This document shows positions 1 through 64,000 of a stretch of DNA of 64,000 nucleotides, one piece after another. Under the pieces are notes generated by a model. That model saw only the letters and a list, made by a program, of their open reading frames with translations. It had not been told where the DNA came from and searched no databases. Location of the stretch: positions 96,001 through 160,000 of the forward strand of contig CAVXTM010000009.1 of the NCBI GenBank assembly GCA_963764725.1, in the 5' to 3' direction. Origin of the DNA: an uncultured Gammaproteobacteria bacterium (GTDB lineage: Bacteria; Pseudomonadota; Gammaproteobacteria; JACCXJ01). Every line of letters begins with the position of its first letter. Positions within the stretch are counted from its first letter, which is position 1. Both the position numbers and the translations under genes were made by a program.

Positions 1-1434
1 CTGGGTCCGACATTCTCGAAACTCGGGCAAGTGTTGTCAACCCGCCCGGATCTCCTTCCGGTAGAGTACATTGAGGAACTTGCCCTGTTGCAGGACCACG
101 TGTCGCCAATGAGCGAGCAAGAGGTCGTGCGGGTTACCGAGCAGGAACTGGGTGTCCCCTGGGAGGATGTCTTTGAATCGATCGATCCAACGCCCCTCGC
201 CGCTGGCACAATCGCTCAGGTCCACCGTGCGACACTCGAAAGCGGTGATCGGGTCGTAGTCAAGGTTCAGCGACCCACCGCTCGTGCTGAAATCGAACAG
301 GATCTCGCCCTCCTCGAGGTGTTTGCAGAGAAAGTCGGAAAGCGTCCCGCGCTCAAGCAGGTGATCGATATGGAGGCCGTGTTCAAGCACCTATCCGCCT
401 CGCTACACCGTGAACTCGACTTCCGTCAGGAGGCCGACAACATCGGGCGGATGCAGGGTGTGCTCGCAGGCTATGATCGCCTTGCCGTACCCAGCGTGTA
501 CCGGGATCTGTCCACGTCCCGATTATTGGTGATGGAAGAGATCCAGGGCATACCGATCAAGCAGGCACCGGCAGGTTCAGAGCGCATCCATGCCGCCCGT
601 CAACTGTTGGAGAGCTACTACAAACAGATCATCGTCGATGGTTTCTTCCATGCCGATCCCCACCCAGGCAACCTGCTGTGGTGGAAGAACCGCATCTACT
701 TTCTCGATTTCGGAATGGTCGGCGCGGTAGGAGCCGACTTCCGTGAGCATCTGTTGTTATTGTTGATGGCTCTGTGGCAGGAAGATGCCGCTTTTGTTAC
801 TGATGTCACACTGATGATGACTGGCGCCATCGATCGCAGCGATCTCGATGTGTCCCGATTCCAAAGAGAGATCGGTGAAGTGATGGCGAAATATCGCACT
901 GCCGCGCTTGCCGAGATGCAGATCGGGCCGATTTTGCAAGAAATGAGCGCGATCGCGTTACGGCATGGGGTACCCCTACCGGCCTCGCTCACGCTCGCCG
1001 TCAAGGCACTCGCGCAGGTACAACTGGCGACCGCCGATCTCGATCCAGAACTCGATCCCTTCGACGTAGCTGGCAAGTTCTTGATGCGCTGGGTGGTCAA
1101 GCGCATGGGTGCCACGCTCAATCCGAAGACACTGGTTTATCAATCGCAAAAGTTGAAAGTACGGGCCCTGCGCGTGATCGAGGCGGTCGAACACCTCATC
1201 GGTGCTCGCCCTGGCCACAAGCTTGTGGTGAACTTCCGGGCCAATACGCTGGAGGATATGGTGCACCGTACGGGACGGCGTCTGGCGCTCGGGCTGACCG
1301 CCGCGGCGAGTGTCATCGCCACCGCGCTCACGGCCGGATCGACGACCGTCGCGGATTGGGTACCCGCGACATTCGGCGTCGTCGCGGGTCTGCTTACCGT
1401 TGGCCTGATCATCGACCTGGTGCGTCGGCGCTGA
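1..1434 (+). CDS. ABC1/AarF/UbiB family atypical kinase (5' end lies outside the window)
   Basis: Frame is open from base 1 (LGPTFSKLGQ..LSTRPDLLP). Has AAGTIAQVH, VVVKVQRP, FFHADPHPGN and LDFGMVG motifs and two C-terminal TM helices. Confidence 0.93.
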   Translation: MGPTFSKLGQVLSTRPDLLPVEYIEELALLQDHVSPMSEQEVVRVTEQELGVPWEDVFESIDPTPLAAGTIAQVHRATLESGDRVVVKVQRPTARAEIEQDLALLEVFAEKVGKRPALKQVIDMEAVFKHLSASLHRELDFRQEADNIGRMQGVLAGYDRLAVPSVYRDLSTSRLLVMEEIQGIPIKQAPAGSERIHAARQLLESYYKQIIVDGFFHADPHPGNLLWWKNRIYFLDFGMVGAVGADFREHLLLLLMALWQEDAAFVTDVTLMMTGAIDRSDLDVSRFQREIGEVMAKYRTAALAEMQIGPILQEMSAIALRHGVPLPASLTLAVKALAQVQLATADLDPELDPFDVAGKFLMRWVVKRMGATLNPKTLVYQSQKLKVRALRVIEAVEHLIGARPGHKLVVNFRANTLEDMVHRTGRRLALGLTAAASVIATALTAGSTTVADWVPATFGVVAGLLTVGLIIDLVRRR

Positions 1435-1508
1435 TCGTAAGCCCCTGCCGCAGTCTTCGTGGTTGATCGGGAGGAGAAGTCCGGATTGGGCGGCCCAAAC
1501 CCAGTTTA

Positions 1509-2505
1509 ACGTGAGTTCGACGTAAGGTAAGGTCAGAAGGCGACCGGGAGAAGATCGAGTTCGTCCGGGCGGAGATTCAGCGACGGTTTTTGGAGCTGAT
1601 AGGTATAGACGATGAGACCGGCGGCTAGATTGACCATGAAATTGGCCGGACTGCGGTGGCGGCTATGCTCGATCTGCGAAATGTTCTTGCGTTGATCGAT
1701 GACGCTCTCAATCACGGCGCGCTTGCGCAGAAGGAGTTTGTCGATGAGGTGCATGACCTTGGGCTTCATGGTCTTGCGCAACCGGGTGATCAGTTCCACC
1801 CCGCGTTGGAACAACTGTTCAAAGAGCCGTTGCGAAATATAGCCTTTGTCGCCGAAGAGCTTGCCGGACAAGTGACGGGTCAATTTCGGCACGGGAACCC
1901 GATCGTCGATGTTCTCCGGGGTCAGCTTGAAGGCCAACAACTCGCCTTCGTCGTTGATGACGAGGTGCAATGTGAAGCCATAGAACCGGCCGACTGAGGT
2001 CTTGCCCCACGCCGCGCTGTCGTTGAAAATCCGATGAGCATGGGCGCGCTTGGGGTGGCAAGCGATGAGGCTGGTAGCGTCACTAAAGCTGATGCCGGTC
2101 AGGTGGCCGCGGCGATGATTCTGGAAGACACAGAGCGGGAGCAAAGCGTCACGCATCAACTCCACAAAACGCGAGTAGCTGACCAGTCGCGGAAACGCTG
2201 GCGGTGATAGCGGGCGATGTAGTCGGTGTAGAAGTGCTTGAAGTTCCGGTAGTGGGCCAGATGGAAGGCGATGATCAGGGTCATCACTTCGCTCAAGGAG
2301 AGCGCCGAGCACCGAGCCCGGCGCTTAACCCCCGCGCTGATCAAGTGGCGCTGCCACTCCGGTTCGAACCCTCGGCAGAAATCATCAAGGTCACAAAACA
2401 GGTGCCCCCAATCCACAATCATGGGCGTTTTCCTCCATACGACCAGGCCGCTCCTACTCTGGTCAGACCTCCCGCTCGTCCAGCTTGCTTAAGTCGAACT
2501 CACGT
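1509..2505 (-). mobile_element. IS982-family insertion sequence with frameshifted transposase
   Basis: 18-bp terminal IRs ACGTGAGTTCGAC(G/T)TAAG at 1509-1526 and 2488-2505. 7-bp target duplication CAGTTTA at 1502-1508 and 2506-2512. Confidence 0.93.
1533..2422 (-). pseudogene. IS982 DDE transposase, split by a frameshift near 2198
   Basis: N-terminal part ([30 protein letters not shown]) is in ORF 2156-2422. The rest ([37 protein letters not shown]) is in ORF 1533-2312. Confidence 0.88.
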
Positions 2506-2608
2506 CAGTTTAGAAGGCGCCTCTGCGTGCGATCGTTATCGCCGAAGGTTGCAGTGTGGTATTACGCCCGCATGGCAGCGGTGAGGGTCCGTATGTCACC
2601 CTCTCAAG

Positions 2609-2754
2609 CTAGTGTACTGCTTCATTCTTTTTAGGACTTATGATTCCAGGCGTGGAATCCTTGTGCTGCAACGCTTTCCGAGGAACAGGAATACGCAAAA
2701 AGGACCTTGGTACGGCCAACGACAAGTTCCATTTATTACGAAGCACTACACTAG
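2609..2754. mobile_element. IS630-type MITE or internally deleted IS630 (about 140 bp)
   Basis: Ends CTAGTGTACTGCTTC (2609-2623) and GAAGCACTACACTAG (2740-2754) are inverted copies and match the ends of the intact IS630 at 35181-36344. Sits in a CTAG/TA target. Confidence 0.82.
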
Positions 2755-2910
2755 GTTACAGGGAAGACCGGCGATCGGTGGCTTCGTCCCGTCGCGCCTA
2801 ATCGAACGCAGCACAGCTTTCTCGAGCAGGCATGCCATGGTCGCCATTGCCAAGCCTACCAGCCATCGCTCCACTTGCCGAAAGAAAGGCCTTTTAGGGA
2901 CGTTGTTCAC
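2746..2910 (-). CDS. Possible small hydrophobic protein (54 aa), with its 3' end supplied by the MITE
   Basis: GTG-start ORF below the track cutoff: VNNVPKRPFFRQVERWLVGLAMATMACLLEKAVLRSIRR. One hydrophobic/amphipathic helix. Confidence 0.3.
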   Translation of the reverse strand: MNNVPKRPFFRQVERWLVGLAMATMACLLEKAVLRSIRRDGTKPPIAGLPCNLV

Positions 2911-3247
2911 GGAAGCGCTTTTTAAGACTCAATCGCTCATACTACCACGAGGGCGACACAAAACGGGTGAGTGCGCGAAACTGGTGCAGCTCTGTGGGAA
3001 CCGAGAACGGAACATACAGCAAAAACGATATTCAAAACGCAAATCCGCAGGCGACCGAATCATAGCAAGTGCAGGATCTGATGGTGCAGGGCATGCTGGG
3101 TAGTTGTAGATGTCAACGTAGCGCAACAGGATTGTTGAAAGATCTTCGGTGTAATCGTAATGATGGGTTCGAATTCAGTCCGCCTTTTCAAAGCCTTTCT
3201 TTTTTAACCTTACCAGCAACCGATAATGTCTATTGTACGGTTTTACC

Positions 3248-6200
3248 ATGATGAACGATCGCGTATCAGCGTGGCTGAATGAGCTAGGTCTCGGAATATA
3301 CTGTGATTCATTTGAGCAAAATGCTATCGATTGGGAAGTACTTCCCGAGCTGAATGAAGGCGACCTCGAGGCGCTGGGCGTTTTACTGGGACATCGAAAA
3401 AAACTCTTACGCGCTATCGCTCAGCTGTCACAGAGCGCTGAGGTTATGGACAGGGTGTCAATACCCATTTCCGTCGTTCCGGAAAGGCAGCCATTCTATC
3501 CAGAAGGAGATCAAGCAGAACGTCGCCAGCTGACTGTGATGTTTTGTGATCTGGTGGATTCGACACCCCTATCTCGCCACTTGGACCCTGAGGACCTCCA
3601 GGATGTCGTCCGACGTTTTTTAGACGCATGCAGTCAAGCGATCCGTCGGTTCGACGGCTACATCGCAAAATACATGGGTGATGGAATGCTAATCTATTTT
3701 GGGTACCCCCATGCCCACGAAAACGATGCAGAACGAGCGGTACATTCTGGACTGGCTATTCTGGATGTGGCGAAGGCGCTTAATCAAGATAATCCGGATC
3801 AAGGGTTTGGTATAGCTGCAAGAATTGGGATCGCTACTGGCCAAGTCGTGGTCGGCGAATTAATGGGGCAGGAAACCGCCAAGGAAAGGTCAGTTTTTGG
3901 CGAAACCCCTAATCTTGCTGCTCGCCTCCAAGTGCTGGCAAAACCCAATCAGCTGATCATTGACCCTTCGACGAAACGTCTCGCAGGAAATGATTTCGAG
4001 TTCGCAGATCATGGCACCTTTTCTCTTAAAGGGTTCGAAACACCCGTCCAGGCCTGGCGGGTTCTGAGCACCAGGTTGTCAGCCAGCCGGTTTGAAGCCC
4101 ATCGATCCAGTCAATTAGCCAATTTTGTAGGCAGGGAATACGAGATCTCACTCCTGCTTGGTCGTTGGCGCGAAGCCGTCGGCGGAGAAGGACAGGTATT
4201 GCTCCTGCGTGGTGAGGCCGGCATCGGCAAATCGAGAATTACCCAGATTCTGCGCGACCGCATCGCCGACGAACGTCACCAAACTATTCAATACCAGTGT
4301 TCACCTTACCATACCAATACGGCTCTACACCCAGCGATAAATTACCTGTGGCAAGCAGCCGGACTTGCCAGTGAGGACAGTTCCAATACGAAACTGACTA
4401 AGCTGGACGTCATGGCCATCGAAAGCGGAGTTGAAAAGCAGGAAATGGTTTCATTGATGGCGGATCTGCTCTCGATCCGAGAGGATCATCGGTACCCACC
4501 GCTCAATGTGTCATCCGAAAAACGCAAGGAAATGACTCTGGCAGCATTAATGCGCCAACTGCAAAGCCTGGCCGATCGTTTTCCAGTGTTGTTCTTTGTG
4601 GAAGACGCCCACTGGATTGATCCGACAACGCTTGATCTCTTGACGCGAATCATTGACCGCATCCAGCAGATGCGCGTGTTGTTACTGGTAACATTTCGAC
4701 CCGAATTCAACCCCATTTGGCAGGAACGCGGTCACGTGACGTCTCTAACGCTCAGTCGGCTTCCACGTCGGCATTGCACCGAGCTCGTTACTGCGATTAC
4801 AGGGGGTAAAGCGCTTCCGCCCGAGGTGAAACAGACCATTCTCGCCAAGGCCGACGGCGTGCCTCTATATATCGAAGAGTTGACGAGAAATGTTCTTGAA
4901 TCCGGGCTACTGACTGAGGAGGCCTACTCTTATACCTTAAAGGACGCATTAAGAGAATTATCCATTCCGGAAAGTCTGCAAGCTTCGCTGATGGAAAGGG
5001 TAGACCGATTGGGGCCGGTTAAGGAAATTGTTCAAACTGGAGCAGCGATTGGACGTGAATTCACATACGACCTTTTACAGGCAACTGGCGAAGCTACGGA
5101 CAGCCAGTTGAGGAATGCACTCGACCTCTTCGTCGCTTCCGGGCTCATTTTCCAAGAGGGCGAGATTCCCGCTGCGAAATACCTCTTTAAGCACGCTCTC
5201 GTACAAAAAGCTGCCTACAGCACACTACTCAAGAAACCCCGGCAATTGCTACATGCTCGAATTGCTAAGACACTGGAGAGCAGCTTCATCGAGCGTGTAA
5301 AAAGGGAGCCGGAACTCCTGGCTTATCACTATGAACAGGCAGGATTACCGGGCCCGGCGGTTGATTATTGGCATCTTGCGGCTCGTAGCGCCGCGGAACG
5401 TTCGGCTAATATCGAAGCGCTTAATCATTTTAATAGAGCGCTACATCTGCTAAAGGATCTGCCACAAGGTCCAGAGCGTAATACCTTGGAGTTGGAACTC
5501 TTGATAGCACGCGGAGCCCCCTTGCTGTCCGTAAAAGGATATGCATCCGACGAAATGGAACAGAATTATTCAAGAGCGAAGGATTTGTCACAGGAGATCG
5601 GCGATCCCGTGCATCAGTTTCGCGCAATTTGGGGATTATGGGTGTTTCGTCTTGTCAGAGGACAACTCACTGATGCTCGCGGCCTAGCCGAAAGTCTTCT
5701 CGCTTTGGCTAATCGCGAGCAAAGCTCGGATCTACTTGTCGAAGCTCACCGGAATTTGGGTACGACCTATTTCTGGCTTGGCCGGTTTGACGAAGCGAGA
5801 ACCCATCTCCTTACCGCAAAAGCTCTGTACGATCGAAAGCAACACCGGTCGCATGCCTTACTCTACGGCCAGGATCCCGGGATAACCGCGAGGATTTACC
5901 TGGCCAGGACAGTGTGGATATTAGGTGAGGTTGAGCAAGCTGAAACACTGGCGCTGGAGGCCATCGGCATGGCGAGGGAGTTAGATCACCCATTCACGCT
6001 GGCTTTTACCTTAGCCTTTCTTTCCTGGGCCTATTCAACTTTTCGCAACGCGAATAGAACGCTGGAACTCACAGACGAAGCCATTGCCGTTTCAACTCGA
6101 TACTCATTTGAATTGGGTTTGGCGTGGGCAACGGCCTCTCAAGGATGGGCTTTAGCCGAAAATGGGCAAGCGGAAGGTGTAAACAGGTTGATAAGCGGCC

Positions 6201-6643
6201 TTTCCGCTACTCGGGCCATAGGTGCAAGTGTCAACAACACGGCTACATTGGCTTTGCTTGCGAAAATATATTTACAAGAAAAACGCTTTAGCGAAGGCCT
6301 GGCCGCTATTGAGGATGCTCAGAAGATTGCCGTAACGCAGGGAGAACGTTTTTGGCAAGCGGAACTGTTTCGATTGAAAGGCGAACTGCTGCTCGGACAA
6401 TCCGACCAATCAGTCAATGAAGCAGAACAGTGCTTTTGTGAAGCCCTGGAGATTGCACGGAATCAGAATGCGAAAATGCTCGAACTGCGAGCGGCTACCA
6501 GCCTGGCAAGGCTGTGGAAAAACCTGAATAAATTGGATGATGCCAAAAGCACCTTAAGTTTCGTTTACTCTGGTTTCACAGAAGGCTTCGAAAGCCGTGA
6601 CTTGGTTGAGGCCAAAACAGTTCTTGAGCAGCTTATTGAGTGA
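3248..6643 (+). CDS. SAM domain + class III adenylate/guanylate cyclase + AAA ATPase + TPR-like protein
   Basis: SAM (WLNELGL..LGHRKKLL). Cyclase motifs VMFCDLVDST, KYMGDG and GETPNLAARLQ. Walker A GEAGIGKS and Walker B FVEDAHW. Helical repeat C-terminus ending LELRAATSLARL. Confidence 0.92.
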   Translation: MMNDRVSAWLNELGLGIYCDSFEQNAIDWEVLPELNEGDLEALGVLLGHRKKLLRAIAQLSQSAEVMDRVSIPISVVPERQPFYPEGDQAERRQLTVMFCDLVDSTPLSRHLDPEDLQDVVRRFLDACSQAIRRFDGYIAKYMGDGMLIYFGYPHAHENDAERAVHSGLAILDVAKALNQDNPDQGFGIAARIGIATGQVVVGELMGQETAKERSVFGETPNLAARLQVLAKPNQLIIDPSTKRLAGNDFEFADHGTFSLKGFETPVQAWRVLSTRLSASRFEAHRSSQLANFVGREYEISLLLGRWREAVGGEGQVLLLRGEAGIGKSRITQILRDRIADERHQTIQYQCSPYHTNTALHPAINYLWQAAGLASEDSSNTKLTKLDVMAIESGVEKQEMVSLMADLLSIREDHRYPPLNVSSEKRKEMTLAALMRQLQSLADRFPVLFFVEDAHWIDPTTLDLLTRIIDRIQQMRVLLLVTFRPEFNPIWQERGHVTSLTLSRLPRRHCTELVTAITGGKALPPEVKQTILAKADGVPLYIEELTRNVLESGLLTEEAYSYTLKDALRELSIPESLQASLMERVDRLGPVKEIVQTGAAIGREFTYDLLQATGEATDSQLRNALDLFVASGLIFQEGEIPAAKYLFKHALVQKAAYSTLLKKPRQLLHARIAKTLESSFIERVKREPELLAYHYEQAGLPGPAVDYWHLAARSAAERSANIEALNHFNRALHLLKDLPQGPERNTLELELLIARGAPLLSVKGYASDEMEQNYSRAKDLSQEIGDPVHQFRAIWGLWVFRLVRGQLTDARGLAESLLALANREQSSDLLVEAHRNLGTTYFWLGRFDEARTHLLTAKALYDRKQHRSHALLYGQDPGITARIYLARTVWILGEVEQAETLALEAIGMARELDHPFTLAFTLAFLSWAYSTFRNANRTLELTDEAIAVSTRYSFELGLAWATASQGWALAENGQAEGVNRLISGLSATRAIGASVNNTATLALLAKIYLQEKRFSEGLAAIEDAQKIAVTQGERFWQAELFRLKGELLLGQSDQSVNEAEQCFCEALEIARNQNAKMLELRAATSLARLWKNLNKLDDAKSTLSFVYSGFTEGFESRDLVEAKTVLEQLIE

Positions 6644-6668
6644 CAAAGGTATTGATTGTCCATCATAG

Positions 6669-6815
6669 GGTTCAAACCACCGGCTTTCAGCCGGTTAGCT
6701 TTAGCTGCGAGAATGCTGCACAAGGAGGTGCATCATGGACTACGGATATGGCAGTCATACAGTTTTTCAGATTGAGTACCACTTTGTATCACTTTGTATG
6801 GGTGACGAAGTATCT
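6669..6815 (+). pseudogene. tnpA: IS200/IS605 left end and tnpA 5' fragment
   Basis: Subterminal hairpin CCGGCT-TTC-AGCCGG, RBS AAGGAGG, ATG at 6735 giving MDYGYGSHTVFQIEYHFV..WVTKY. A 10-bp tandem duplication CACTTTGTAT (6780-6799) breaks the frame. Confidence 0.8.
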
Positions 6816-6921
6816 GTAGTGCGCAAATATCTTTCGACTTGTGCGGCGACGGCACCAACGATACTCATGGTGCAAACCGCCTAGCACAGGCACTCGCGCT
6901 AGCCGTAGTCGCTGGAAAACT

Positions 6922-6982
6922 TGCTCCGCAAAAAATTCAATACGAGGCGAAATAACGCAAAATTGAACGAAATTGCGGAGCA
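6922..6982. repeat. Imperfect inverted repeat
   Basis: TGCTCCGCAA-N4-TTCAAT (6922-6941) pairs with ATTGAA-N5-TTGCGGAGCA (6962-6982). Confidence 0.55.
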
Positions 6983-7129
6983 GAAAATGACCTATCTTGT
7001 TGATAAATAACGATTGTACCGATGACTTGTCTGTGGCGAGTTACTAATTTTAGGGGAGAGTCCGCACTTGTGATCCGCATTTAATGTTCGGCCCTACATT
7101 GTGCGACTTTTGCGGAGAGCGCCCTGGCA

Positions 7130-7801
7130 CCCCTGCAAGCGGCGGCCTGCACCTACCGGATCGCGTTCGGGCCCCGGGCGGGCCAGAAAGTGCTGACCTT
7201 GCAGACCATCCCGAACCGAGTGGCGCCGCCCACCGAACACTGCTGCGTCAATGAGCAGGGCTTCAGCTTGCATGCTGACGTGCGGCTCGCCATCAACCGG
7301 CGTCATAAGCTCGAACACCTCTGTCGGTACATCACCCGCCCGGCTCTTGCCAACGAGCGCCCAGCGCTCAACCGTGCCGGGCAGGTGGTGCTCACGCTGA
7401 AGACACCTTACCGAGATGGCACCACCCATATCGTCATGGAACCCCTGGAATTCATGCAGCGCCTTGCCGCACTGGTTCCCCGTCCGCGGTTGCACCTCAT
7501 CCGCTTCCATGGCGTGCTCACACCCCATGCCAAGCTCCGGCCCCAGATCATCCCGAATGCGCCGGTCAACGCGACTGACGACCCATCAGGCCACGCCGAG
7601 ACACCTCATTCCTCGGCGCCGGTCCGCCTGAGCTGGGCCGGGCTGCTCAAACGCGTATTCGATATCGACATCGAGCGCTGCCCCAACTGCGGCGGCGCCT
7701 TAACGATTATCGCCGCCATCCTCGACCCCGCCGTGATTGCCAAGATCCTCGCCCACCTCGGCTTGCCTATCCGCGCACCGCCGCGCTCACCGGCACGTTG
7801 A
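7130..7801 (+). pseudogene. IS91/ISCR rolling-circle transposase, C-terminal half only
   Basis: LQAAACTYRIAFGPRAGQKVL..GFSLHA..LCRYITRP..LKTPYRDGTTHIVMEPLEFMQRLAALVPRPR..RFHGVL, followed by a CPNC zinc ribbon. Confidence 0.88.
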
Positions 7802-8021
7802 CCCGATCTGTTCCACGCCGCCTAACCCCGCATCGACACCGCTTCTGCCACAGCGCCGATCTCTCGCTCGGCCTGCGTTCACACACACCGCCCATCAGGC
7901 GGTGACATCCGCCCGCTCAGGCTGATCTACAGCCCCGAAAACGCCATGCGCACACGGTTCTCACCAATAATTCGTGTCATTGACTACCCGCCAAGCTCGG
8001 CGATATAGTCCCACCGCAACA

Positions 8022-8048
8022 AAAAGGTCGTTTCAAGTTCCTATTCGC
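8022..8048 (+). mobile_element. oriIS-like end of the ISCR/IS91 element
   Basis: AAAAAGGTCGTTTCAAGTTCCTATTCGC lies about 220 bp downstream of the transposase and resembles the ISCR oriIS consensus (GTTTGAAnTTCCTAT). Confidence 0.65.
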
Positions 8049-8097
8049 CGTTTGACACGGGAGACGAGAATGATCAGATTGAATCGCGATAGCGCGA

Positions 8098-9526
8098 TGA
8101 TCAGCCACACTCGTCGCATTCTGTCCCACCGAACGGTGGATGAGCAATCGAACGGGCAGGAAGTGAATCATGCGAACATTCGTGCAGAGCTCGAATCATT
8201 CTCACATCACGTCCGCGTCCCACGCACCGAAGTCCTCCATCGATCCTCGCATCGAAACGAGCATTCGATCTTTGCGGGGACAGGGATAGCCGCTTGCGAC
8301 GGCCGACCGCGAATTCTTCGACTCCCGGTTCGGGCACGACTTCGCCAAGGTGCGGATCCACTCGAACCCGGCCGCGGAAGAATCGGCACGCTCCCTTCGC
8401 GCCAAGGCGTTTACGACCGGGCGGACATCTTCTTCGGCTCGGGCGATTCGCGCCCCGGACAGCCGCCGGCAGGAAGTTGCTGGGGCATGAGCTGGCCCAT
8501 GTGATCGAGCAGGAGTCGCTCGACCCCGCAGCCGTCGAGTACGGGTATCGCGGTCGCGGCGAAGTGGGCGTTCCGACCCTGCAGCTCGCGCCCGAGGATT
8601 CTGCAACGGAACCTGCGCCCGCGCTCGACGATGCCGATGCGCCGGATCCCCTTCTCGACGAAGAGGCGATGATGGCCGTGGCCAGGGAGGGTGCGCGACA
8701 ACTCGACGACTATTTGACGACTTACATCCTGGGCTGTAACGCCACCCGGAGGGAGATGACGCTTTCGGAAGCGCTCGCATCCGGAAAGATCCCCGTGTTC
8801 TCCGACGAGTACGACGCGACGATCGCGACGATCCGACAGCAGTCGCTGGCAGCGCTCCGTCAGGCAAAGGGCTTCTTCGAGAACCTGGATGCGAAATCCA
8901 TGAGCCGATGGAGTGCCGCGGCGCTCGAGGCCGCGAATGTCGCGATCGCAACCATCGAGGATGGAGACGACATCGTCTTCGTCGTCGACAGCCGCACCGG
9001 GGAGGGTCAGTCCGTGCTGTCCCGTATCGACCATTTCCGCGAGCAGCTCGCGATCCGCGAGGGGGGATTTCAAGACGAGGAAGGGCGGGCGAAACGCGTC
9101 TCGGCTGGGCTGTCCTCGCATGAGGGGCAAATGGATCTGGACCAAGCCGTTACGGCATCCCGCCCGCAACATCGCTCGGTCTCCATTCTCGACATCGGTG
9201 CGCTGTACGACAATCGCGCGCTCCAAAACTTCGTGGGTCCGATCCAGAATCCTCCCGGAACGCTTCACATCCAGGTGGATACTGCCGCGGCAGTGGATAT
9301 TCGTGCGCTTTTCATCCACGAAGTCGGCGGTCATGCCTTGAGCTTCGAGACACCGGCGGCGAGGGCGAGGCGTCTGCACGGCGATCCGGTCACCGAGAAG
9401 CAAAAAGAATCCAGCCGAGAGCTGGAGGAGGGTTTGGTGGACAACATGGTCAACAAGGTCGCGTTCTTTTCGCTGATACGCGATGACCTGCCGCGTTCTC
9501 TCATTCGACGGCTCGGTAGCGAATGA
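8098..9526 (+). pseudogene. DUF4157 (eCIS core domain) protein with C-terminal putative Zn-metalloprotease, disrupted
   Basis: Across three frames: GQG*PLATADREFFDSRFGHDFAKVRIH..ARSLRAKAFTTG / ADIFFGSG / FAPRTAAGRKLLGHELAHVIEQ. The C-terminus carries FIHEVGGH. The start is uncertain. Confidence 0.78.
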
Positions 9527-9713
9527 TCCGGGTCGGGTCGGTGGGACGAGTCAATCCGACGGCGGCGCAGCGCATTCAGGCCTCGTAGGGGCGGCCGTCA
9601 CCGCCTTATCGATCGCTGTACGCACGATACGTGCCCCGGCAAGAGGCGCATCGCATCGCCATGCTGGGGATCATCGAGGGTGCGCCAGCGCTGCGTGCGC
9701 TACACTCGCGTGG

Positions 9714-10270
9714 ATGAAAATCGCCACCTTCAATGTCAACGGCATCGGCACCCGGCTCCCCCCGTCTGCTCGAATGGCTGGAGCGGGAGTCGCCGGATAT
9801 CGCCTGCCTGCAGGAGCTGAAGACACCGGACGCCAAGTTTCCGCTGGCGGCCCTTCGCACGGCGGGTTACGGCGCCGTCTGGCACGGACAGACATCCTTC
9901 AACGGCGTCGCGATCCTCGCCAAGGGCGCCGATCCGGAGGAGATCCGACGCGGATTGCCCGGCGATCCGGACGACACCCACAGCCGCTACATCGAAGCCG
10001 CCGTGCACGGCATCGTCGTCGGGTGTCTCTATCTTCCGAACGGCAACCCGCAGCCGGGGCCGAAGTTCGACTACAAGCTCGCCTGGTTCGAGCGACTGAT
10101 CGCGCACGCGGCGGAGCTGTGGGCGTCGGGCCGGCCCGCTGTGCTCGCCGGCGACTACAACGTGGTACCGAGCGACGCGGACGTGTGCGACCCGAAGGCA
10201 TGGCGCAAGGATGCGTTGCTGCAGCCGGAAACGCGGGATGCGTACCGGCGGCTGCTCGCGCAAGGGTGGG
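9714..10270 (+). pseudogene. xth: Exodeoxyribonuclease III, frameshifted and 3'-truncated
   Basis: MKIATFNVNGI, then a frameshift in a C-run near 9760, then WLERESPDIACLQELK, YLPNGNP and LAGDYNV. It stops at LLAQGW and lacks the RID..SDH C-terminus. Confidence 0.88.
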
Positions 10271-10750
10271 CGGCAGCCGGAGCTCGACCGGCCGCTCGAT
10301 CATGGCGTCGAGATCGAGATCCATGTTCCGGTGCTGATCCCCGGCGATTATGTACCCGATGTCCACACCCGTCTAATCATGTACAAACGGATCGCGAACG
10401 CTAGTGATCCTGAGGAGCTTGGCCGGCTGGAAGAAGAAATGATCGATCGTTTCGGCGCGCTGCCGCAGTCCGCCAAGGATCTGTTTCGGATCACGCGGCT
10501 CAAGCAGCGGGCGGCGCCTCTCGGGGTCCGCAAGATCGAACTCGGCGCGCATGGCGGGCGGGTGCTCTTCCATGCGCAGGCCGAGGTTGACCCGCTGGCC
10601 TTAGTGAAACTGGTGCAGACCCAACTTCATACCTACAAGCTCGAGCAAGGAGACAAGATCCGGATCACGGCCTCGCTGCCCGATGCCGATGCGCGCATCG
10701 GCGCGCTCGATCGTTTGTTCGATCAACTACAACAGCGGGCGGTGGCTTAG
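10268..10750 (+). pseudogene. mfd: 3' fragment (TRCF domain) of transcription-repair coupling factor
   Basis: GRQPELDRPLDHGVEIEIHVPVLIPGDYVPDVHTRLIMYKRIA..EMIDRFGALP is the Mfd C-terminal domain. The upstream bulk of mfd is absent. Confidence 0.88.
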
Positions 10751-10776
10751 TTTGTAGGCATTTCGCCGCAAGGATC

Positions 10777-11295
10777 ATGAAACGCGTCTATTGCTCGGAG
10801 GATCGACTACTCGTCGGCTTCCTCAAAGGTGTCCTCGATGGCCACCGCATCGACTGCCTAGTCAAGAATGAATATCTCATCGGCGGCATCGGGGAGCTGC
10901 CGCCGGGCGCCTGTTGGCCGGAGCTTTGGGTGATAGAAGAGCGTGATCTGCCGCAAGCCCGCACTCTCATCGATTCAGTGCTGAAAGGCGGATCCGGCAC
11001 GGAGCCATGGCGCTGTCCGGCGTGCGGCGAATGGATCGAACCACAGTTCGCGGAATGCTGGCAATGCGCTCAGTGTCAGGATGAGCTACCCTGCCACCTT
11101 CAAAACGCTGCATCGGCTTCGGCGCCCGGAATCCGCGCCGTTCCATATCCACCACCGCCGGGCGTTTCAATGACCAGGACATCGCCGGGCCGCATCATGG
11201 TTGCCGCGCAGCCGCCCAAGGATTCCACCGTACCGTCGGCCCGCTCCACCGAGTTGCGCCCGATCTTACCCGGCTCGCCGCCCGCAAGACCGTAG
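10777..11295 (+). CDS. DUF2007-like protein with RanBP2-type zinc finger
   Basis: [24 protein letters not shown], then [20 protein letters not shown]. The tail overlaps the convergent gene. Confidence 0.75.
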
Positions 11296-14200
11296 GGCGG
11301 TATGCGCCGATGGCTCGATAGGATCGCCGCATGCGTCGTTTCCAGGAACCGCACCCGGCGCACCGCGCCGTCGCCGCCGCGGTATCGGCCCCGGCCGCCG
11401 CTGCCGTGGCGTATGTGAAAGCTCTCGATCAACACCGGGAAGCGCCACTCCAACACCTCGGGATCGGTCAAACGCGTGTTGGTCATGTGTGTCTGCACGC
11501 AGTCGGCGCCGTCGAAGCCCTCCCCGGCGCCCGAGCCACCGGCGATGGTCTCATAGTATTGATATTCCTCATTGCCGAAGGTGAGGTTGTTCATCGTGCC
11601 TTGCGCGGCGGCCATTACACCGAGCGCCCCATAAAGCGCGTCGGTGACATACTGCGAGGTCTCGACATTGCCCGCCACCACTGCCGCCGGGTAACGCGGG
11701 TTGAGCATCGAGCCCGCCGGGATAATGACCGTCAGGGGCTTGAGGCACCCGGCGTTGAGCGGGATGTCATCGTTGACAAGGGTCCGGAAAACGTAAATCA
11801 CCGCGGCCAGGGTCACGGCCGCTGGTGCGTTGAAGTTGTTCGCCTGCTGCGGCGAGGTGCCGCTAAAGTCGATCACCGCCGCGCGTGTGGTCCTGTCTAT
11901 GGTGATCTTGACGTTGATCGCCGCGCCATGGTCCATCTCGTAAGTGAACTCACCGTCACGAAGCACCTCGATCGCTCGCCGCACCGACTCCTCGGCGTTA
12001 TCTTGCACGTGTCGCATATAGGCCCGCACGGTTTTCAGACCAAAGTAAGCCACCATGCGGCGGAGCTCCTGCACGCCCTTTTCGTTGGCGGCGATCATGG
12101 CGCGCAGGTCGGCCAGATTTTGGCTCGGGTTGCGTGCGGGATAGAGGCTCGAGGTCAGGATCTTCAGTAACTCGTCCTCGCGCAAGCGGCCTTGCTCGAC
12201 GAGGAGGAAGTTATCGATCAATATACCCTCTTCCTCGATATGACGGCTCGCCGGAGGCATAGAGCCCGGCGTCATCCCGCCGATGTCGGCGTGATGCCCG
12301 CGCGAGCCGAGGTAGAACAAAATGCGCTCGCCCCCCTCCTCGAATACCGGTGTGATGACGGTCATGTCCGGGAGGTGCGTGCCACCGCGGTAAGGGGCGT
12401 TCAGCAGGTAGACGTCACCCGGATGCATCGTGTCGGCGTTCGCGCGCCGCACCGCTTGCACGCTCTCGCTCATCGACCCGAGGTGCACGGGCAGGTGAGG
12501 CGCATTGGCGATCAACTGCCCCTCGGCATCGAACAGTGCGCAAGAGAAGTCCAGGCGCTCCTTGATGTTGACCGAGTAAGCGGTGTTGGCGAGCGCTGCG
12601 CCCATCCGCTCGGCGATCGACATGAACAGGTTACTGAATATTTCCAGCATCACCGGATTGGCCTGGGCGCCAAGCGCGGTGCTTTTCGGGCGGGGGATCT
12701 TGCGCGTGAGTACAAGACAGTTCTGCGGCGTGACGGCGGCCTGCCAGCCCGGCTCGATCACGGTGGTGGCGTTGGCTTCGGCGATGATCGCGGGTCCCGC
12801 GATCCGATCGCTGGGCCGCAGCGTATCCCGATCATAGATAGGTGTGGGGTGCTGACAGCCGCCGCTCCACATGGTTACTATCTCGGCGGGTGCCGGAGAG
12901 GTGGCTGCTGCTACCTTCGCGGCAGGAGACGGCGGCACCGGGCGATCTTCGGAGTCTTCTCCCAAGCCCGTCACTTCGACGGAAACCACTTCAACGACGA
13001 GCGGGCGATCGGCCATCAAAAAACCGTAGCGTTGGCGGTATACCTGTTCGAACTGCTTGACCATGTGATTCGGCGCGGCAAAATTGACCGTCAACGCAGA
13101 GTCCGTTCCCTCGTAACGCAGATGCACGCGCTTAGCTACACGCCACCGCGGCCTCGCTTGACCGCTCAATTTCTTACGGCCCTCCACTGCTAGCTCCTCG
13201 AACACGGTACGCAGGCCGGGCATGACCGCCGGATCGAGCTTTGCTTCGATGGCGCGCTCGCGCATGACGCTCACCTCGGCGAGCCCCATGCCATAGGCGG
13301 AAAGCACACCGGCGTGAGCGTGAATGAAGATTTTATCCATCGCCAAAGCGTCGGCGACCAAACAGGCATGTTGACCGGCCGCCCCGCCGAAGCAGCAGAG
13401 ACAATAGGCGGTGACATCGTAACCGCGTTGCACCGAAATCTTCTTGATGGCATTGGCCATATTTCCTATCGCGACCTGGACGAAGCCCTCGGCCACTTCC
13501 AGCGGCGATCGGCTATCGCCGGTGGCGGCCGTGATCTCCGCCGCGAGATCCTCGAACTTTCCTCGCACGATCTCGGCATCGAGCGGCTGATCGCCGCACG
13601 CGCCAAATACGCGCGGAAAGAACCTCGGTTGCAGCTTGCCGAGCATCACGTTGCAGTCGGTGATGGTGAGCGGCCCGTCGGCTCGATAACAGGCCGGCCC
13701 GGGGTAAGCCCCAGCCGAGTCCGGGCCTACCCGATAGCGCATGCCATCGAAGTGAAGAATCGAGCCGCCGCCCGCCGCTACCGTATGGATGAACAGAATG
13801 GGGGCGCGGAACCGTACCCCGGCGACTTGCGTTTCGAAGGCGCGTTCGAGCTCGCCCGCGTAATGGGAGACGTCGGTGGAGGTGCCGCCCATATCGAAGC
13901 CGATCACCTTGTCGAATCCTGCGGCGAGCGCCGTCCTCACCGCCCCGACTACACCGCCTGCCGGGCCGGACAGGAGGCTGTCTTTGCCGCGGAACCGATA
14001 GGCCTCGGCCAGTCCGCCATTGGATTGCATGAACAGTAAACGCGAGCCATGAAGTTCCCGTTCCATGTTCTCGACGTAGCGGCAGAGGATCGGGGAGAGA
14101 TAGGCGTCCGCGACTGTGGTGTCGCCCCGGCTCACGAATTTCATCAGCGGGCTGACTTCATGCGATGCCGAGATCTGCGTGAAGCCGATCGCACGGGCTG

Positions 14201-14759
14201 CCTGCGCCACCTGCCGCTCGTGGGCCGAATAACGATAGCCGTGCATGAAAACGATCGCGACCGCGCGCAAGCCGCGGGCGAATGCGGCCCGCAACTCATT
14301 TTCAGCCCCTTCAAGGTCGAGCGGAACGAGCACCTCGCCGCGGGCGCCGACGCGCTCCCTTACCTCGATCACGTCTGTATAGAGCATCTCGGGCATGATG
14401 ATGTGCCGCGCAAAGATGTGGGGTCGGTTCTGGTAGCCGATGCGCAACGCATCGCGGAAACCCCTCGTCACCACCAACAGCGTCGGTTCGCCCTTGCGCT
14501 CGAGAAGGGCATTGGTCGCGACAGTCGTGCCCATCTTCACCGACTCGATCCACTCGCTCGGGATCGGTTCATCGGGACCGAGGCCTAAAAAATAACGAAT
14601 GCCGGCGAGCGCCGCGTCGGAATACCGGCCCGGATTTTCGGAGAGCAGCTTGTGGGTCAAAAGCCGCCCGTTCGGACTGCGGGCGACGATATCGGTAAAG
14701 GTACCGCCGCGGTCGATCCAGAACTGCCAGCGGGGTTTCGATTCGGACGGCTTCTCCAT
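11100..14759 (-). CDS. oplA: 5-oxoprolinase (ATP-hydrolysing), fused hydantoinase A/B
   Basis: [54 protein letters not shown] and TPGGGGYG motifs. Confidence 0.93.
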
Positions 14760-14899
14760 CGCCGGGAAGATAGCACAAATGGCCGGTCGCGCCTCCCGCC
14801 AAGGTGCGAATCCCAAGCGTGCGCGAGGGAATCAACGTGTACTACGTGGCGGACACCCGAACGATGCGATACGACCGGCTGGCGTCGGTGGATGCACAT

Positions 14900-15360
14900 A
14901 CTGGTGGGATCTCTCGATCCTGCGTTATGTCCATTGGGCCAAGGGGCGCATGATCTCATCGCCGCGCTGGACGTGGGTCATGGTTGAAGCCTCCTTGCAA
15001 ACGGTGATGCGCCGTGGTCTCGACCGTTATCGTGCGTCCCATCGGCTGACCCCCCACCAGTGCCAGGTCTGCCATCATATCCTCGCCTGCCGCACCGAAG
15101 CCCTCGGCGGGCTCCGGCTGGATTGCGACCACCACGGGCAGCCGGCCTCAGTACTACGCCTGCCGCGACGCCACTGCCCACCTCAGGCCACCCACCCACC
15201 GCCTCCTACCCGCCAGTGACTTCCACAGGCTCTCTCCTAAGGAATACAATCGCCTTTAATATAAGGACAACTGATCCAAACCGACAAGCCCGGTGTCGTC
15301 GCGGTTTAGTCCAGCAGACATTTATCCGTCATGCTGGACAGCGCACGACGGATAAATGCA
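14900..15360 (+). mobile_element. Remnant IS91-type element: tail of an upstream gene (possibly a tyrosine recombinase), transposase N-terminus, and hairpin end
   Basis: ORF fragment from 14980 (MVEASLQTVMRRGLDRYRASHRLTPHQ..ILACRTEALGG..CD) matches the IS91 Zn-binding N-terminus. Downstream GCGGTTTAGTCCAGCA is followed by a 12-bp hairpin CATTTATCCGTC/GACGGATAAATG (15319-15358). Confidence 0.62.
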
Positions 15361-15395
15361 TATTTGTTAGCCGTCATAGCTGGAACGTTTCGGCC

Positions 15396-16235
15396 TTGAG
15401 CTCCCTCACTTACTGTTATGTTGACGAGAGCATTCACGATTCCGTGGGCGTCGTTGTTACCGCTTTCGTTTTTAGCAATTCCGCTTTCGCAATTGCTGTA
15501 ACTGAGGCCTTGCGGGACGCAGGCATCAACCCTCCGCACGACGAGTACAAAAGTAGTGCGCGGATGGACACCGACGAACGAATGCGAAGCGCGCGAGACA
15601 ATTTGATGTTTTTGGCCGGTTCCGAGTCAAAGATTGCTGTGTTTATCGGCCCCTTTTATCGACCACGATTGGGACGGCAATCACTGCAAGCACTGCAATC
15701 TGTGTTGGTGCGGAATGCGATCCCTCCCTCATCGTTGCGTGTTCATTTCGATCAGGGGATTTTTCCCTCGGCTTCAGAAGCTTCGCGCCTTCACAGGCTT
15801 TTTCATTCTCTGGCGGGTGCTGAGATCATGCCCGAGGAGGATTCACGCTCCTGTGTAGGAATCCAAGTCGCAGATGCAGTAGCTCATAGCTTCGGACAGA
15901 TCATCAAGGCCGCACTAACAGGTAATGAAAAAATGATCGATATAGGGGGACCAAATACTGGGTATTCCGGAGGGACTGAAGCGCCACTAGGCTGGTCACT
16001 ATTGATGAATCTGCGTTACGCGTTGCTAACCCGCCCCATCATTCATAACGGCGAACCGTATTTGGCAGAATGCGATCCAGTCGTACTAGACCCTGCTAAC
16101 GATGACCCAGTAGATTTTGGTCAGCATCCGACTCTATTGGGATGGGGAGTCCAGGTAGCTCCTGAAGCGGATGCATCGCTACGACAGGCGGTTGAACAAA
16201 AACTGGGGCGTATTTGGCTAGGGTGCATTCATTGA
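15396..16235 (+). CDS. DUF3800-like (RNase H-like fold) protein in a gene-cassette-like unit
   Basis: YVDES near the N-terminus, HFDQG, and IQVADAVAH motif. Probable TTG start at 15396. Confidence 0.7.
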   Translation: MSSLTYCYVDESIHDSVGVVVTAFVFSNSAFAIAVTEALRDAGINPPHDEYKSSARMDTDERMRSARDNLMFLAGSESKIAVFIGPFYRPRLGRQSLQALQSVLVRNAIPPSSLRVHFDQGIFPSASEASRLHRLFHSLAGAEIMPEEDSRSCVGIQVADAVAHSFGQIIKAALTGNEKMIDIGGPNTGYSGGTEAPLGWSLLMNLRYALLTRPIIHNGEPYLAECDPVVLDPANDDPVDFGQHPTLLGWGVQVAPEADASLRQAVEQKLGRIWLGCIH

Positions 16236-16270
16236 CGGCTAAGCACGTCATCGAGTTGACGGCCTACCCG
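16233..16270 (+). repeat. Partial attC-like site (inverse core) after the DUF3800 gene
   Basis: TGACGGCTAAG (16233-16243) is the reverse complement at 10/11 of GTTAGCCGTCA (15366-15376) upstream of the gene. Confidence 0.55.
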
Positions 16271-16297
16271 CAAACGCGCGTAAGGCAGAAAGCTCGC

Positions 16298-16327
16298 GTA
16301 GGGAGGAACGCCGAAGGTGGTTCCGCC
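16298..16327 (+). repeat. GTAG-type REP palindrome
   Basis: GTAG-GGAGGAACGCC-GAA-GGTGGTTCCGCC, immediately upstream of a RAYT gene. Confidence 0.7.
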
Positions 16328-16356
16328 GAATGAATAAGAGGTGATAATGTTTACCG

Positions 16357-16720
16357 ATGCCGGACTACCGCCGTTACCGTGTGCCGGGAGGTACGTACTT
16401 TTTCACCATCAATCTCTTAGAACGCCGCGCCGACTTGTTGGTGCGGCATATCGAGGCGTTGCGGGAAGCAGTGAAGCGTACGCGAGCCGAGCGATCATTC
16501 CATATCGACGCCTGGGTCGTGCTACCCGATCACATGCATTGGCGTGATTACCCTACCACCCGGCGACGATGGCTTTTCCAATCGCATTAGAGCAATCAAG
16601 ATTCGCTTTGTACAGGCGCTGGCGCCGACGGAGCGGCCTTCATCGGTACGAATGGCCAAGGGTGAACGTGGCCTGGCAACGGCGTTTTTGGGAGCATGCT
16701 ATTCGGGACGAGGGAAGATT
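16357..16720 (+). pseudogene. REP-associated tyrosine transposase (RAYT), frameshifted and truncated
   Basis: MPDYRR..GGTYFFT..AWVVLPDHMH / TLPPGDDGFSNR..IK / WQRRFWEHAIRDE lie in three frames. Confidence 0.88.
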
Positions 16721-17122
16721 ATGCGCGACATACGGTTACGTCTCAACATGGCTCGTCTTGAGTAATGCCCAATATGCTGGGCCTGACGTGCTCCGGTACC
16801 TGGCAGGCCGCCTGTCGGAGGCAATGGACGTGCAGGAGACGGTCAAGGCCTGATGTGGAATGCTTAGAAGCGGAGCACGTGCAGGTCGGTTGCTTCAATG
16901 GCCCGACCTTCGACCTTTCATCGTTGGTGAAGGCAGGTGCCATCGCTCGCGCTTGGGGTGGCGAGGGTGCGTTGGACGTTGCCGAGGGGAACGTGTTCCA
17001 GACGTAATGACGCTGGTAACGTGTCATGTCGGCGAAGAGCAACACCCCTGCGGGGTTCCGCGTGTCCTGGGCGGACGGCGGGGCGCTCGGCAGGTCCCCA
17101 AGCGCCGGCCAAAGACCTTGCT

Positions 17123-17707
17123 TCAAAGCCTGAGCAACCAGTAGGTTCGATCTGCAAATACGGTGTCATGCACGGGTAGCTCTTCGAAGCCGAGCTTGGC
17201 GAAAAGGGCTCGGATCGCTGTCGCGTTGGTAGCGGTGCGCGCGATTTGGTAGATGAATCCTTGACTCCGAAGCACAGGGATCAGCGCGGCGGCGAGTCCA
17301 TAGGCGATCTGTCGCCTCCGGGCTCCGGGGTCCACGCAGACCGTGTCCGCGTAGAATAGGCGCTTGCCCTCCTCGAAGAGATAATCGAGCGCCGGAGTGC
17401 CGGAGATCGCGCCGAGCGTGAGGTCCCGAGGGTCGTCGCTCTCTCGAAGGATCTCGTAGCCAAGAGTATAACCGACGATTGCGCCCGAGCCCTTAGTCTT
17501 AGCAATAAAGGCCAGGGCGTTACGCCGCATCAGATCGACGCCGAGGCCGAAGTGAAGGCGCGGCCTTTCGAGATCGTCACTCCAAGGGGGCTCGCGAAAA
17601 GACCGATAGGCTAGGGATGCTATCTGCTCGATCAGGATCCCGGAGGCATCTGCCCGCAAGTCCTCTACGCAGATCCGCTCGACCGCAATGTCGTGGCCAT
17701 CAGTCAT
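17123..17707 (-). CDS. GNAT family N-acetyltransferase
   Basis: VCVDPGARRRQIA (motif A) and TNATAIRALFAKLGF (motif B). Probable start MTDGHD at 17707. Confidence 0.75.
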   Translation of the reverse strand: MTDGHDIAVERICVEDLRADASGILIEQIASLAYRSFREPPWSDDLERPRLHFGLGVDLMRRNALAFIAKTKGSGAIVGYTLGYEILRESDDPRDLTLGAISGTPALDYLFEEGKRLFYADTVCVDPGARRRQIAYGLAAALIPVLRSQGFIYQIARTATNATAIRALFAKLGFEELPVHDTVFADRTYWLLRL

Positions 17708-17762
17708 TGGCTTAGGCGCCGCGGGGGTCGAGCGGCTGACAATGCAAAGGAATGATACCGCT

Positions 17763-18464
17763 TTATAGGGGATAATCGGCGTAGATGAGACTGCGCCACA
17801 TATGAGCGGCAGGGCTAGTATCGTAGCCGAGCCCTTCTTTCGGCTGTTTGAAATGCCGGCCAATGATGTCTGTAAATGGCTCGATTGACACCTTCGCAGT
17901 AGGATCAAAGCTGTAATCGTCGTGCAGTGTAATCAGGCGCGCTTCCGTATACCAAGGGTGATTCCGCGCATAGGTGTATGCCGCCTCGATGTAGGGCGGA
18001 GGGGCGTAGTTTTCCCCGAAGATACGGCGGTACATCTCGGGGTACTCGTATCCAACCGAAGGGTCCGGGTAGAAGCGGAGCGCTTGATGGTAGCGGATCG
18101 CCCAACTCACCTTCTCCGAGACGTAGGGCTCGACAAGTTGTGCGCTCCACCATCCGTGATTGACCATCATGAGGTTCATCCCGATGTCGTGCAGCAAACA
18201 CGCTAAAATCGTTTCTTCGGGGCATCCCTGCTTCATGGATCGGGTCGCGCTCTGCAGACAATGGTTGACTGTTCCCGAGGCAAACCGGAACGCGAAGAAG
18301 TCGGCCAAGCTTGGCGTTGCTGGCATGGGTTCGAGCGGTGTGAGCGGCCGCGACGGACACGAGGGAACAAGCGACTTTGCGACAAATAGACAGCCCGCTC
18401 CCTGCCGGTACGTATTCGGCAAGGGAGGTACCGCGTCCGCTGTGTGTTGGTTCCCGGTCGTCAT
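17763..18464 (-). CDS. HD-domain protein (PhnZ-like metal-dependent hydrolase/oxygenase)
   Basis: NHCLQSATR..ACLLHDIG..NHGWW..RYH..HDD pattern of metal ligands. Confidence 0.75.
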   Translation of the reverse strand: MTTGNQHTADAVPPLPNTYRQGAGCLFVAKSLVPSCPSRPLTPLEPMPATPSLADFFAFRFASGTVNHCLQSATRSMKQGCPEETILACLLHDIGMNLMMVNHGWWSAQLVEPYVSEKVSWAIRYHQALRFYPDPSVGYEYPEMYRRIFGENYAPPPYIEAAYTYARNHPWYTEARLITLHDDYSFDPTAKVSIEPFTDIIGRHFKQPKEGLGYDTSPAAHMWRSLIYADYPL

Positions 18465-18589
18465 AGGCTCAAATGTCCCGATAGAAAGCAGGCAGTAATA
18501 CCCAAACCAACCGCCGCGTTTTTAATACTTTAATCATAGCACCTTCGACCGTTGACCTAACGCGCGTAAGGCGGAAGCCCCTTGTGGGG

Positions 18590-18712
18590 TCCCAAAAGAG
18601 GCCCGTAAGCCAGTACTGCCGGTTGATATACTGCACGTAGCACCGTCCCAACGAAATCACAAGCGTGGGTACCGTCGCGGCGTTCCTGGGGGTGAGGAGC
18701 AGGTGGACATGG
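18590..18712 (-). pseudogene. Y1/HUH transposase internal fragment (IS200/RAYT-like)
   Basis: Minus strand reads HVHLLLTP..VISLGRCYVQYINRQY..TGLFWD. Confidence 0.65.
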
Positions 18713-18717
18713 TACGC

Positions 18718-21603
18718 TTAAAACGCTTCGTCCCGTTCGGCGCCGGGGCGCGGTTTCCATTGCAGCGAGTAATACCTTCCCCGGTCGCGAGCCCAAGGAT
18801 CGAAGGCATTCACGACCGAGTCCAGCTCGGCGGCCAATTCCGGTACGGTTCGTAACAGCACGCGCTTGAGCGGAGAGACTTCCTGCGCGTGGCCGTTCGG
18901 GAGCCCTTTTTCCATCACCTTCCCATTCGGACCGTTGTCGTTGATCCAAGCGATCCCCAGCGTGGAATAGAACTCCGGCCGGAAGCTCGAGGTAAAGAAG
19001 CGATCGCTGAATAGACGGCGCGACGCATTGAGGATAAAGACCTGAAACTGCGTTTCGGATATCGCAAAGCCGTGGGGACGCGTGCGCTCGGCCAGCCATC
19101 CGACGACGGTGTCGAGATCCTCGATATTATCCACCAGCGAGCCGTCCGGGTGTCCTAGGCAATCGTTGAACGGAGAGCCGTCGGCGTTGAGCTGCGCATC
19201 CGTGATCACTTTCGAAGCGTCGCATCGATGCTGCCCATACACTTCCCTCAATGCCTTCACGAGATCCTCTTGTTCAACCCGCTCGGGCAAATCCGCGGAA
19301 AGGTTTTGACCTACAAAGTCATCGAAGCCCGTTAGGGTCTTGAGACCGTACTGGCGGCGGAATTCGTTAAATCGCGGTACTCCGCGTTCGCGATCCCGGA
19401 TCAAGTCCAAGGCGGCTACATCGATCTTGCCGGTCGCGGTATGGAGCCGCGGCATCGGCAGGTTCTGCAGAAACCGCGCGTGATTTTGCAACCACAATAG
19501 CCCTAAGCGTTGCCGTCCCATGCTGATCGCCCAATTGGCGAGCCCGCGGCTCCTCATCTCGTGCGTCGCCTTCCCGCGGAAGGTATTTATCACGGGAACC
19601 TTGTGCCGGATGGTGTTCGGATCCCTGTCCCATTCCCGATACTCGACCAGATCCGGAACCATGGGATGTAAGCGATAGACGGTGGTGAATTCTTCCGGAA
19701 AGTTGAACGGCGATCCGAAGTGATTGATGCCTCCGTTCACATGCTCCGGATTGCGCAAATCCCAGACATCCCGTTTGGAAACCTTGGATTCATAGATTCG
19801 ATTCCCGAGCCCGACTATTCCCGGTCCGGAGGCAAACACGGAGTACCAGCCGGCTTTGCCTGAGTCGCTCGTTCGCGCGAGCTTGCCGAGGACCCGTCTC
19901 AAGGCGTCCGCGACGAGCTCGTGATCACTGAACAAACCAAACCAATTCGAGTTCATGCCGAGATAAAGTGGTTCGTCATAAAGCAATTGCGTGGTCCATT
20001 CGACGGTATGGATCTTGGCGATCTCCGCGGCAACGACGAGCCGGGCAATCTCGAACAGCTCGTTTGCACTCACGTCTTTATATTGAATTATCGCATCCGG
20101 TTTGTCGGGGTTTCTGAGCCCCGAATCGGCACCCGGCGTTTCCGCCGCCCGGTTTCTGAATTCATCGACGAAGGCGTTATGCTCGCGTGCGAACACATTA
20201 TGGTAAAAGCTCAGGCCGATGTTCCAGTTGTCGGGGAAGCCGGTCGCTTCTTGGCCGCTCCACGCGGGGTTGATCGGATCAGCCGCACAGCCATCTGTGT
20301 CTGAGATTATTTTGGGGCAGATTATGAATGAGGGAAGATAGCCCAATCGTTCCGCCGGTCTGTTCCCAAACCGCAGAAGTAACAATTTGGCTTTATCGGC
20401 GGGGTCGCGCTTTACCCGCTGCAGCGATACTTCATCGTAGCCATAGAGTTGCGAGCCATCCCACCATGCCGTCACGGTGTTCGCGGCGGTCTTGTGAGCT
20501 CTGGCCAGATACTCCTTGTCTTGATAAATGAATCGGCGTGGTTCATCGGTTTTCGCATAATAGGCCTGATCGATTTTATCCCCGGGGCGGCATTCGAGAT
20601 CTCGAATGGCCTCGGGCGAGAGTGGCTTTTCCTCATTGTTTACGCGTTGCGTTGTGCACCCCATGCCGATCATGGCCGCGTCGTTATGCCCCTCGCTGAG
20701 GTGCGAAAACCAGTCATGGGTCATGAACTGGATCCAAAAAGCCGCGAGCACATTGAAGAAAGGCGCCGGTTTGTAATCGCATTGCGCGTCCTTGGAATCA
20801 CCCGGCAGCCCGAATCCTTCATTGCATTTTGCAGGGTTGGATTGCTTGCGGGAAAATAGCTTTCTGCTGATGACCTGAGGGTCCGGTTTCAATAAGCTTA
20901 GGCGATCGCCGTGGCGGTTCCGAACCAGCTCCGTTTTGCCTAGGTCCGGGAAAGTGGATTCGAACGGCACATTGCGCGCAAACGGCTGATTCGTCGATCC
21001 CATGAGCGGATTGCGAAGGTCATTGCAGATCCCGGTCAGCGTTCGGTAGCGGATGAGCTCACCCTGACAAAGTTGCTCACCGTCCCCGCCCACGTCCCGA
21101 TAATTGGGATGATCGCTTGGCAGGCGCATCTCTTCCCAGATCTTAAGCACCCGTCCGTCGAAACCGTCGCGCCCTTTGACGTAATCTTCATAGGTCTGGT
21201 TGTCAAAGAGATTGAACTTGATGAGCTCCACGCGTTGATACTCTAAATCGATCAACGCCCCATCGACGCCTCTTCCGTTCGCTTGCAAGTGCTGGCCGAC
21301 TCCTGTGACGGCATCTCTTCCTGGTGCCTTGGTGGCCTCATCGCCCGTGGCCCAGTAAGTTTGCCAATCCACCCAAGGCGTCGCCCTGTGCGCGAGGGTT
21401 TTTTCGCCGCCTCTGCAGTTGCCGGTCTCCTTTGCCACCTTTCCGAGAAACCGCAGCATGCGGTCTTCCGCGATTGGGCGAAATCCGTCCGCCGCGACTC
21501 TTGCGCAATCCCGAAGCGCTTCCAATCGCTGCGCTAAGGAATCCGCCGCTGCGCCGTCCCATCTGGTAAGCGCGAGCACCGCGACGAGCAAACGCGACCT
21601 CAT
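18718..21603 (-). CDS. Secreted heme peroxidase of the peroxidase-cyclooxygenase superfamily, alpha-dioxygenase-like
   Basis: Signal-like N-terminus MRSRLLVAVLAL..AAA. Motifs YRTLTGICND, WIQFMTHDW, IAKIHTVEWT, EEFTTVYRLH, DRERGVPRFNEFRR and ASRRLFSDRF. Confidence 0.85.
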   Translation of the reverse strand: MRSRLLVAVLALTRWDGAAADSLAQRLEALRDCARVAADGFRPIAEDRMLRFLGKVAKETGNCRGGEKTLAHRATPWVDWQTYWATGDEATKAPGRDAVTGVGQHLQANGRGVDGALIDLEYQRVELIKFNLFDNQTYEDYVKGRDGFDGRVLKIWEEMRLPSDHPNYRDVGGDGEQLCQGELIRYRTLTGICNDLRNPLMGSTNQPFARNVPFESTFPDLGKTELVRNRHGDRLSLLKPDPQVISRKLFSRKQSNPAKCNEGFGLPGDSKDAQCDYKPAPFFNVLAAFWIQFMTHDWFSHLSEGHNDAAMIGMGCTTQRVNNEEKPLSPEAIRDLECRPGDKIDQAYYAKTDEPRRFIYQDKEYLARAHKTAANTVTAWWDGSQLYGYDEVSLQRVKRDPADKAKLLLLRFGNRPAERLGYLPSFIICPKIISDTDGCAADPINPAWSGQEATGFPDNWNIGLSFYHNVFAREHNAFVDEFRNRAAETPGADSGLRNPDKPDAIIQYKDVSANELFEIARLVVAAEIAKIHTVEWTTQLLYDEPLYLGMNSNWFGLFSDHELVADALRRVLGKLARTSDSGKAGWYSVFASGPGIVGLGNRIYESKVSKRDVWDLRNPEHVNGGINHFGSPFNFPEEFTTVYRLHPMVPDLVEYREWDRDPNTIRHKVPVINTFRGKATHEMRSRGLANWAISMGRQRLGLLWLQNHARFLQNLPMPRLHTATGKIDVAALDLIRDRERGVPRFNEFRRQYGLKTLTGFDDFVGQNLSADLPERVEQEDLVKALREVYGQHRCDASKVITDAQLNADGSPFNDCLGHPDGSLVDNIEDLDTVVGWLAERTRPHGFAISETQFQVFILNASRRLFSDRFFTSSFRPEFYSTLGIAWINDNGPNGKVMEKGLPNGHAQEVSPLKRVLLRTVPELAAELDSVVNAFDPWARDRGRYYSLQWKPRPGAERDEAF

Positions 21604-21726
21604 TGTTCGCGCGCATCCCACGCGACGCCGAGTCGCGCCAGCGATTCCGATACAGGCCATACCGGGCCCGTCCGTGTACAAGCGGAGCGTAGGCACACGC
21701 CTGGCCTGTTGAAACGCCTGAGTCGC

Positions 21727-22398
21727 CTAAAACAGGGCCCCAGCCGCGCCACGAAAATCGGTTGGAGCCGGTTGGCCTCTCTTCCGTGCCTTTTCTCGTG
21801 CTATCTCGTGATTCATGTCGGCAGGGATGAACTGGACCTTCTTGCCCAATCGCTTTGCTGCAACCAGCTCATCTCTGGACACCTCCCCTCCGCCGATTGC
21901 AACTATTACGTCACTGTTTTCGACCATGGCTGTCGAGGTCGGGGACAGTCGCTCGGTGCCCGGCGTGAACCCGCCCCAGGTCGCATCTCTTACGTAGAAG
22001 ACAACGTTGACGCAGGGGGATAGCTTGACGTTGTTTTCCTTCACTTGGGTCGAGACGATACCCGTGGTCAGAAATCCCTTTCGCTTTGCTGTCTCGTACA
22101 CGGTGCCCATACCCTCGGGAGTGGCTCCAATGTTCACGATCGTGGCTCTCGGGTCAAACTCGTCGAGGATTCGGATCGCTTGCTCGAGCATCGCTGTCTT
22201 GTTCTCATACTCGGCGGCTGAGTAGCCCAAGAAGGTCAGAACTTTCATTTCCTTGCCCTTGAAGAAGGAGCGGATCTCTTCAGGGGTTGCCTCTCTAATA
22301 GTCGACGGCTGGTCGCAGCTCTGCGCAATGCGTGCGAACAGCAACGCAAGCAAGGCCACATAAAAAGCGATATGCCACCTCAACTTTGCATGCTCCAT
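21727..22398 (-). CDS. Exported SLOG/LOG-like Rossmann-fold protein
   Basis: N-terminal hydrophobic signal, then TFLGYS, GATPEGM, TTGIVS and MVENSDVIVAIGGGEVSRDEL. Confidence 0.6.
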   Translation of the reverse strand: MEHAKLRWHIAFYVALLALLFARIAQSCDQPSTIREATPEEIRSFFKGKEMKVLTFLGYSAAEYENKTAMLEQAIRILDEFDPRATIVNIGATPEGMGTVYETAKRKGFLTTGIVSTQVKENNVKLSPCVNVVFYVRDATWGGFTPGTERLSPTSTAMVENSDVIVAIGGGEVSRDELVAAKRLGKKVQFIPADMNHEIAREKARKRGQPAPTDFRGAAGALF

Positions 22399-22730
22399 GA
22401 TCGTGATTCCTTCTTTCCGCTAAAAGCCGTGGCCCCGGCGCTGCACGCCGACCAATGACTCACGCTGAGGGGGCGCCACGCTTTTTGCGGTATCTCTCAA
22501 TAGCAGACCCCGCGCGCCCGTCCGCTGATCGGGATTGCCTGGTTCCGGCTTGAACCCCTCGAAGTGCCGGGGAATGTCCTTAGCCGGGCGATAGGATCGC
22601 CTTGTTCGCACAATCTGAATCGCTTTTCACAATTGAGCATCGTGGAACCTCATTGAATAAAATGGATATAACTTGCTATCGTTGCGATTGTAAGAATTGA
22701 TATAATTTCAATATAACTGTATGATTATAT

Positions 22731-22807
22731 TGGCGCCCTGGGCCGGACTCGAACCGGCGACCTCCCGCTTAGGAGGCGGACGCTCTATCCACCTGAGCTA
22801 CCAGGGC
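22731..22807 (-). tRNA. tRNA-Arg (anticodon CCT)
   Basis: GCCCTGG acceptor stem, TAGCTCAG-GTGGATAGAGC D-arm, CT-CCT-AA loop, GGTTCGAGTCC T-arm and encoded CCA. 77 nt. Confidence 0.97.
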
Positions 22808-22982
22808 GAGACAAACCCATCTTACTACAAAGACTGGGCGGAAAGGTTTTCAGAGAGGCGGCAGAAATCGTACGGGACACCTCCCTAGCATTAGCGCGGA
22901 AATTTGCCTTCACTCGTTTTTACTCTTGACAGCATCCCAGTTTACCGGTGTACTAGTAAGGACTCCTAATAAAATAATATCA

Positions 22983-23648
22983 ATGGCGGCAACGATTTTC
23001 GATGGGATCAGCGACCCGATGCCCCAGCGTTTGATATCGGGCTTAGCGAAGATCGGGCTTGCTCTCAAAAGCCATGCGTGGAAGGACGCCGGGAGCCAAG
23101 GTCTGACGCCGACGCAGGGGGCGATCCTTGCGCTTCTGTACGCGAAGGGGAGGGGTGAGTGGAGACTGTTTTCTATTTCTAGAGCACTGGCGGTAAGCGC
23201 CCCGACGGCAAGCGAGGCGGTGACCGCGTTAGTCCGCAAGGGACTGGTTAGCAAAGGGCGAGCGGCGACTGACCAGCGGGCGCTGCTTGTTCAGTTAACG
23301 CCCAGGGGACGCGCTGAGGCGGAACGCACGGCCCATTGGCCAGATTTTTTGATCAGTGCTGTCGATGAACTGTCGCCGGTGGAACAAGAGGTATTTTGTC
23401 GCGGGCTGATCAAGATGATCCACGCCTTGCAGGAGCGGGGCGAGGTCCCAATTTCGCGCATGTGTGTGACGTGCCGGCATTTCCGCCCAAGTGTGTACGA
23501 CGATCCGGATACTCCGCATCATTGCGCCTTTGTAAACGCGGGGTTTGGCGAGCGCCACTTGCGGTTCGATTGCCCCGAACACGACACGGCCCCCTTGGAA
23601 CTGCGGCAAGAGAATTGGAACCGGTTTATTGATACCCATGGCGTTTAG
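22983..23648 (+). CDS. MarR family regulator with C-terminal Cys/His metal-binding motif
   Basis: LTPTQGAIL..SEAVTALVRKGLV..DQR wHTH, then MCVTC..HHC..FDCPEH. Confidence 0.85.
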   Translation: MAATIFDGISDPMPQRLISGLAKIGLALKSHAWKDAGSQGLTPTQGAILALLYAKGRGEWRLFSISRALAVSAPTASEAVTALVRKGLVSKGRAATDQRALLVQLTPRGRAEAERTAHWPDFLISAVDELSPVEQEVFCRGLIKMIHALQERGEVPISRMCVTCRHFRPSVYDDPDTPHHCAFVNAGFGERHLRFDCPEHDTAPLELRQENWNRFIDTHGV

Positions 23649-23879
23649 CAGGGAGATCACACAATCCGGCCGCAACACCCCGGGTGCTTGCGCGGTGCGC
23701 GAATGTTTCCTAGGCTTACGACGCCGATTCGTTTCGCCGAAGCAGGAGGGAGCGTACTCAGATCACGCATTGCGATTCATCGTTTCGGCTGATCGTGATC
23801 GTAGCTTTGCCGGTCCAAAGTGGTTACCTACATAGCTTCAAGCAGCGATTCCAGCCAATTGAGTAGATGCCAGAATCGG

Positions 23880-24725
23880 GTGAAACTGAACGTCGATCAA
23901 TTCAGGGCTTGGGAGAACAAGAGCGTTACGCTTCTCGGCATGTCTGGTGTCGGCAAGACGCATCTCGCGAATATTCTCAGAAGCAGTCATTGGTTTCACT
24001 ATTCCGGTGATTATCGCATCGGTACCCGGTATTTGGGCGAAGCGATCCTCGACAATATCAAGCAGCAAGCCATGCAGATTCCGTTTTTGCGGGAGCTGTT
24101 TCGCGCTGACTCTATCTACATCTGCAATAACATTACGGTGGAAAATCTAAAACCCGTCTCCACCTTCCTTGGGAAGCTCGGGAATCCCGAGGCAGGTGGC
24201 TTGGGGCTCACCGAGTTTAAGCGCCGTCAGGCTCTCCACCACGAAGCGGAAATTGCGGCAATGAAGGATGTGCCCGTATTCATTCGCAAGGCGAAGGAGA
24301 TTTACGGCTACCGGCATTTCGTCAACGATGCGGGCGGCAGCGTATGTGAGCTCGATGATCACGGCGTGCTGGACACCCTCGCCAAGCATACGGTGGTGCT
24401 GTATATCGAAGCAACCGAAGTTGACGAGCAGGCATTGATCCGGCGCGCTGATGAAAATCCAAAACCACTGTATTACCGGGGTGTTTTTTTGGATGAGCAG
24501 CTCGCTGTGTTCAAGCGGGAACGCAAACTCGCTTACGTCGCGCTCATCAATCCGGATGAATTCGTGCGCTGGATTTTCCCCAGGTTATTCTACGCGCGCA
24601 TCCCTCGGTATCAGGCGATCGCCAAAAGGTACGGTTACACCGTCACAACGGCGGAGATTGCCCAGATCCAAAGCGAGGCCGATTTTCTCCACCTCGTCGA
24701 GACCGTGATCGCCCGCGAGTCCTAA
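23880..24725 (+). CDS. P-loop ATPase co-encoded with metA
   Basis: LLGMSGVGKT Walker A, YSGDYRIGTRY and DAGGS motifs. Confidence 0.8.
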   Translation: MKLNVDQFRAWENKSVTLLGMSGVGKTHLANILRSSHWFHYSGDYRIGTRYLGEAILDNIKQQAMQIPFLRELFRADSIYICNNITVENLKPVSTFLGKLGNPEAGGLGLTEFKRRQALHHEAEIAAMKDVPVFIRKAKEIYGYRHFVNDAGGSVCELDDHGVLDTLAKHTVVLYIEATEVDEQALIRRADENPKPLYYRGVFLDEQLAVFKRERKLAYVALINPDEFVRWIFPRLFYARIPRYQAIAKRYGYTVTTAEIAQIQSEADFLHLVETVIARES

Positions 24726-24748
24726 GAGGTTCGGAGGGAAGACCGGTC

Positions 24749-25882
24749 ATGCCCCTCGTTGCAAATTCGGACCTACCGGCGTTCGCGGATCTGCGGCAGG
24801 AGGGCGAGACGGTGATCTCGAACGACATCGCCCTGCATCAAGACATCCGCGAGCTGCACATCGGGCTGCTCAATATGATGCCGGACAAAGCGCTAGAAGC
24901 TACCGAGCGGCAGTTTTTGCGGCTGGTCGGGGAAAGCAACCAGATCGCACAGTTTTACGTTCATCCGTTTACGATCGAGGAGCTAACACGCGGGCCCAAT
25001 GCCCGTGCTCACATTGCGCGGTATTACGAGACCTTTGATGATATCAAGGAAGCCGGGCTCGATGCGCTCATCATCACCGGCGCTAACGTGACGCAACCGG
25101 ATCTCGCGTTCGAACCTTTTTGGCAGCCCTTGATCGCGATCATCGATTGGGCATATGAAAACGTGACCTCAACCCTTTGTTCCTGCCTTGCCACCCATGC
25201 CGTGCTGCAGTTCCGTCACGGCAAGAAGCGCCGGCGTTTGAAATGCAAGCGCTGGGGGGTGTATTCCCATTACATCACGGACGGCCGGCATCCGCTCATT
25301 TCTGGCGTCAATACGCGCTTCGACGTGCCGCACTCGCGCTTCAACGAGATCGGTCGTGACCAGTTTGAATCCGCAGGGCTTTTGGCGCTCGTCGAAAGCG
25401 ATGAGGCGGGCGTGCATATCGCAGTGAGTGAGGACGGTTTCCGTATCGTGTTCTTTCAGGGCCATCCCGAATACGACACCGTCAGCTTGTTGAAAGAATA
25501 CAAGCGCGAAGTGCTGCGTTTCGCGAATGCTGATGTCGATGAATACCCGCCCTTCCCGGTGAACTATCTCACACCTTTGACCCAGGCGATCCTTGAGGAA
25601 TACGGCGAAGAGGTCAAAACGGCGCGGGCGCGAGTTGCTCCGATTCCCCCAATGCCGGAACACATTATCGTTCCTAATATCGACAATACCTGGCACGACA
25701 CGGCGGAGGCCGTCATAAATAACTGGATCGGCAAGGTTTACCAAACGACCAGCCTCAATCGGCGCAAACCGTTCATGGAAGGCATCGATCCCAGCGATCC
25801 GCTCGGGGTACGCGCATCGATCGAAGCCGTACCATCGAAATTTCACCAAGAGGCGGGCGCTGCGTTTGCCCCGCGAGAGTAA
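24749..25882 (+). CDS. metA: Homoserine O-succinyl/acetyltransferase
   Basis: QDIRELHIGLLNMMP, ATERQF, LIITGA, catalytic Cys in CSCLA, PHSR and GHPEY. Confidence 0.93.
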   Translation: MPLVANSDLPAFADLRQEGETVISNDIALHQDIRELHIGLLNMMPDKALEATERQFLRLVGESNQIAQFYVHPFTIEELTRGPNARAHIARYYETFDDIKEAGLDALIITGANVTQPDLAFEPFWQPLIAIIDWAYENVTSTLCSCLATHAVLQFRHGKKRRRLKCKRWGVYSHYITDGRHPLISGVNTRFDVPHSRFNEIGRDQFESAGLLALVESDEAGVHIAVSEDGFRIVFFQGHPEYDTVSLLKEYKREVLRFANADVDEYPPFPVNYLTPLTQAILEEYGEEVKTARARVAPIPPMPEHIIVPNIDNTWHDTAEAVINNWIGKVYQTTSLNRRKPFMEGIDPSDPLGVRASIEAVPSKFHQEAGAAFAPRE

Positions 25883-25909
25883 GGTGTAGACAAGACGTTC
25901 TCCCCCAGT

Positions 25910-25936
25910 TCAAGTAATACGCTTAGCATCCGATAC
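25910..25936 (+). promoter_or_regulatory. Putative sigma28 (FliA) promoter
   Basis: TCAA-N15-TCCGATAC (consensus TAAA-N15-GCCGATAA), 75 bp upstream of the HD-GYP gene. Confidence 0.55.
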
Positions 25937-26011
25937 AAAGAGGTCAAGCTTTACATTTCACTTCGTTGGGATTTTAACGCTTATCTCGTCACGCGCTGGG
26001 ACTGTGTCGCG

Positions 26012-27385
26012 ATGGAATCAAAAATCAGCACTCAAAACCTGCAGCTCAACATGTTCGTCTCCCGGCTTGACCGTCCCTGGCTGGGAACGCCTTTCCCGAT
26101 CGAAGGTGTGTGGCTTCAAGATCAGGCGACAATAAGTTTTCTGCAAGAACACTGTCAGTACGTATTCATCAGGACGGATAGGGTGCGCGAAGCGATCGCA
26201 AAGGATCCCGAGGGAGCTAGGGTCAGACGCGAACAGAATGCTGTGCTCGATCGGCTGCTATCGCCTAGCGGGTCGCCGATAGCTTCCTCTATATCTACAT
26301 CGGTGCCTGCGCCGGTCCGTATTCCACCACCAGGAGGGACCTTCGGTAGCGCAGTGGAATTTCGGCCCGCGAAACCCACGTTTTATGAAGACCGGACGAC
26401 GCTCGAAGAAGAATATAGCGGCGCACAAGGTGTGCGGCGCGAACTACGTGAATCGTTAAGCGAGCTCCTGGAGGACGTAAAATACGGAAAGGCGATCCAC
26501 ATCGTTGCCGTGAAAGCGGCGGTGCGCGGAATGATGGAAAGTATCCTGCGAAACCCGGACGGCGCGATGTGGCTTCGGCTCATGAAAGACAAGAATAGCT
26601 ATACCCATTATCACCACATTGACACCAGCGCGCTAGCTGTAGCCATGGGACGCCACTTGGGATTCTCGTCGGGTGAGATCTCCAACCTGGGCCTCGGTGC
26701 ATTGCTGAGCAACATAGGCACCGCAAATCTCCCATCGGATCTACTAATAAGCTCGAATCAGCTTTCGGAGGAGGAGATTAGCCTGGTCAGGCGCCATGTG
26801 GAATCGGCCGTAACGCTTTTAACCAAAACTCCTGGCATCGCCAAGCAGGTTATCGACATCATTGCCTGCCGCCACGAGTGGTTTGGTGGTGGTGGTTATC
26901 CAAACAGGTTAGAGGGGCGGGCAATCCCGGTGTTTGCCCGAATGGTGGCAATCGCCGAGTGGTTTGATGCATGCACGAGCGACCGGTTACATACGCCCGC
27001 GATTTCCCCGCACGCAGCGCTCCAACAGCTTTACCGACAGCGCAATACGCGCTTTCAACCCGAACTTGTAGAGCAGTTTATTCAAACGCTCGGGGTTTAC
27101 CCGACCGGGACCCTCGTCGAGCTCACCACGGGCGAGGTCGGGGTCGTGATCAGCCAAAATCGCGTACGCCAGCTTCGGCCCCGGATCATGCTCATGCTGG
27201 GATCGGACAAGTCACATTACAAATCGTACCCGATTGTCAACCTTTTCAAACAGGCGACGGATCAATCGGGGAATCCCTTGTCGATCGTGCGTGCGGTAGA
27301 CCCCGTTCAGTACGGCATCGAAACGCAGCAATTCTTCCTCTCGTCCGTCTGTTCAAAGTTATTGGGTCATCCCCGAGGTAAGTGA
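26012..27385 (+). CDS. DUF3391 + HD-GYP domain protein (degenerate HD)
   Basis: LDRPWLGTPF N-terminal domain, GGGGYP, and GVYPTGTLVEL. The HD dyad is replaced by SN (LLSNIG). Confidence 0.85.
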   Translation: MESKISTQNLQLNMFVSRLDRPWLGTPFPIEGVWLQDQATISFLQEHCQYVFIRTDRVREAIAKDPEGARVRREQNAVLDRLLSPSGSPIASSISTSVPAPVRIPPPGGTFGSAVEFRPAKPTFYEDRTTLEEEYSGAQGVRRELRESLSELLEDVKYGKAIHIVAVKAAVRGMMESILRNPDGAMWLRLMKDKNSYTHYHHIDTSALAVAMGRHLGFSSGEISNLGLGALLSNIGTANLPSDLLISSNQLSEEEISLVRRHVESAVTLLTKTPGIAKQVIDIIACRHEWFGGGGYPNRLEGRAIPVFARMVAIAEWFDACTSDRLHTPAISPHAALQQLYRQRNTRFQPELVEQFIQTLGVYPTGTLVELTTGEVGVVISQNRVRQLRPRIMLMLGSDKSHYKSYPIVNLFKQATDQSGNPLSIVRAVDPVQYGIETQQFFLSSVCSKLLGHPRGK

Positions 27386-27430
27386 CCGAAGCGCTGAACC
27401 CTATAGCCGCGCGCAGGTTCCCAAGACCGT

Positions 27431-28072
27431 TTATCGCACGCCGCAAACCACGATCGTCTTCCCTTTTACCCGAATCAGATCCTGTTGCGTGAAGATCTTT
27501 AATATCCGTCCGACAACCTCCCGTGAACAGCCGACGATACGGCCGAGTTCTCGACGCGTAACGCTGATCTGCATCCCATCGGGATGCGTCATCGCATCGG
27601 GTTCCTTGCAAAGATCTAACAGGGTCCTAGCGATGCGGCCAGAAACATCCAGAAAAGCCAGATCTCGTACCTTGCGGTTAGTTTTCAAGAGCCGCGTGGC
27701 TATTTGCGTCGCCAGCAAGTGTACGATGTGAGGGTAGATCGCTGGAAGATTACGCAGGCGGTCATAGCTGATATGCGCCACTTCGCACTTTGTTTTTGCC
27801 CGAACAAACGCGGTCCGCTTTATGTTCTCGACGAAAAGCCCGGTTTCCCCAAAGAACTGGCCGGAATTCAGGTAAGCAAGAACGATTTCGTGCCCACTAT
27901 CATCCTCCAGTATCACGGTTACAGACCCCTTGATAACGTACAGTAGTTCGTCGGCCGGATCCCCGCGTGTTATGATGAGCGCTTTGGCGGAATACTGCGC
28001 GCGACGGCAGTGGCCTAGAAACTCTTCTAGCAGTGGATCACTAGTACGCTTAATGGGACCGAGGATCGACAA
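27431..28072 (-). CDS. crp: cAMP receptor protein (CRP/Vfr)
   Basis: GQFFGETGLF..RTAFVRA, LAFLDVSGRIA, THPDGMQI and IVGCSRE. Confidence 0.95.
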   Translation of the reverse strand: MSILGPIKRTSDPLLEEFLGHCRRAQYSAKALIITRGDPADELLYVIKGSVTVILEDDSGHEIVLAYLNSGQFFGETGLFVENIKRTAFVRAKTKCEVAHISYDRLRNLPAIYPHIVHLLATQIATRLLKTNRKVRDLAFLDVSGRIARTLLDLCKEPDAMTHPDGMQISVTRRELGRIVGCSREVVGRILKIFTQQDLIRVKGKTIVVCGVR

Positions 28073-28172
28073 GGGTTACCTCACGGTATACGATACGCTC
28101 GAAGATTGTTTAGCAAGGGGGCGTGTAAGGGTGTAACCGCGTAAAACGGTTTTAGGCAGAGTTATAAGCACC

Positions 28173-28592
28173 ATGCGTGCGGTTATCAGATGGACGGAAG
28201 ATGCCTTGTTCGTGGCCGAATCGGGCAGCGGCCACACCGTCGTAATGGACGGCCCGCCAGAGTTCGGCGGCCGAAATGTCGGCATTCGGCCAATGGAGAT
28301 GCTGTTACTGGGCATGGGAGGCTGCACGGCCTACGATGTGGTGTCAATACTACGGAAGGCTCGGCAAGACGTTAGGTATTGTAGAGTTGAGATCGAAGCC
28401 AAGCGCGCAGATAGCCCACCACAAGTATTTACTTCGATCCACGTGCATTTCCTCGTGCGTGGAAAACGATTATCGCCACAGCAAGTTGAGCGAGCTATTC
28501 GGCTGTCAGCGGAGAGGTACTGCTCGGCCTCGATAATGCTCGGAAAGACAGCTGATATTACCCACGAATTTGACATTGTCGAAGCCGACTAA
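28173..28592 (+). CDS. yhfA: OsmC family protein YhfA
   Basis: RPMEMLLLGMGGCT..LSAERYCSAS, divergent from crp as is typical. Confidence 0.88.
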   Translation: MRAVIRWTEDALFVAESGSGHTVVMDGPPEFGGRNVGIRPMEMLLLGMGGCTAYDVVSILRKARQDVRYCRVEIEAKRADSPPQVFTSIHVHFLVRGKRLSPQQVERAIRLSAERYCSASIMLGKTADITHEFDIVEAD

Positions 28593-29467
28593 ACCACACT
28601 GACTGTCGCGGCGCCAGATGGGGGATCCCCGATTGCTACGTTAGAGGCTCGGTTAGTTAGGCTGACGGCATCGTCACCTTTTTTCCACGCCGTGACGCCC
28701 AAGTTTATCGCCAAGCTTTCGGCCGCGGGGCCACGAGCCCATTCTAGGGAGTCGGATTTATCCATCTCCGCGCGTAGTTTTCCAGCAAGTTGCACCGCCG
28801 ATTCGAGGTTGGTCTCAGGCAAAACCACGAGTATGCTGCTGCCCCCCCAATGGCCAATAATGTCTACCCAGCGTAGCCTTTCCTTAAGGAAGCGGGCGGT
28901 CTGAATTAGCGCCGCCGCGCGGCCGGATTTGGCACTTGAATTGTTAGGCACTGACTGGCCCAGATCAATCATGAAAACCGCTAAGGCGTTGTTATAGCGT
29001 CGGCTTCTCGATACCTCGGCGACCAACTGCGCCTTCACCGACTGTTGCGTGAGCAACCCGGTATCCGGGTCAGTTTCGTTCAACGCCGCAGAGACTAAGC
29101 TTAAATGCTTGCGTTTTCGGACGATCTCGTAGTGGGTGACATCGACGACGCAAGCCACTTCGAACGCCTGTCCGGGTTCCATCTGCACGTGGCGGGCAAT
29201 AAAATTCAACCAGCGTTCTGGGTGACCGGGCGTGGCAGGTAGTTGATAGGTCTCAACCGTTTTGAATAGCGTGAGGATCCGGTTCACGGGCAGCTCGTCT
29301 CGGGATTTTCCGACGGTGGATTGGTAGGTGACGGCGAGCTGTGAACATAGAGCGTCGTTTGCCCAGATTATCGTTCCGCCGTCGTCGGCAACGAATATCC
29401 CGATGGGAAGAGATTCTAGGATTTGTAAAGCTACTGCTGGGGAAATTGGAGTTTCTGCTTGGCTCAT
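28589..29467 (-). CDS. PAS + degenerate GGDEF protein
   Basis: ILESLPIGIFV..WANDAL PAS, then DPDTGLL and EVSRSRRY. The A-site reads GGSSI. Probable start at 29467. Confidence 0.8.
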   Translation of the reverse strand: MSQAETPISPAVALQILESLPIGIFVADDGGTIIWANDALCSQLAVTYQSTVGKSRDELPVNRILTLFKTVETYQLPATPGHPERWLNFIARHVQMEPGQAFEVACVVDVTHYEIVRKRKHLSLVSAALNETDPDTGLLTQQSVKAQLVAEVSRSRRYNNALAVFMIDLGQSVPNNSSAKSGRAAALIQTARFLKERLRWVDIIGHWGGSSILVVLPETNLESAVQLAGKLRAEMDKSDSLEWARGPAAESLAINLGVTAWKKGDDAVSLTNRASNVAIGDPPSGAATVSVV

Positions 29468-29513
29468 AGGTTCCGAGTGGAGAAGATTATTATGAAGCGG
29501 AGAGGCCGATCGC

Positions 29514-29540
29514 TTAGCGGTAAGTTGTACCTTAACTTTA
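29514..29540 (-). promoter_or_regulatory. Putative sigma28 promoter
   Basis: Minus strand TAAAGTTA-N11-ACCGCTAA, 46 bp upstream of the PAS-GGDEF start. Confidence 0.5.
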
Positions 29541-29574
29541 GATCCGCGAGTCCTGCGCGCAAACGGAGGAGGGC

Positions 29575-30300
29575 TTACGGCCTTGCGCCGACGCAGTTCA
29601 GATAAGCTTCTTCTATGCCGGTGGCGCCGAAGTGCTCGCAAAATGCCGCAGGTACGCCTTGGTAAAGGATCTGTCCCTGGTGTAATACCGCCATTCGGTC
29701 GCATAGCGCACCGATGTCAGTGAGCATGTGGCTGGTGAAAAACAACGTAAGCCCCGCTTGTTTGCGGATCAGCAAATCGCGTTTAAATAACACGCGAGCT
29801 TTCGGATCGAGACCACTCATTGGTTCATCCAGCACGTATAGATCTTTGCCACTCAGTAAAGTTGCTGCAAGACCGAGTTTTTGCGCTGTCCCTTTCGACA
29901 GATGTCGCACCGGATTTCGCAACACTGACGGATCCAGATCCAGGGTATGTAGGGTTGCCTCAACTTTGTTCAATTGCCAAGGCTGGCGGTGCAGTGCGTT
30001 CATGAAGCGAAGAAACTCGTTGCCTGTGGCAAAATTCGGCGGGATAAACTGCTCCGGAAGAAATGCAAGGCGGGATCTTGACGCGGGTTGGGAGTGCGGG
30101 AGACCAAAGATGTCGATAGATTCGCCGCCGGCATCACAAAGATCCAAGAGGCATTTGATCAAGGTCGTCTTACCGGCGCCGTTGATCCCAACGAGGCCGA
30201 GGAACTCACCTTCACGGACACGGAGATCAACGTTTTCCAAGACGCGCAGCTTTCCGAACCGCTTCGATGCGCCCTTGAAGTGTATTGCTGCGCGATCCAC
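29575..30300 (-). CDS. ABC transporter ATP-binding protein (PilH-like)
   Basis: GINGAGKTT, LSKG signature, LDEP and SH motifs. Confidence 0.9.
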   Translation of the reverse strand: MDRAAIHFKGASKRFGKLRVLENVDLRVREGEFLGLVGINGAGKTTLIKCLLDLCDAGGESIDIFGLPHSQPASRSRLAFLPEQFIPPNFATGNEFLRFMNALHRQPWQLNKVEATLHTLDLDPSVLRNPVRHLSKGTAQKLGLAATLLSGKDLYVLDEPMSGLDPKARVLFKRDLLIRKQAGLTLFFTSHMLTDIGALCDRMAVLHQGQILYQGVPAAFCEHFGATGIEEAYLNCVGARP

Positions 30301-30372
30301 CGTCTTGCCGAACGGACGCGTAAGCCGAAAAAACCCGCCGGCAATTTCTATCCTATCTGCCCAGATTGGGTA

Positions 30373-31134
30373 TTAATAGAGGAAATATCCGTTGCAGTCA
30401 GCGGAAGCACCATTAATATTCCAAATGGAGGGAGTAGTAGCAGTACCTACAGTGACACAAGCGGTCGTGGCGTCCGAACCACCCACGTTTCCAAACGATG
30501 TCGATGTATCGGTTAGCGGTGCCGACCGCAAAATCCCGCTATCGGGCAAGCTATCGTCCACCTTTACATCCATCTCCCGCATAACATTGACCGGGACGTT
30601 GCGTCCCGTGATGAGGTGTAAACGAGGTGCCTGACCCGGGGCAGCGGGCCGATAATCGTTGGTGCGCGCAAGAAGCAAAAACCCGTTCCAAGGATTTCTC
30701 GGTGCTGCAGGCGTTGCCGTGCTTACATAAGCGCCTTCAGCATTGGCAGTCCCTGGATAGTTACCCTGCAAGAATCCTGCGAACGTCATATGTGACCAGG
30801 CTGCCGCAGCTTCGCTCCAAACGGTAGCGTCTATTTGCCCGTTGCCGCCCGGCGCGGCAGCAGCACCGCCCACACCGGCTGGACAGCTCCATGCCGGATT
30901 GTTACCAATAGCGCCGCAGACCTGGCTTGCCAGCATATCCCCCGGCACCGCACGGTAACGGTCGACGAACCCGTAGTAGGCGGCTTGCACGCTCGCGGCT
31001 TGATCGGCGAGATTCCGTACCCGCGCCGCGGTTATCAATTCTTGACCCTTCAAGATACCGCCGAGCAGCAGCCCGATAATGACCAGCACGATGGCGATTT
31101 CCACCAAAGTGAAACCCCGTTGCTTCTTTACCAT
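30373..31134 (-). CDS. Type IV prepilin/pseudopilin-like protein
   Basis: Class III signal KKQRG|FTLVEIAIVLVIIGLLLGG. Confidence 0.9.
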   Translation of the reverse strand: MVKKQRGFTLVEIAIVLVIIGLLLGGILKGQELITAARVRNLADQAASVQAAYYGFVDRYRAVPGDMLASQVCGAIGNNPAWSCPAGVGGAAAAPGGNGQIDATVWSEAAAAWSHMTFAGFLQGNYPGTANAEGAYVSTATPAAPRNPWNGFLLLARTNDYRPAAPGQAPRLHLITGRNVPVNVMREMDVKVDDSLPDSGILRSAPLTDTSTSFGNVGGSDATTACVTVGTATTPSIWNINGASADCNGYFLY

Positions 31135-31309
31135 AATGAAATTCTCCTATTAGGACGATAGTATTGTGCAGGCCCTATACCATGTTATCATATCGTTGAT
31201 AATGAAGCATATTATCGCTTCCTTTCTGGCCCGATGACCCCGCGGGCTGTCGGTTCTTTAAGACAATCGTCGAATGATCCACAACATTTCCAGAATCAAC
31301 CGGTATCGG

Positions 31310-32038
31310 TCACTTGTTCCTGGGCGGAGGATCACGTTGGGGCGGTTGCAGTTGATTTAAGCGCAAAGTAAGGAATTGGATCTCATCCGGATCGGTCACT
31401 GTGCCGCTTTCGAGCAAGGCCCCAAGTAATACCCTAGCGGTTTCGATTTCGCCCATGTCTTCGAGAACAAAGATATGCATCTGCTTCGCCCAGTGCGGCA
31501 CGTCCTTGCCGGTGGCATAGCGCGCGATTGCCTGGGCATAACGCAGTGCCAGGGGTAAGTCGGCGAGGCGGTGCTTGGCCAGCACCGCGGCGTGTGCGAG
31601 CCAAGGCCAGCGCCGGTTAGGATCGTCCAGAAACCGCTGGTACACGAATTCGAGCATTTGCCGCTGTTTGACTGGCGTCGGAACCTCGGCGTACAACCGG
31701 CTCGCGGCGAGCAACGGGTATTGAGAGCGTGGGGCAAGCGTTAAAATCGCATCGAGCCAACCGATGACATGGCCATAGTTCAAGTTCCGGAAGGGGATAC
31801 TAATGCCCGGCTGGTTATCGAAGGCCTGTAGCCAGAGCATGAGGACCCGTCCGAGCGCCTCTGGTTCCCCGAAGCCCGCAACGTTTAAGACGTCGATCCG
31901 CGGAGGCGACGGCAGCGCGCGGGCGATCGCTTGTGAGGGAGGCTGTTGAGTTTGCCAGAGGATCTGCAAGGCAAGGCCGCAACACAGTGATAACAATACC
32001 GGCACCGGCACCTCACGCAGTGGACGTTCTCTCGCCAT
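31310..32038 (-). CDS. Membrane-anchored helical protein associated with the pilin ABC module
   Basis: N-terminal TM and helical-repeat-like C-terminus. Co-oriented between the permease and the pilin. Confidence 0.7.
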   Translation of the reverse strand: MARERPLREVPVPVLLSLCCGLALQILWQTQQPPSQAIARALPSPPRIDVLNVAGFGEPEALGRVLMLWLQAFDNQPGISIPFRNLNYGHVIGWLDAILTLAPRSQYPLLAASRLYAEVPTPVKQRQMLEFVYQRFLDDPNRRWPWLAHAAVLAKHRLADLPLALRYAQAIARYATGKDVPHWAKQMHIFVLEDMGEIETARVLLGALLESGTVTDPDEIQFLTLRLNQLQPPQRDPPPRNK

Positions 32039-32050
32039 GACACGTAACTC

Positions 32051-32830
32051 CTAGAAGTTCTTTCGGTACAAGTCGAATAGACCCGCGCCAATGAGCAGCA
32101 CGAGGTAAATGATTGTTTGTCCGATGATCGCGACAAGGTCCAGTCCAGCGGGGGCACCGTAGATGAGCCATTGGCTAGAGGTGTAGCGATCGAGATCGGG
32201 GAGCAGGAAGGCGAGGGTGTCGATCACGTTACTGATGAACCGCTGCGATGGGGCTGAGGGATCGGCCATCGGACCGTGACCGATGAGCTGAATCGACCCG
32301 ATGGTACGGGCGAGGACATAAAAACCGACTACGCTGCTTAACGCGATTGTGGCTTGCCGAAAGGTGAATAGGCAGACCATGCTGACACTCGCGACGATGA
32401 ACAATTCACAGGCGAGAGATAGGACCCACGGCGCGACACGCTGGGCAGGCGAATACAGCAGCAGGCATAATCCGATCAACGCTGCGACCACTATTGCGGT
32501 GCCGGAGAAACCGAGAAGCCTGCCGAAGAAGTAGCTTGCTCTCGAGATCGGTAGGGACAGCAGGAGATCTAGACTCTTTTCGTGTTGTTCGCGGAGCATG
32601 CTCATCGTCACGAACAAGCTGGTCAGGATCACGGCGAAGAAACGCAATGCGCTGCTTAGTATGCTGATCTTGGTTTCCGCGCTTTCCGTGATTGCGACCT
32701 CCCCGATAAATTCGGCGAGGCCAAAAAGCGAAACCAGGGCCGCTAGCACGAGCGAAATGAGTCTATTCTGAATCGCTTCCCGAAGCGTAAACAAGGCGAT
32801 AGTTAAGATTGCGCGAAGATGCATACGCAT
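32051..32830 (-). CDS. ABC-2 type permease (PilI-like)
   Basis: IALFTLREAI..LLLSLPISRASYFFGR with about six TM segments. Confidence 0.85.
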   Translation of the reverse strand: MRMHLRAILTIALFTLREAIQNRLISLVLAALVSLFGLAEFIGEVAITESAETKISILSSALRFFAVILTSLFVTMSMLREQHEKSLDLLLSLPISRASYFFGRLLGFSGTAIVVAALIGLCLLLYSPAQRVAPWVLSLACELFIVASVSMVCLFTFRQATIALSSVVGFYVLARTIGSIQLIGHGPMADPSAPSQRFISNVIDTLAFLLPDLDRYTSSQWLIYGAPAGLDLVAIIGQTIIYLVLLIGAGLFDLYRKNF

Positions 32831-32911
32831 TTCGGAGGCCGAACGCTAAGGAAGCTCCGAACAAGTAATCAAAAATGGTTTCGCAGCATGCATACGAATC
32901 GATTTCAGACG

Positions 32912-32938
32912 AAAACGCGGCCTTGAGGCCGGTTTTTT
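32912..32938. terminator. Hairpin flanked by A/T runs (possible bidirectional terminator)
   Basis: AAAACG-CGGCCT-TG-AGGCCG-GTTTTTT. Confidence 0.4.
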
Positions 32939-32949
32939 CATCGTTCAGG

Positions 32950-33209
32950 GGGCTGCACAAAGTAGATGCGCAGCATCATCTGCAGCTCCTTCGGCGGGCG
33001 ACCGTCCCCGGCCTTCGGGTACACCGGCCAAATCAGCGCACACAGCTCGCCCCACGGCACAATGCGGTCCATCTCGGTGAGAAATATCTCTCGACGCGTG
33101 GTCTTGCTGTACTTCTCGAAACCCGTGCCCAGTGTCATCTGTTTGCTCATTGTCGTCCTCGACTCTGTTCGGTCAACCTAATCAGATCGTGGACTTTTGC
33201 AGAGGTTCC
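32950..33209 (-). mobile_element. IS5-family remnant (left end + transposase 5' fragment)
   Basis: End GGAACCTCTGCAAAAGTCC lies next to a CTAA target. ORF MSKQMTL..KTTRREIFLTEMDRIVPW..YPKAGDGRPP..MLRIYF. Confidence 0.82.
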
Positions 33210-35183
33210 CTAAGCTAATCAGCATCCTGATCGTGTGCGGAAAGCTGATGAATCAAACGGCCGTATAATTCTATTCTACCCTTGATACCGCGCGAATTTC
33301 ACGTGGCTGCATTCCCAGGACATCTCTCTGCCAAGAACGAATACCGTATTCTCTCGGCGATGCTGTTGCTACTCCATCTCGCCGTGTGGTGGGATTCCGG
33401 CAGCATGACATCGCGCTCCCTGCTATTAGCGCATGCCGGGGTATTTCTTATTTGGCAGCCGTTCTTGCGGCTAGAGAAGCGGTTTGGTGCTATTTTCGCT
33501 GGTTTCGATCGGTCTAGGTATTGGTTGGACCGCTGGTTGTTTTTCTGTTGGTTCCTATTGTTGATCGGGCTAATAAGCGGACTTCCAGGCTATCGCCATT
33601 ATCGGCACTCCTTTCGAGCAATGGTTGTCGGAACTGGCGAAATTAGCGGACCAGCAGCAGTCCCCGTACGAATTTTTCGAGGTGTCAATCAACAAACTTA
33701 TCCGCTTACCGTGGTTTGAAGGCGTCGCTTGGGTAACCAAGACGGCGAGCGCAGAGATTGGGCGCGTGTCGGAGCATAGCACGACGTTTAGGGCCGGCGA
33801 CGTGAGCGTCATTTTGTATGCGCGCCGGCCGATGGGGCCAGGCTTATTACTGCATTGCAACCTGTTGGTGGAGGTGTTGGTCCAGTTTCATCTTGCGAAA
33901 CTCCGCGAGCTGGAGCTCGCGAATCGTACCCACCTCCAGGCCATTTATGAAACTGGGGCGCGCGTCGCGCACGACATGAAAAATTCACTGCAGTCGCTGC
34001 ATACACTGACGAGTGCCTTGAAGCTCGATGATAAGGACGATGATCAAGCCGTATCGACGCAGCCGCGTACAACACTCATTCTAAGAGGGCCAACTACCGC
34101 TTATCATTCAGCGCCTGCGAGAAATAGTCAAATGTTGTGTACGGAGCTAGGTTAGGCGGCGATTCTTTCGGGGTCTTCCCATAGGCCGTCTTTGAAAATA
34201 ACTCCCTCGATGACTTGAGCGAGGCGGGGAATTCCATACAGTTTCCGCCAATGTCGCTCGGCACTTTTTACCAACATGAATACCATCGCCAAAATGCTTT
34301 CTCGAGACACGCAGCCGCGGGTTTTGTTGGTGCGCAGCCGGACCGTAGCAAAGGTGGATTCGATCGGATTCGTGGTCCGAAGATGGATCCAGTGCTCTGC
34401 CGGAAAATCGTAGAAGGCCAACAGTGACCCCCGATCTTTTTCCAAACACTCCGCAGCTTTCGGATACTTGGGACGGTAGAGGATCAGAAAGCGATCGAAG
34501 GCGCGCTCGGCCTCCTGCCGGGTGGCTGCCATCCAGATCTCCTGCAGCGCCGCCTTGGCCTTAGGTTGCTGGCTCTTGGGTAGCTTGTTGAGCACGTTGG
34601 CAGTCTTGTGTACCCAACAGCGTTGACCACGGGTCATGCCGAAGACTTGCGGTAATGCCTTCCAGAATCCCAAGGCCCCATCGCCGGTGGCCAGATGCGG
34701 ATCGAGCTTCAAGCCACGGGCTTTCAGATCCAATAGCACTTCCCGCCAGGACGCTTCACTTTCCCGATAGCCATCGGCGAGCGTCACCAATTCTTTCTTA
34801 CCCTCAGCCGTGCTCGTCTTGCCATACCGCCTTGAGCCGACCGATCGTGCTGGCCGACAAGCCCGGCGCCTCTCGCCCCAACAAAGCCGTCAGCGCCTCC
34901 TGAAAATCACCTGTCGAGATCCCCTTCAAGTATAACCAGGGCAATAGTTCCTCCAGCGTCTTGGTGCGCCGTATATAGGGTGGCAATATCGAGGAGTTAT
35001 ACCGGATCGTCTTTTCCCGGTCCCGAACCCGCGGTATTTTCACCTCCACCGCTCCCACACCGGTTTGTATCGTCCGTCCCGGCAGATGACCGTTACGTAC
35101 CACACGCTGGCGTCCTTCCGCCGTTTCCTGTCCCATGAAACCTTCCAGAAAAACCGCAACTTCCGCTTCAATCGCAGCCGCTA

Positions 35184-36341
35184 GTGTAATGCTTCTGAAT
35201 TGATGGAACTATATGCCTTCCGGTCGATCTGATCTAGAGATCGAACGAGGAGGCGAACATGCGAACAGCCGGTGTAATTGAGCTTACAGATGAACAACGG
35301 CAACAACTGCAACGATGGACCCGGTCGAGCACGGTCAGCGTGCGTCTGGCGCGGCGGGCACGGATAATCCTGTTGGCGGCCGAAGGTATGGACAACCACC
35401 AGATCGCAGGAGAGGTAAGCGTTGGGCGAATTCAAGTGGGTCGTTGGCGCAAGCGCTTTGCGCAAAGCGGGCTTGCAGGCATTGAAGCCGATTTGCCGCG
35501 TAGCGGCCGCAAGCGCCGCATCAACGCTGCCAAGGTCGTGCGCCTGACCACCCAGAGCACACCGCAAGGCGCCACCCACTGGAGCACGCGCACGCTGGCG
35601 GCAAGGGTCGGGATCAGCGACAGCAGCGTGCTGCGGATCTGGCGCGCCAATGGGCTCAAGCCGCATTTGGTCGAGACCTTCAAGGTCTCGCGCGACCCGC
35701 AATTTGTCGAGAAGCTCGAAGACATCGTCGGACTGTATTTGTCGCCGCCTGAACATGCGCTGGTGCTCTGCTGCGACGAGAAGAGTCAAGTGCAGGCCCT
35801 GGACCGTACCCAGCCTGGGTTGCCGTTGAAGAGGGGCCGCGCGGGTACGCTGACCCACGACTACAAACGTCATGGCACCACGACGCTGTTTGCCGCGCTG
35901 AACACGCTCGATGGCTCGGTCATCGCTCGCTGTAATAATCGCCACCGTCACCAAGAATGGCTGACCTTCTTGCGCCAGATTGATCGGGAAACCCCAAAGG
36001 GCAAAGCCCTGCATCTGATTTGCGACAACTACGCCACGCATAAGCATCCCACGGTCCGGGCGTGGCTCGCGAAACATCCGCGTTTCCAGGTGCATTTCAC
36101 CCCGACCTCGGCCTCTTGGCTCAATATGGTCGAACGGTTTTTCCGCGACATCACGACCGAACGCCTGCGCCGCGGTGTATTCCGCAGCCTCCCCGAACTT
36201 ATCAGCGCCATCCAGGACTATATCGCCGTGCATAACCATGACCCCAAGCCCTTCGTCTGGACCGCCAAGGCCAACGACATTCTGCAAAAGGTCATTCGTG
36301 CCAATCACCGCTTAAGTTCCAAGAAAAACGAAGCACTACAC
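35184..36341 (+). mobile_element. IS630-family insertion sequence
   Basis: IRs GTGTA(A/G)TGCTTC, flanked by a duplicated TA within CTAG (35181-35184 and 36341-36344). Removing it restores the IS256 frame (RMLAAA). Confidence 0.93.
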
Positions 36342-36344
36342 TAG
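35259..36344 (+). CDS. IS630 transposase (intact)
   Basis: HTH, THWSTR, CDEKSQ, DYKRHGT, CDNYATH and SWLNMVER motifs. Confidence 0.95.
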   Translation: MRTAGVIELTDEQRQQLQRWTRSSTVSVRLARRARIILLAAEGMDNHQIAGEVSVGRIQVGRWRKRFAQSGLAGIEADLPRSGRKRRINAAKVVRLTTQSTPQGATHWSTRTLAARVGISDSSVLRIWRANGLKPHLVETFKVSRDPQFVEKLEDIVGLYLSPPEHALVLCCDEKSQVQALDRTQPGLPLKRGRAGTLTHDYKRHGTTTLFAALNTLDGSVIARCNNRHRHQEWLTFLRQIDRETPKGKALHLICDNYATHKHPTVRAWLAKHPRFQVHFTPTSASWLNMVERFFRDITTERLRRGVFRSLPELISAIQDYIAVHNHDPKPFVWTAKANDILQKVIRANHRLSSKKNEALH

Positions 36345-36845
36345 CATCCGTTGGGCACCCGCCCGCAGAATCTCTGTGAGCGCATCCGCGACCGGAGCCG
36401 GCGTCCCTGGATTCTTCAACGCAACTACTTTATCTTCACTCATGGCGTATTCACTCCTTTCAGTAGGAATTGATGACCTTGAAGACCATCAAGAATACGC
36501 CGCCTCCTTTACTCCTTCATCCACAACTTTCAATCATAACTCCGCATACGGCGATCCCAGCCGATTTATTCGATAGCGTGATCGACAACTTGCTGGGAAA
36601 CGCCTACATCAAACGACGTGCAGAAACTGGCATAGGGATTACCGTGACTCTTCAATCCGAGGTGAGGAGTGTTTGTCTGAGGGTATGCGATCAGGGTAGC
36701 GCCATTGCTGCAGCCCGAGCCAATGAACTTTTTTAAGCAGCCTGTATTATCATATAGTGGAGTGGGTATCGGACTTTACCAGGCCGGGCAGCAAGCCGAA
36801 CTCTCTGGATACACGCTTGCGCTGAGTGAAAACAAGCCTGGCCGG

Positions 36846-38224
36846 GAGCTTCCGTCAAGAGGTGTGTAAATAAGTTCAGGCGGCCTTTCTGATGGTGTCA
36901 TTATTTGTTCGTATTCCATCGGCGAATGCGACGCCGTTATAGATGTCTTTCAGTAGCTCGGTGGCGTTGAGCCGGCGGAAAGTCGTTTCAGCGACCATCA
37001 TGATTTTCCAGATCAGGGCGGTGGCGTTATCGACTTTCTTGAACCGCTTGGCCGCATTGGTACGTAGCCGCACAGCGGCGAAGGGCGATTCGATCGGATT
37101 GGTGGTTCGCAAGTGGATCCAGTGTTCTTTGGGATAGCGGTAGAACGCCACCATGCGCTCCCAGTCGTGATCGAGAAGCTCAGCGGCGGCTTGGAAGCCT
37201 TGTTGACGGCACCAGCGTTGGAAGGTCGCTTTGGCCTTCTCCGCTTCTTGGCGGGTAGGGGCATAGGGGATCGGACAGAGCAGCGCTTTCGCTTCGGCCT
37301 GGCGTTTCTTCGGAAGCTTATCCAAGAGGTTTAAAATGCGATGATTCCAACAGCGCTGTTCCTCGGCCTCGGGATACACCTCGGCCAGTCCACCCCAAAT
37401 CCCCAGATGTCCATCACCGACCACCAGGCGCGGTGCACGTAGGCCACGTTTCTTCAAATCCCGTAACACCGCCGACCAACTCTCGGTGGATTCCCGAAAC
37501 CCGGGGGTGATGGCTAAAAAGGCCTTGCGCCCATCGCTCAGGCCCGCCACGACCACTAAGAGCGCGGCCTTCTCCTTCTCCAATCCCGCCTTGACATACA
37601 CCCCGTCTACCCACAAATAAACGACCCCCAACTCCGCGAGAGGCCGTTGATTCCAAAGCGCATATTCCCCCGCCCACTTCGCTTTCAGCCGCGCCACCGA
37701 ACCCCCCGAAAGCGGCGCCCCATCCCCGAGCAGCCCCCGCAGCGCAAGCTCAAAGTCGCCCAGGGATAACCCATGGAGATACAACGTGGGAAGTAACTCC
37801 GCCACCGTCTCCGTGCGGCGGACAAATAAAGGCAACAACCTGCTCTCAAAGCGCTCCTCCACCCCTCGCACCCGCGGCCTCGCAAGCTCCACCGTCCCAC
37901 AGCTGAGGCCCAACTTCCGTACCTTCCCATACCCATTGCGGTACCCGCCCGGGCCGTCTATCTCCGCCCGACGCTCCGATTTCTCTCGCCCTAAGAACAC
38001 GGTGACTTCCTCTTCGAGCAGATCTTGCAAATACCCTTGAATCCGCCCACGGACCCATTCCTCGAGATTCTCCCATACCACACTTGACCTACCCACTCCT
38101 TCGGTGCTTTGCTTCTTCATGGCGGTGTGCTCCTTTCTCTCGGGCCTGCCAGCCCGTTCTTTGTTAATTACTACAGAAAGGGTACATCGCCTTCACCTTT
38201 TTACACACCCTTTGATGGTACCTC
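36846..38224 (-). mobile_element. IS256-family element #2 (complete)
   Basis: IRs GAGCTTCCGTCAAGAGGTGTGTAAA and GAGGTACCATCAAAGGGTGTGTAAA. 8-bp target duplication CTGGCCGG at 36838-36845 and 38225-38232. Confidence 0.95.
36876..38120 (-). CDS. IS256 transposase (intact)
   Basis: GYRNG, YLWVDGVY, VGDG, QRCWNH and RTTNPIES motifs. Confidence 0.95.
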   Translation of the reverse strand: MKKQSTEGVGRSSVVWENLEEWVRGRIQGYLQDLLEEEVTVFLGREKSERRAEIDGPGGYRNGYGKVRKLGLSCGTVELARPRVRGVEERFESRLLPLFVRRTETVAELLPTLYLHGLSLGDFELALRGLLGDGAPLSGGSVARLKAKWAGEYALWNQRPLAELGVVYLWVDGVYVKAGLEKEKAALLVVVAGLSDGRKAFLAITPGFRESTESWSAVLRDLKKRGLRAPRLVVGDGHLGIWGGLAEVYPEAEEQRCWNHRILNLLDKLPKKRQAEAKALLCPIPYAPTRQEAEKAKATFQRWCRQQGFQAAAELLDHDWERMVAFYRYPKEHWIHLRTTNPIESPFAAVRLRTNAAKRFKKVDNATALIWKIMMVAETTFRRLNATELLKDIYNGVAFADGIRTNNDTIRKAA

Positions 38225-38388
38225 CTGGCCGGGTATGTTTCTCGCTGTCCGCCAAGGCTACAGCCTGGACCTAGAAGCCAAGCATCGAAAGCAATGAATC
38301 CACTTCGTCATGAGTTGAAACCTTTTTCCTCACCCCCCATGGTGAGTGCGGATCCTGTGGCACGAACGAGTACGCTGTCGAATTGGTT

Positions 38389-38775
38389 TTAGGTCTTAAC
38401 GCGCTCCCATATCTTCTCAATCTTTTCTTTTAGCGTATTAGCCGTGAAGGGTTTTACGATATAGCCGTTGACGCCGACCAGCGCCGCCTCAACCACTTGA
38501 TCGCGCTTGGATTCCGCGGTGACCATGAGCACCGGCAAAGTGCTTAGACGGATATCTGACCGAATCGCTTTCAGTAGATGAAGGCCGCTCATGCCAGGCA
38601 TGTTCCAATCGGTGATCACGAAGTCAAAACCGCCGCTTTGAAGCAACGGTAGCGCGCTATTACCGTCATTCGCCTCGTCGGTGTTCGAAAACCCTAGCTC
38701 TCGCAATAGCATCTTAATAATGCGCCTCATGGTAGAAAAGTCATCTACTATCAGAATTCTCATGTCTTTGTTCAT
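38389..38775 (-). CDS. cheY: Chemotaxis response regulator CheY (flagellar-type)
   Basis: [31 protein letters not shown]. Confidence 0.93.
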
Positions 38776-38820
38776 GCATACCTCCTAACGCACCACGCCG
38801 ACGATCGGGGCTACTAAGAT

Positions 38821-39567
38821 TTATTCGTCGTTAAGGCACTCACTCATTCGAGCTCTCAACCTGATCAATGCCTGAGCGTGAATTTGACAGACGCGTGATT
38901 CACTTACGCCCAACACTTCCCCAACCTCTCTTAGATTGAGTTCATCGTCGTAATAGAGAGACATGACTAAGCGTTCTCTCTCGGGCAGGCCAGTGATCGC
39001 GTTCGCCAGTGCTTGCAGGAAATCTTGGTTCTCCGCGTATTCATGTGGGATCGGGAATTTCTGCGTCAAGCCCTCCGTCGTGCCCTCCACTCTCAATGGT
39101 ACGTCCTCGAAGCTGAATACCTTGTGCGCTGTGGCATCGTGGAGGATTTGATAGTATTCATCGAGCGTAATGCCTAGCCGCTCGGCCACCTCCGAGTCGC
39201 GCGCATCACGCCCTTGCTCTGCTTCAATTTCTTGTACGGCTTTGGCCACCTGTCGAGCCTTGCGGTGCAGCGAGCGGGGGGCCCAATCGCCCTTACGGAT
39301 TTCGTCAAGCATTGAACCGCGGATACGGATCCCGGCATAGGTCTCGAAGCTTGCTCCTTGCGAAGGATCGTAATTGCGCGAGGCTTCCAGCAAGCCGATC
39401 ATTCCCGCTTGAATCAGATCATCGATTTGCACGCTGGGCGGCAGCCGACTAATGAGGTGATGCGCAATCCGTTTAACGAGCGGGGCATACCGCGTTATTA
39501 GATCATCAGCATATGGCTGGCTGGCGCTTTCTTGAGCAGTTGTCCTGGATACTGCCAATTCGTTCAC
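38821..39567 (-). CDS. fliA: RNA polymerase sigma28
   Basis: LVKRIAHHL..DDLIQAGMIGL..RIRGSMLDEIRKGDWAPRS..VSESRVCQIH. Confidence 0.95.
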   Translation of the reverse strand: MNELAVSRTTAQESASQPYADDLITRYAPLVKRIAHHLISRLPPSVQIDDLIQAGMIGLLEASRNYDPSQGASFETYAGIRIRGSMLDEIRKGDWAPRSLHRKARQVAKAVQEIEAEQGRDARDSEVAERLGITLDEYYQILHDATAHKVFSFEDVPLRVEGTTEGLTQKFPIPHEYAENQDFLQALANAITGLPERERLVMSLYYDDELNLREVGEVLGVSESRVCQIHAQALIRLRARMSECLNDE

Positions 39568-40448
39568 GTCTTGACTGCCCCTGCCGCCTGGCCAGACTGG
39601 ATAAGTCGTTCAACAAAAAACTCGAGTTTGCCGCTTGCCGCTGTCGGCGTGGGCCATTTATCGGATTGGATGGCAATATTCTTGAATGCCGCCGCGGTGG
39701 TGCTCTCTGGATGAACCTCATAGAGAGCCCGCCGGTATAAAGCCAGGTTGGCGATGCGATGGTCGTATGGGATCGAACCGATGAGGTCAAGAGCGACGTC
39801 GAGGAACTGCTCCGTGATCACTACAAGCTTTCGGAAAAGCACCTGTCCTTCTTGGGTGCTGTGCGCCATGTTCATGAGCACCCGAAACCGGGACAGCCCG
39901 TAATCCTTATGTAATATCTTGATCATCGCGTGGGCGTCCGCTACCGAGCTAGGATCATTACAGACAACGATAATGACCTCTTGGGATGCCGTACAAAATC
40001 GTACGACGTTGTCGGATAACCCAGTAGCTGTATCAATAATGAGTACCTCGGTTATGTGTGCGAGCGCGCTGAATGCATTGACGAGCCCGGCATGTTCGGT
40101 GGCACTCAGGGCCGTCATACGTCTGATCCCGGAGGAAGCCGGAATGACGTTAATTCCGTAGGGGCCGCGTAGCACAATATCCTCAATGCCGCAGCTACCC
40201 TCGATGACATGCGATAGGTTTAGCACCGGTTTAAGATCCAGCAGAACATCGACGTTGGCCAATCCGAGGTCAGCGTCGAGCAGGGTCACGGCCTTCCCTA
40301 GGGCGGCAAGAGCGAGGCCCAGATTGATAGCGACGGTGGTTTTACCCACACCACCCTTGCCACTGGTAACAGCCAGGACGCGGATCGGGGATCGACTTCC
40401 GGCCCGCGGCGTGTGGGATAGCACGGAACTAGGCTGCGTCGAAACCAT
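39564..40448 (-). CDS. flhG: FlhG/FleN MinD-like ATPase
   Basis: SGKGGVGKT, DADLGLANVD and C-terminal LEFFVERL. Directly upstream of fliA. Confidence 0.9.
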   Translation of the reverse strand: MVSTQPSSVLSHTPRAGSRSPIRVLAVTSGKGGVGKTTVAINLGLALAALGKAVTLLDADLGLANVDVLLDLKPVLNLSHVIEGSCGIEDIVLRGPYGINVIPASSGIRRMTALSATEHAGLVNAFSALAHITEVLIIDTATGLSDNVVRFCTASQEVIIVVCNDPSSVADAHAMIKILHKDYGLSRFRVLMNMAHSTQEGQVLFRKLVVITEQFLDVALDLIGSIPYDHRIANLALYRRALYEVHPESTTAAAFKNIAIQSDKWPTPTAASGKLEFFVERLIQSGQAAGAVKT

Positions 40449-40567
40449 CGCGCATCTCGCCGTGTGATTGCCGTTGATTACATATTTTGTTCAGCCCTTT
40501 GAGCATTTGATTTTATTAACAGGATTCGACAGGAATATCCTCTCGGGCATTGACTCGGCGGAAGAAA

Positions 40568-40584
40568 AGCAAAGAGTGATCCAG
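40568..40584 (-). promoter_or_regulatory. Putative sigma54 -24/-12 promoter for flhG-fliA-cheY
   Basis: Minus strand CTGGATCACTCTTTGCT has GG-N10-GC spacing, about 120 bp upstream of flhG. Confidence 0.45.
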
Positions 40585-40873
40585 TAAACTGTTGCCTGGC
40601 ATGGCGGGCGTTTCTTCCTTAGAGACCAACAAGTTAGTGGTAAGGGCGCGCAAGCCCGAGTCAGGCGCGCTCGTGCGCTTGACGGGGTCGCGCGGTTATC
40701 CCGTTTTATTCGCCAGAATCTCGACGAAGATACGTGGGCCGCGGATCCCTACTCGCGGCGCGGTCGCCACACCGTCTGCGCAGGAGTAGATTGGGGACAG
40801 CGGCGAGCCACCGGCGAGTTGCTGTCAAAGGTTGATTCTGGGACAGCACGCGGGTGCATAAGAATTAGGCTGC

Positions 40874-40900
40874 TAAAGTAATTTTCCGTAATAACGATAA
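40874..40900 (+). promoter_or_regulatory. Putative sigma28 promoter for the che operon
   Basis: TAAAGTAA-N11-AACGATAA, 63 bp upstream of cheY at 40964. Confidence 0.65.
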
Positions 40901-40963
40901 TCGTGATGCCTAAAGGCGGGGCGCTCCGTATTAATAGCGTTATAGCGCGTACAGAAAATCAAG

Positions 40964-41335
40964 ATGGCCACTGTGTTAACGATCTTGGCGGTCGATGACT
41001 CGCGTTCCGTGCGTGACATGGTGTCGTTCACCTTAAGAAGCGCCGGCTTTGACGTCATTGAGGCCGTCAACGGTGTAGACGCATTGAATCGGGCACAGAG
41101 CGGTAATGTCGATTTTGTCTTGACCGACATCAACATGCCTAACATGGACGGAATCACGCTCATCAAGGAGCTGCGCAAGCTACCCGGATATCGGTTCACC
41201 CCCATCCTGACGCTGACCACGGAATCGTCTCCAGAAAAGAAGGCGGAAGGTAAAGTGGCAGGTGCCACGGGCTGGATGGTGAAACCGTTCAATCCCGATC
41301 AACTCATCGCGACCATCAGGCGGGTTATCGCCTAG
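40964..41335 (+). CDS. cheY: Chemotaxis response regulator (CheY2-type)
   Basis: ILAVDDS..TDINMP..LTTES..ATGWMVKPF. Confidence 0.9.
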   Translation: MATVLTILAVDDSRSVRDMVSFTLRSAGFDVIEAVNGVDALNRAQSGNVDFVLTDINMPNMDGITLIKELRKLPGYRFTPILTLTTESSPEKKAEGKVAGATGWMVKPFNPDQLIATIRRVIA

Positions 41336-41435
41336 CGCGTATGCCTTCGGGCGCGCTGCGAGCCAAATAAGGCATACGGCACGGCGGGACCAGCAAGCCA
41401 ATCAGCAGCGGGCGGGACCTACGAGGGAATTCTTT

Positions 41436-43550
41436 ATGCCGGTAGACTTATCCCAGTTTCACCAAACCTTTTTCGAAGAGGGTTTCGAGGGGCTCGGCGT
41501 GATGGAATCCGAGCTACTTGCCTTGGTCCCTGGGAATACCGATCCTGAATCGATTAACACCCTCTTTCGGGTAGCGCACTCGATAAAGGGCAGCAGTAGC
41601 ATGTTTGGTTTCACCACGATAGCCGAGTTTGCGCACGTAGTCGAAACCCTGTTGGACAGGGTAAGGTCAGGGAAGTATGCGGTTACGCAAGGCATCGTCG
41701 ATAGTCTCCTCCAAGCCGTCAACTTCCTGAGAAACATGCTTTCGGCCATGAGGGACAACACAGGTGAAGACGCCGAACGCGGCCGCAGGCTCCGAGTGCA
41801 ATTGGAAGAGATAATCGAGAGCGGTAATTCAGGAAGCGTCACGGCTGGCCCGGCCGCAAAAAAAGTCGAGGGTGCCGTGAGGGACGATGCCACGCTCGGG
41901 TGGCATATCATATTTCGCCCCCATCGGCACCTGCTGACGACCGGGAATGACCCTCTGCCCATGCTTAGAGAGTTGTCCTTGCTCGGGGACCTGGAGGTAT
42001 CGGTCGATGTCTCCAGGCTTCCGCGCTTCCAGGACCTCGACCCCGAGGCGTGTTTCCTTGGCTGGGGTCTTATGCTCAATGCAGCGATGCCTCGCACGCA
42101 GGTCGCGGAAATGTTTGAGTGGGTTGAGAGCGACTGTGACCTCGAAATAACACCGATCGGACGGAATACTTCGGTGGTGAATAAAGGCCTTAGCGGCGAG
42201 GTCGCTCCGGTTCAACCCGGGGATCCCGTGCCGCATGCTAGCTCGTGGTCCGCGCTGAGGACTGGGTCAACGTCGGGCGCGGAGTTAGCGTATACCGGTG
42301 TGGAGCGTAGGAAAAATCCACGGGCGGAAGATGCTTCTTCAATCCGAGTCAACATCGAAAAGATCGATGCGCTTATCAATATCGTAGGTGAGCTCGTCAT
42401 CACCCAGTCGATGTTGAGCCAGTTCGCTGAGGATTTCGCGGCCACCAAGATAGATAAGCTCCGGGATGCTCTGATCCAATTAGCCCGCAACACGCGCTCG
42501 CTCCAAGAGAGCGTGCTCAGAATTCGCATGTTGCCGATCAGCTTCTCATTTAATCGTTTCCCGCGCCTGGTGCGCGATATGAGCCAGCAGCTTTGCAAGA
42601 AGATCGATCTCGTGGTCTCGGGCGATCAAACCGAGATCGACAAAACCGTCCTCGAAAAGCTCAGCGACCCACTCGTGCATCTCGTGAGGAACTCGCTCGA
42701 TCATGGAATAGAGCTCCCCCAGGTGCGCAAGGCCCGCGGTAAGGACGAGACCGGTCTCGTGTATCTCCATGCTTATCACCAAGGTGGCAACATCGTGATT
42801 GAGGTTGCGGACGACGGAGCGGGATTGAATAAAACGAAGATCCTGCAGCGCGCGCGCGAGCACGGGATCATTGGCGAGCACGAGGTGCTTGCCGAGGATA
42901 AAATCCACGAGCTCATCTTCCGGCCCGGGTTTTCTACCGTCGATACGATCACAGACGTCTCGGGTCGCGGGGTCGGCATGGACGTCGTCAGACGCAATAT
43001 CAAGGACCTCGGCGGAAGCATCGAAATCAAATCCGAAGAAGGCCTGGGATTGACCTTTACGATCCGCTTGCCGCTAACGCTGGCGATCCTCGATGGTCAA
43101 CTGGTTCGGATCGGGCGGCACATTTATATCATTCCGCTGGTCTCGATCGTAGCGTCACTTCAAGTCGTTCCGAAATGCGTTAGCCGGATCGCCGGTAAGG
43201 GAGAGATCTACAAGCTGCGAGCGGAATTCCTGCCTATCGTTAGGCTGTATGAGGTTTTCAATGTGGTTTCCGACAGCGAGCGGATCGAAAGCGGGATCTT
43301 GGTCGTCGTCGAAGATGATGGTCAACGCGCGGGTATCTATATCGATGAGCTGCTTGCGCAACAGCAGGTCGTTATCAAGAGTCTGGAAACGAACTATACA
43401 CGTGTGCCGGGTATTTCGGGGGCGACGATACTCGGCGACGGAACGGTGGCGTTGATCCTCGATGTCCCAGGGGTGGTGAAGTTGTCCAGGAGCCTCGTAC
43501 CGGTCGGATTTAGATCCGATGCCCATGAAGCGGTGATGAGGGCCGCATAG
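41436..43550 (+). CDS. cheA: Chemotaxis histidine kinase CheA
   Basis: Hpt FRVAHSIKG, HLVRNSLDHG, SGRGVGMDVV and a C-terminal CheW domain. Confidence 0.96.
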   Translation: MPVDLSQFHQTFFEEGFEGLGVMESELLALVPGNTDPESINTLFRVAHSIKGSSSMFGFTTIAEFAHVVETLLDRVRSGKYAVTQGIVDSLLQAVNFLRNMLSAMRDNTGEDAERGRRLRVQLEEIIESGNSGSVTAGPAAKKVEGAVRDDATLGWHIIFRPHRHLLTTGNDPLPMLRELSLLGDLEVSVDVSRLPRFQDLDPEACFLGWGLMLNAAMPRTQVAEMFEWVESDCDLEITPIGRNTSVVNKGLSGEVAPVQPGDPVPHASSWSALRTGSTSGAELAYTGVERRKNPRAEDASSIRVNIEKIDALINIVGELVITQSMLSQFAEDFAATKIDKLRDALIQLARNTRSLQESVLRIRMLPISFSFNRFPRLVRDMSQQLCKKIDLVVSGDQTEIDKTVLEKLSDPLVHLVRNSLDHGIELPQVRKARGKDETGLVYLHAYHQGGNIVIEVADDGAGLNKTKILQRAREHGIIGEHEVLAEDKIHELIFRPGFSTVDTITDVSGRGVGMDVVRRNIKDLGGSIEIKSEEGLGLTFTIRLPLTLAILDGQLVRIGRHIYIIPLVSIVASLQVVPKCVSRIAGKGEIYKLRAEFLPIVRLYEVFNVVSDSERIESGILVVVEDDGQRAGIYIDELLAQQQVVIKSLETNYTRVPGISGATILGDGTVALILDVPGVVKLSRSLVPVGFRSDAHEAVMRAA

Positions 43551-43559
43551 GAGAGACGC

Positions 43560-44060
43560 ATGAATCTAGAGCGAGAGTTAAAAGAGACGACCCAGCCTAT
43601 GCCTACGGCGGCGGGTCAATATTTGACCTTTATCCTCGCCGGCACGGAATACGGCGTCGATATTCTCCGTGTGCAGGAGATCAAGGGCTGGGATACGGCC
43701 ACGGAGATCCCCAACACGCCGGAGTACATTCGCGGCATCATCAACCTCCGTGGCACCATCGTGCCCATCGTCGATCTGCGGAAAAGGTTTCATATGGAAG
43801 CGGTGGCGTATGGCAATACCACAGTGGTGGTGGTTCTCAAGGTCAAGGGCGCGGGCGGGCAACGTACCATGGGATTCGTCGTGGACGCCGTGTCGGATGT
43901 CTACAATGTAGCGGCTGACGACATCAAAGCGGCACCCGATTTCGGCACATCGGTGAGCACGGAATTCGTTAAAGGGCTCGCCGCGGTTGGAGGCAAGATA
44001 GTAATTCTGCTGGAAATCGATCAGTTGGTCGATACCGGCGAACAAGCCGTTACCCATTAA
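43560..44060 (+). CDS. cheW: CheW
   Basis: YGVDILRVQEI..GIINLRGTIVPIVDLR..VDAVSDV. Confidence 0.95.
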   Translation: MNLERELKETTQPMPTAAGQYLTFILAGTEYGVDILRVQEIKGWDTATEIPNTPEYIRGIINLRGTIVPIVDLRKRFHMEAVAYGNTTVVVVLKVKGAGGQRTMGFVVDAVSDVYNVAADDIKAAPDFGTSVSTEFVKGLAAVGGKIVILLEIDQLVDTGEQAVTH

Positions 44061-44129
44061 GGCGGATCCCAAACCCGCGGTGATACCTAGAAGTCCTATG
44101 AGCCGGTTCGTTCCGGAGAGGAGTTGACC

Positions 44130-45422
44130 ATGAGACTGAAATTCTACGATGAATTATCCTTTGGGAAGAAGCTATTCATCCTGGCGGTGTTGTTAACCCT
44201 GCCCTCGCTTTATCTTTTGTACGACCAAGCATCGGTTCAGCACTATGCCGTCGCCAGCGGTATGGCTTTTTGCCTGGCCCTGGGCGCGTGGCTGTATTTC
44301 CACCTGATCGATATCTTCGTCAGGCCCTTCGAAGGTGCGATCCGGGTCCTGGAGAAAGTCGCGAACGGCCAGCTTGACAACGAATTTGCCGTCGACACCC
44401 GTGACGAGGTCGGTTGGCTCCTACATACCATCAAGACCACGCAGAAGGGCTTGGCGCAGTTGGCGGTGGAGGCGCGCTCGGTGGCCCATGCCGTCCAGAA
44501 GGGTTCCCAGGAGATCGCCCAGGGTAATATCGATCTGTCCCAGCGCATCGAAGAGCAAGCCGCCAGCCTCGAAGAGACCGCATCCAGCACGGAAGAGCTT
44601 ACCAGCACAGTGCGCCAGAATGCCGATAACGCCCAACAAGCGAACCAGCTCGCGGTCAGCGCGCGCGAGCATGCGGAGAAAGGCGGGGAGGTGGTCGGCA
44701 AAGCCGTCGCGGCGATGAGTGAAATCAATACCTCCGCGAAGCGGATCGCCGACATCATCGGGGTGATAGATGAGATTGCCTTCCAGACCAACCTGCTGGC
44801 CTTGAACGCGGCAGTAGAAGCGGCGCGCGCCGGGGAGCAGGGACGCGGGTTCGCGGTGGTGGCCGGCGAGGTACGGAACCTGGCGCAACGAAGCGCCGAG
44901 GCCGCCAAGGAAATCAAGGTCCTCATCCAGGACAGCGTCAGAAAGGTGGAGGAAGGCGCGCGGCTGGTGGACGCCTCTGGGTCAACGCTCGCGGAGATCG
45001 TGACCTGGGTGAAGAAGGTCTCGGCCATCATCGCCGATATCGCGGCGGCCAGCCAGGAACAGTCGGCGGGAATCGAGCAGGTGAACAAGGGCATCACGCA
45101 AATGGACCAGGTGACGCAACAGAATGCGGCATTCGTGGAGGAGATGGCGTCCGCGAGCCAGGCCATGAATGAGCAAGCGGTGCACCTCATCCAGGCGATT
45201 CAGTCTTTCAAGCTCAAGGACGATCACGCGGCGCAAGCGGTGTCGATGCCGGTTCCCAAGGAAGGGAAGTCCTTTGCACCCGTGGCCGAACGACGTCGAT
45301 CCAGCCGGCCGTGGCGTGCCGAGAAGAACGAACCCATGCAAGGGCGAACCGCAGAGAAGACTGCGGTCAAGCGTGTCGCGGCAGCGCAAGGGAATGTCGA
45401 GGGCGGCTGGGAGGAATTTTAG
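44130..45422 (+). CDS. Methyl-accepting chemotaxis protein with C-terminal pentapeptide GWEEF
   Basis: Two closely spaced TMs, [34 protein letters not shown], ending in GWEEF. Confidence 0.95.
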
Positions 45423-45510
45423 CCGTGGTTTTTGCTAGTAGCTTGGATTAAACCGTGGTCGAAGATCTGACTTCGACCGCAACGATTCATTGCGCGGGGA
45501 GGACGACAGC

Positions 45511-46050
45511 GTGGCGAGAAAGCGAAAGCGTGAGGTTGTAGGATATGAAAGTACCGCCAAGGAGACGCTTGCGGCGGAACAAACCGCGCCGTGCACAGAG
45601 GCCCTCGCGGCGGAGATTTCCGGGACTGATCGCCTAGCCGCGGGATGCGGATCTCCGGAAAACCCGCGAACGCGAATGCAGCAGCCAGACCGCCCGCGCA
45701 AGCCGAAGCGCGGCCTGGCTCCCGAACAGAACCGCAACGACACGCCAGCCGCCTCCCCAGCCGGGCCCGTGAATCCGATCCTCGATCTGGGCGAGAGACT
45801 CACGATCGCAAAGGTGGGCGAGACCAAGGAACGCCTGGCGGCGTTTCTGCAAGTTCCCTCGGCGTTTTTGGTCGTGGACGGCTCGCGCGTCGCTGCCGTG
45901 GATACCGCGGGCTTGCAGTTGTTGACGGCTTTTTGTCATGAGATGCATGAGCGCGGGATCGAGGTGCTGTGGCGAGAAGCAAGCGCGATCTTGCGGCATG
46001 GCGCCGCGACTCTAGGTTTAGTGAAACGCTTGCGGTTGCATGAGCTTTAG
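45511..46050 (+). CDS. STAS domain protein
   Basis: LTIAKV..VDGSRVAAVDTAGLQLL with a low-complexity N-terminus. RBS GGAGG precedes GTG 45511. Confidence 0.8.
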   Translation: MARKRKREVVGYESTAKETLAAEQTAPCTEALAAEISGTDRLAAGCGSPENPRTRMQQPDRPRKPKRGLAPEQNRNDTPAASPAGPVNPILDLGERLTIAKVGETKERLAAFLQVPSAFLVVDGSRVAAVDTAGLQLLTAFCHEMHERGIEVLWREASAILRHGAATLGLVKRLRLHEL

Positions 46051-46095
46051 GAAACCTTCGCCTGCGAGGGGCGCTTGGTAGCGAAAGGATCTTAA

Positions 46096-46725
46096 ATGCA
46101 ACTTCGGACCGTGTCGGCCAACGATGAAACGATGCTCGACGGAGCGCAGCGCGAAACGCCCGATCCCGGTTCTTGCGATGTGCGCGAGTCCGTCATGCTA
46201 CTCCATGTTGCCGTTGCGCAGATCGATTTGACGATGCACGAGGGTGATGCTTCGGTCGCGGTCTTGTCGGGAGCCTTGTCCTCGATCGCCGCCGGCCTCA
46301 AGAGCATTGGGCAGTGTGTGCAGGAGAATCCTTCCGCCGAGGAGCCCGCCCAAAAGAGGAACATGTCGGCAGCATGCTCAACACTGGCAAAAAAAATCGA
46401 AGCAGCGATCATGGCGATCCAGTTCTATGATGCCATGACGCAGAAGCTCACGCACATCTCGGAAAATCTCCGGGCTCTCGCCGATTCTATGACGGACCCA
46501 GGCCCGGTCAACCGGCACGGCGCATGGCATGCTTTGAAGCAGCAGACGCGCGCGCGGTTCACGATGGAAAGCGAGCGGCGGGTGTTCGATGCGCTGATGC
46601 GCGGGATGACGATGGAGGAGGCCGTACTCGCGGCCAAACCGCTAGGCGCTGAGCCAACGCCCGTGGGCGTCATCGATCTCTTTCGAGGGTCGGATCGAGA
46701 TGAATGCACATACGGCAGCGGCTAA
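46096..46725 (+). CDS. Helical chemotaxis-associated protein, CheZ-like motif
   Basis: AIMAIQFYDAMTQKLTHI contains a DxxxQ motif, and the protein has a C-terminal IDLF. Confidence 0.6.
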   Translation: MQLRTVSANDETMLDGAQRETPDPGSCDVRESVMLLHVAVAQIDLTMHEGDASVAVLSGALSSIAAGLKSIGQCVQENPSAEEPAQKRNMSAACSTLAKKIEAAIMAIQFYDAMTQKLTHISENLRALADSMTDPGPVNRHGAWHALKQQTRARFTMESERRVFDALMRGMTMEEAVLAAKPLGAEPTPVGVIDLFRGSDRDECTYGSG

Positions 46726-47554
46726 GCTGGAGCGGGAGTTCGCATTCAACGACAAGCATTTCGAGTTGTTACGCGAATGCGTGCGCGAGCACACCGGGAT
46801 TGCGCTCTCCGATGGCAAGCGGGAGCTGGTCTATGGTCGCTTGGCGCGCAGGCTCCGCAACCTCGGGATCGATAATTTTGACGCCTACTGCTCCCTCATC
46901 ACCGCCGGCGACAAAGAAGAGATCGCCCACTTCGTCAATGCCATCACTACCAACCTCACCGCCTTTTTTCGCGAGTCGCATCACTTCGAGCACTTGGCCG
47001 CGCTCCTGCCACGCTTAATCGAGAAGAACCAGAGCACCCGCCGGTTGCGGATCTGGTCGGCGGGCTGTTCGACCGGGGAGGAAGCGTATTCGATTGCCAT
47101 CACGGTACGAGAAACGATTGGCGATCCACCTGGCTGGGATGCCAAGATCCTGGCGACGGATATCGATTCCAATGTCCTCGCGGCAGCCGCGAATGGGGTT
47201 TATCACCCGAAGGGGGCGGACGGGTTGTCCCGAGAGCGTTTGAGCCGTTGGTTTCTGCGCGGCAAGGGGAAAAACGCGGGGATGCTTCGGGTGGTCCCCA
47301 GCCTTCAGGACCTCATCACCTTCCGGCAGCTTAACCTTATGCAGTCGTGGCCACTCCGCGGCCCTTTCGATGTTCTCTTTTGCCGAAACGTTGTCATCTA
47401 TTTCAGCAAGGAGACCCAACGGATGTTGTTCAATCGCTTCGCCGATGTGCTGGCGCCAGAAGGGCATCTTTTCATCGGTCACTCGGAGTCTTTGTTCAAA
47501 GTCAGTGAGCGTTTCAAGCTCTTAGGCAAGACGGCTTACCAAAGGATCCAGTGA
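46700..47554 (+). CDS. cheR: CheR methyltransferase
   Basis: TTNLTAFFRE, IWSAGCSTGEE, ATDID, FCRNVVIYF and GHSE. Confidence 0.96.
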   Translation: MNAHTAAAKLEREFAFNDKHFELLRECVREHTGIALSDGKRELVYGRLARRLRNLGIDNFDAYCSLITAGDKEEIAHFVNAITTNLTAFFRESHHFEHLAALLPRLIEKNQSTRRLRIWSAGCSTGEEAYSIAITVRETIGDPPGWDAKILATDIDSNVLAAAANGVYHPKGADGLSRERLSRWFLRGKGKNAGMLRVVPSLQDLITFRQLNLMQSWPLRGPFDVLFCRNVVIYFSKETQRMLFNRFADVLAPEGHLFIGHSESLFKVSERFKLLGKTAYQRIQ

Positions 47555-47555
47555 T

Positions 47556-48221
47556 ATGCAATCGCACGCGCTGAGCCATGCCCGCCAACCGCCATCCCCG
47601 CTGCCTGGCTTCGCACACATCAATCGATATTGGGACAGCTTGCATCAGCGGTTCGCCGCCAAGATCCTGCCCGGCGAATATTACGTTACCCGTCGCGAGG
47701 AGATGATCGTCACCGTCCTCGGATCATGTATCTCGGCCTGCATCCGCTGCCGTGCGACCGCGATCGGCGGCATGAACCATTTCATGTTGCCCCAGAGCCG
47801 CGCGGAGGGCGACGGCACGTGGGCCGGTACGGCGGTCAACGCGGCGACGCGATACGGCAATTATGCGATGGAGCACATCATTAACGACCTCTTGAAAAAC
47901 GGGGCAAGCCGTAAATACCTTGAAGTCAAGATCGTCGGCGGCGGCCGCGTCTTGAAACAGATGAGCGATGTGGGGCAGCAGAACATCGAATTCGTCAAAG
48001 CCTATTTGCAGGCGGAGGGTCTCACCGTCAGCGCCGAGGACGTCGGCGATATCTATCCGCGCAAGGTGTACTACGATCCCCGCAGCGGCAAGGTGTCCGT
48101 GAAAAAACTACGCTTGCTGCCCAACGATACCATCTTCGAGCGCGAGAACCGGTATCGGAGTCATATTGAAATCGCTCCTGTGGGCGGTGACGTCGAGTTA
48201 TTTTACGGGGCGATTCGATGA
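47556..48221 (+). CDS. cheD: CheD chemoreceptor glutamine deamidase
   Basis: [25 protein letters not shown]. Confidence 0.95.
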
Positions 48222-49294
48222 GCAAGATACGGGTGGTAGTGGTCGATGACTCGGCGGTGGTGCGCAAGGTCTTAACCGCAATCCTAAACTCGGACACAGG
48301 CATCGAAGTCGTCGGCGTGGCCTCCGATCCCTATCTAGCGCGTGAGAAGATCAAAAAGCTCAATCCGGATGTCATCACGCTCGACGTGGAAATGCCGCGC
48401 ATGGACGGGGTCACGTTTCTCAAGAATCTCATGCGCCTGCGGCCCATGCCCGTGGTGATGGTTTCCTCGCTCACCAAAGAGGGGGCGGAAATCACGCTCG
48501 AGGCAATGGAGGCCGGGGCGGTGGATTTTGTCGCCAAGCCATCGCTGGATCTCACTAATGCGCTCGCGAACTACGGGGAAGATTTGATCGAAAAGGTTAA
48601 GACCGCCGCTGCCGCCCGGGTCCGGCGTTACACCCGAGACATTGCCTTACCCGAAGTCGTGCCAAAGTACAGCGCCGACGCGGTATTGAAAAAAATACCG
48701 GCAAGCAGGCCCTTCAAGACCAGCGAGAAAATCATCGCAATCGGGGCCTCGACCGGCGGCACCGAGGCCATCAAGGAGATTCTCGCCGCGATGCCAGCCG
48801 ATGCTCCGGCCATCGTCGTCACGCAACATATTCCCGAGGCTTTCAGCGGGGCGTTTGCGCAGCGGATGAACAGGATCTCGGCGATGGCCGTGCGCGAAGC
48901 CGAGGACGGTCAGCGGATCGTGCCGGGCCATGCCTATATCGCCCCGGGCAGCCACCATCTCCTCGTGCGCCGGGACGGTGCGCGCTATGTGTGCCGCTTG
49001 CACGACGGCCCGGCGGTCAACCGGCATCGGCCTTCGGTCGATGTACTGTTCCGCTCGGTGGCGCAGAACGTGGGCGCTAATGCGGTGGGTGTGATCTTAA
49101 CGGGGATGGGAATGGACGGCGCGCTGGGGTTGAAGGAGCTGCGCGACAGCGGAGCGCCGACGCTCGCCCAGGATGAGAACACCTCCGTGGTCTGGGGCAT
49201 GCCGGGGGAGGCGGTCAAACTAGGTGGTGTCGATCATATTCTGCCGTTACAGCATATTGGCGCCGAAATGTTGAAACTGGTCCAGCAGCTTTGA
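48218..49294 (+). CDS. cheB: CheB methylesterase/response regulator
   Basis: REC domain plus GASTGG, TQH, RPSVD and LTGMGMDG. Confidence 0.96.
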
Positions 49295-49397
49295 TGCATG
49301 GGGTACACTGCGTTTCGTCCCTTCGAAAGGTAGAGAGGGAGCGGTCATTTTGGAGGCGCAGACCCGCAACTTCTCCTATCGCTTCATCCCGCAAGTC

Positions 49398-51716
49398 TCA
49401 GCTCGCGCGGGTTAAGACACGGGGGCGAAAAAAAGAGCGCGGCGCGGTGACCGCACCCGACCAGTTGCAGCCTACTAAGGCCTCGGCCAAGGGGGCCGCT
49501 TCGCCAATGGCAAAGCCCTGCGCGTAGTCGATCCCGATGGCCCTTAGGGTTTCGAGTAGCGACTCGCTTTCGACACATTCTGCAATCGTCTTGATTCCCA
49601 TTAGATGGGCAACACGACTGATAGCTTCCACCATTTCGCGATCCACCGGATCGCGCATCACATCGCGGATGAAGCGACCATCGATCTTGACGTAGTCGAC
49701 GGGCAGCGTTTTTAGGTAGGCGAACGAGGATAAACCGCTCCCGAAATCGTCCAAGGCAAATCGACATCCCTTGGCCTTTAACGTCGATATAAAGTTTAGG
49801 GCGCTGGTGAGGTTAGAGATCGCCGCTGTTTCGGTGATCTCAAAACAGATGCGTTCGGACGAGACCTGCGAGCATGCCAACTCATTGATTACGAAGTCTA
49901 AGAACCCCATGTTGCCGACCGACTGCCCGGACAGGTTGATGGAAAAGGTGGACTGCGCGGGACAACATTGGTCGAGTGCCGCCAGCGTCGCACGGACTAC
50001 CCAGCGGTCTATCGCCAGCATCTGGTGGAAGCGTTCCGCGGCCGGGATGAATACCCCGGGAAGGTATTGTTCCCCCGTGTCGTCGCGTAATCGCAACAAG
50101 ACCTCGCCGTCTATCTGATCCCCTGCCGCGTTCAGAGGAATAATCGGTTGAACGTAGAGTTGAAATTGATTTTCGGCTAGGGCGCGATGCAATCGAGGGA
50201 TCCATTGCATCTCGCTTTGCCGCCGCAAGAGGTCGATGTTTCCAGGCTCGAATACGTGCACTCGATCTCGGCCTTGTTCCTTGGCAGCGTAGCAAGCATT
50301 GTCAGCGGCGCTTAGCAGATAGGCCGGATCGTCGCAGGCCTCGGTGATCGGCACGACGCCGATACTTGCGCCAACTCTGAAAAGCTTGGTTCCCCACGAG
50401 TATCGGTAGTCTTGGATGTTTTCCCGGAGTTGGTTTGCGATACGTACCGCCTGGTCTAGAGGACATTCACCGAGGATCACCCCGAACTCATCGCCGCCCA
50501 ATCTTGCCAGCGTATCGCGGTCACGCAATTGGCTCTTCAGTAGAGCCGAAAGTTGTCCTAGGAGCTCATCGCCGGCGCTATGACCACAGGTATCGTTTAC
50601 TACCTTGAACTGATCGAGGTCTATGTAGCAAAGTGCGTGTTGCCGCCCTTGGTCTTTGGCATGCTTTTGCATGAGACGTAAGCGGCGCTCGAACTCCCGC
50701 CGGTTCGGAAGCCCCGTTAAGGAATCATGCGCAGCTTGGTACGCCGTCTCTTGAGCGACGAGACTGGCTTCGGTGACGTCGCGCATTATGGCGACCCAAT
50801 GGTTGATTTCTCCGCTGGGGTCGGGCACGGGATCGATGCGCAAGTTCATGACGAACGTGGAGAGGTCCTTTCGATAGGCCGTGATTTCGCCAGCAAAGGG
50901 TTTGCCGACGCGCAGCTGATCTCGCATTTGCTCTAGGACGGAGCGGTCCGTTTGTGGCCCCGCGAGCATGAATATGCTGTTGCCTTCGGTTTCCTGCAGG
51001 GTATAGCCGGTGGTGCGGGTAAAAGCGGGATTAACATAGACGATCCTGTCGCTCGAATCATCCGCTGCTACTTGAATGATTATCGTGCTGTCTTCGGTAT
51101 GCTCGATCGCCGCTTGCAGAAGGCGAAGCGTCCGCTCAGTGCGTTGTCGAACCTCGATATCGTTGCGGAGCTCGGCATTCACGCGCGCCAGCTCCGCGCT
51201 ATGTGTGCGTAAATCGCGTTCGCCTTGCCACTTGGCACTTAACGCCACCGCAAACTGATACACCTCTTGAGAGAAGAACGGTTTTTGGATGAACAAGAGT
51301 TTATCGGGGGGCTGCAGGCGCGCGCCTACCACTTGAACATCCACATCGCTATAACCCGTGACCAGCACGATGGAGATATACGGATCCAGGGCTCGCATCT
51401 GTTCTGCTGCCCAAATACCATCGAGGCCTGGAGGCATTCTTACATCCAGGAACGCTACTGAAAACGGTTGGTCGGCTATTAAAGCCTCGCGAACCGCGGC
51501 GACGGCTTGAGCGCTTTGGGAGCAAAAAGTAACGTCGAAAACGGGTTCAGCGACCGCAACCCTCTCACTCCCGAACAGATCGACTTCAAGCTTGCACAGC
51601 ATTGTCTCCCCAGGCATGCAAGCGCGCGTTGGAGAAAGGGCGTCTCGGTACGCGTCCAGGTTCGAGGTTTCATCGTCAGCGGCCAAGATACGCACGGGAC
51701 GGGGATCCGACTTCAT
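49398..51716 (-). CDS. REC-PAS-GGDEF-EAL protein
   Basis: FLDVRMPPG, PAS YVNPAF, RDRD I-site plus GGDEF, EVLLR and DDFGSG. Confidence 0.93.
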   Translation of the reverse strand: MKSDPRPVRILAADDETSNLDAYRDALSPTRACMPGETMLCKLEVDLFGSERVAVAEPVFDVTFCSQSAQAVAAVREALIADQPFSVAFLDVRMPPGLDGIWAAEQMRALDPYISIVLVTGYSDVDVQVVGARLQPPDKLLFIQKPFFSQEVYQFAVALSAKWQGERDLRTHSAELARVNAELRNDIEVRQRTERTLRLLQAAIEHTEDSTIIIQVAADDSSDRIVYVNPAFTRTTGYTLQETEGNSIFMLAGPQTDRSVLEQMRDQLRVGKPFAGEITAYRKDLSTFVMNLRIDPVPDPSGEINHWVAIMRDVTEASLVAQETAYQAAHDSLTGLPNRREFERRLRLMQKHAKDQGRQHALCYIDLDQFKVVNDTCGHSAGDELLGQLSALLKSQLRDRDTLARLGGDEFGVILGECPLDQAVRIANQLRENIQDYRYSWGTKLFRVGASIGVVPITEACDDPAYLLSAADNACYAAKEQGRDRVHVFEPGNIDLLRRQSEMQWIPRLHRALAENQFQLYVQPIIPLNAAGDQIDGEVLLRLRDDTGEQYLPGVFIPAAERFHQMLAIDRWVVRATLAALDQCCPAQSTFSINLSGQSVGNMGFLDFVINELACSQVSSERICFEITETAAISNLTSALNFISTLKAKGCRFALDDFGSGLSSFAYLKTLPVDYVKIDGRFIRDVMRDPVDREMVEAISRVAHLMGIKTIAECVESESLLETLRAIGIDYAQGFAIGEAAPLAEALVGCNWSGAVTAPRSFFRPRVLTRAS

Positions 51717-51842
51717 CGTGGTGTTAAGGCACGCCTCTCAATGTCTAGGAACATTTTAGCCATAAGGGTGCCGGACGTCGAGGGTCCTCTGCCGCTAGTG
51801 AGCCGCTTATTTTGTGGGGCCTGGCATTGGCATACCGATGTT

Positions 51843-52346
51843 TTAAGGGAGCTGAGATTGGCCACATAGTTTGCTCGCCAAGCCGACAAACTCGACCGCT
51901 AAAAACGGCTTGCTGAAAAACAACAGCTTGGCTGGTGGCGGCACCAGTCCGGCAACGGTATCGAAAGACTCATCGGAGTAAGCCGTTATGAACACAATGG
52001 TTACGTTCCCATCAAGGTTCCGAATACGCTGAGCGGTTCGTACACCATCCATCCCGGGCGGCATTCGGATATCGAGGAAGATGATCTTGAAAGGACATTG
52101 ACGCTGGAGGGCCTCTTGTACCGCCTCCAGCGCCTGTTGCCCTTGCGTGCAGGTGACGATGTCAAAGCTCATGGGATCTTGGCGCGCCGGGCTCAAATTT
52201 CCGAAGAGCCCTTGCTCCAGTTCTTCCAATAGCCTGTGCTCGGCGTCGTCCGGGTCCGGCGAAAAGGCGCGACGAAATGCCTCGAGCACCTCATCGTCAT
52301 CGTCAGCGACTAGGATCCGGCAACGTTGATCGGCGGTTGCATTCAT
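51843..52346 (-). CDS. Single-domain response regulator
   Basis: ILVADDD..FLDIRMPPGMDG..ITAYS..SKPF. Confidence 0.88.
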   Translation of the reverse strand: MNATADQRCRILVADDDDEVLEAFRRAFSPDPDDAEHRLLEELEQGLFGNLSPARQDPMSFDIVTCTQGQQALEAVQEALQRQCPFKIIFLDIRMPPGMDGVRTAQRIRNLDGNVTIVFITAYSDESFDTVAGLVPPPAKLLFFSKPFLAVEFVGLASKLCGQSQLP

Positions 52347-52371
52347 AAGCCCAACGTCGATCTAAGCGCTT

Positions 52372-54321
52372 CTATAACGGGATCAAGATGTGAAAAACCG
52401 TCCCTTGCATCGCATTCTCTACAGAGATCTTGCCCCCCATATTGTTGAGCGTATTGGCACACCAGTGTAGTCCTAGCCCGCCCTTCCCATTGGCTTTTGT
52501 CGTAAAACCTCTCTGGAAGATGGTCTGCTGATGCCCAGGCTCGATCCCCGCGCCATTATCGCGAATGGTTACGCGGAGCATCGGCTCGGCCCCGTCTTTC
52601 TCATGTTCGGCCGTCACCTGAATTATCCCCGCGACTCTCTGCGCACGCCGGATGGCTTCGACCGCATTTAGGAGCACGTTGGTTATGACCTGCACTAAGG
52701 CGATGCGGCGCGTGGCAATGGTCCCGACAACCTCTACGTTCGGATCGATCTGTATCCAAGGTCGGATCGCCGCGTGGTCTGGCAACAGGCTAATAGCTTC
52801 GTCGATTATCGCGGCCACGGTTGTCGATTCGATGATCGGATCGCTACGGCTGAGGCGTTCCTGATCGGTGATGATCCGCTCGATATGTGCCAGGTGCTGT
52901 AGAGTTTGGTAGATCTCCTCGATGGCCTGCTGGCGTTGGTGGGCATGTTGTTTCAAGGCGAGCTGGGCGTACTCGATGAGCTTACGGCGACGATCCTCTG
53001 GGATTTCCATGCCTCCTAGCTCCTGGACCGCAGTCGGCAGCCGTAAGCCCGGCGGCTCTCGCAACTTGCTGATCAGTTGTCCAAGTCGGCTGGTAAGAGG
53101 GGTCAGGGCATTACGAATATTATGCAGCACCCCCGCGGCACTGTCGGCGATCCCGGCCTTATACGAATGCATGAGAATGGTTCGCTTCGCGATCGCCAAC
53201 CTATCCTGCATCTGTTTGAACTCGCGCTCGAGCGTCCCCACCTCGTCATGGCGGGCGGTCATTAGGTGTTTTGTAAGATCCCCGCTTTGGCCGACGTAGA
53301 GGACATGTCGCGTTAAGGTCAAGATGGGGGCCAGGATCATGTAGCGCAACAGCAACCATACCACCAGCACGACCAACGCACTGGCCATTAACAGCGAGAA
53401 GAGCGCTGCCCTGATGGTCTGCGCGCCAGCGGCGGTGGCGACTCGCGGTGTATCTACACGTAGCAATAACAGCGGCTTCCCGTGAATATCCCGCAACAGG
53501 CTAAAGGCGCGCACTACCTGGTCGGTCTCCACGTATTCCACCGTGGCTTTTCCGGCTTTCAATGACCTCGCCGTCGCTTTGTAGGGCTCGGGGAGCGCGG
53601 CTTCGATGGCAGAATATACGGCTACATTGACCTTGGACCGCTCCTCCAGGGCGGCGATGTGTTTTCGATCCAGGAATCGGCCGAATACGCATGTTCCGGC
53701 TACGGGGCCCTCGTGGTTGGTGGTCAATATGGGGAAGGACGATACCAGCATCGGGCTCCATTCGGTTCCGAGGAGCCCTTTGATTGAGCTATCGAGCGAG
53801 GCATGCGACATCATTAGCGCATTCGGTGGCCCCCCTGCCGGGAATGCCGCCGCCATCGGTATTTCGCGATTATCCTTCAGAGACGCGAGCCGCCCCCATA
53901 CTAATCGCTCAGATTGGTCAAAGAACAGCATCATGTTGAGTTCATTGTCCTGCATCCACGAGCCCTCGAGGTTGGTCGCGACATAGGCTGGATTGGACCC
54001 GCTAAGAAACTGGTGGGTCTCGTCCCAGTGGCTCCAATTCAAGTTGATCTTCGCGACCGTCTTGAGGTCGTCAGCGACCAGCTCCGCAACGCGCGTCATG
54101 TTCCTGGCCGCGCTTCCTTGATCGAGTTGCTGGAATACGGGGAACATCACGTAGTTCATGGTGATCTGTGAGAGGCCAAGATAGACCATGAGTAGCGTCG
54201 CCAACACCACGAGCACCTTGGTACGGAGCGAGACCGTGGTGCTCATAACGGAGTCATCGCTCGATGGGCTATGACCCATCGCAGAGCGAACAGAGGGTTT
54301 GCGAAAAATGTGCATAATCAT
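52372..54321 (-). CDS. CHASE4-HAMP sensor histidine kinase (start may be 54246)
   Basis: WSHWDET CHASE4 motif, two TMs, HAMP, VLHNIRN H-box, NVLLNA, DNGAG and GLGLH. Confidence 0.88.
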   Translation of the reverse strand: MIMHIFRKPSVRSAMGHSPSSDDSVMSTTVSLRTKVLVVLATLLMVYLGLSQITMNYVMFPVFQQLDQGSAARNMTRVAELVADDLKTVAKINLNWSHWDETHQFLSGSNPAYVATNLEGSWMQDNELNMMLFFDQSERLVWGRLASLKDNREIPMAAAFPAGGPPNALMMSHASLDSSIKGLLGTEWSPMLVSSFPILTTNHEGPVAGTCVFGRFLDRKHIAALEERSKVNVAVYSAIEAALPEPYKATARSLKAGKATVEYVETDQVVRAFSLLRDIHGKPLLLLRVDTPRVATAAGAQTIRAALFSLLMASALVVLVVWLLLRYMILAPILTLTRHVLYVGQSGDLTKHLMTARHDEVGTLEREFKQMQDRLAIAKRTILMHSYKAGIADSAAGVLHNIRNALTPLTSRLGQLISKLREPPGLRLPTAVQELGGMEIPEDRRRKLIEYAQLALKQHAHQRQQAIEEIYQTLQHLAHIERIITDQERLSRSDPIIESTTVAAIIDEAISLLPDHAAIRPWIQIDPNVEVVGTIATRRIALVQVITNVLLNAVEAIRRAQRVAGIIQVTAEHEKDGAEPMLRVTIRDNGAGIEPGHQQTIFQRGFTTKANGKGGLGLHWCANTLNNMGGKISVENAMQGTVFHILIPL

Positions 54322-54326
54322 TATGC

Positions 54327-55697
54327 CTAAAATGAAAGGACGATCGCAATTTCGAACAAATGGTAGGTTTTATTATCCTGAAAAGCCTCCTCGGCGGCCT
54401 TTCCAGGAAAGGCCGCACCGTAAAGCGCGCTCACAGTGGCTCGCTCATTGATGGCCCAATCGATATAGACGTTTAGCTCGTCAGCGAAATGGCTTGCACT
54501 CACCGGTGTCCCGAAATAGTTGTCCGCATCAAGGGAAAAACTATAGAAAATCGCCCCGAATGCGAGATCCTCGTGGGGCAGGGTGCTCAGGTGGACCATG
54601 TGATTGACCTGATTACTATTGAAAAGCAGCCATTCGCCGGTGATTTCTCCTTGATACCAGGTTCCCCAGCCACGGCTCCAACCGTAGAACAGCGGATCAA
54701 AATCCTCCTCCGCAGTAGCGCCTAGATCGCCCCCGGAGAATTGAGCATAACGGTATCCCAGGGTCGGCGACCACGGCCAGTCGGCCAACGTGTACTGGGC
54801 CTCCGCATACCAGGCCCGTGCATCGATGGCACCGTCGTCGCCGCTGCCCGTCTCCACCGCGTATTCCGCCCATAAGGATAGATTCGGTGCTTGCGGTAAG
54901 CTTAGCTCATTGACGCGCCCGCTCACGAGGTGCATGCCTTCGCGGACGCCAAAATTTAGGGGGGTGGCGTCGAAGACATGAAGATAGGTAAGTCCGAAGG
55001 TTCCATATTCTTCTGAAACGCGCTCAATGTTGATCCCGATCAACTCCGTCAGTTCCTGGTCCGCGTCGGCCTCGAGGTAGAACACATCGCCGCGCACGGG
55101 CTGGGTGTTGATCCTGACGAGGGCTGCGCGCTTATACGAATAGCGCGGTGACAGCCAGGCAGCGCCCTTGCCCAGCTGATCAAGATCGCCGTCGTAGATT
55201 AGGAAACCGTCTCCTATCTTGAACTCCTGGCGACCATACGAGATGTCCAGAACATCGCGGGGCTCCCCATCGCCGACCAGCCCTGCGGAGCTCCATCCGA
55301 TGTAGGCTTGCTCCAGGCCGATGTCGTCGTCGCCCCCGTCGGTGAAGCCGCCTGCGTCTCCATCGCCTATCGTTGCGGTCGCGACCCCGGCCACCCCCGC
55401 ATACAAGCGACCAAGCCGATCGACCTCATAGTCGGCGCGAAGCACAGGCTTGAGGTAGGCCTCTTGCCACTCGGCGTCCCCGGTATTTGCACCGCTGCGA
55501 AGGTCGATACGGCCGAGCCCGAAATTGGTATCTTGGGTGGTGAAGTACCCAAAAGCAGCCTGCAGGCCGGCTTGGATCTCAAACCCGCCTTTTTGGAAGA
55601 CGGAAATTTCGGCCCGTACCAAGGGCGAGAATATCAACGGGATCGCGGCCCAGGCGAGCTGAGCGGCTTTTTTAGTAGTGTGGCAATGTTCCCGCAT
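54327..55697 (-). CDS. Outer-membrane beta-barrel protein (alginate export-like)
   Basis: Signal peptide ..LVRA, GRQEFKIGDGFLI, YAQFSG..FDPLFYG and a terminal Phe. Confidence 0.75.
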   Translation of the reverse strand: MREHCHTTKKAAQLAWAAIPLIFSPLVRAEISVFQKGGFEIQAGLQAAFGYFTTQDTNFGLGRIDLRSGANTGDAEWQEAYLKPVLRADYEVDRLGRLYAGVAGVATATIGDGDAGGFTDGGDDDIGLEQAYIGWSSAGLVGDGEPRDVLDISYGRQEFKIGDGFLIYDGDLDQLGKGAAWLSPRYSYKRAALVRINTQPVRGDVFYLEADADQELTELIGINIERVSEEYGTFGLTYLHVFDATPLNFGVREGMHLVSGRVNELSLPQAPNLSLWAEYAVETGSGDDGAIDARAWYAEAQYTLADWPWSPTLGYRYAQFSGGDLGATAEEDFDPLFYGWSRGWGTWYQGEITGEWLLFNSNQVNHMVHLSTLPHEDLAFGAIFYSFSLDADNYFGTPVSASHFADELNVYIDWAINERATVSALYGAAFPGKAAEEAFQDNKTYHLFEIAIVLSF

Positions 55698-55830
55698 GGT
55701 GCGCGCTAGTGGGCCGCGGCGGCGAGTCACTGGTGGTGGCCGTTATCTGTCCTCGGCGTCGGGAAGGCAATCCGCCATCGGGGCCGCGTGGATCGCATGC
55801 TGTCGTTGATCCTAACGGAGCGTTTGGATA

Positions 55831-56367
55831 CTAGCCGCGCGCGACCTTCTGCAAGGACAAGCCGGAATATCGGGCCTTGGCAAAGCTTGCCGCCTCGATC
55901 TGTGCATAATGCTCTTCAACGATGAACTGCTGCACGATGCCTCTGGCCAGATATCCCTGTTTAAGTGTTTCCGAAAGCAGGTGGAAGTCCTCGATCATGC
56001 CGCGGCATTGAGCCGCGCCGCACCGACACCGCATGGTCCAGTCTCCTTCACTCATCGTCGTTGAGTAATCGAAACGGAGCTCTTCGTGCGCGCGGATGTC
56101 GCGGAGGGCCACCAAGATGATATCGTTCATCAGACCCGTGTTGGGTTGACAGGAGTGGTTAATGTACAACCCCGGTGGCTCTACATCGATATAATGCCTG
56201 GATCCGATCTGGACGGTGTTCCCTTGTTTTTCAGCCATAGCACGAACTTGATCGACGGTAATCACATAACCCTCGAGAACCAGAATCATCTCGCCGGCAC
56301 GAATCCGTTTCAACGCGAAAAGCCCCTGGCCGATCTCGCATTCCCTTACATGCACCCTAGTGCTCAT
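55831..56367 (-). CDS. SET-domain (lysine) methyltransferase with post-SET cysteines
   Basis: GQGLFA, YINHSCQPN, EELRFDY and CRCGAAQCRG. Confidence 0.92.
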   Translation of the reverse strand: MSTRVHVRECEIGQGLFALKRIRAGEMILVLEGYVITVDQVRAMAEKQGNTVQIGSRHYIDVEPPGLYINHSCQPNTGLMNDIILVALRDIRAHEELRFDYSTTMSEGDWTMRCRCGAAQCRGMIEDFHLLSETLKQGYLARGIVQQFIVEEHYAQIEAASFAKARYSGLSLQKVARG

Positions 56368-56386
56368 CGTCTAGCCCCATACGTCA

Positions 56387-56725
56387 TCAAAGGAAGCGCC
56401 CGAGCAACATCAAGGAGGCAACAGCCATGCCGATCCCTACCACCTCTCCCAGGTCCAGGCTCTCGTTAAAAAACACGATCCCAAGCAAGGTCAAGAACAG
56501 CACGAACGAAACGGAGTACACCACGCTGGCGATTGCTAACTTGATATGCAGAAAGACAAACACCGTGCCGAAGGCAGTAGAGGCGTAGATGATCAGCCCA
56601 ACCGCGAACCACATGGTCTTAAAAGGGTCCGGAAGCTCCGCGGCGCGTTTTAAGAAATAATCCCCGACTACCGCGGTGAGGCTCAGCAAAATGGTGATGA
56701 CTATGGCAAGGGCGGGTTTACTCAT
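56387..56725 (-). CDS. Small 4-TM DMT/SMR-like transporter
   Basis: 112 aa with four hydrophobic helices, GDYFLK..FFNESL..GI. Confidence 0.75.
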   Translation of the reverse strand: MSKPALAIVITILLSLTAVVGDYFLKRAAELPDPFKTMWFAVGLIIYASTAFGTVFVFLHIKLAIASVVYSVSFVLFLTLLGIVFFNESLDLGEVVGIGMAVASLMLLGRFL

Positions 56726-56797
56726 GGCTACATTGACCGGTTGTTATTAACGGCTTGCAACGTATGGATGGCTGGCGTATGAGCGAGGAGCGCCGGG

Positions 56798-57625
56798 CTA
56801 GCGATTCGGGGCAGAGTCTCCGCACAGGCCCGGGCTCTCGCATGGCGAATGACCCGTAACGACGATCTTGCGGTTGCCGTTACCGGCGGTATAAAGTTTA
56901 AAGCTGGTCCAGGCCACGTTGTTGGTATAGTCCTTTTCCAAGAACACCCCCGCCGGATTGGCGGTGCTGACTAGATGGTAGGTTCCATTCGGTACGTCGG
57001 TGAGATCGAGGTCTTGGCCTGTTGTCGCGTGGTGGTATTGGTCCACCCAACCCGCCGACACCCCCTGATAGCCCTCGCTGCAATCCCAGAATTCGCGTTC
57101 GGAGGTGGGTGAATTCCCCTCGAGTGCGTACCAGTCGATCAAGCAAAAAGTAACCTTCACCGAGTTCTCTCCCGCAAGCACCTCCGAGGGGCCACTCTCG
57201 GGGTCGAGGGCAGGCGCGCGGATCTCGAACTGGGCGATGTCCCCGATGTGCCAGTGATTATGCGCGGGATGAAAGGCGTAGTTACTGGCCTCGCACTCTA
57301 GGACGACCTGTCCGTCTTGGTCGCGGATCTCTTGAACGGCGTGGGTTTCGTTAAGGGCAAGATCATTGACCGGTCGAACGGCCCAGGGACCGGCACCGGT
57401 GTTAGCGATCCCATTCGAGAACCGAAGGATATCGCGTTTGTCAGAATGCACTAGCTGAAGGTGCCGAGGGACCACCGTCCGTATGTCGGGATAAAGCTCG
57501 CGGGGCCCGTCCTTTCGCGCTTGCGCGCAATCCATTTCCGCCCCTTCCGCTTGCGCGCAATCCATCCCCCCCCTCAATGCTGTGGCCAACGCGATGTAAG
57601 CCGCTGCTGTCTTAGATGAAATCAT
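56798..57625 (-). CDS. Secreted lysyl oxidase-like protein
   Basis: LRFSNGIANTG, Cu-binding HNHWH, KVTFCL (candidate LTQ Lys), GWVDQY (candidate LTQ Tyr) and ANP..E.DYTNN. Confidence 0.85.
   Translation of the reverse strand: MISSKTAAAYIALATALRGGMDCAQAEGAEMDCAQARKDGPRELYPDIRTVVPRHLQLVHSDKRDILRFSNGIANTGAGPWAVRPVNDLALNETHAVQEIRDQDGQVVLECEASNYAFHPAHNHWHIGDIAQFEIRAPALDPESGPSEVLAGENSVKVTFCLIDWYALEGNSPTSEREFWDCSEGYQGVSAGWVDQYHHATTGQDLDLTDVPNGTYHLVSTANPAGVFLEKDYTNNVAWTSFKLYTAGNGNRKIVVTGHSPCESPGLCGDSAPNR
57518..57565. repeat. 18-bp direct repeat with a 30-bp period, in-frame MDCAQA x2
   Basis: CGCTTGCGCGCAATCCAT at 57518-57535 and 57548-57565. Confidence 0.85.
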
Positions 57626-57799
57626 GAGCCGTTATCCTCAGTTGCCGTAGTTAAGTTCTTAGCAATAGCGGCTGAACTGTCTTCTGAATCATTGAAAAAT
57701 CCTAACCCGCTGGGAGTCATATTTTTGGCGGATGCCGCCCGGGTGCAGCCCGCCAACACCTGAGCGGGCGTCAACACTGAGTCGCCGGCTTGCGGAAGG

Positions 57800-58150
57800 C
57801 TTACGGTCCCAGGTGGAGCGGAGTTGATAGGGATGGGCGCCCAGCACTTGCTTCGTAAACCGAATGTGGAGCGCGTGCCGATCGGGCAAGACGAAAACCG
57901 GAACCGGTGTGCCGTCCGGCCACTTGGTCTGGTGCACGAAGAAGGTAGTCCGCTGCTCGCGCCCGAGAGGCGGGTTAGAATAATTCGAGCCGGCGTAGGG
58001 TCTTACGATTGAATCAGCGCTGGCGGGGCCCGCCGGCCAGAGCAGGAGCGGCAGGAGCCCACCCAAGAGAAAGCGCGCGAGTGCAGCCCGCCGCCCACGC
58101 CCCGCGTCGAAGCACGCAACACACTTTGCTCGCAGATAGAAACCGGACAT
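57800..58150 (-). pseudogene. Truncated periplasmic binding protein-like gene
   Basis: Signal peptide ..GPASA, then KWPDGTPVPVFVLPD..H..F...LG..PYQLR..WDR. The sequence after this looks unrelated. Confidence 0.55.
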
Positions 58151-58451
58151 CTCCCTCCCCTCTCCCCGCGCGAGAAATAGTGTAGCACAGGGTTCGGTAC
58201 GTAACAGCCAATCCCGCAATGCTTCGCGCTCCAGATATCAACATCTTCGCGCCCAGCACCTCAACTCCTATCTCAACTTCCACCGCCCTTGTGACGCGGC
58301 CGGCACTGGGGAGTAGAATCACCCCGCCGGACGCTCATGCCCACCCTGGGGGCCGTCTGGCCCCTACGCGGTCCTAGGCTTGCTCGGGTCCGCAAACGGG
58401 GGGTCTAACATCCTCGCTTACGTTCGACGCCTACTCGATAGGGACGTACAG

Positions 58452-60287
58452 ATGAAGTACTCAGCCGTTGTGTTTACGTTGATCCTGACTGGCTCCGTCG
58501 CAGCGGATGCTCTCACCCGATCGGGGGACCAGCTCCAGCCCGACCCGGGCGGCCTCGTCGAGGTCACGATGGACAGCACGGTCGGCGTCGTGCTCGACGA
58601 GATCCCTGAGAGCCTGCGCACACGCGCGGCCGGCTATTACCTGCAAAAGGGGGACGCGTTCTGGCGCGACCGCGCGCAGTTCCAGATCCGTCATACGACC
58701 TATCGCCTCACCTACCGGAACTTTTATTACGAGGACAAGGGTATGCTCGCGTTGCCGCCCCGGGCGCTCTGGAACATCGACCTCGATCCAAGCGGGGCGC
58801 GGCATGTCAAGATCCAAGGACACGACGCGGTGGTCATCGACTACCGGCTCGAGACGACCCTGCTTAGCGACCGCGACTCTCCCGGCGAAGCCGAGCGCAA
58901 GCTACGCCGGGTGGGCGGCGTGTGGAAGGAGCCGTTCAGTTTCCCGCTCGATCCCGAGTTCCTCTTCCAGCGCACCGGCTACGCTTGTGTGGACGAGGAC
59001 GGGTATCCGCCGCGCACGGCCGAGTCGGAGAATGCCTGGCAGCTCTTCGATCAGGACTGTACCGTCGAAACGCCCGACGAGCCATTGTGCCACCTCACCG
59101 AGTTTCCCGACGAATCGTGCAAACCGGCCCTCAGGCGCCACGCGGGCCGCGTCAACACGCACCTCCGCTTCGAGCGCATCGCTTGGGACGCCGATAAGGC
59201 CGACCAGGTCCGCGTCGCTGAGTACACGAACAGCGACGGCCCCGACCTCGAGGTGATCGGTGACGGGCTCTTGAACAACCGGATCGTGTGGCGCTACATC
59301 GAGCCCGACTCCTGTGCCATCCAGGAGCAGTCCGTGGGTGGGCCCGGCTGGCGCCGGCTGCTGGAGTTCGATGCCAGCGTCCGCAACGTCAGCCGCCAGC
59401 CGCTCACCGTCGGGGAGGCCGCGCCCGGTGCGCCCTTCGTGGAGCACAACAACTTCATCCTGGCTGCGTGCCACGGTCACTACCATTACAACCATTACGG
59501 CGACTTCAGCTACTACGGCCTGCCGGGTGACAAGCGCGCCTTCTGCATCGAGTCGACGGACCGCTACTTCAACAGCGAGGAGACCCCGCTCGTCCATCCG
59601 TACTCCTGTGGCTTCCAGGGTATCGCCAGCGGCTGGGGGGACACGTACATCGCCGGCATCGAGGGCAACTGGATCGACATCACCAACATGGACATCCCGG
59701 CCGGGGGGGCCAGGAAGGACCTGCGCTTCCGGCTGAACCCCGACAATTTCATCTGTGAGGGCACCCCCGTCCTCGACGAAGGCGGCAACCAGATCTTCGA
59801 CCCGACCGTCATCATCGGCGAGAACGGGAAAACGGTCGACCGGCCGCGCTGCGAGTTCGTGGCCGACCACGACGAAAATAACTTCGAGGAGCGCCGGATC
59901 CACATCCCGCGCGACGGCTCCTTTATCACCTCGCCTTGTACCCGCAGCCAGGCAGGCCCGCTGCGCGACTGCGGCTGGAGGGAGCAGGCGGAGAACCGCA
60001 CTTGCGAGCCGGGCAGCACCGTCACCCTGAGCTGCCACACCGGGCCGCAGGCGCCACTCCAGGCCCTGCGTATCTGCGAAAACAGCTTGGAGCGCGGCGG
60101 CGTCATCGCCTGCATGTTCCGCGAGGCGCTCGCCACGGCGATTGTCGGCCCGGTACCCACCGCGGTGACCTTCGCCTGCCCCATGCCGCGCGTGCCGAAC
60201 GAGCCGGGCGGATCCTACGGGTACTTCGCCGCGGCGGTCCTGCCCGCCGACCTGGCCCGCCCGGTCACGTGCCAGGTCGTTCCGTAG
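58452..60287 (+). CDS. Large secreted Cys-rich lysyl oxidase-like protein
   Basis: Signal MKYSAVVFTLILTGSVAA, RRLLEFD..VRN, CHGHYH, KRAFCIES, QGIASGWGDTY and NWIDIT. Confidence 0.85.
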   Translation: MKYSAVVFTLILTGSVAADALTRSGDQLQPDPGGLVEVTMDSTVGVVLDEIPESLRTRAAGYYLQKGDAFWRDRAQFQIRHTTYRLTYRNFYYEDKGMLALPPRALWNIDLDPSGARHVKIQGHDAVVIDYRLETTLLSDRDSPGEAERKLRRVGGVWKEPFSFPLDPEFLFQRTGYACVDEDGYPPRTAESENAWQLFDQDCTVETPDEPLCHLTEFPDESCKPALRRHAGRVNTHLRFERIAWDADKADQVRVAEYTNSDGPDLEVIGDGLLNNRIVWRYIEPDSCAIQEQSVGGPGWRRLLEFDASVRNVSRQPLTVGEAAPGAPFVEHNNFILAACHGHYHYNHYGDFSYYGLPGDKRAFCIESTDRYFNSEETPLVHPYSCGFQGIASGWGDTYIAGIEGNWIDITNMDIPAGGARKDLRFRLNPDNFICEGTPVLDEGGNQIFDPTVIIGENGKTVDRPRCEFVADHDENNFEERRIHIPRDGSFITSPCTRSQAGPLRDCGWREQAENRTCEPGSTVTLSCHTGPQAPLQALRICENSLERGGVIACMFREALATAIVGPVPTAVTFACPMPRVPNEPGGSYGYFAAAVLPADLARPVTCQVVP

Positions 60288-60413
60288 CGGCGTGGGCGGC
60301 TCACGACTCCTCTGGCAAAGGCGCCGTTTCCGAGACACGGCGTCGGTCACGAGGATGTACTCAGGAGCCAGGCTCCGGCCGGACCGGCGGCTTCGGGGAG
60401 GACTCCATCCGCG

Positions 60414-61403
60414 TCAGCTCGAAGCGATGTTTGGGGACGGCGCCGGGGTAGAGTACAAGAAGCAGTGGGCGTGATGAGACTGCGTGAACGCCGTGGCCGG
60501 CGGGTAGTCACGCCGGCAAGGAGAAAAGACCTTGGGACAGCGCGGATGAAAGTAGCATCCCGCGGGCGGGTCGGCGGGGGAGGGCAGTGTCCCGCCGAGG
60601 CGCACCGTTTCGCGCTGCGTGACTGTATCGATGTGCGGTACGGCCGCGAGCAGGGCTTGGGTATAGGGATGCTTCGGGTTCTGCAAGACCTCATCGGCGC
60701 GGCCTTGTTCCACGATGCGTCCAAGGTACATCACTGCGACGTAATGGGCGAGATACTCGACGACGGCGATATTATGGGTAATGAAAAGATAGGAGAGCTC
60801 AAGCCGATCTTGCAGATCTTTCAGCAGGTTCAGGATCTGCGCTTGCACGGAGACGTCGAGCGCGCTGGTCGGTTCATCGCAGATGATGAGCCTGGGATCC
60901 ACGGCGAGCGCCCGTGCGATGCAGATCCGCTGGCGCTGTCCGCCCGAGAACTCGTGCGGATAGCGATGCTTGGCGTCGGGGTGCAGTCCGACTTGTTGCA
61001 GTAGCTCATCGATACGCTGCTCGTGCACTCGGCCGCCGGTTTGCTGGGCGCGCATACCTTCTTCGATGATCTCGGCGACAGTCATGCGCGGGTTCAGGGA
61101 GGCGTACGGATCCTGGAAAATGATCTGCATCTCCCGCCGCCGCCGGCGGAGCGTTTCTCCGCTGAGCGAGCGCAGGTCTTCGCCGTCGAACCGCAGGTCC
61201 CCCGAGGTAATGGGCGCCAGCCGCAGGATCCCTTTGCCCGCGGTGGTCTTCCCGCATCCGGATTCTCCGACCAAGGCGAGCGTCGTTCCCCGCCCGATGC
61301 TGAATGACACCCCGTCCACCGCGCGCACATAACCGACGGTGCGGCGCATGAACCCCCGCCGGACGGGGAAAAAGATCTTGAGATCGTTGACTGAAAGCAT
61401 CAC
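60414..61403 (-). CDS. Oligopeptide/dipeptide ABC ATPase (OppF/DppF-like)
   Basis: GESGCGKTT, FSGGQRQR, CDEPTSALD, HPYT and GCYFHPRC. Confidence 0.92.
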   Translation of the reverse strand: MMLSVNDLKIFFPVRRGFMRRTVGYVRAVDGVSFSIGRGTTLALVGESGCGKTTAGKGILRLAPITSGDLRFDGEDLRSLSGETLRRRRREMQIIFQDPYASLNPRMTVAEIIEEGMRAQQTGGRVHEQRIDELLQQVGLHPDAKHRYPHEFSGGQRQRICIARALAVDPRLIICDEPTSALDVSVQAQILNLLKDLQDRLELSYLFITHNIAVVEYLAHYVAVMYLGRIVEQGRADEVLQNPKHPYTQALLAAVPHIDTVTQRETVRLGGTLPSPADPPAGCYFHPRCPKVFSPCRRDYPPATAFTQSHHAHCFLYSTPAPSPNIASS

Positions 61404-62455
61404 CGGGCCGAGGTCCGGCGGGCCTGGTATAGATCCGTGGCCGGCGCCTTCCCGGTCGCCATGGACGGGCGTTGATTCGGCGCGGACGCGGCCGTGTAAA
61501 GGAGGCAACGAACCGTGCGCTCGCCGTCGATGGCGGCTAATGCTGGAACGGATTGACGGCACTCGTCCCACGCGTATCCACAGCGCGGTGCGAACCGGCA
61601 GCCTGTGAAGCGTTGCGTTAACCTGGGCACGGTGCCGGCAATCACCGCCAGCTCCGTACCGCGCTTTGAGATCCCCGGAACGGAATTGAAGAGCTTTTGG
61701 GAATACGGGTGGGCGGGGGAATAAATAAACAACTCTCGATCGGCTTGCTCGACGATCTGCCCGGCATACATGACCGCGACCCGATCCGCGACCTGGGCGA
61801 CGACGCCGAGATCGTGCGTGATGAGCATAATCGCCATGCCCCGGTCTTTTTGTAGCACCTTCAATAGATCGAGGATCTGCGCTTGAATGGTGACATCAAG
61901 AGCGGTCGTCGGTTCGTCCGCGATCAAGAGATCTGGGGCCGCACTGATCGCGATAGCGATCATGACCCGCTGTTTCATGCCGCCCGACAACTGATGGGGG
62001 TAATCGCCTAAGCGCCGCTGCGGGTCCGGGATCCCCACTGCATCGAGTAATTCGAGCGCGCGCGCCTCGACCGCCCGGCCGCGCAGTCCCCCGTGCCGCG
62101 CGAGTGTTTCGGTAATTTGCGCCCCCACGTTCATGACCGGATTGAGCGAGGTCTGGGGCTCTTGGAAAATCATGCTGATCCGCGCCCCGCGGATAGCGCT
62201 CATCCCCGCCTCGGTGAGTTGCAACAGATCCCGTCCGTGGAGCCGGATCCGGCCCGAGACGATGCGTCCGCCGGGAGGTAGCAATCGCAGGAGGGAGAGG
62301 GCCGTCATCGACTTACCGCATCCCGATTCACCGAGTAATACGAAGGTTTCGCCCTGATCGATGTGGAAATCGACGCCATCGACCGCGCGTACCGGACTCG
62401 GTCCGGCGCCGATCCAGGTGCGCAGGTCTGAAACTTCGAGCAGACGAGCGGTCAT
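61400..62455 (-). CDS. Oligopeptide/dipeptide ABC ATPase (OppD/DppD-like)
   Basis: [25 protein letters not shown] and GCRFAPRC. Confidence 0.92.
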
Positions 62456-62536
62456 GGTGAGCGGATGTGTTCCCCCTCGGCGTTACGGCAACGCCATGGA
62501 CTCAGAGCTTGCTCACTACGATTTCTTCACAAACTC

Positions 62537-62956
62537 TCAGCCGTTTTCCGGAGGCACGGCGCGTGGGCAGCGGTGTTCATCCAGGGCCACGTAGGTGAGC
62601 ACGGCTTGGGTCACTTTGATGCATTCGGCTCGGGCCGGGTGGCGTTCGGCGTAGACCTCGACCTGGACCGTAATCGAAGTACGCCCGACGCGCAACACCT
62701 CGGCGTAACAGCTTACAAGATCGCCGACAAACACCGGCTCACGAAATTCCACGGAGTTGACGGCGACCGTGGTGACCGGTCCGCGCGCCCGCCGGATGGC
62801 GGCAATGCTGCCCGCGATGTCAACGTGCGAGAGGATCCAGCCCCCGAAGATGCTGCCGGCGTAATTGGTATCCGCCGGCATGGGCACGATTCTCAAGGTC
62901 GGTTCTTTCCCTATCGGAAGGCTAACCGAAGTGGAAGAAGCTACGCTTCCCGGCAC
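62537..62956 (-). CDS. Acyl-CoA thioesterase (YciA-like hotdog fold)
   Basis: MPADTNYAGSIFGGWILSHVD..VGRTSI..TYVALD. Confidence 0.9.
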   Translation of the reverse strand: MPGSVASSTSVSLPIGKEPTLRIVPMPADTNYAGSIFGGWILSHVDIAGSIAAIRRARGPVTTVAVNSVEFREPVFVGDLVSCYAEVLRVGRTSITVQVEVYAERHPARAECIKVTQAVLTYVALDEHRCPRAVPPENG

Positions 62957-63097
62957 GTTTATTCTGAAATACCCCGCTGTTTACGACGGGCGCTTTAGCA
63001 TTGGGTTTCCAAAGGGGAGTAGTGCAACTCTCCCCTTTGGTCAAGGGCGGGGTTCATACTCCGCCCGCGAAGTAAAATTGATTCCGGGCATGGGCGT

Positions 63098-63733
63098 TCA
63101 ATAGATGACCAATAAGTTGAAGACACTCGGTCTCAACTGGATCTCCTTGACCTTTAGCGTAGCCTCCGCCACACAGCTCGCATTTTCATTACCCTGCATG
63201 TCTTCAGCCACCGCGGTGACCGCCAACGACGCTTTGCATTGTTGTCCGGGCTGGAGCGAAATTAAGTGCTTCTTCGTAATTGAGGCGAATTCCCCGGAAG
63301 CAGGGTTAAGCTTGTTGCCTGCGGAATCTTGCGTCGCTTGAGCGATCGTTTTCGTCTTATTATTTATGCGTAACTCAACCGTGATTTTTGCCTGACCGCC
63401 GGTTGGGGCCACGTTAAGACGGCTGCGGTAATCGTAGACGCCCACGACATAGTAACGCCCCGGTTTCTTTGCCTTGGCCTCGAATTCATGACCGAGCAGG
63501 GATGTCGCTTGCGCTCGCCCGGCCCCGGTGACGCTTGCCGAGACCTTGATCTGCCCGCTGGTCGCGTCTTCCTCGTGGGTGGCGCTGTTGGCGGGGGAAC
63601 TGCTGTCCGCGCTACCCTCGGCAACGGTAAGCTTCGGGGGCCGAATGATCAAGGTTCTGGCATCCAATATCATGAGGATGATGAACACAATAAACGATGC
63701 GGAAAAGAATGCGAAAAGCAAGATGAGTTCCAT
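63098..63733 (-). CDS. Hypothetical membrane-anchored beta-rich protein
   Basis: N-terminal TM helix and RBS-like GGAG upstream. No family recognised. Confidence 0.6.
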   Translation of the reverse strand: MELILLFAFFSASFIVFIILMILDARTLIIRPPKLTVAEGSADSSSPANSATHEEDATSGQIKVSASVTGAGRAQATSLLGHEFEAKAKKPGRYYVVGVYDYRSRLNVAPTGGQAKITVELRINNKTKTIAQATQDSAGNKLNPASGEFASITKKHLISLQPGQQCKASLAVTAVAEDMQGNENASCVAEATLKVKEIQLRPSVFNLLVIY

Positions 63734-64000
63734 GCGCGATCTCCGGTTAATTATTCTGCGGCGGCGCTCTCAGCGCTTTATCTTGTTATTCCGATCCGGT
63801 GAACTCCGGTGACGAACTCGGTAAAGGTCACAGTATCATACGCGCAGGGCTGTTCCAACGCATGGCGTTGAGACGATTTGCGGACGCACCGGCGCGAATT
63901 CCCTAAAGCTCATGGGTTTCGAGATTCAAGCCTGCGCACGCGCCCAATGACGCGGAGCTGGTGACGATTGCCGTGCTCGCCCGCTCCTTGACGAGATAGG

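Follow-up and report, generated by a model that had tools for sequence, protein, structure and literature searches.

A decayed integron cassette abutting the remnant of an IS91-type element whose relatives head cassette arrays

The locus described here is a variable segment of the window (the whole 64-kb stretch of DNA that was analysed), flanked by genes for a hydantoinase/oxoprolinase and a GNAT acetyltransferase; its features are listed in Table 1. The segment contains the wreck of an IS91-family element, a DUF3800-family cassette and a pseudogene for a RAYT (REP-associated tyrosine transposase). Homology with same-genus genomes stops at window positions 14806-14888 on the left and restarts at about 17097-17109 on the right (a comparison whose rows include the unpublished genomes G001, G005, G007 and G008), and the GC content drops across the segment from about 0.63 to 0.49-0.55. 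The published genome G006 is homologous as far as ..TACGACCGGCT (window position 14881), after which an attC and a different cassette occupy the locus; this attC scores 32 bits (E 3.3e-5) with our own attC model and lies outside the training set of that model. The presence of an attC with another cassette at the same place supports the reading of the segment as a fossil array: most likely it is what remains, in decayed form, of a cassette array lacking its own integrase, at a locus that varies across the genus. The sequence-only reading had found no intI in the window and this is correct, a whole-genome tblastn search with IntI giving zero matches there. The complete arrangement of an integron, with intI and attI beside the array, is lacking in the window, neither being present nearby, and the true integrons of this genome are located elsewhere, on contigs C15 and C13. 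An Rfam search of positions 14000-18000 returned only a chance-level ALIL match (E 0.51) and no attC-type family.

Table 1. Features of the variable segment and its neighbours (window coordinates).
Feature	Position	Strand	Evidence
Hydantoinase/oxoprolinase gene, left neighbour	11100-14816	minus	Pfam
Variable segment, probable integrase-free cassette-array fossil (CALIN-like)	14882-17100	+	Homology breaks relative to same-genus genomes
Tyrosine recombinase, last ~25-30 codons, frameshifted	14914-14987	+	tblastn with recombinase of intact relative L009
Y2 transposase, N-terminal ~70 codons, zinc domain only, degenerate past 15141	14938-15190	+	Pfam and L009
Non-coding right terminal region of element, conserved, oriIS-type by analogy	15177-15368	+	Three other genome copies
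AAC box, here GCGGTTTAGTCCAGC	15301-15315	+	Alignments to relatives
Subterminal hairpin	15319-15358	+	Arm complementarity and covariation
Spacer from hairpin to GTT, 7 nt, CATATTT (most relatives CTTAGAT)	15359-15365	+	Alignment
Junction GTT and cassette start	15366-15376	+	GTT is both IS91-type target triplet and integron core
Cassette ORF, intact, 279 aa, TTG start	15396-16235	+	Homologues
Inverse-core remnant, overlapping stop codon	16233-16243	+	TGACGGCTAAG; TGA is the ORF stop
Stretch where remaining attC expected, 46 nt	16244-16289	+	No attC match
REP-like repeat, then frameshifted RAYT gene	16290-16850	+	Repeat copies, NCBIfam NF047646
GNAT acetyltransferase gene, right neighbour	17123-17908	minus	Pfam

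Judged by homology, the left part of the segment is what survives of an IS91 subgroup element with a Xer-like tyrosine recombinase gene upstream of its Y2 transposase gene. Such a subgroup, with an upstream tyrosine recombinase, is listed in ISfinder; we know of no explanation in the literature for the role of this recombinase. When the recombinase of L009, an intact relative, served as a tblastn query, two pieces were found in different frames, SILRYVHW (14914-14937) and GQGAHDLIAALDVGHG (14937-14984), and the element's left end and the remainder of the recombinase gene are missing from the window. The upstream transposase remnant recognized in the sequence-only reading matches Pfam Zn_Tnp_IS91 (E 3.7e-8, profile positions 2-60 of 90) and is 68% identical to the L009 transposase over 68 aa (window 14938-15141). 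An internal deletion has fused this stump to the right terminal region, with the loss of most of the transposase gene. The three other copies of the right region in the same genome (C13:50851-51057, C13:44497-44664 and C18:10190-10275) are 81-87% identical to it, and all four reach GTT, in the form ...TAT(T/C)(T/C)GTT, and then diverge.

Within the right end, the AAC box of the window has GTCCAGC in place of the relatives' GTCCAAC; this box and the left end of the element (GTTGAACTAAACCGC) are complementary in intact copies. It is followed by the 12-bp perfect hairpin already described from the sequence, whose arms (15319-15330, CATTTATCCGTC; 15347-15358, GACGGATAAATG) are complementary at 12 of 12 positions and can be extended to 16 nt at 94%. 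That this hairpin marks the end of an IS91-type element, of a kind with an upstream tyrosine recombinase, is borne out by the intact copies. The right-end hairpin is under structural constraint: across 37 ends its 15 pairs are 93.9% paired, with compensatory changes in eight pairs, while none of 500 shuffles was as good and slid controls gave 16-43%.

The gene beyond the junction GTT has, from its TTG start, a length that agrees with its homologues. There are 215 of these, the best being 82% identical, with coverage of 90-100% and, among the ten best, lengths of 263-299 (most 279-281). The description of this gene as having almost no leader was roughly right; 27 nt separate the GTT from the best start (TTG, 15396). 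Its match to Pfam DUF3800 (PF12686) is 19 bits, under the cut-off of 21, and some of its homologues have a precomputed PF12686 annotation. An AlphaFold model of the protein (pLDDT 82.6) has as its best PDB fold matches RNase HII/HIII (E 2e-4, TM 0.31-0.44), a weak resemblance; the protein is DUF3800-like with a predicted RNase H-like fold. It matched no PADLOC or NCBIfam family. The homologues are spread over very diverse phyla; this one protein, searched by itself against the genome collection, gave no close relatives, and an alignment of homologues was required to retrieve the related loci.

The sequence-only reading had taken the gene to be an integrated integron cassette because of its flanking repeats, and these are indeed present: GTTAGCCGTCA at 15366-15376, seven bases past the hairpin, and its 10/11 complement overlapping the stop codon at 16233-16243. 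The cassette's first bases, TTAGCCGTCA, form the R' half-site, and GTTAGCC (15366-15372) fits the G/TTRRRY core with one departure in RRR (C in the third place). The opposing R'', GGCTAAG (16237-16243), is complementary to the core at six of seven positions, AAC having become AAG (homologues have GGCTAAC), and TTAGCCGTCA and TGACGGCTAA form an inverted repeat complementary at 10 of 10 positions. More telling are the homologues, in which the GTT core and the inverse core prove to be the conserved borders of a cassette family. In an unrelated MAG (L088) the homologous cassette starts with the identical GTTAGCCGTCA, ends in TGACGGCTAAC and is followed by a full attC, as is the gene in L109; GTTAGCC also opens the homologous cassettes in L109 and L108. 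The homologous genes end with TGA followed by CGGCTAAC (L088), TAG followed by CGGCTAAC (L104, L109), TGA followed by TGGCTAAC (L103) or TGA followed by CGGCCAAC (L087, L105), and L089, L094 and L109 have matching pairs of core and inverse core together with an attC. That relatives of the gene occur in cassette arrays is confirmed by 23 of the 62 homologue loci, where an attC on the same strand lies no more than about 100 nt from the ends of the gene (in 20 cases outside the training set; L119 and L121 resemble copies of L094).

The attC of the window itself is largely gone. Our attC model was trained by us on 36 sites, of which 25 belong to the IS loci, and gives rough E-values. With its filters off it returned no match, and no complete attC, in 16230-16340 at E<=10; over the whole window there was no match at E<=1. 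The best score in the window, at 14856-14930 (7.2 bits, E 2.2), lies partly in the relatives' conserved flank and was therefore taken as chance. The idea of an attC split by the RAYT gene, with its right half further on, was rejected, as no complementary right half is present anywhere in the window. The repeat and the RAYT gene may now stand where the lost portion of the attC used to be. The REP-like repeat (16291-16333) has further copies on C15, C10, C5 and C1, and the RAYT gene matches NF047646 (E 2.9e-20) at 16357-16587 (profile 1-61) and, in another frame, at 16544-16762 (profile 62-103); its pieces gave no Pfam match. Since the attC is undetectable and the inverse core reads AAG, the cassette status of the window gene rests on its homologues, and on this comparative sequence evidence it is a genuine but decayed integron cassette.

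Could the flanking repeats be an accidental inverted repeat around an ordinary chromosomal gene that happens to lie beside IS debris? We consider this extremely improbable. Inverted repeats of ten bases are frequent, 34 pairs being listed for 2.2 kb, and, with at most one mismatch, the 11-mer GTTAGCCGTCA has only two sites on both strands of the 64 kb against an expectation of 0.79, at least two matches being found in 20 of 100 shuffles; the count alone is thus unremarkable, and the lack of a detectable attC would also suit such an accident. The placement of the two repeats, on opposite strands with one 27 nt before the start codon and the other over the stop codon, is nevertheless not chance. 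The same borders with a full attC surround homologues in unrelated genomes, which contradicts this reading, and the gene has a low GC content and was not found in any of 20 relatives searched (eight of these being unpublished genomes).

The transposases of intact relatives match Y2_Tnp (E 2.1e-56) and NF033538 (415 bits for L077 against a cut-off of 125). The right end is laid out as AAC box, covarying hairpin, spacer and GTT: 54 right ends in relatives finish in ..GC-N6-GTT, and the base after the GTT, in 50 distinct flanks, is A in 43 and G in six. The left end reads GTTG-AACTAAA-CCGCTTCGCGG, that is, a GTTG cleavage-type site with one palindrome, and is complementary to the AAC box at 11-15 of 15 positions, with a weak covariation (the left end is nearly invariant and the box variable). 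Tandem copies in L078 have a single GTT in common. The recombinase scores 169 bits, in two pieces, against the integron-integrase model TIGR02249 (cut-off 265), and so falls outside that family; its best family, XerA/integron-integrase-like, gives 176 bits (cut-off 220), and it is nearer to integron integrases and XerA (169-176 bits) than to XerC/D (134-143 bits). According to PMC13181058, the target tetranucleotide of IS91 lies beside oriIS, downstream of tnpA, there is no target duplication, and terIS has a cleavage site of the GTTC type for itself, with a single subterminal palindrome. Like the IS91 family (IS91, IS801, IS1294), our elements have a Y2 HUH transposase, a GTT(A/G) beside the end downstream of tnpA, a GTTG cleavage-type site with a palindrome at the left end, a subterminal hairpin and no duplication, and by this analogy the right and left ends may be assigned as oriIS and terIS, respectively. 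Unlike that family, they carry an IntI-related recombinase, and their targets are integron recombination sites, mostly attI, rather than any GTTC/CTTG.

These relatives stand at the head of arrays, in front of cassettes. Across 78 related loci, from many Gammaproteobacteria, the elements end exactly at the integron crossover triplet. The loci gave 66 attC matches (E<=0.05; 25 of them are training sites), all on the element's strand, 64 being downstream and two upstream. Where at least 700 nt of downstream sequence is available, 28 of 39 loci have a downstream attC and 11 have none. At 21 loci the 7-mer that follows the IS end is exactly complemented at the start of a textbook attC. The check proposed with the sequence-only reading has a positive outcome: in relatives the GTT is followed by various genes that end in attC. 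On the other side of the element, a true IntI in divergent orientation is no more than 700 nt away at nine of the 23 loci with enough flank beyond the left end (TIGR02249 is above its cut-off for L077 and C15). The left flanks consist of a palindrome, (T)CTAAT, 4-5 nt and GTT, a pattern common to bona fide attI sites, and copies without intI still have such attI-like flanks. Among 33 left junctions, one is an attC and one another IS copy. In the genome of the window, the C13 copy begins exactly at the GTT inside attI, and the IS-free integron of C15 has its first cassette at that same GTT.

There is in the same genome a second family of IS91 elements with a recombinase (about 35% identity). 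It splits attC sites at the GTT complementary to R'' and is inserted opposite to the cassette orientation. To our knowledge, IntI does not cut at this GTT.

We think it probable, on balance, that the element was inserted at the GTT of an integron site in front of cassettes that were already present. This IS subgroup would insert site-specifically, immediately 5' of the GTT triplet, the family of the window using mostly attI and its sister family attC; the layout of hairpin, short spacer and GTT is common to the targets and the element's own right end. Such targeting would account for the meeting of IS end and cassette at a GTT and, with insertion at an integron GTT, the cassette most likely was there first, an order of events that we infer. 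Regarding the inserting enzyme, the element's own machinery seems preferable to a host IntI: the Y2 transposase, with its GTT(A/G) target beside an oriIS-type end as in IS91, perhaps aided by the recombinase. The splitting of attC by the sister family at a point not known to be used by IntI supports this; at attI the insertion point coincides with the IntI crossover, and so IntI or the element's recombinase remain candidates. A special link between DUF3800 cassettes and the IS was considered and rejected, since an IS91 element with recombinase lies upstream at only one of the 62 other homologue loci (L089); their adjacency in the window is therefore a by-product of array position.

The sequence-only reading, which on the whole is partly supported, had proposed instead that the IS end acts as a docking site, through which the element acquired its cassette. 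Under this scheme the right end is itself a recombination site, at which attC cassettes are inserted by a tyrosine recombinase (IntI acting in trans, or the element's IntI-related enzyme), so that a transposed element seeds an array and, in the window, took up the DUF3800 cassette. As stated, the proposal is unsupported: the C13 copy sits exactly inside an attI, the attI GTT taken by the IS in C13 is, in the IS-free sister integron on C15, the site of a cassette, the relatives' left flanks are attI-like with intI alongside in nine of 23, and the sister family splits attC. The attI-like flanks of the intI-less copies mean that this attI could be the place where their arrays grew. Nor does the right end behave as an attC: its sequence is conserved, it has no bulged bases and a 3/7 asymmetric spacer, and the attC model missed the IS right ends even with filters off; the recombinase, as given above, is under the integron-integrase cut-off. 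There are nonetheless observations in favor of docking. In its gross layout the right end resembles an attC, and a simple RYYYAAC...GTTRRRY hairpin screen did retrieve one copy (C13b); the arrays lie downstream of the element, on its strand; the recombinase scores higher against integron integrases and XerA than against XerC/D; and the array of the window has no intI. Furthermore, in 10 of the 14 relatives with a mapped left end and a downstream attC, the roughly 2.3 kb upstream contain no intI. After a simple landing in attI one would usually expect an intI beside the element, and this absence counts against insertion in front of existing cassettes; among the intI-less copies, a single fragment (L011) was the only upstream remnant of intI found. 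In three of five genomes with intI-less IS-headed arrays an intI is present elsewhere, which would suit recruitment of cassettes at the IS end. Because such intI-less arrays exist, capture at the IS end keeps some probability, though as an explanation of the window we rate it quite unlikely.

A different account of the enzyme, which we regard as rather unlikely though slightly better placed than docking, is that the element mimics a cassette. Rolling-circle excision would produce a single-stranded circle whose joined ends resemble an attC, the AAC box pairing with the left end GTTGAAC... next to the hairpin, and IntI or the element's recombinase would integrate it at attI; for the window the order of events would be the same as with insertion by the element's own machinery, the element arriving after the cassette. 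The sister family enters attC in inverted orientation at the GTT complementary to R'', which as far as we know is not an IntI crossover; this speaks against mimicry, as do the weak covariation of box and left end and the failure of the attC model to recognize the end. The complementarity of left end and AAC box (given above) would be explained by such mimicry, and the strong preference for the first position at attI is a hallmark of attI x attC insertion. The tandem copies with their common GTT are arranged like neighbouring cassettes, and PMC13181058 describes single-stranded circles of IS91, only one strand being active for insertion. Both processes might be combined: IS91 elements with a Xer-like recombinase would be dedicated parasites or partners of integrons, whose circle enters attI and whose right end then takes cassettes, either at that place or following a further transposition, founding arrays away from intI. 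This combination is rather doubtful; if true, it would explain the integrase-less IS-headed arrays and fossils such as the one in the window.

Other mobile elements invade integron recombination sites specifically. The IS1111-attC elements, with a DDE-type IS110/IS1111 transposase, and the group IIC-attC introns, with a reverse transcriptase, both target attC; the IS91 family here differs in being found mainly at attI and in the cassette orientation. ISCR1 lies beyond the 3' conserved segment, is not known to carry a recombinase or to have attC cassettes as its neighbour genes, and, unlike in complex class 1 integrons, the junction here is exactly at the G/TT core. According to PMC8876359, ISCR1 is an IS91-like rolling-circle element of integrons, and various genes directly adjoin its end on the downstream side of the transposase gene. 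With the cassettes of integrons and CALIN the window shares a single promoterless ORF that runs from G/TT, a start complementary to the inverse core that overlaps the stop, homologues in bona fide arrays and, in the same genome, a chromosomal integron of the same cassette grammar; it differs in that its attC is gone save for a mutated R'' (AAG), in its one cassette and in having no nearby intI or attI. As for attC sites, the IS right end is similar to them in its AAC box, hairpin, spacer and GTT, the AAC box pairing with the element's first bases, and dissimilar in its conserved sequence, lack of extrahelical bases and 3/7 spacer. In a literature search that left subscription journals, TnPedia/ISfinder and supplements outside its scope, elements of IS91 with a recombinase that are specific for integron sites were the subject of one sentence only, in PMC9229058, which terms ISShvi3 IS91-like and also mentions IS1111-attC elements and group IIC-attC introns.

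The association connects two processes, rolling-circle transposition via single-stranded DNA and integron recombination on single-stranded folded sites, and makes several points testable: the enzyme that inserts the element at attI, the receipt of cassettes at the element's end and the uncoupling of the array from the integron promoter. To this the window contributes one decayed example and one added cassette family (DUF3800-like, with the RNase H-like fold predicted above). For annotation there is a hazard, in that a Xer-like recombinase beside an attC is easily mistaken for a novel integron integrase. Finally, the IS end has weak consensus matches to outward promoters.

All the sequence features that the sequence-only reading had listed were found where it had placed them (see the table), including the inverted repeat around the DUF3800-like gene, in which TTAGCCGTCA and TGACGGCTAA are complementary at 10/10 positions. 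With up to one mismatch allowed, the 11-mer occurs at only two sites in the 64 kb, namely the pair that flanks the gene. The count in itself is unremarkable (0.79 expected; at least two matches in 20 of 100 shuffles); the significance of the pair lies rather in its placement, on opposite strands at both ends of one gene, and it is the homologues that decide. The right terminal region of the decayed IS91-type element upstream has three further copies in the genome, and all four end in GTT and then diverge (flanks AGCC, AGGG, GGGC and AGAC). At the sequence level, the junction in the window clearly reads as the border of an IS91-type end with a cassette.

Features of the window junction, remnants of the element and copies of a second IS91-type family elsewhere in the genome (G000)
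Feature	Position	Remarks
Hairpin arms	15319-15330 and 15347-15358	12/12 complementary; extendable to 16 nt at 94%
7-base spacer between hairpin and core	15359-15365	
GTTAGCCGTCA	15366-15376	directly after the spacer
TGACGGCTAAG	16233-16243	contains TGA, the stop codon of the ORF
IS91 transposase N-terminal zinc domain	upstream of hairpin	Pfam Zn_Tnp_IS91, E 3.7e-8, profile 2-60/90
Tyrosine recombinase tail		last 25-30 codons, frameshifted
Transposase stump		~70 codons
Right terminal region of element		190 nt, joined to the stump by an internal deletion
Second-family copies	G000:C15:168858-171357; C7:~102563-105042; C9:~5986-9491; C10:~130611-133135 and ~136665-139184	

The ORF, with a TTG start at 15396, encodes 279 aa, and a search with this protein found 215 homologues, the best with 82% identity; because most of these are 276-283 aa long and span the whole protein, the gene is considered intact. 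We examined 62 homologue loci (12 from a genome collection and 50 from metagenomes), which are spread over phyla from Bacteroidota to Chloroflexota. In a Dehalococcoidales MAG (L088) the identical GTTAGCCGTCA precedes the gene, whose end (TGA/CGGCTAAC) is followed by a textbook attC ending in GTTAGCC. Loci L089, L094 and L109 each have their own matched core/inverse-core pair plus an attC, and (C/T)GGC(T/C)AAC lies immediately 3' of the stop codon in L103, L104, L087 and L105. Our covariance model of attC, home-made and with only rough E-values, was trained on 36 sites, of which 25 follow IS copies in other genomes, 8 belong to the integrons of this genome and 3 come from DUF3800 loci. It places a same-strand attC within ~100 nt of the gene ends in 23/62 loci, 20 of which had no part in the training; among the attC-bearing loci, L119 and L121 resemble copies of L094. 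Given such borders in the homologues, the window repeat is best interpreted as two motifs conserved across a family of cassettes, the R' half-site and the R'' inverse core, and the proposal that the gene is an integron cassette is upheld by the matching borders and the attC sites. The protein falls just under the Pfam DUF3800 cut-off (19 bits vs 21), and its predicted structure (pLDDT 82.6) has a weak fold likeness to RNase HII/HIII (E 2e-4, TM 0.31-0.44); a search of defence-system families with it gave no match.

The window cassette itself is a fossil. Its R'' is GGCTAAG where GGCTAAC is expected; the attC model, run with filters off, gave no attC at E<=10 in 16230-16340, and there is no complementary right half of an attC anywhere in the window. 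From 16290 on comes a repeat that elsewhere in the genome precedes REP-associated tyrosine transposase (RAYT) genes, and several homologues (L104, L108, L140) have the same kind of decay. The segment 16290-16850 holds a frameshifted RAYT gene (NF047646) behind a 43-nt REP-like repeat (16291-16333), with further copies of the repeat on contigs C1, C5 (two, inverted), C10 and C15. A RAYT paralogue on C15, also broken (11349-12613 of L008, G000:C15:160001-180000), is situated within an integron array between two attC-model matches (18.3 and 15.6 bits), and in this genome RAYT genes may thus move as cassettes.

In genomes of the same genus (published G006 and G003, plus unpublished G001, G005, G007 and G008), the match to the window breaks off at 14806-14888 and picks up again near 17100. 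At this locus G006 has the flank, then an attC (32 bits, E 3.3e-5, outside the training set) and a different cassette; the break and this cassette together mark 14882-17100 as what is left of an array that has no integrase of its own. None of the 20 relatives searched, 8 of them unpublished, yielded the DUF3800 gene. True integrons lie elsewhere in the genome. The 340-aa integrase on C15 scores well above the TIGR02249 cut-off (496 bits vs 265) and adjoins an attI (...cattacatG/TTGGGC) and cassettes that all start with GTTRRRY and end with the complementary RYYYAAC at the stop codon. The intI on C13 (L006 12849-13703; G000:C13:52849-53700) has an internal deletion and is 284 aa long, against 340 aa in its C15 paralogue (78% identity); even so, it stands at the head of an array with many attC sites that covers 12 kb or more of the other strand.

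The transposase of the C13 copy of the element found 319 relatives, from which we collected 78 loci (54-81% identity, mostly Gammaproteobacteria). Intact elements are 2.39-2.55 kb long and encode an IS91 transposase (NF033538, 415 bits) and a Xer-like recombinase, which is not an integron integrase, because its TIGR02249 score (169 bits in two pieces) is below the cut-off. Their left end is GTTGAACTAAACCGCTTCGCGG and their right end GGCTTAGTCCAAC-AGA-hairpin-CTTAGAT-GTT. Across 37 ends, the 15 pairs of the hairpin are 93.9% paired, with compensatory changes in 8 pairs; this level was reached by 0/500 shuffles, and slid controls gave 16-43%, which shows that the hairpin is structurally constrained. 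Two decayed copies deserve mention. In the copy that occupies the C13 attI (L006, G000:C13:40001-58000, 11223-12569, minus strand), a deletion has joined the recombinase N-terminal SAM-like domain to the Y2 domain and the latter half of the zinc domain of the transposase, giving a single 448-aa ORF. A solitary 87-nt right end (hairpin and GTT; L007, G000:C18:6001-16000, 4190-4275, minus strand) lies directly upstream of a 1257-aa ORF with only a weak FG-GAP-like match.

To judge from their flanks, the relatives of the element clearly lie at integron sites. The C13 copy starts exactly at the attI GTT (...cattacatG/TTGAACTAAACC), the same GTT at which the first cassette of the IS-free C15 integron begins. 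At 21 related loci, the 7-mer after the IS end has an exact reverse complement further downstream, opening a textbook attC, which identifies what follows the IS as a cassette. The attC model gave 66 matches at E<=0.05 over the 78 loci, every one on the same strand as the element, with 64 located downstream of the right end and 2 upstream (39 and 2 when the 25 training sites are set aside), in ~98 kb of downstream and ~55 kb of upstream sequence. Of 39 loci whose downstream sequence runs to 700 nt or more, 28 have an attC in it. On the upstream side, 23 loci offer 1200 nt or more of flank; in 9 of these a true, divergent intI comes no further than 700 nt from the left end, and another holds a fragment. 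Among 33 left junctions, only one is an attC and one another IS copy; the left flanks have in common a short palindrome, not fixed in sequence, then (T)CTAAT, 4-5 nt and GTT, as also in bona fide attI sites beside intI (in the L080 genome and the genome under study). These attI junctions, attI-like left flanks and same-strand downstream attC sites indicate that the family occupies attI, heading arrays in cassette orientation. In L072 (6575-6646), the attC of the first post-IS cassette ends in GTTGAAC, the heptamer with which the left end of the element begins; this may reflect an additional copy or an earlier excision junction.

The sequence-only reading had taken the IS end as an attI-like docking site, and with lower probability the right end may receive cassettes: of 14 IS-headed arrays whose left end could be mapped, 10 lack an intI within ~2.3 kb, and intI is found elsewhere in 3/5 genomes of such arrays. 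However, the left flanks of these intI-less arrays are still attI-like and our home-made model does not recognise the IS end as attC-like; this is not the best reading.

A second IS91+recombinase family in the genome (~35% identity to the first, at least 5 copies) has a right end of the same kind: AAC box, 14-bp hairpin, TTACTG and GTT. This family interrupts attC sites at the GTT complementary to R'' and is oriented against the cassettes; the C15 copy thus divides the fourth cassette's attC right after R'' (GCCCAAC), and the remaining copies have attC-like hairpins in their left flanks.

The anatomy of the first family agrees with the IS91 rules as set out in PMC13181058: a terIS with a GTTC-type cleavage site and one palindrome, an oriIS with palindromes, a target tetranucleotide adjoining oriIS downstream of tnpA, and no duplication. 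In this family the tetranucleotide consists of GTT plus A (43) or G (6) among 50 distinct flanks. On a Marinobacter chromosome (L078, 1211-6023), two complete tandem copies have a single common GTT at their junction; this pair lies ~30 kb downstream of the genome's intI, behind an attI-like flank without integrase. We propose that the element would insert just 5' of GTT in sites laid out as hairpin, spacer and GTT, an arrangement that its own right end shares, and that the window cassette would have been present before the element arrived. Alternatively, the element may enter as a pseudo-cassette integrated by a tyrosine recombinase, a reading consistent with its preference for the first position at attI, with an AAC box complementary to the left end at 11-15/15 positions and with the single-stranded circles known for IS91. 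We infer both the enzyme and the order of events, and favour the element's own machinery because the junctions obey the IS91 rules and because the GTT used by the sister family is not one that IntI is known to cut.

Integron cassettes, integrase-free arrays and IS91 are all well established, and ISfinder reportedly lists one IS91 subgroup with an upstream integrase. What is new, as far as we are aware, is the attI preference of the first family, its numbers and the covarying end hairpin; the window itself being a fossil, the interest rests with the element family. One sentence of PMC9229058, a paper that calls ISShvi3 IS91-like, bears on IS91+recombinase elements as specific for integron sites, and its passage also mentions IS1111 elements and group IIC introns that invade attC; a full-text literature search found nothing further. 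ISCR1, as treated in PMC8876359, is a different case.

The IS terminal region of the window contains two weak sigma-70-like matches directed at the cassette (15222-15250 and 15335-15364, the latter ending two bases before GTT; 3 such matches in 1.3 kb vs 0.8 expected), which might drive the promoterless cassette. Finally, in a Syntrophorhabdus MAG (L089, 128-2150), TTATAGAGTT forms the end of a distantly related IS91+recombinase element (40% identity), and another DUF3800 cassette comes immediately after it; the habit of placing an IS end before a cassette thus extends beyond the Gammaproteobacteria.

Follow-up and report, generated by a model that had tools for sequence, protein, structure and literature searches.

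Two lysyl-oxidase-family genes and an SMR-like–SET gene pair within a probable mosaic accessory island of an uncultured gammaproteobacterium

Lysyl oxidases (LOX) have cross-linking as their family chemistry, and a fully methylated epsilon-amine, no longer being a primary amine, is not oxidisable by them. With SMR and DMT proteins, membrane-embedded acidic residues serve in binding substrate or protons. Most prokaryotic LOX consist of the LOX domain alone, according to Grau-Bove et al. 2015 (PMC4448552), while the Haloterrigena turkmenica enzyme (HTU-LOX) displays relaxed specificity, as described in PMC6452851. BurB (PDB 9L4T), a bacterial SET-only enzyme of 172 aa, methylates a free amino acid, as set out in PMC12542666. 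Given that description, possession of SET motifs does not in itself fix a protein as the substrate.

The locus considered here lies within what will be called the window, that is, a 64,000-nucleotide stretch of DNA from an uncultured gammaproteobacterium (contig CAVXTM010000009.1, assembly GCA_963764725.1). Its features, in window positions, are as follows:

49328-57803, no strand: 8.5-kb subclade-specific block (blastn versus congener loci)
49398-51716, minus strand: receiver-PAS-GGDEF-EAL protein, c-di-GMP turnover (open reading frame plus domains of the L027 ortholog)
51843-52346, minus strand: single-domain response regulator (Pfam Response_reg, 1.7e-12)
52372-54321, minus strand: CHASE4-HAMP histidine kinase (Pfam CHASE4, 2.8e-31; HAMP; HATPase_c)
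54327-55730, minus strand: outer-membrane beta-barrel, Alginate_exp, AlgE-like (Pfam PF13372, 1.1e-8)
55831-56367, minus strand: SET-domain methyltransferase with post-SET, cytoplasmic (Pfam SET, 1.1e-12)
56387-56725, minus strand: SMR/ArnF-like four-TM membrane protein, 112 aa (sub-threshold Pfam, ESM Atlas)
56798-57625, minus strand: small LOX, a secreted copper amine oxidase of the LOX family with 275 aa (Pfam, 2.9e-15)
57518-57573, minus strand: 30-bp in-frame tandem duplication, N-terminal region of the small LOX (alignment; repeat family D2)
57689-58219, minus strand: ORF176, conserved small protein of 176 codons (no Pfam family)
58210-60377, no strand: 2.2-kb insertion carrying the big LOX gene, between the ORF176 and ABC ATPase genes
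58380-60287, plus strand: big LOX, a secreted protein of the LOX family with 635 aa if counted from the first start (Pfam, 2.9e-10)

The five genes named by a first-pass annotation, i.e., those for the two LOX, the SMR-like protein, the SET protein and the barrel, all proved upon checking of open reading frames to be real, correctly placed, and members of the named families. Small LOX, SMR-like, SET and barrel genes do form a same-strand run in that order, with the SMR-to-SET gap measuring, as claimed, 19 bp. The run does not end at the barrel, however, as had been supposed: the CHASE4 kinase gene starts 5 bp past the barrel stop and is followed by the receiver gene and, lastly, by the RR-PAS-GGDEF-EAL gene. 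ORF176 separates the two LOX genes. As spacing on the same strand is tight, as GC3 is similar among island genes (0.63-0.73, versus 0.871 for the big LOX), and as no terminator-like sites were found in any intergenic gap of the island, co-transcription is possible. Purifying selection is seen on all genes (dN/dS 0-0.47). The 4.2-Mb genome yielded no LOX genes beyond these two and no second SET gene.

Both LOX-like proteins exceed the Lysyl_oxidase Pfam (PF01186) cut-off of 20.4 bits, the small LOX with 56.9 and the big LOX with 40.5. Both also retain, as had been noted, the HxHxH copper site along with the LTQ-forming lysine and tyrosine, i.e., H122/H124/H126, K157 (KVTFC) and Y197 (DQY) in the small LOX, and H365/H367/H369, K385 (KRAFC) and Y423 (DTY) in the big LOX, with alignment to human LOXL2 (5ZE3) spanning the motifs in each. 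Across two family alignments the small-LOX catalytic residues are invariant or almost so. Both structure models match 5ZE3 at a Foldseek probability of 1.00 (small LOX: pLDDT 87.1, 5ze3_A E 2.5e-10, TMq 0.54; big LOX: pLDDT 92.9, pTM 0.90, 5ze3_A E 7e-10). Fold and signal-peptide-like N-termini are as in LOX/LOXL proteins, but identity to LOXL2 over the Foldseek alignments is only 14-23%, and SRCR and propeptide domains are lacking.

The two LOX genes are as unrelated, and as divergently oriented, as had been described, with 22% identity and on the minus and plus strands, respectively. The small LOX is a LOX domain alone, and in this is like most of the prokaryotic LOX in PMC4448552. Its closest relatives (50-66% identity) are from Gaiellaceae, Thermoleophilia and Chloroflexota MAGs, versus 30-39% for the LOX-like proteins of the host's own family, and its dS is 0.52 versus 0.116 for the SMR-like gene in the same genome pair. 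The big LOX, probably starting at M25 (window 58452), differs from known LOX in its extra conserved domains, its LOX domain (about 320-460) being preceded by an N-terminal domain and followed by a Cys-rich C-terminal one; no PDB match to the N- and C-terminal domains was found by Foldseek. Proteins of roughly 600-700 aa make up its full-length family, for which a threshold of E<=1e-30 gave 168 or more cluster representatives.

The neighbouring gene, annotated as a SET methyltransferase, indeed encodes a canonical one (48.7 bits; Pfam cut-off 22.4), with NHSC at 70, FDY at 99 and the post-SET CRCGAAQC (CxCxxxxC) at 114. SET plus post-SET with these motifs is a likeness to both the KMT2/MLL core and BurB, and, like BurB, the window protein is SET-only, at about 170-180 aa. 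It differs from BurB in lying outside of any bur-type cluster and in scoring better against MLL1 (PDB profile search: MLL1 SET 2.2e-20, 75.9 bits; BurB 6.8e-15, 58 bits). Its subfamily is marked by a helix region near the C-terminus that the family alignment shows to be conserved (DFHxLP...YLxxGIVxxFI).

What had been called a DMT exporter is a small membrane protein, as claimed, but the DMT label does not hold: the protein is SMR/half-EamA-like, falling under both Pfam cut-offs (Multi_Drug_Res 21.8 versus 23.7; EamA 16.9 versus 28.2) and far under those of NCBIfam, while the ESM Atlas cluster closest to it bears the automatic name ArnF (score 0.97). It resembles SMR proteins (EmrE, Gdx) and ArnE/ArnF in its length of about 110 aa, its four hydrophobic stretches, these weak matches, and conservation of acidic residues in the first and last helices. 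D22, K26 and E88 are invariant among 79 homologs, with D22 and E88 membrane-embedded. A difference is that TM1 has an Asp as its acidic residue, within a GDYFLK motif, where EmrE would have Glu14. The family is otherwise scarce (2 of 401 Pseudomonadota genomes).

Metagenome loci of SET were counted as informative if they extended 400 bp or more to either side; of 54 such loci, 9 have an SMR-like gene beside the SET gene. Linkage is thus the minority state, with 45 of the 54 lacking it, and it was seen at neither 10 loci of class relatives nor 29 more distant Pseudomonadota SET loci. In all nine pairs the two genes are direct neighbours that share a strand, six with SMR then SET and three the reverse, in unrelated contexts (a resolvase/TrwB element; a TonB receptor with kinases; an SBP with hybrid kinase; radical SAM with SNF2). 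At the seven pairs outside the subclade, neither a LOX-family gene nor an AlgE-like barrel was found. The SMR–SET pair is the island's one conserved functional unit, and no account of this genomic pairing was found in the literature searched.

Recurrent LOX–SET linkage, for which a neighbourhood check had been suggested, is not seen. Among the best 80 of 373 LOX loci, with SET looked for within 10 kb, SET occurs in 2, an SMR-like gene in 1, and barrel or kinase in 0, with no neighbour family common to more than 11. The two with SET are a sister species and L059, an Actinomycetota MAG unrelated to the window's host, in which SET is 4.2 kb off behind unrelated genes. Reciprocally, LOX occurs in 2 of the best 80 of 583 SET loci, both near kin. 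No SET or SMR-like open reading frame was found in the scanned loci of six other LOX-like genes of the family or class (G001, G007, G009, G012, G114, G308), nor any SET by searching with the window protein in G001, G002, G007, G009, G012 and G013. The barrel, correctly identified as such (Alginate_exp 34.7 bits; cut-off 25.2; 78-389 of 395 profile positions; signal-peptide-like start), has homologs in 4 of 41 relatives without SET, SMR, LOX or kinase alongside, contrary to the linkage proposed for it. Homologs of LOX with SET, and of the barrel with either, do not co-occur in these surveys beyond the few cases given, which is what the first-pass annotation had named as counting against it.

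Compared with the window by blastn, the congener loci L207, L208 and L210 lose homology at window 57804 and regain it at 49327, with a different 4.6-kb cassette in place of the 8.5-kb block. That block begins with the new 3' end of ORF176 and extends up to and including the RR-PAS-GGDEF-EAL gene. The alternative cassette encodes an outer-membrane-like protein and a dCache-PAS-GGDEF sensor; its 432-aa protein has no Pfam match in G006, a sub-threshold Porin_O_P match in G001, and no similarity to the window barrel. ORF176 is a backbone gene adjoining the ABC ATPase, with homologs in 14 of 21 relatives, a signal-peptide-like N-terminal stretch and a start that probably lies near 58150; at the island junction (57804) the final ~35 codons are replaced, the alignment diverging after STWDR. 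In congeners, moreover, a spacer of 113-124 bp connects window 58209 directly with 60378/60384. Genomes G001, G005 and G008 of these comparisons are unpublished, with G006 and G003 giving the same picture. A search for the CHASE4 kinase at E<=1e-30 found it in none of five congeners. The RR-PAS-GGDEF-EAL protein, whose L027 ortholog has EAL, GGDEF, PAS and Response_reg domains, is 97.8% identical (aa) to that of L111, with dN/dS of 0.15.

Among the subclade's four members the window alone has both LOX genes. Each of the other three has lost one, by independent deletions and with remnants in two. G003 (98% complete) is missing window 58573-60337 and 58267-58536, retaining a 36-nt big-LOX remnant (58537-58572), and no big LOX was found elsewhere in its genome. 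In L111 about 135 nt of the small-LOX 5' part remain, followed at once by the start of SMR, while L112 is missing 56770-57720, with breakpoints differing from those of L111. Environmental contigs skip one or the other LOX, with joins at several different positions. The ancestral locus carried both LOX genes, and all four members retain at least one beside SMR–SET (for L111 and L112, locus only), so LOX function could be selected in that context, a point against a mosaic reading. The 30-bp small-LOX duplication is missing from G003 and the L111 remnant.

We consider it probable, taken jointly, that the locus is a recombination-prone mosaic accessory island of known families, confined within its gammaproteobacterial genus to a narrow subclade, consisting of three separable units rather than one lysine pathway, and with LOX genes of different subfamilies, both catalytically intact, that were acquired separately. 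One unit would be the two secreted LOX, each dispensable in relatives and each, going by family, forming LTQ from its own lysine and tyrosine; their targets, outside the cytoplasm, would be primary amines, either free or as peptidyl-lysine, with aldehyde, H2O2 and NH3 as the products of oxidation. Another would be the AlgE-like barrel, CHASE4 kinase, receiver and GGDEF-EAL protein, as an envelope-sensing and c-di-GMP unit. The remaining unit would be SMR–SET. Families, catalytic residues, folds, the SMR–SET recurrence, the lack of it for LOX with SET, the independent LOX deletions and the island's edges are observed; what the enzymes act on, that anything is exported, and how the units might interact we infer.

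In the pathway originally proposed, a substrate containing lysine would be methylated by SET in the cytoplasm and exported by the SMR-like protein, after which the LOX would oxidise or cross-link it, be it in the periplasm or beyond, and the barrel would pass substrate or product through the outer membrane. As a whole we consider this highly improbable. Its SET–transporter link finds support in the nine recurrences, but its LOX and barrel links do not. The tight spacing, the placing together of the genome's only LOX and only SET genes found, the L059 locus, and retention of SET, SMR, barrel and at least one LOX by all four subclade members speak for it; against it are the absence of recurrence beyond the subclade, the LOX-free and barrel-free SMR–SET loci, the deletability of either LOX, the separately inserted and compositionally foreign big LOX, the barrel's closeness to the kinase, and the chemistry of methylated amines. 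Accidental adjacency, which had been allowed for, best fits the LOX genes and barrel. Alternatively, kinase, receiver and GGDEF-EAL protein might regulate a surface programme, with the barrel secreting polymer, the LOX cross-linking matrix proteins, as family chemistry would suggest, and SMR–SET a passenger. The small LOX-to-GGDEF-EAL block does act as one replaceable cassette of similar GC3, the barrel–kinase gap is 5 bp, and in the congener cassette, too, a GGDEF sensor accompanies an outer-membrane-like protein. We think this unlikely, however: unlike with AlgE, no alginate or polysaccharide synthesis genes lie beside the barrel, which instead has the sensor kinase directly downstream; no polysaccharide synthase or Lys-rich/collagen-like candidate was found among open reading frames of window 49000-64000; the Alginate_exp match is modest; the congener 432-aa protein is unlike the barrel; and the small LOX was lost twice (L111, L112) with barrel and kinase kept.

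SET might instead act on protein lysine, whether of a nucleoid or membrane protein or of the SMR-like neighbour, with the four-TM protein an anchor or target rather than a transporter. All lysine-methyltransferase motifs are kept, the best PDB matches are histone KMTs, and adjacency in both gene orders would fit a physical pair as well; invariant, membrane-embedded D22 and E88, though, along with the free-amino-acid activity of BurB described in PMC12542666, make this rather improbable. Within the mosaic island, the SMR–SET unit recurs in unrelated genomes and a mobile element. Most likely its SET would N-methylate an amine-bearing substrate in the cytoplasm, and the SMR/ArnF-like partner would move the methylated, cationic product either into the inner membrane or to its other side. 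At one locus, L141, a flavin amine oxidase gene is convergent to SET–SMR. Amine oxidases of two different kinds are thus found next to this module, which, like the L059 locus, speaks against the mosaic reading.

Eight co-oriented genes on the minus strand, running from ORF176 (a conserved 176-codon ORF) to an RR-PAS-GGDEF-EAL protein, span 49398-58219 of the window, with the larger of two lysyl-oxidase-family (LOX) genes diverging from ORF176.

Genes of the locus, in window coordinates
57689-58219, minus strand: ORF176, an ORF
56798-57625, minus strand: small LOX (PF01186)
56387-56725, minus strand: 112-aa membrane protein, SMR-like (sub-threshold Pfam)
55831-56367, minus strand: SET (PF00856)
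54327-55730, minus strand: outer-membrane barrel (PF13372)
52372-54321, minus strand: CHASE4-HAMP histidine kinase (Pfam)
51843-52346, minus strand: receiver (Pfam)
49398-51716, minus strand: RR-PAS-GGDEF-EAL protein (ORF)
58380-60287, plus strand: big LOX (PF01186), divergent from ORF176

The first-pass annotation had described a five-gene cluster here, of two LOX genes, a SET methyltransferase, a DMT exporter and an outer-membrane barrel, and as an observation that description is confirmed. The Pfam HMM scores of both LOX genes, SET and the barrel, that is, all exceed curated cut-offs, and the gap said to separate the SMR-like gene from SET is indeed 19 bp (56387/56367 junction). From ORF176 onward the intergenic gaps are, in order, 63, 72, 19, 100, 5, 25 and 126 bp, none of which holds a promoter-like or terminator-like site among the scan results; those scans returned 5 promoter-like sites (3.0 +/- 1.6 expected) and 7 terminator-like sites (7.5 +/- 2.7 expected), i.e., chance level in both cases. 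Genome-wide, these are the only two LOX genes and this is the only SET gene. Purifying selection acts on every gene compared (dN/dS 0 to 0.47), SET (0.47) and big LOX (0.42) being the most relaxed. The idea that ORF176 is non-coding is ruled out by homologs in 14 of 21 relatives. No Pfam family was found for it, its best ESM Atlas score (0.80) is uninformative, and the ORFs upstream of other LOX-like genes have no homology to it; it may resemble small PstS-like periplasmic proteins.

The two LOX proteins are only 22% identical to each other, with PF01186 scores of 56.9 bits (small) and 40.5 bits (big) against a gathering cut-off of 20.4. The HxHxH, K-x-x-F-C and D-x-Y stretches of LOXL2 (5ZE3) are covered by the alignments of both. 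In small LOX, H122, H124, H126, K157 and Y197 align with WHDCHRHYH, KASFCL and DMYRH of 5ZE3; all five are invariant in one family alignment (A2), while in another (A6) H122 is invariant and the other four are nearly so. In an alignment of nine LOX-like sequences drawn from the window and from relatives, the invariant residues are, in small-LOX numbering, H122, H124, H126, K157, F160, C161, C182, D195 and Y197. The big-LOX counterparts are H365, H367 and H369 (HxHxH), K385 (LTQ lysine) and Y423 (LTQ tyrosine). The LTQ precursors of LOXL2 are Lys653 and Tyr689, which by motif we take to be the lysine and tyrosine aligned to the window proteins.

Structure models agree with the Pfam scores and the 5ZE3 alignment, so that the earlier identification of both genes as LOX, with HxHxH, lysine and tyrosine retained, stands. 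Both models match the LOX fold of 5ze3_A in Foldseek with probability 1.00: small LOX (AF2 model, pLDDT 87.1, pTM 0.82) at E 2.5e-10 and TMq 0.54, and big LOX (pLDDT 92.9, pTM 0.90) at E 7e-10 and a TMq of 0.24, which is low because its central domain alone matches. The N- and C-terminal domains of big LOX have no clear PDB match by Foldseek. The family to which big LOX belongs extends over its full length, many of the alignments running end to end, and counts 1575 cluster representatives at E<=1e-3, or 168 at E<=1e-30; clusters holding its best relatives, and those of SET, carry the name 'hypothetical protein' and, in one case, 'lysyl oxidase'. By family, then, both proteins would be secreted copper/LTQ amine oxidases, with their signal peptides read from sequence alone. 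The single prokaryotic LOX assayed is credited with relaxed specificity toward primary amines (PMC6452851); what it does natively is described as unknown, as it is for bacterial LOX in general (PMC4448552). As a separate observation, small LOX carries a 30-bp in-frame tandem duplication (MDCAQA... repeated; 57518-57573, minus strand) just past its signal-peptide-like stretch, and this is missing both in the relative genome G003 and in the small-LOX remnant of the metagenome locus L111.

The naming of SET as a methyltransferase also holds: its PF00856 score is 48.7 bits (cut-off 22.4), and the full motif set, i.e., NHSC at 70, ELxFDY at 99 and post-SET CxCxxxxC at 114, is invariant in its family alignment (A3). 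It has no signal peptide. Its profile best matches MLL-type SET domains but also BurB, a 172-aa SET-only enzyme reported to methylate free methionine (PMC12542666). SET may therefore act on a small molecule, and its sequence does not fix the substrate class (e.g., protein lysine).

With the putative exporter the earlier label was in part correct. The 112-aa protein falls below the gathering cut-offs of both Multi_Drug_Res (PF00893; 21.8 vs 23.7) and EamA (PF00892; 16.9 vs 28.2), and lies far below that of the NCBIfam EmrE family (26.1 vs 162). In the ESM Atlas the cluster closest to it carries the automatic name ArnF (score 0.97), and D22, K26 and E88 are invariant in a family of at least 79 homologs at E<=1e-3; a conserved acidic residue may be equivalent to EmrE Glu14. 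The likeness to the DMT superfamily thus survives, whereas membership in SMR or EamA as Pfam defines them does not, and we treat the protein as one that probably resembles, and may work like, a 4-TM DMT-superfamily protein, without filing it as an SMR member. The barrel, in turn, passes PF13372 (34.7 vs 25.2) over profile positions 78-389 of 395. AlgE alginate systems include linked polysaccharide synthesis and export genes; here, by contrast, none adjoin the barrel, which is flanked instead by SET and the CHASE4 kinase.

The cluster had been read as a possible single pathway, one that methylates, exports and oxidizes or cross-links a lysine-containing substrate, and it is here that co-occurrence is informative. 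Among 41 genomes (the window's own plus 40 relatives), small LOX has matches in eight and SET in ten, with the sole close match in both cases that of G003 (80% for small LOX, the rest being 30-39% identical). LOX is rare at the class level (5/401 genomes). A LOX-centred scan of species genomes gave 373 confirmed loci, and around the best 80 of these, neighbours were sought by tblastn and with HMMs made for this analysis. SET was near LOX in two of those 80, i.e., L031, from a record titled 'Chromatiales bacterium' and with the gene order of the window, and L059, an Actinomycetota MAG in which SET lies 4.2 kb from LOX with a Glu/Leu dehydrogenase gene between. An SMR-like gene was near LOX in one of the 80, and the barrel and the kinase in none; clustering of 865 neighbour ORFs yielded no family shared by more than 11 of the same 80 loci. 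Nor was a SET or SMR-like ORF found in the loci around six further LOX-like genes (G001, G007, G009, G012, G114 and G308, family or class genomes of which all but G114 are marked unpublished). In the opposite direction, LOX was near SET in 2 of the best 80 of 583 metagenome loci, and both (L111 and L112) are near kin with SETs 85-88% identical to the window's.

Barrel homologs in G010 (56%; unpublished) and G029 (42%) are without SET, SMR, LOX or kinase neighbours, and the barrel and kinase together with small LOX, SMR and SET were not seen outside the subclade formed by the window genome, G003, L111 and L112. The components do not recur together in unrelated genomes, and the barrel is linked to them in near kin alone. 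By this criterion of co-occurrence, a single 'lysine chemistry' pathway is not supported. The main argument rests on G003, G006, G029 and the metagenome loci rather than on unpublished genomes. As an aside, a different LOX-like gene lies next to SspB in the congeners G001, G002 and G007 (unpublished; L023:9949-11250, L024:8083-9787 and L030:1664-3334), without SET beside it. It is preceded by a common small Cys-rich ORF with a signal-peptide-like start, unrelated to ORF176, and in G001 and G007 a LuxR-type gene is found further along.

The sole conserved unit of the region is instead the SMR-like gene plus SET. With a profile built from SMR-like proteins and run over the best 80 of the 583 SET loci, an SMR-like gene was found directly adjoining SET, on the same strand, in nine. 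All nine come from the 54 loci in which each flank reaches at least 400 bp; the 21 with one such flank and the five with neither contribute none. Two of the nine, L111 and L112, are near kin; in the remaining seven, SET shares 38-54% identity with that of the window. SMR precedes SET in six and follows it in three, and at least six distinct contexts are seen. L113 has a resolvase/HTH/TrwB-like element and L120 has genes for radical SAM and SNF2 proteins; at L121, LigD lies to one side of the pair and a TonB receptor, kinases and a YfiR-like protein lie to the other, and at L141 and L145 the context is a double solute-binding protein with a hybrid kinase. In the SET tree the SMR-linked genes are dispersed across one half. 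Since the SMR-like family is otherwise rare (2/401 Pseudomonadota genomes, i.e., one other genome in 400), chance adjacency is negligible. The linkage is at the same time missing in 45 of the 54 informative loci, no SMR-like gene is beside SET in the ten SET loci of the class, and neither an SMR-like gene nor LOX is beside SET in the best 29 SET loci from 400 Pseudomonadota genomes. In the literature collection searched, no paper on the pairing was found, and a passage search of a review from 2014 on SET proteins in bacteria (PMC3980110) returned neither 'operon' nor 'transporter'.

Two of these loci show something further. At L113 (6791-11736) a 359-aa ORF containing two SET stretches comes after the SMR-like gene, and the pair sits between an HTH gene plus serine recombinase and a TrwB-like coupling protein; there the SMR-SET module therefore rides a mobile element. 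At L141 (8910-9974, minus strand) a flavin-type amine oxidase (Amino_oxidase, NAD_binding_8) is convergent on the SET-SMR pair; unrelated to LOX, it is the second type of amine oxidase seen next to an SMR-SET module.

How the rest of the region came together can be read from congeners that lack the island block. By blastn these (G006, along with unpublished G001 and G005) match the window in three parts: the CheB side as far as 49327, the 5' portion of ORF176 (57804-58209), and the ABC ATPase side from 60378/60384 onward. Big LOX is thereby placed in an insertion of 2.2 kb (58210-60377), and it has a GC3 of 0.871 vs 0.63-0.73 for the other island genes. The 8.5 kb at 49328-57803 stands in place of a 4.6-kb cassette which in G006 and G001 encodes a ~420-430-aa protein (no Pfam match in G006, sub-threshold Porin_O_P in G001), a dCache_3-PAS-GGDEF protein and a terpene synthase; the G006 copy, at the same chromosomal site (L208:10109-14434), has a 432-aa protein and a family-2 terpene synthase with the dCache_3-PAS-GGDEF protein. 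Junction 57804 falls within ORF176, whose last ~35 codons are unlike those of the congeners. That breakpoint is recurrent: congener homology ends there, the L111 rearrangement begins there, and metagenome contigs have loose ends and a joint there. The kinase was not found in any of five congeners at E<=1e-30, no tRNA gene occurs in window 44000-64000, and no direct repeats were found flanking the island ends. From these boundaries and the absence of the kinase it follows that barrel and kinase share one replaceable block with small LOX, SMR and SET. The alternative of a fixed ORF176-barrel-sensor backbone into which LOX, SMR and SET were inserted is countered on both counts, as blastn puts barrel and kinase inside the replaced block and the kinase is missing in 5/5 congeners.

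The LOX genes themselves come and go. Contig C352 of G003 aligns with window 56193-58266, then with a 36-nt big-LOX piece (58537-58572; 97%), and then from 60338 onward; big LOX, therefore, was mostly deleted there, with its start region, leaving a remnant, and a whole-genome search found it nowhere in G003 (98% complete). L111 retains big LOX but, of the small LOX ORF, only ~135 nt of the 5' part (57476-57611), its alignment jumping from this remnant to 56731, the SMR start. L112 lacks 56770-57720, with breakpoints unlike those of L111. These deletion patterns imply that both LOX genes were in the ancestral locus, i.e., three deletions followed a two-LOX state, with exactly one LOX kept per relative seen (for L111 and L112, at the locus only). 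Public metagenome contigs, matched at 80% likeness such that joints may come from other organisms too, join across big LOX at 58115>60401, 58091>60397, 58155>60417 and 58572>60351, and across small LOX at 56764>57719/57721 and 57611>57804; the evidence counted is contigs joining across a gene and not depth differences between the LOX genes. Between the window (56798-57625) and C352, small LOX has a dS of 0.52 vs 0.116 for the adjacent SMR, identical in protein, which points to allelic replacement and suggests that the small LOX allele was replaced by recombination. The LOX genes, in short, are recent, separately acquired and individually expendable.

The region is thus probably, if by no wide measure, a clade-specific mosaic of known families. 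At least one LOX is kept in all four subclade members, which leaves room for a weak functional link. For the conserved pair by itself, the most economical reading would be that SET methylates in the cytoplasm and that a cationic product then passes the membrane. A more ambitious joint reading, which we hold to be quite unlikely, takes SMR-SET as an undescribed two-gene methylation and export system. SET, like BurB, would methylate small molecules, and the product of the pair would be a small N-methylated cation, i.e., an amino acid, polyamine or lipid head group in methylated form, that is exported or flipped. LOX would be retained beside the pair (at least one per subclade genome seen) because it acts extracellularly on the same amine pool, with unmethylated amine oxidized and methylated amine protected.

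A genuine LOX-SET operon would have mattered because most bacterial LOX and SET proteins are without known substrates, and it would have given a handle on both families; this locus does not. That one subfamily of SET is recurrently paired with a putatively 4-TM, SMR/ArnF-like protein is, however, a testable lead, suggesting a SET enzyme with a membrane-crossing product, and the natural series of genomes with both LOX genes, small only or big only at one locus is a ready comparison for the role of bacterial LOX.

Two minor observations concern neighbours. The oligopeptide-type ABC ATPase next to the island (60414-62455, minus strand) is in the window two overlapping ORFs of 351 and 385 aa (172-nt overlap), and in L031, L111 and L208 a single fused ORF of 679 aa that carries two ABC_tran domains; the split reflects a frameshift near 61400-61570 that is either genuine or an artefact of assembly. 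In two Herpetosiphonaceae MAGs (L032:349-8333, L033:109-8050), the nearest relatives of small LOX (61%) are flanked by a 1166-aa RTX-repeat protein and a subtilase S8 peptidase, which are possible secreted partners or substrates for the small-LOX subfamily.
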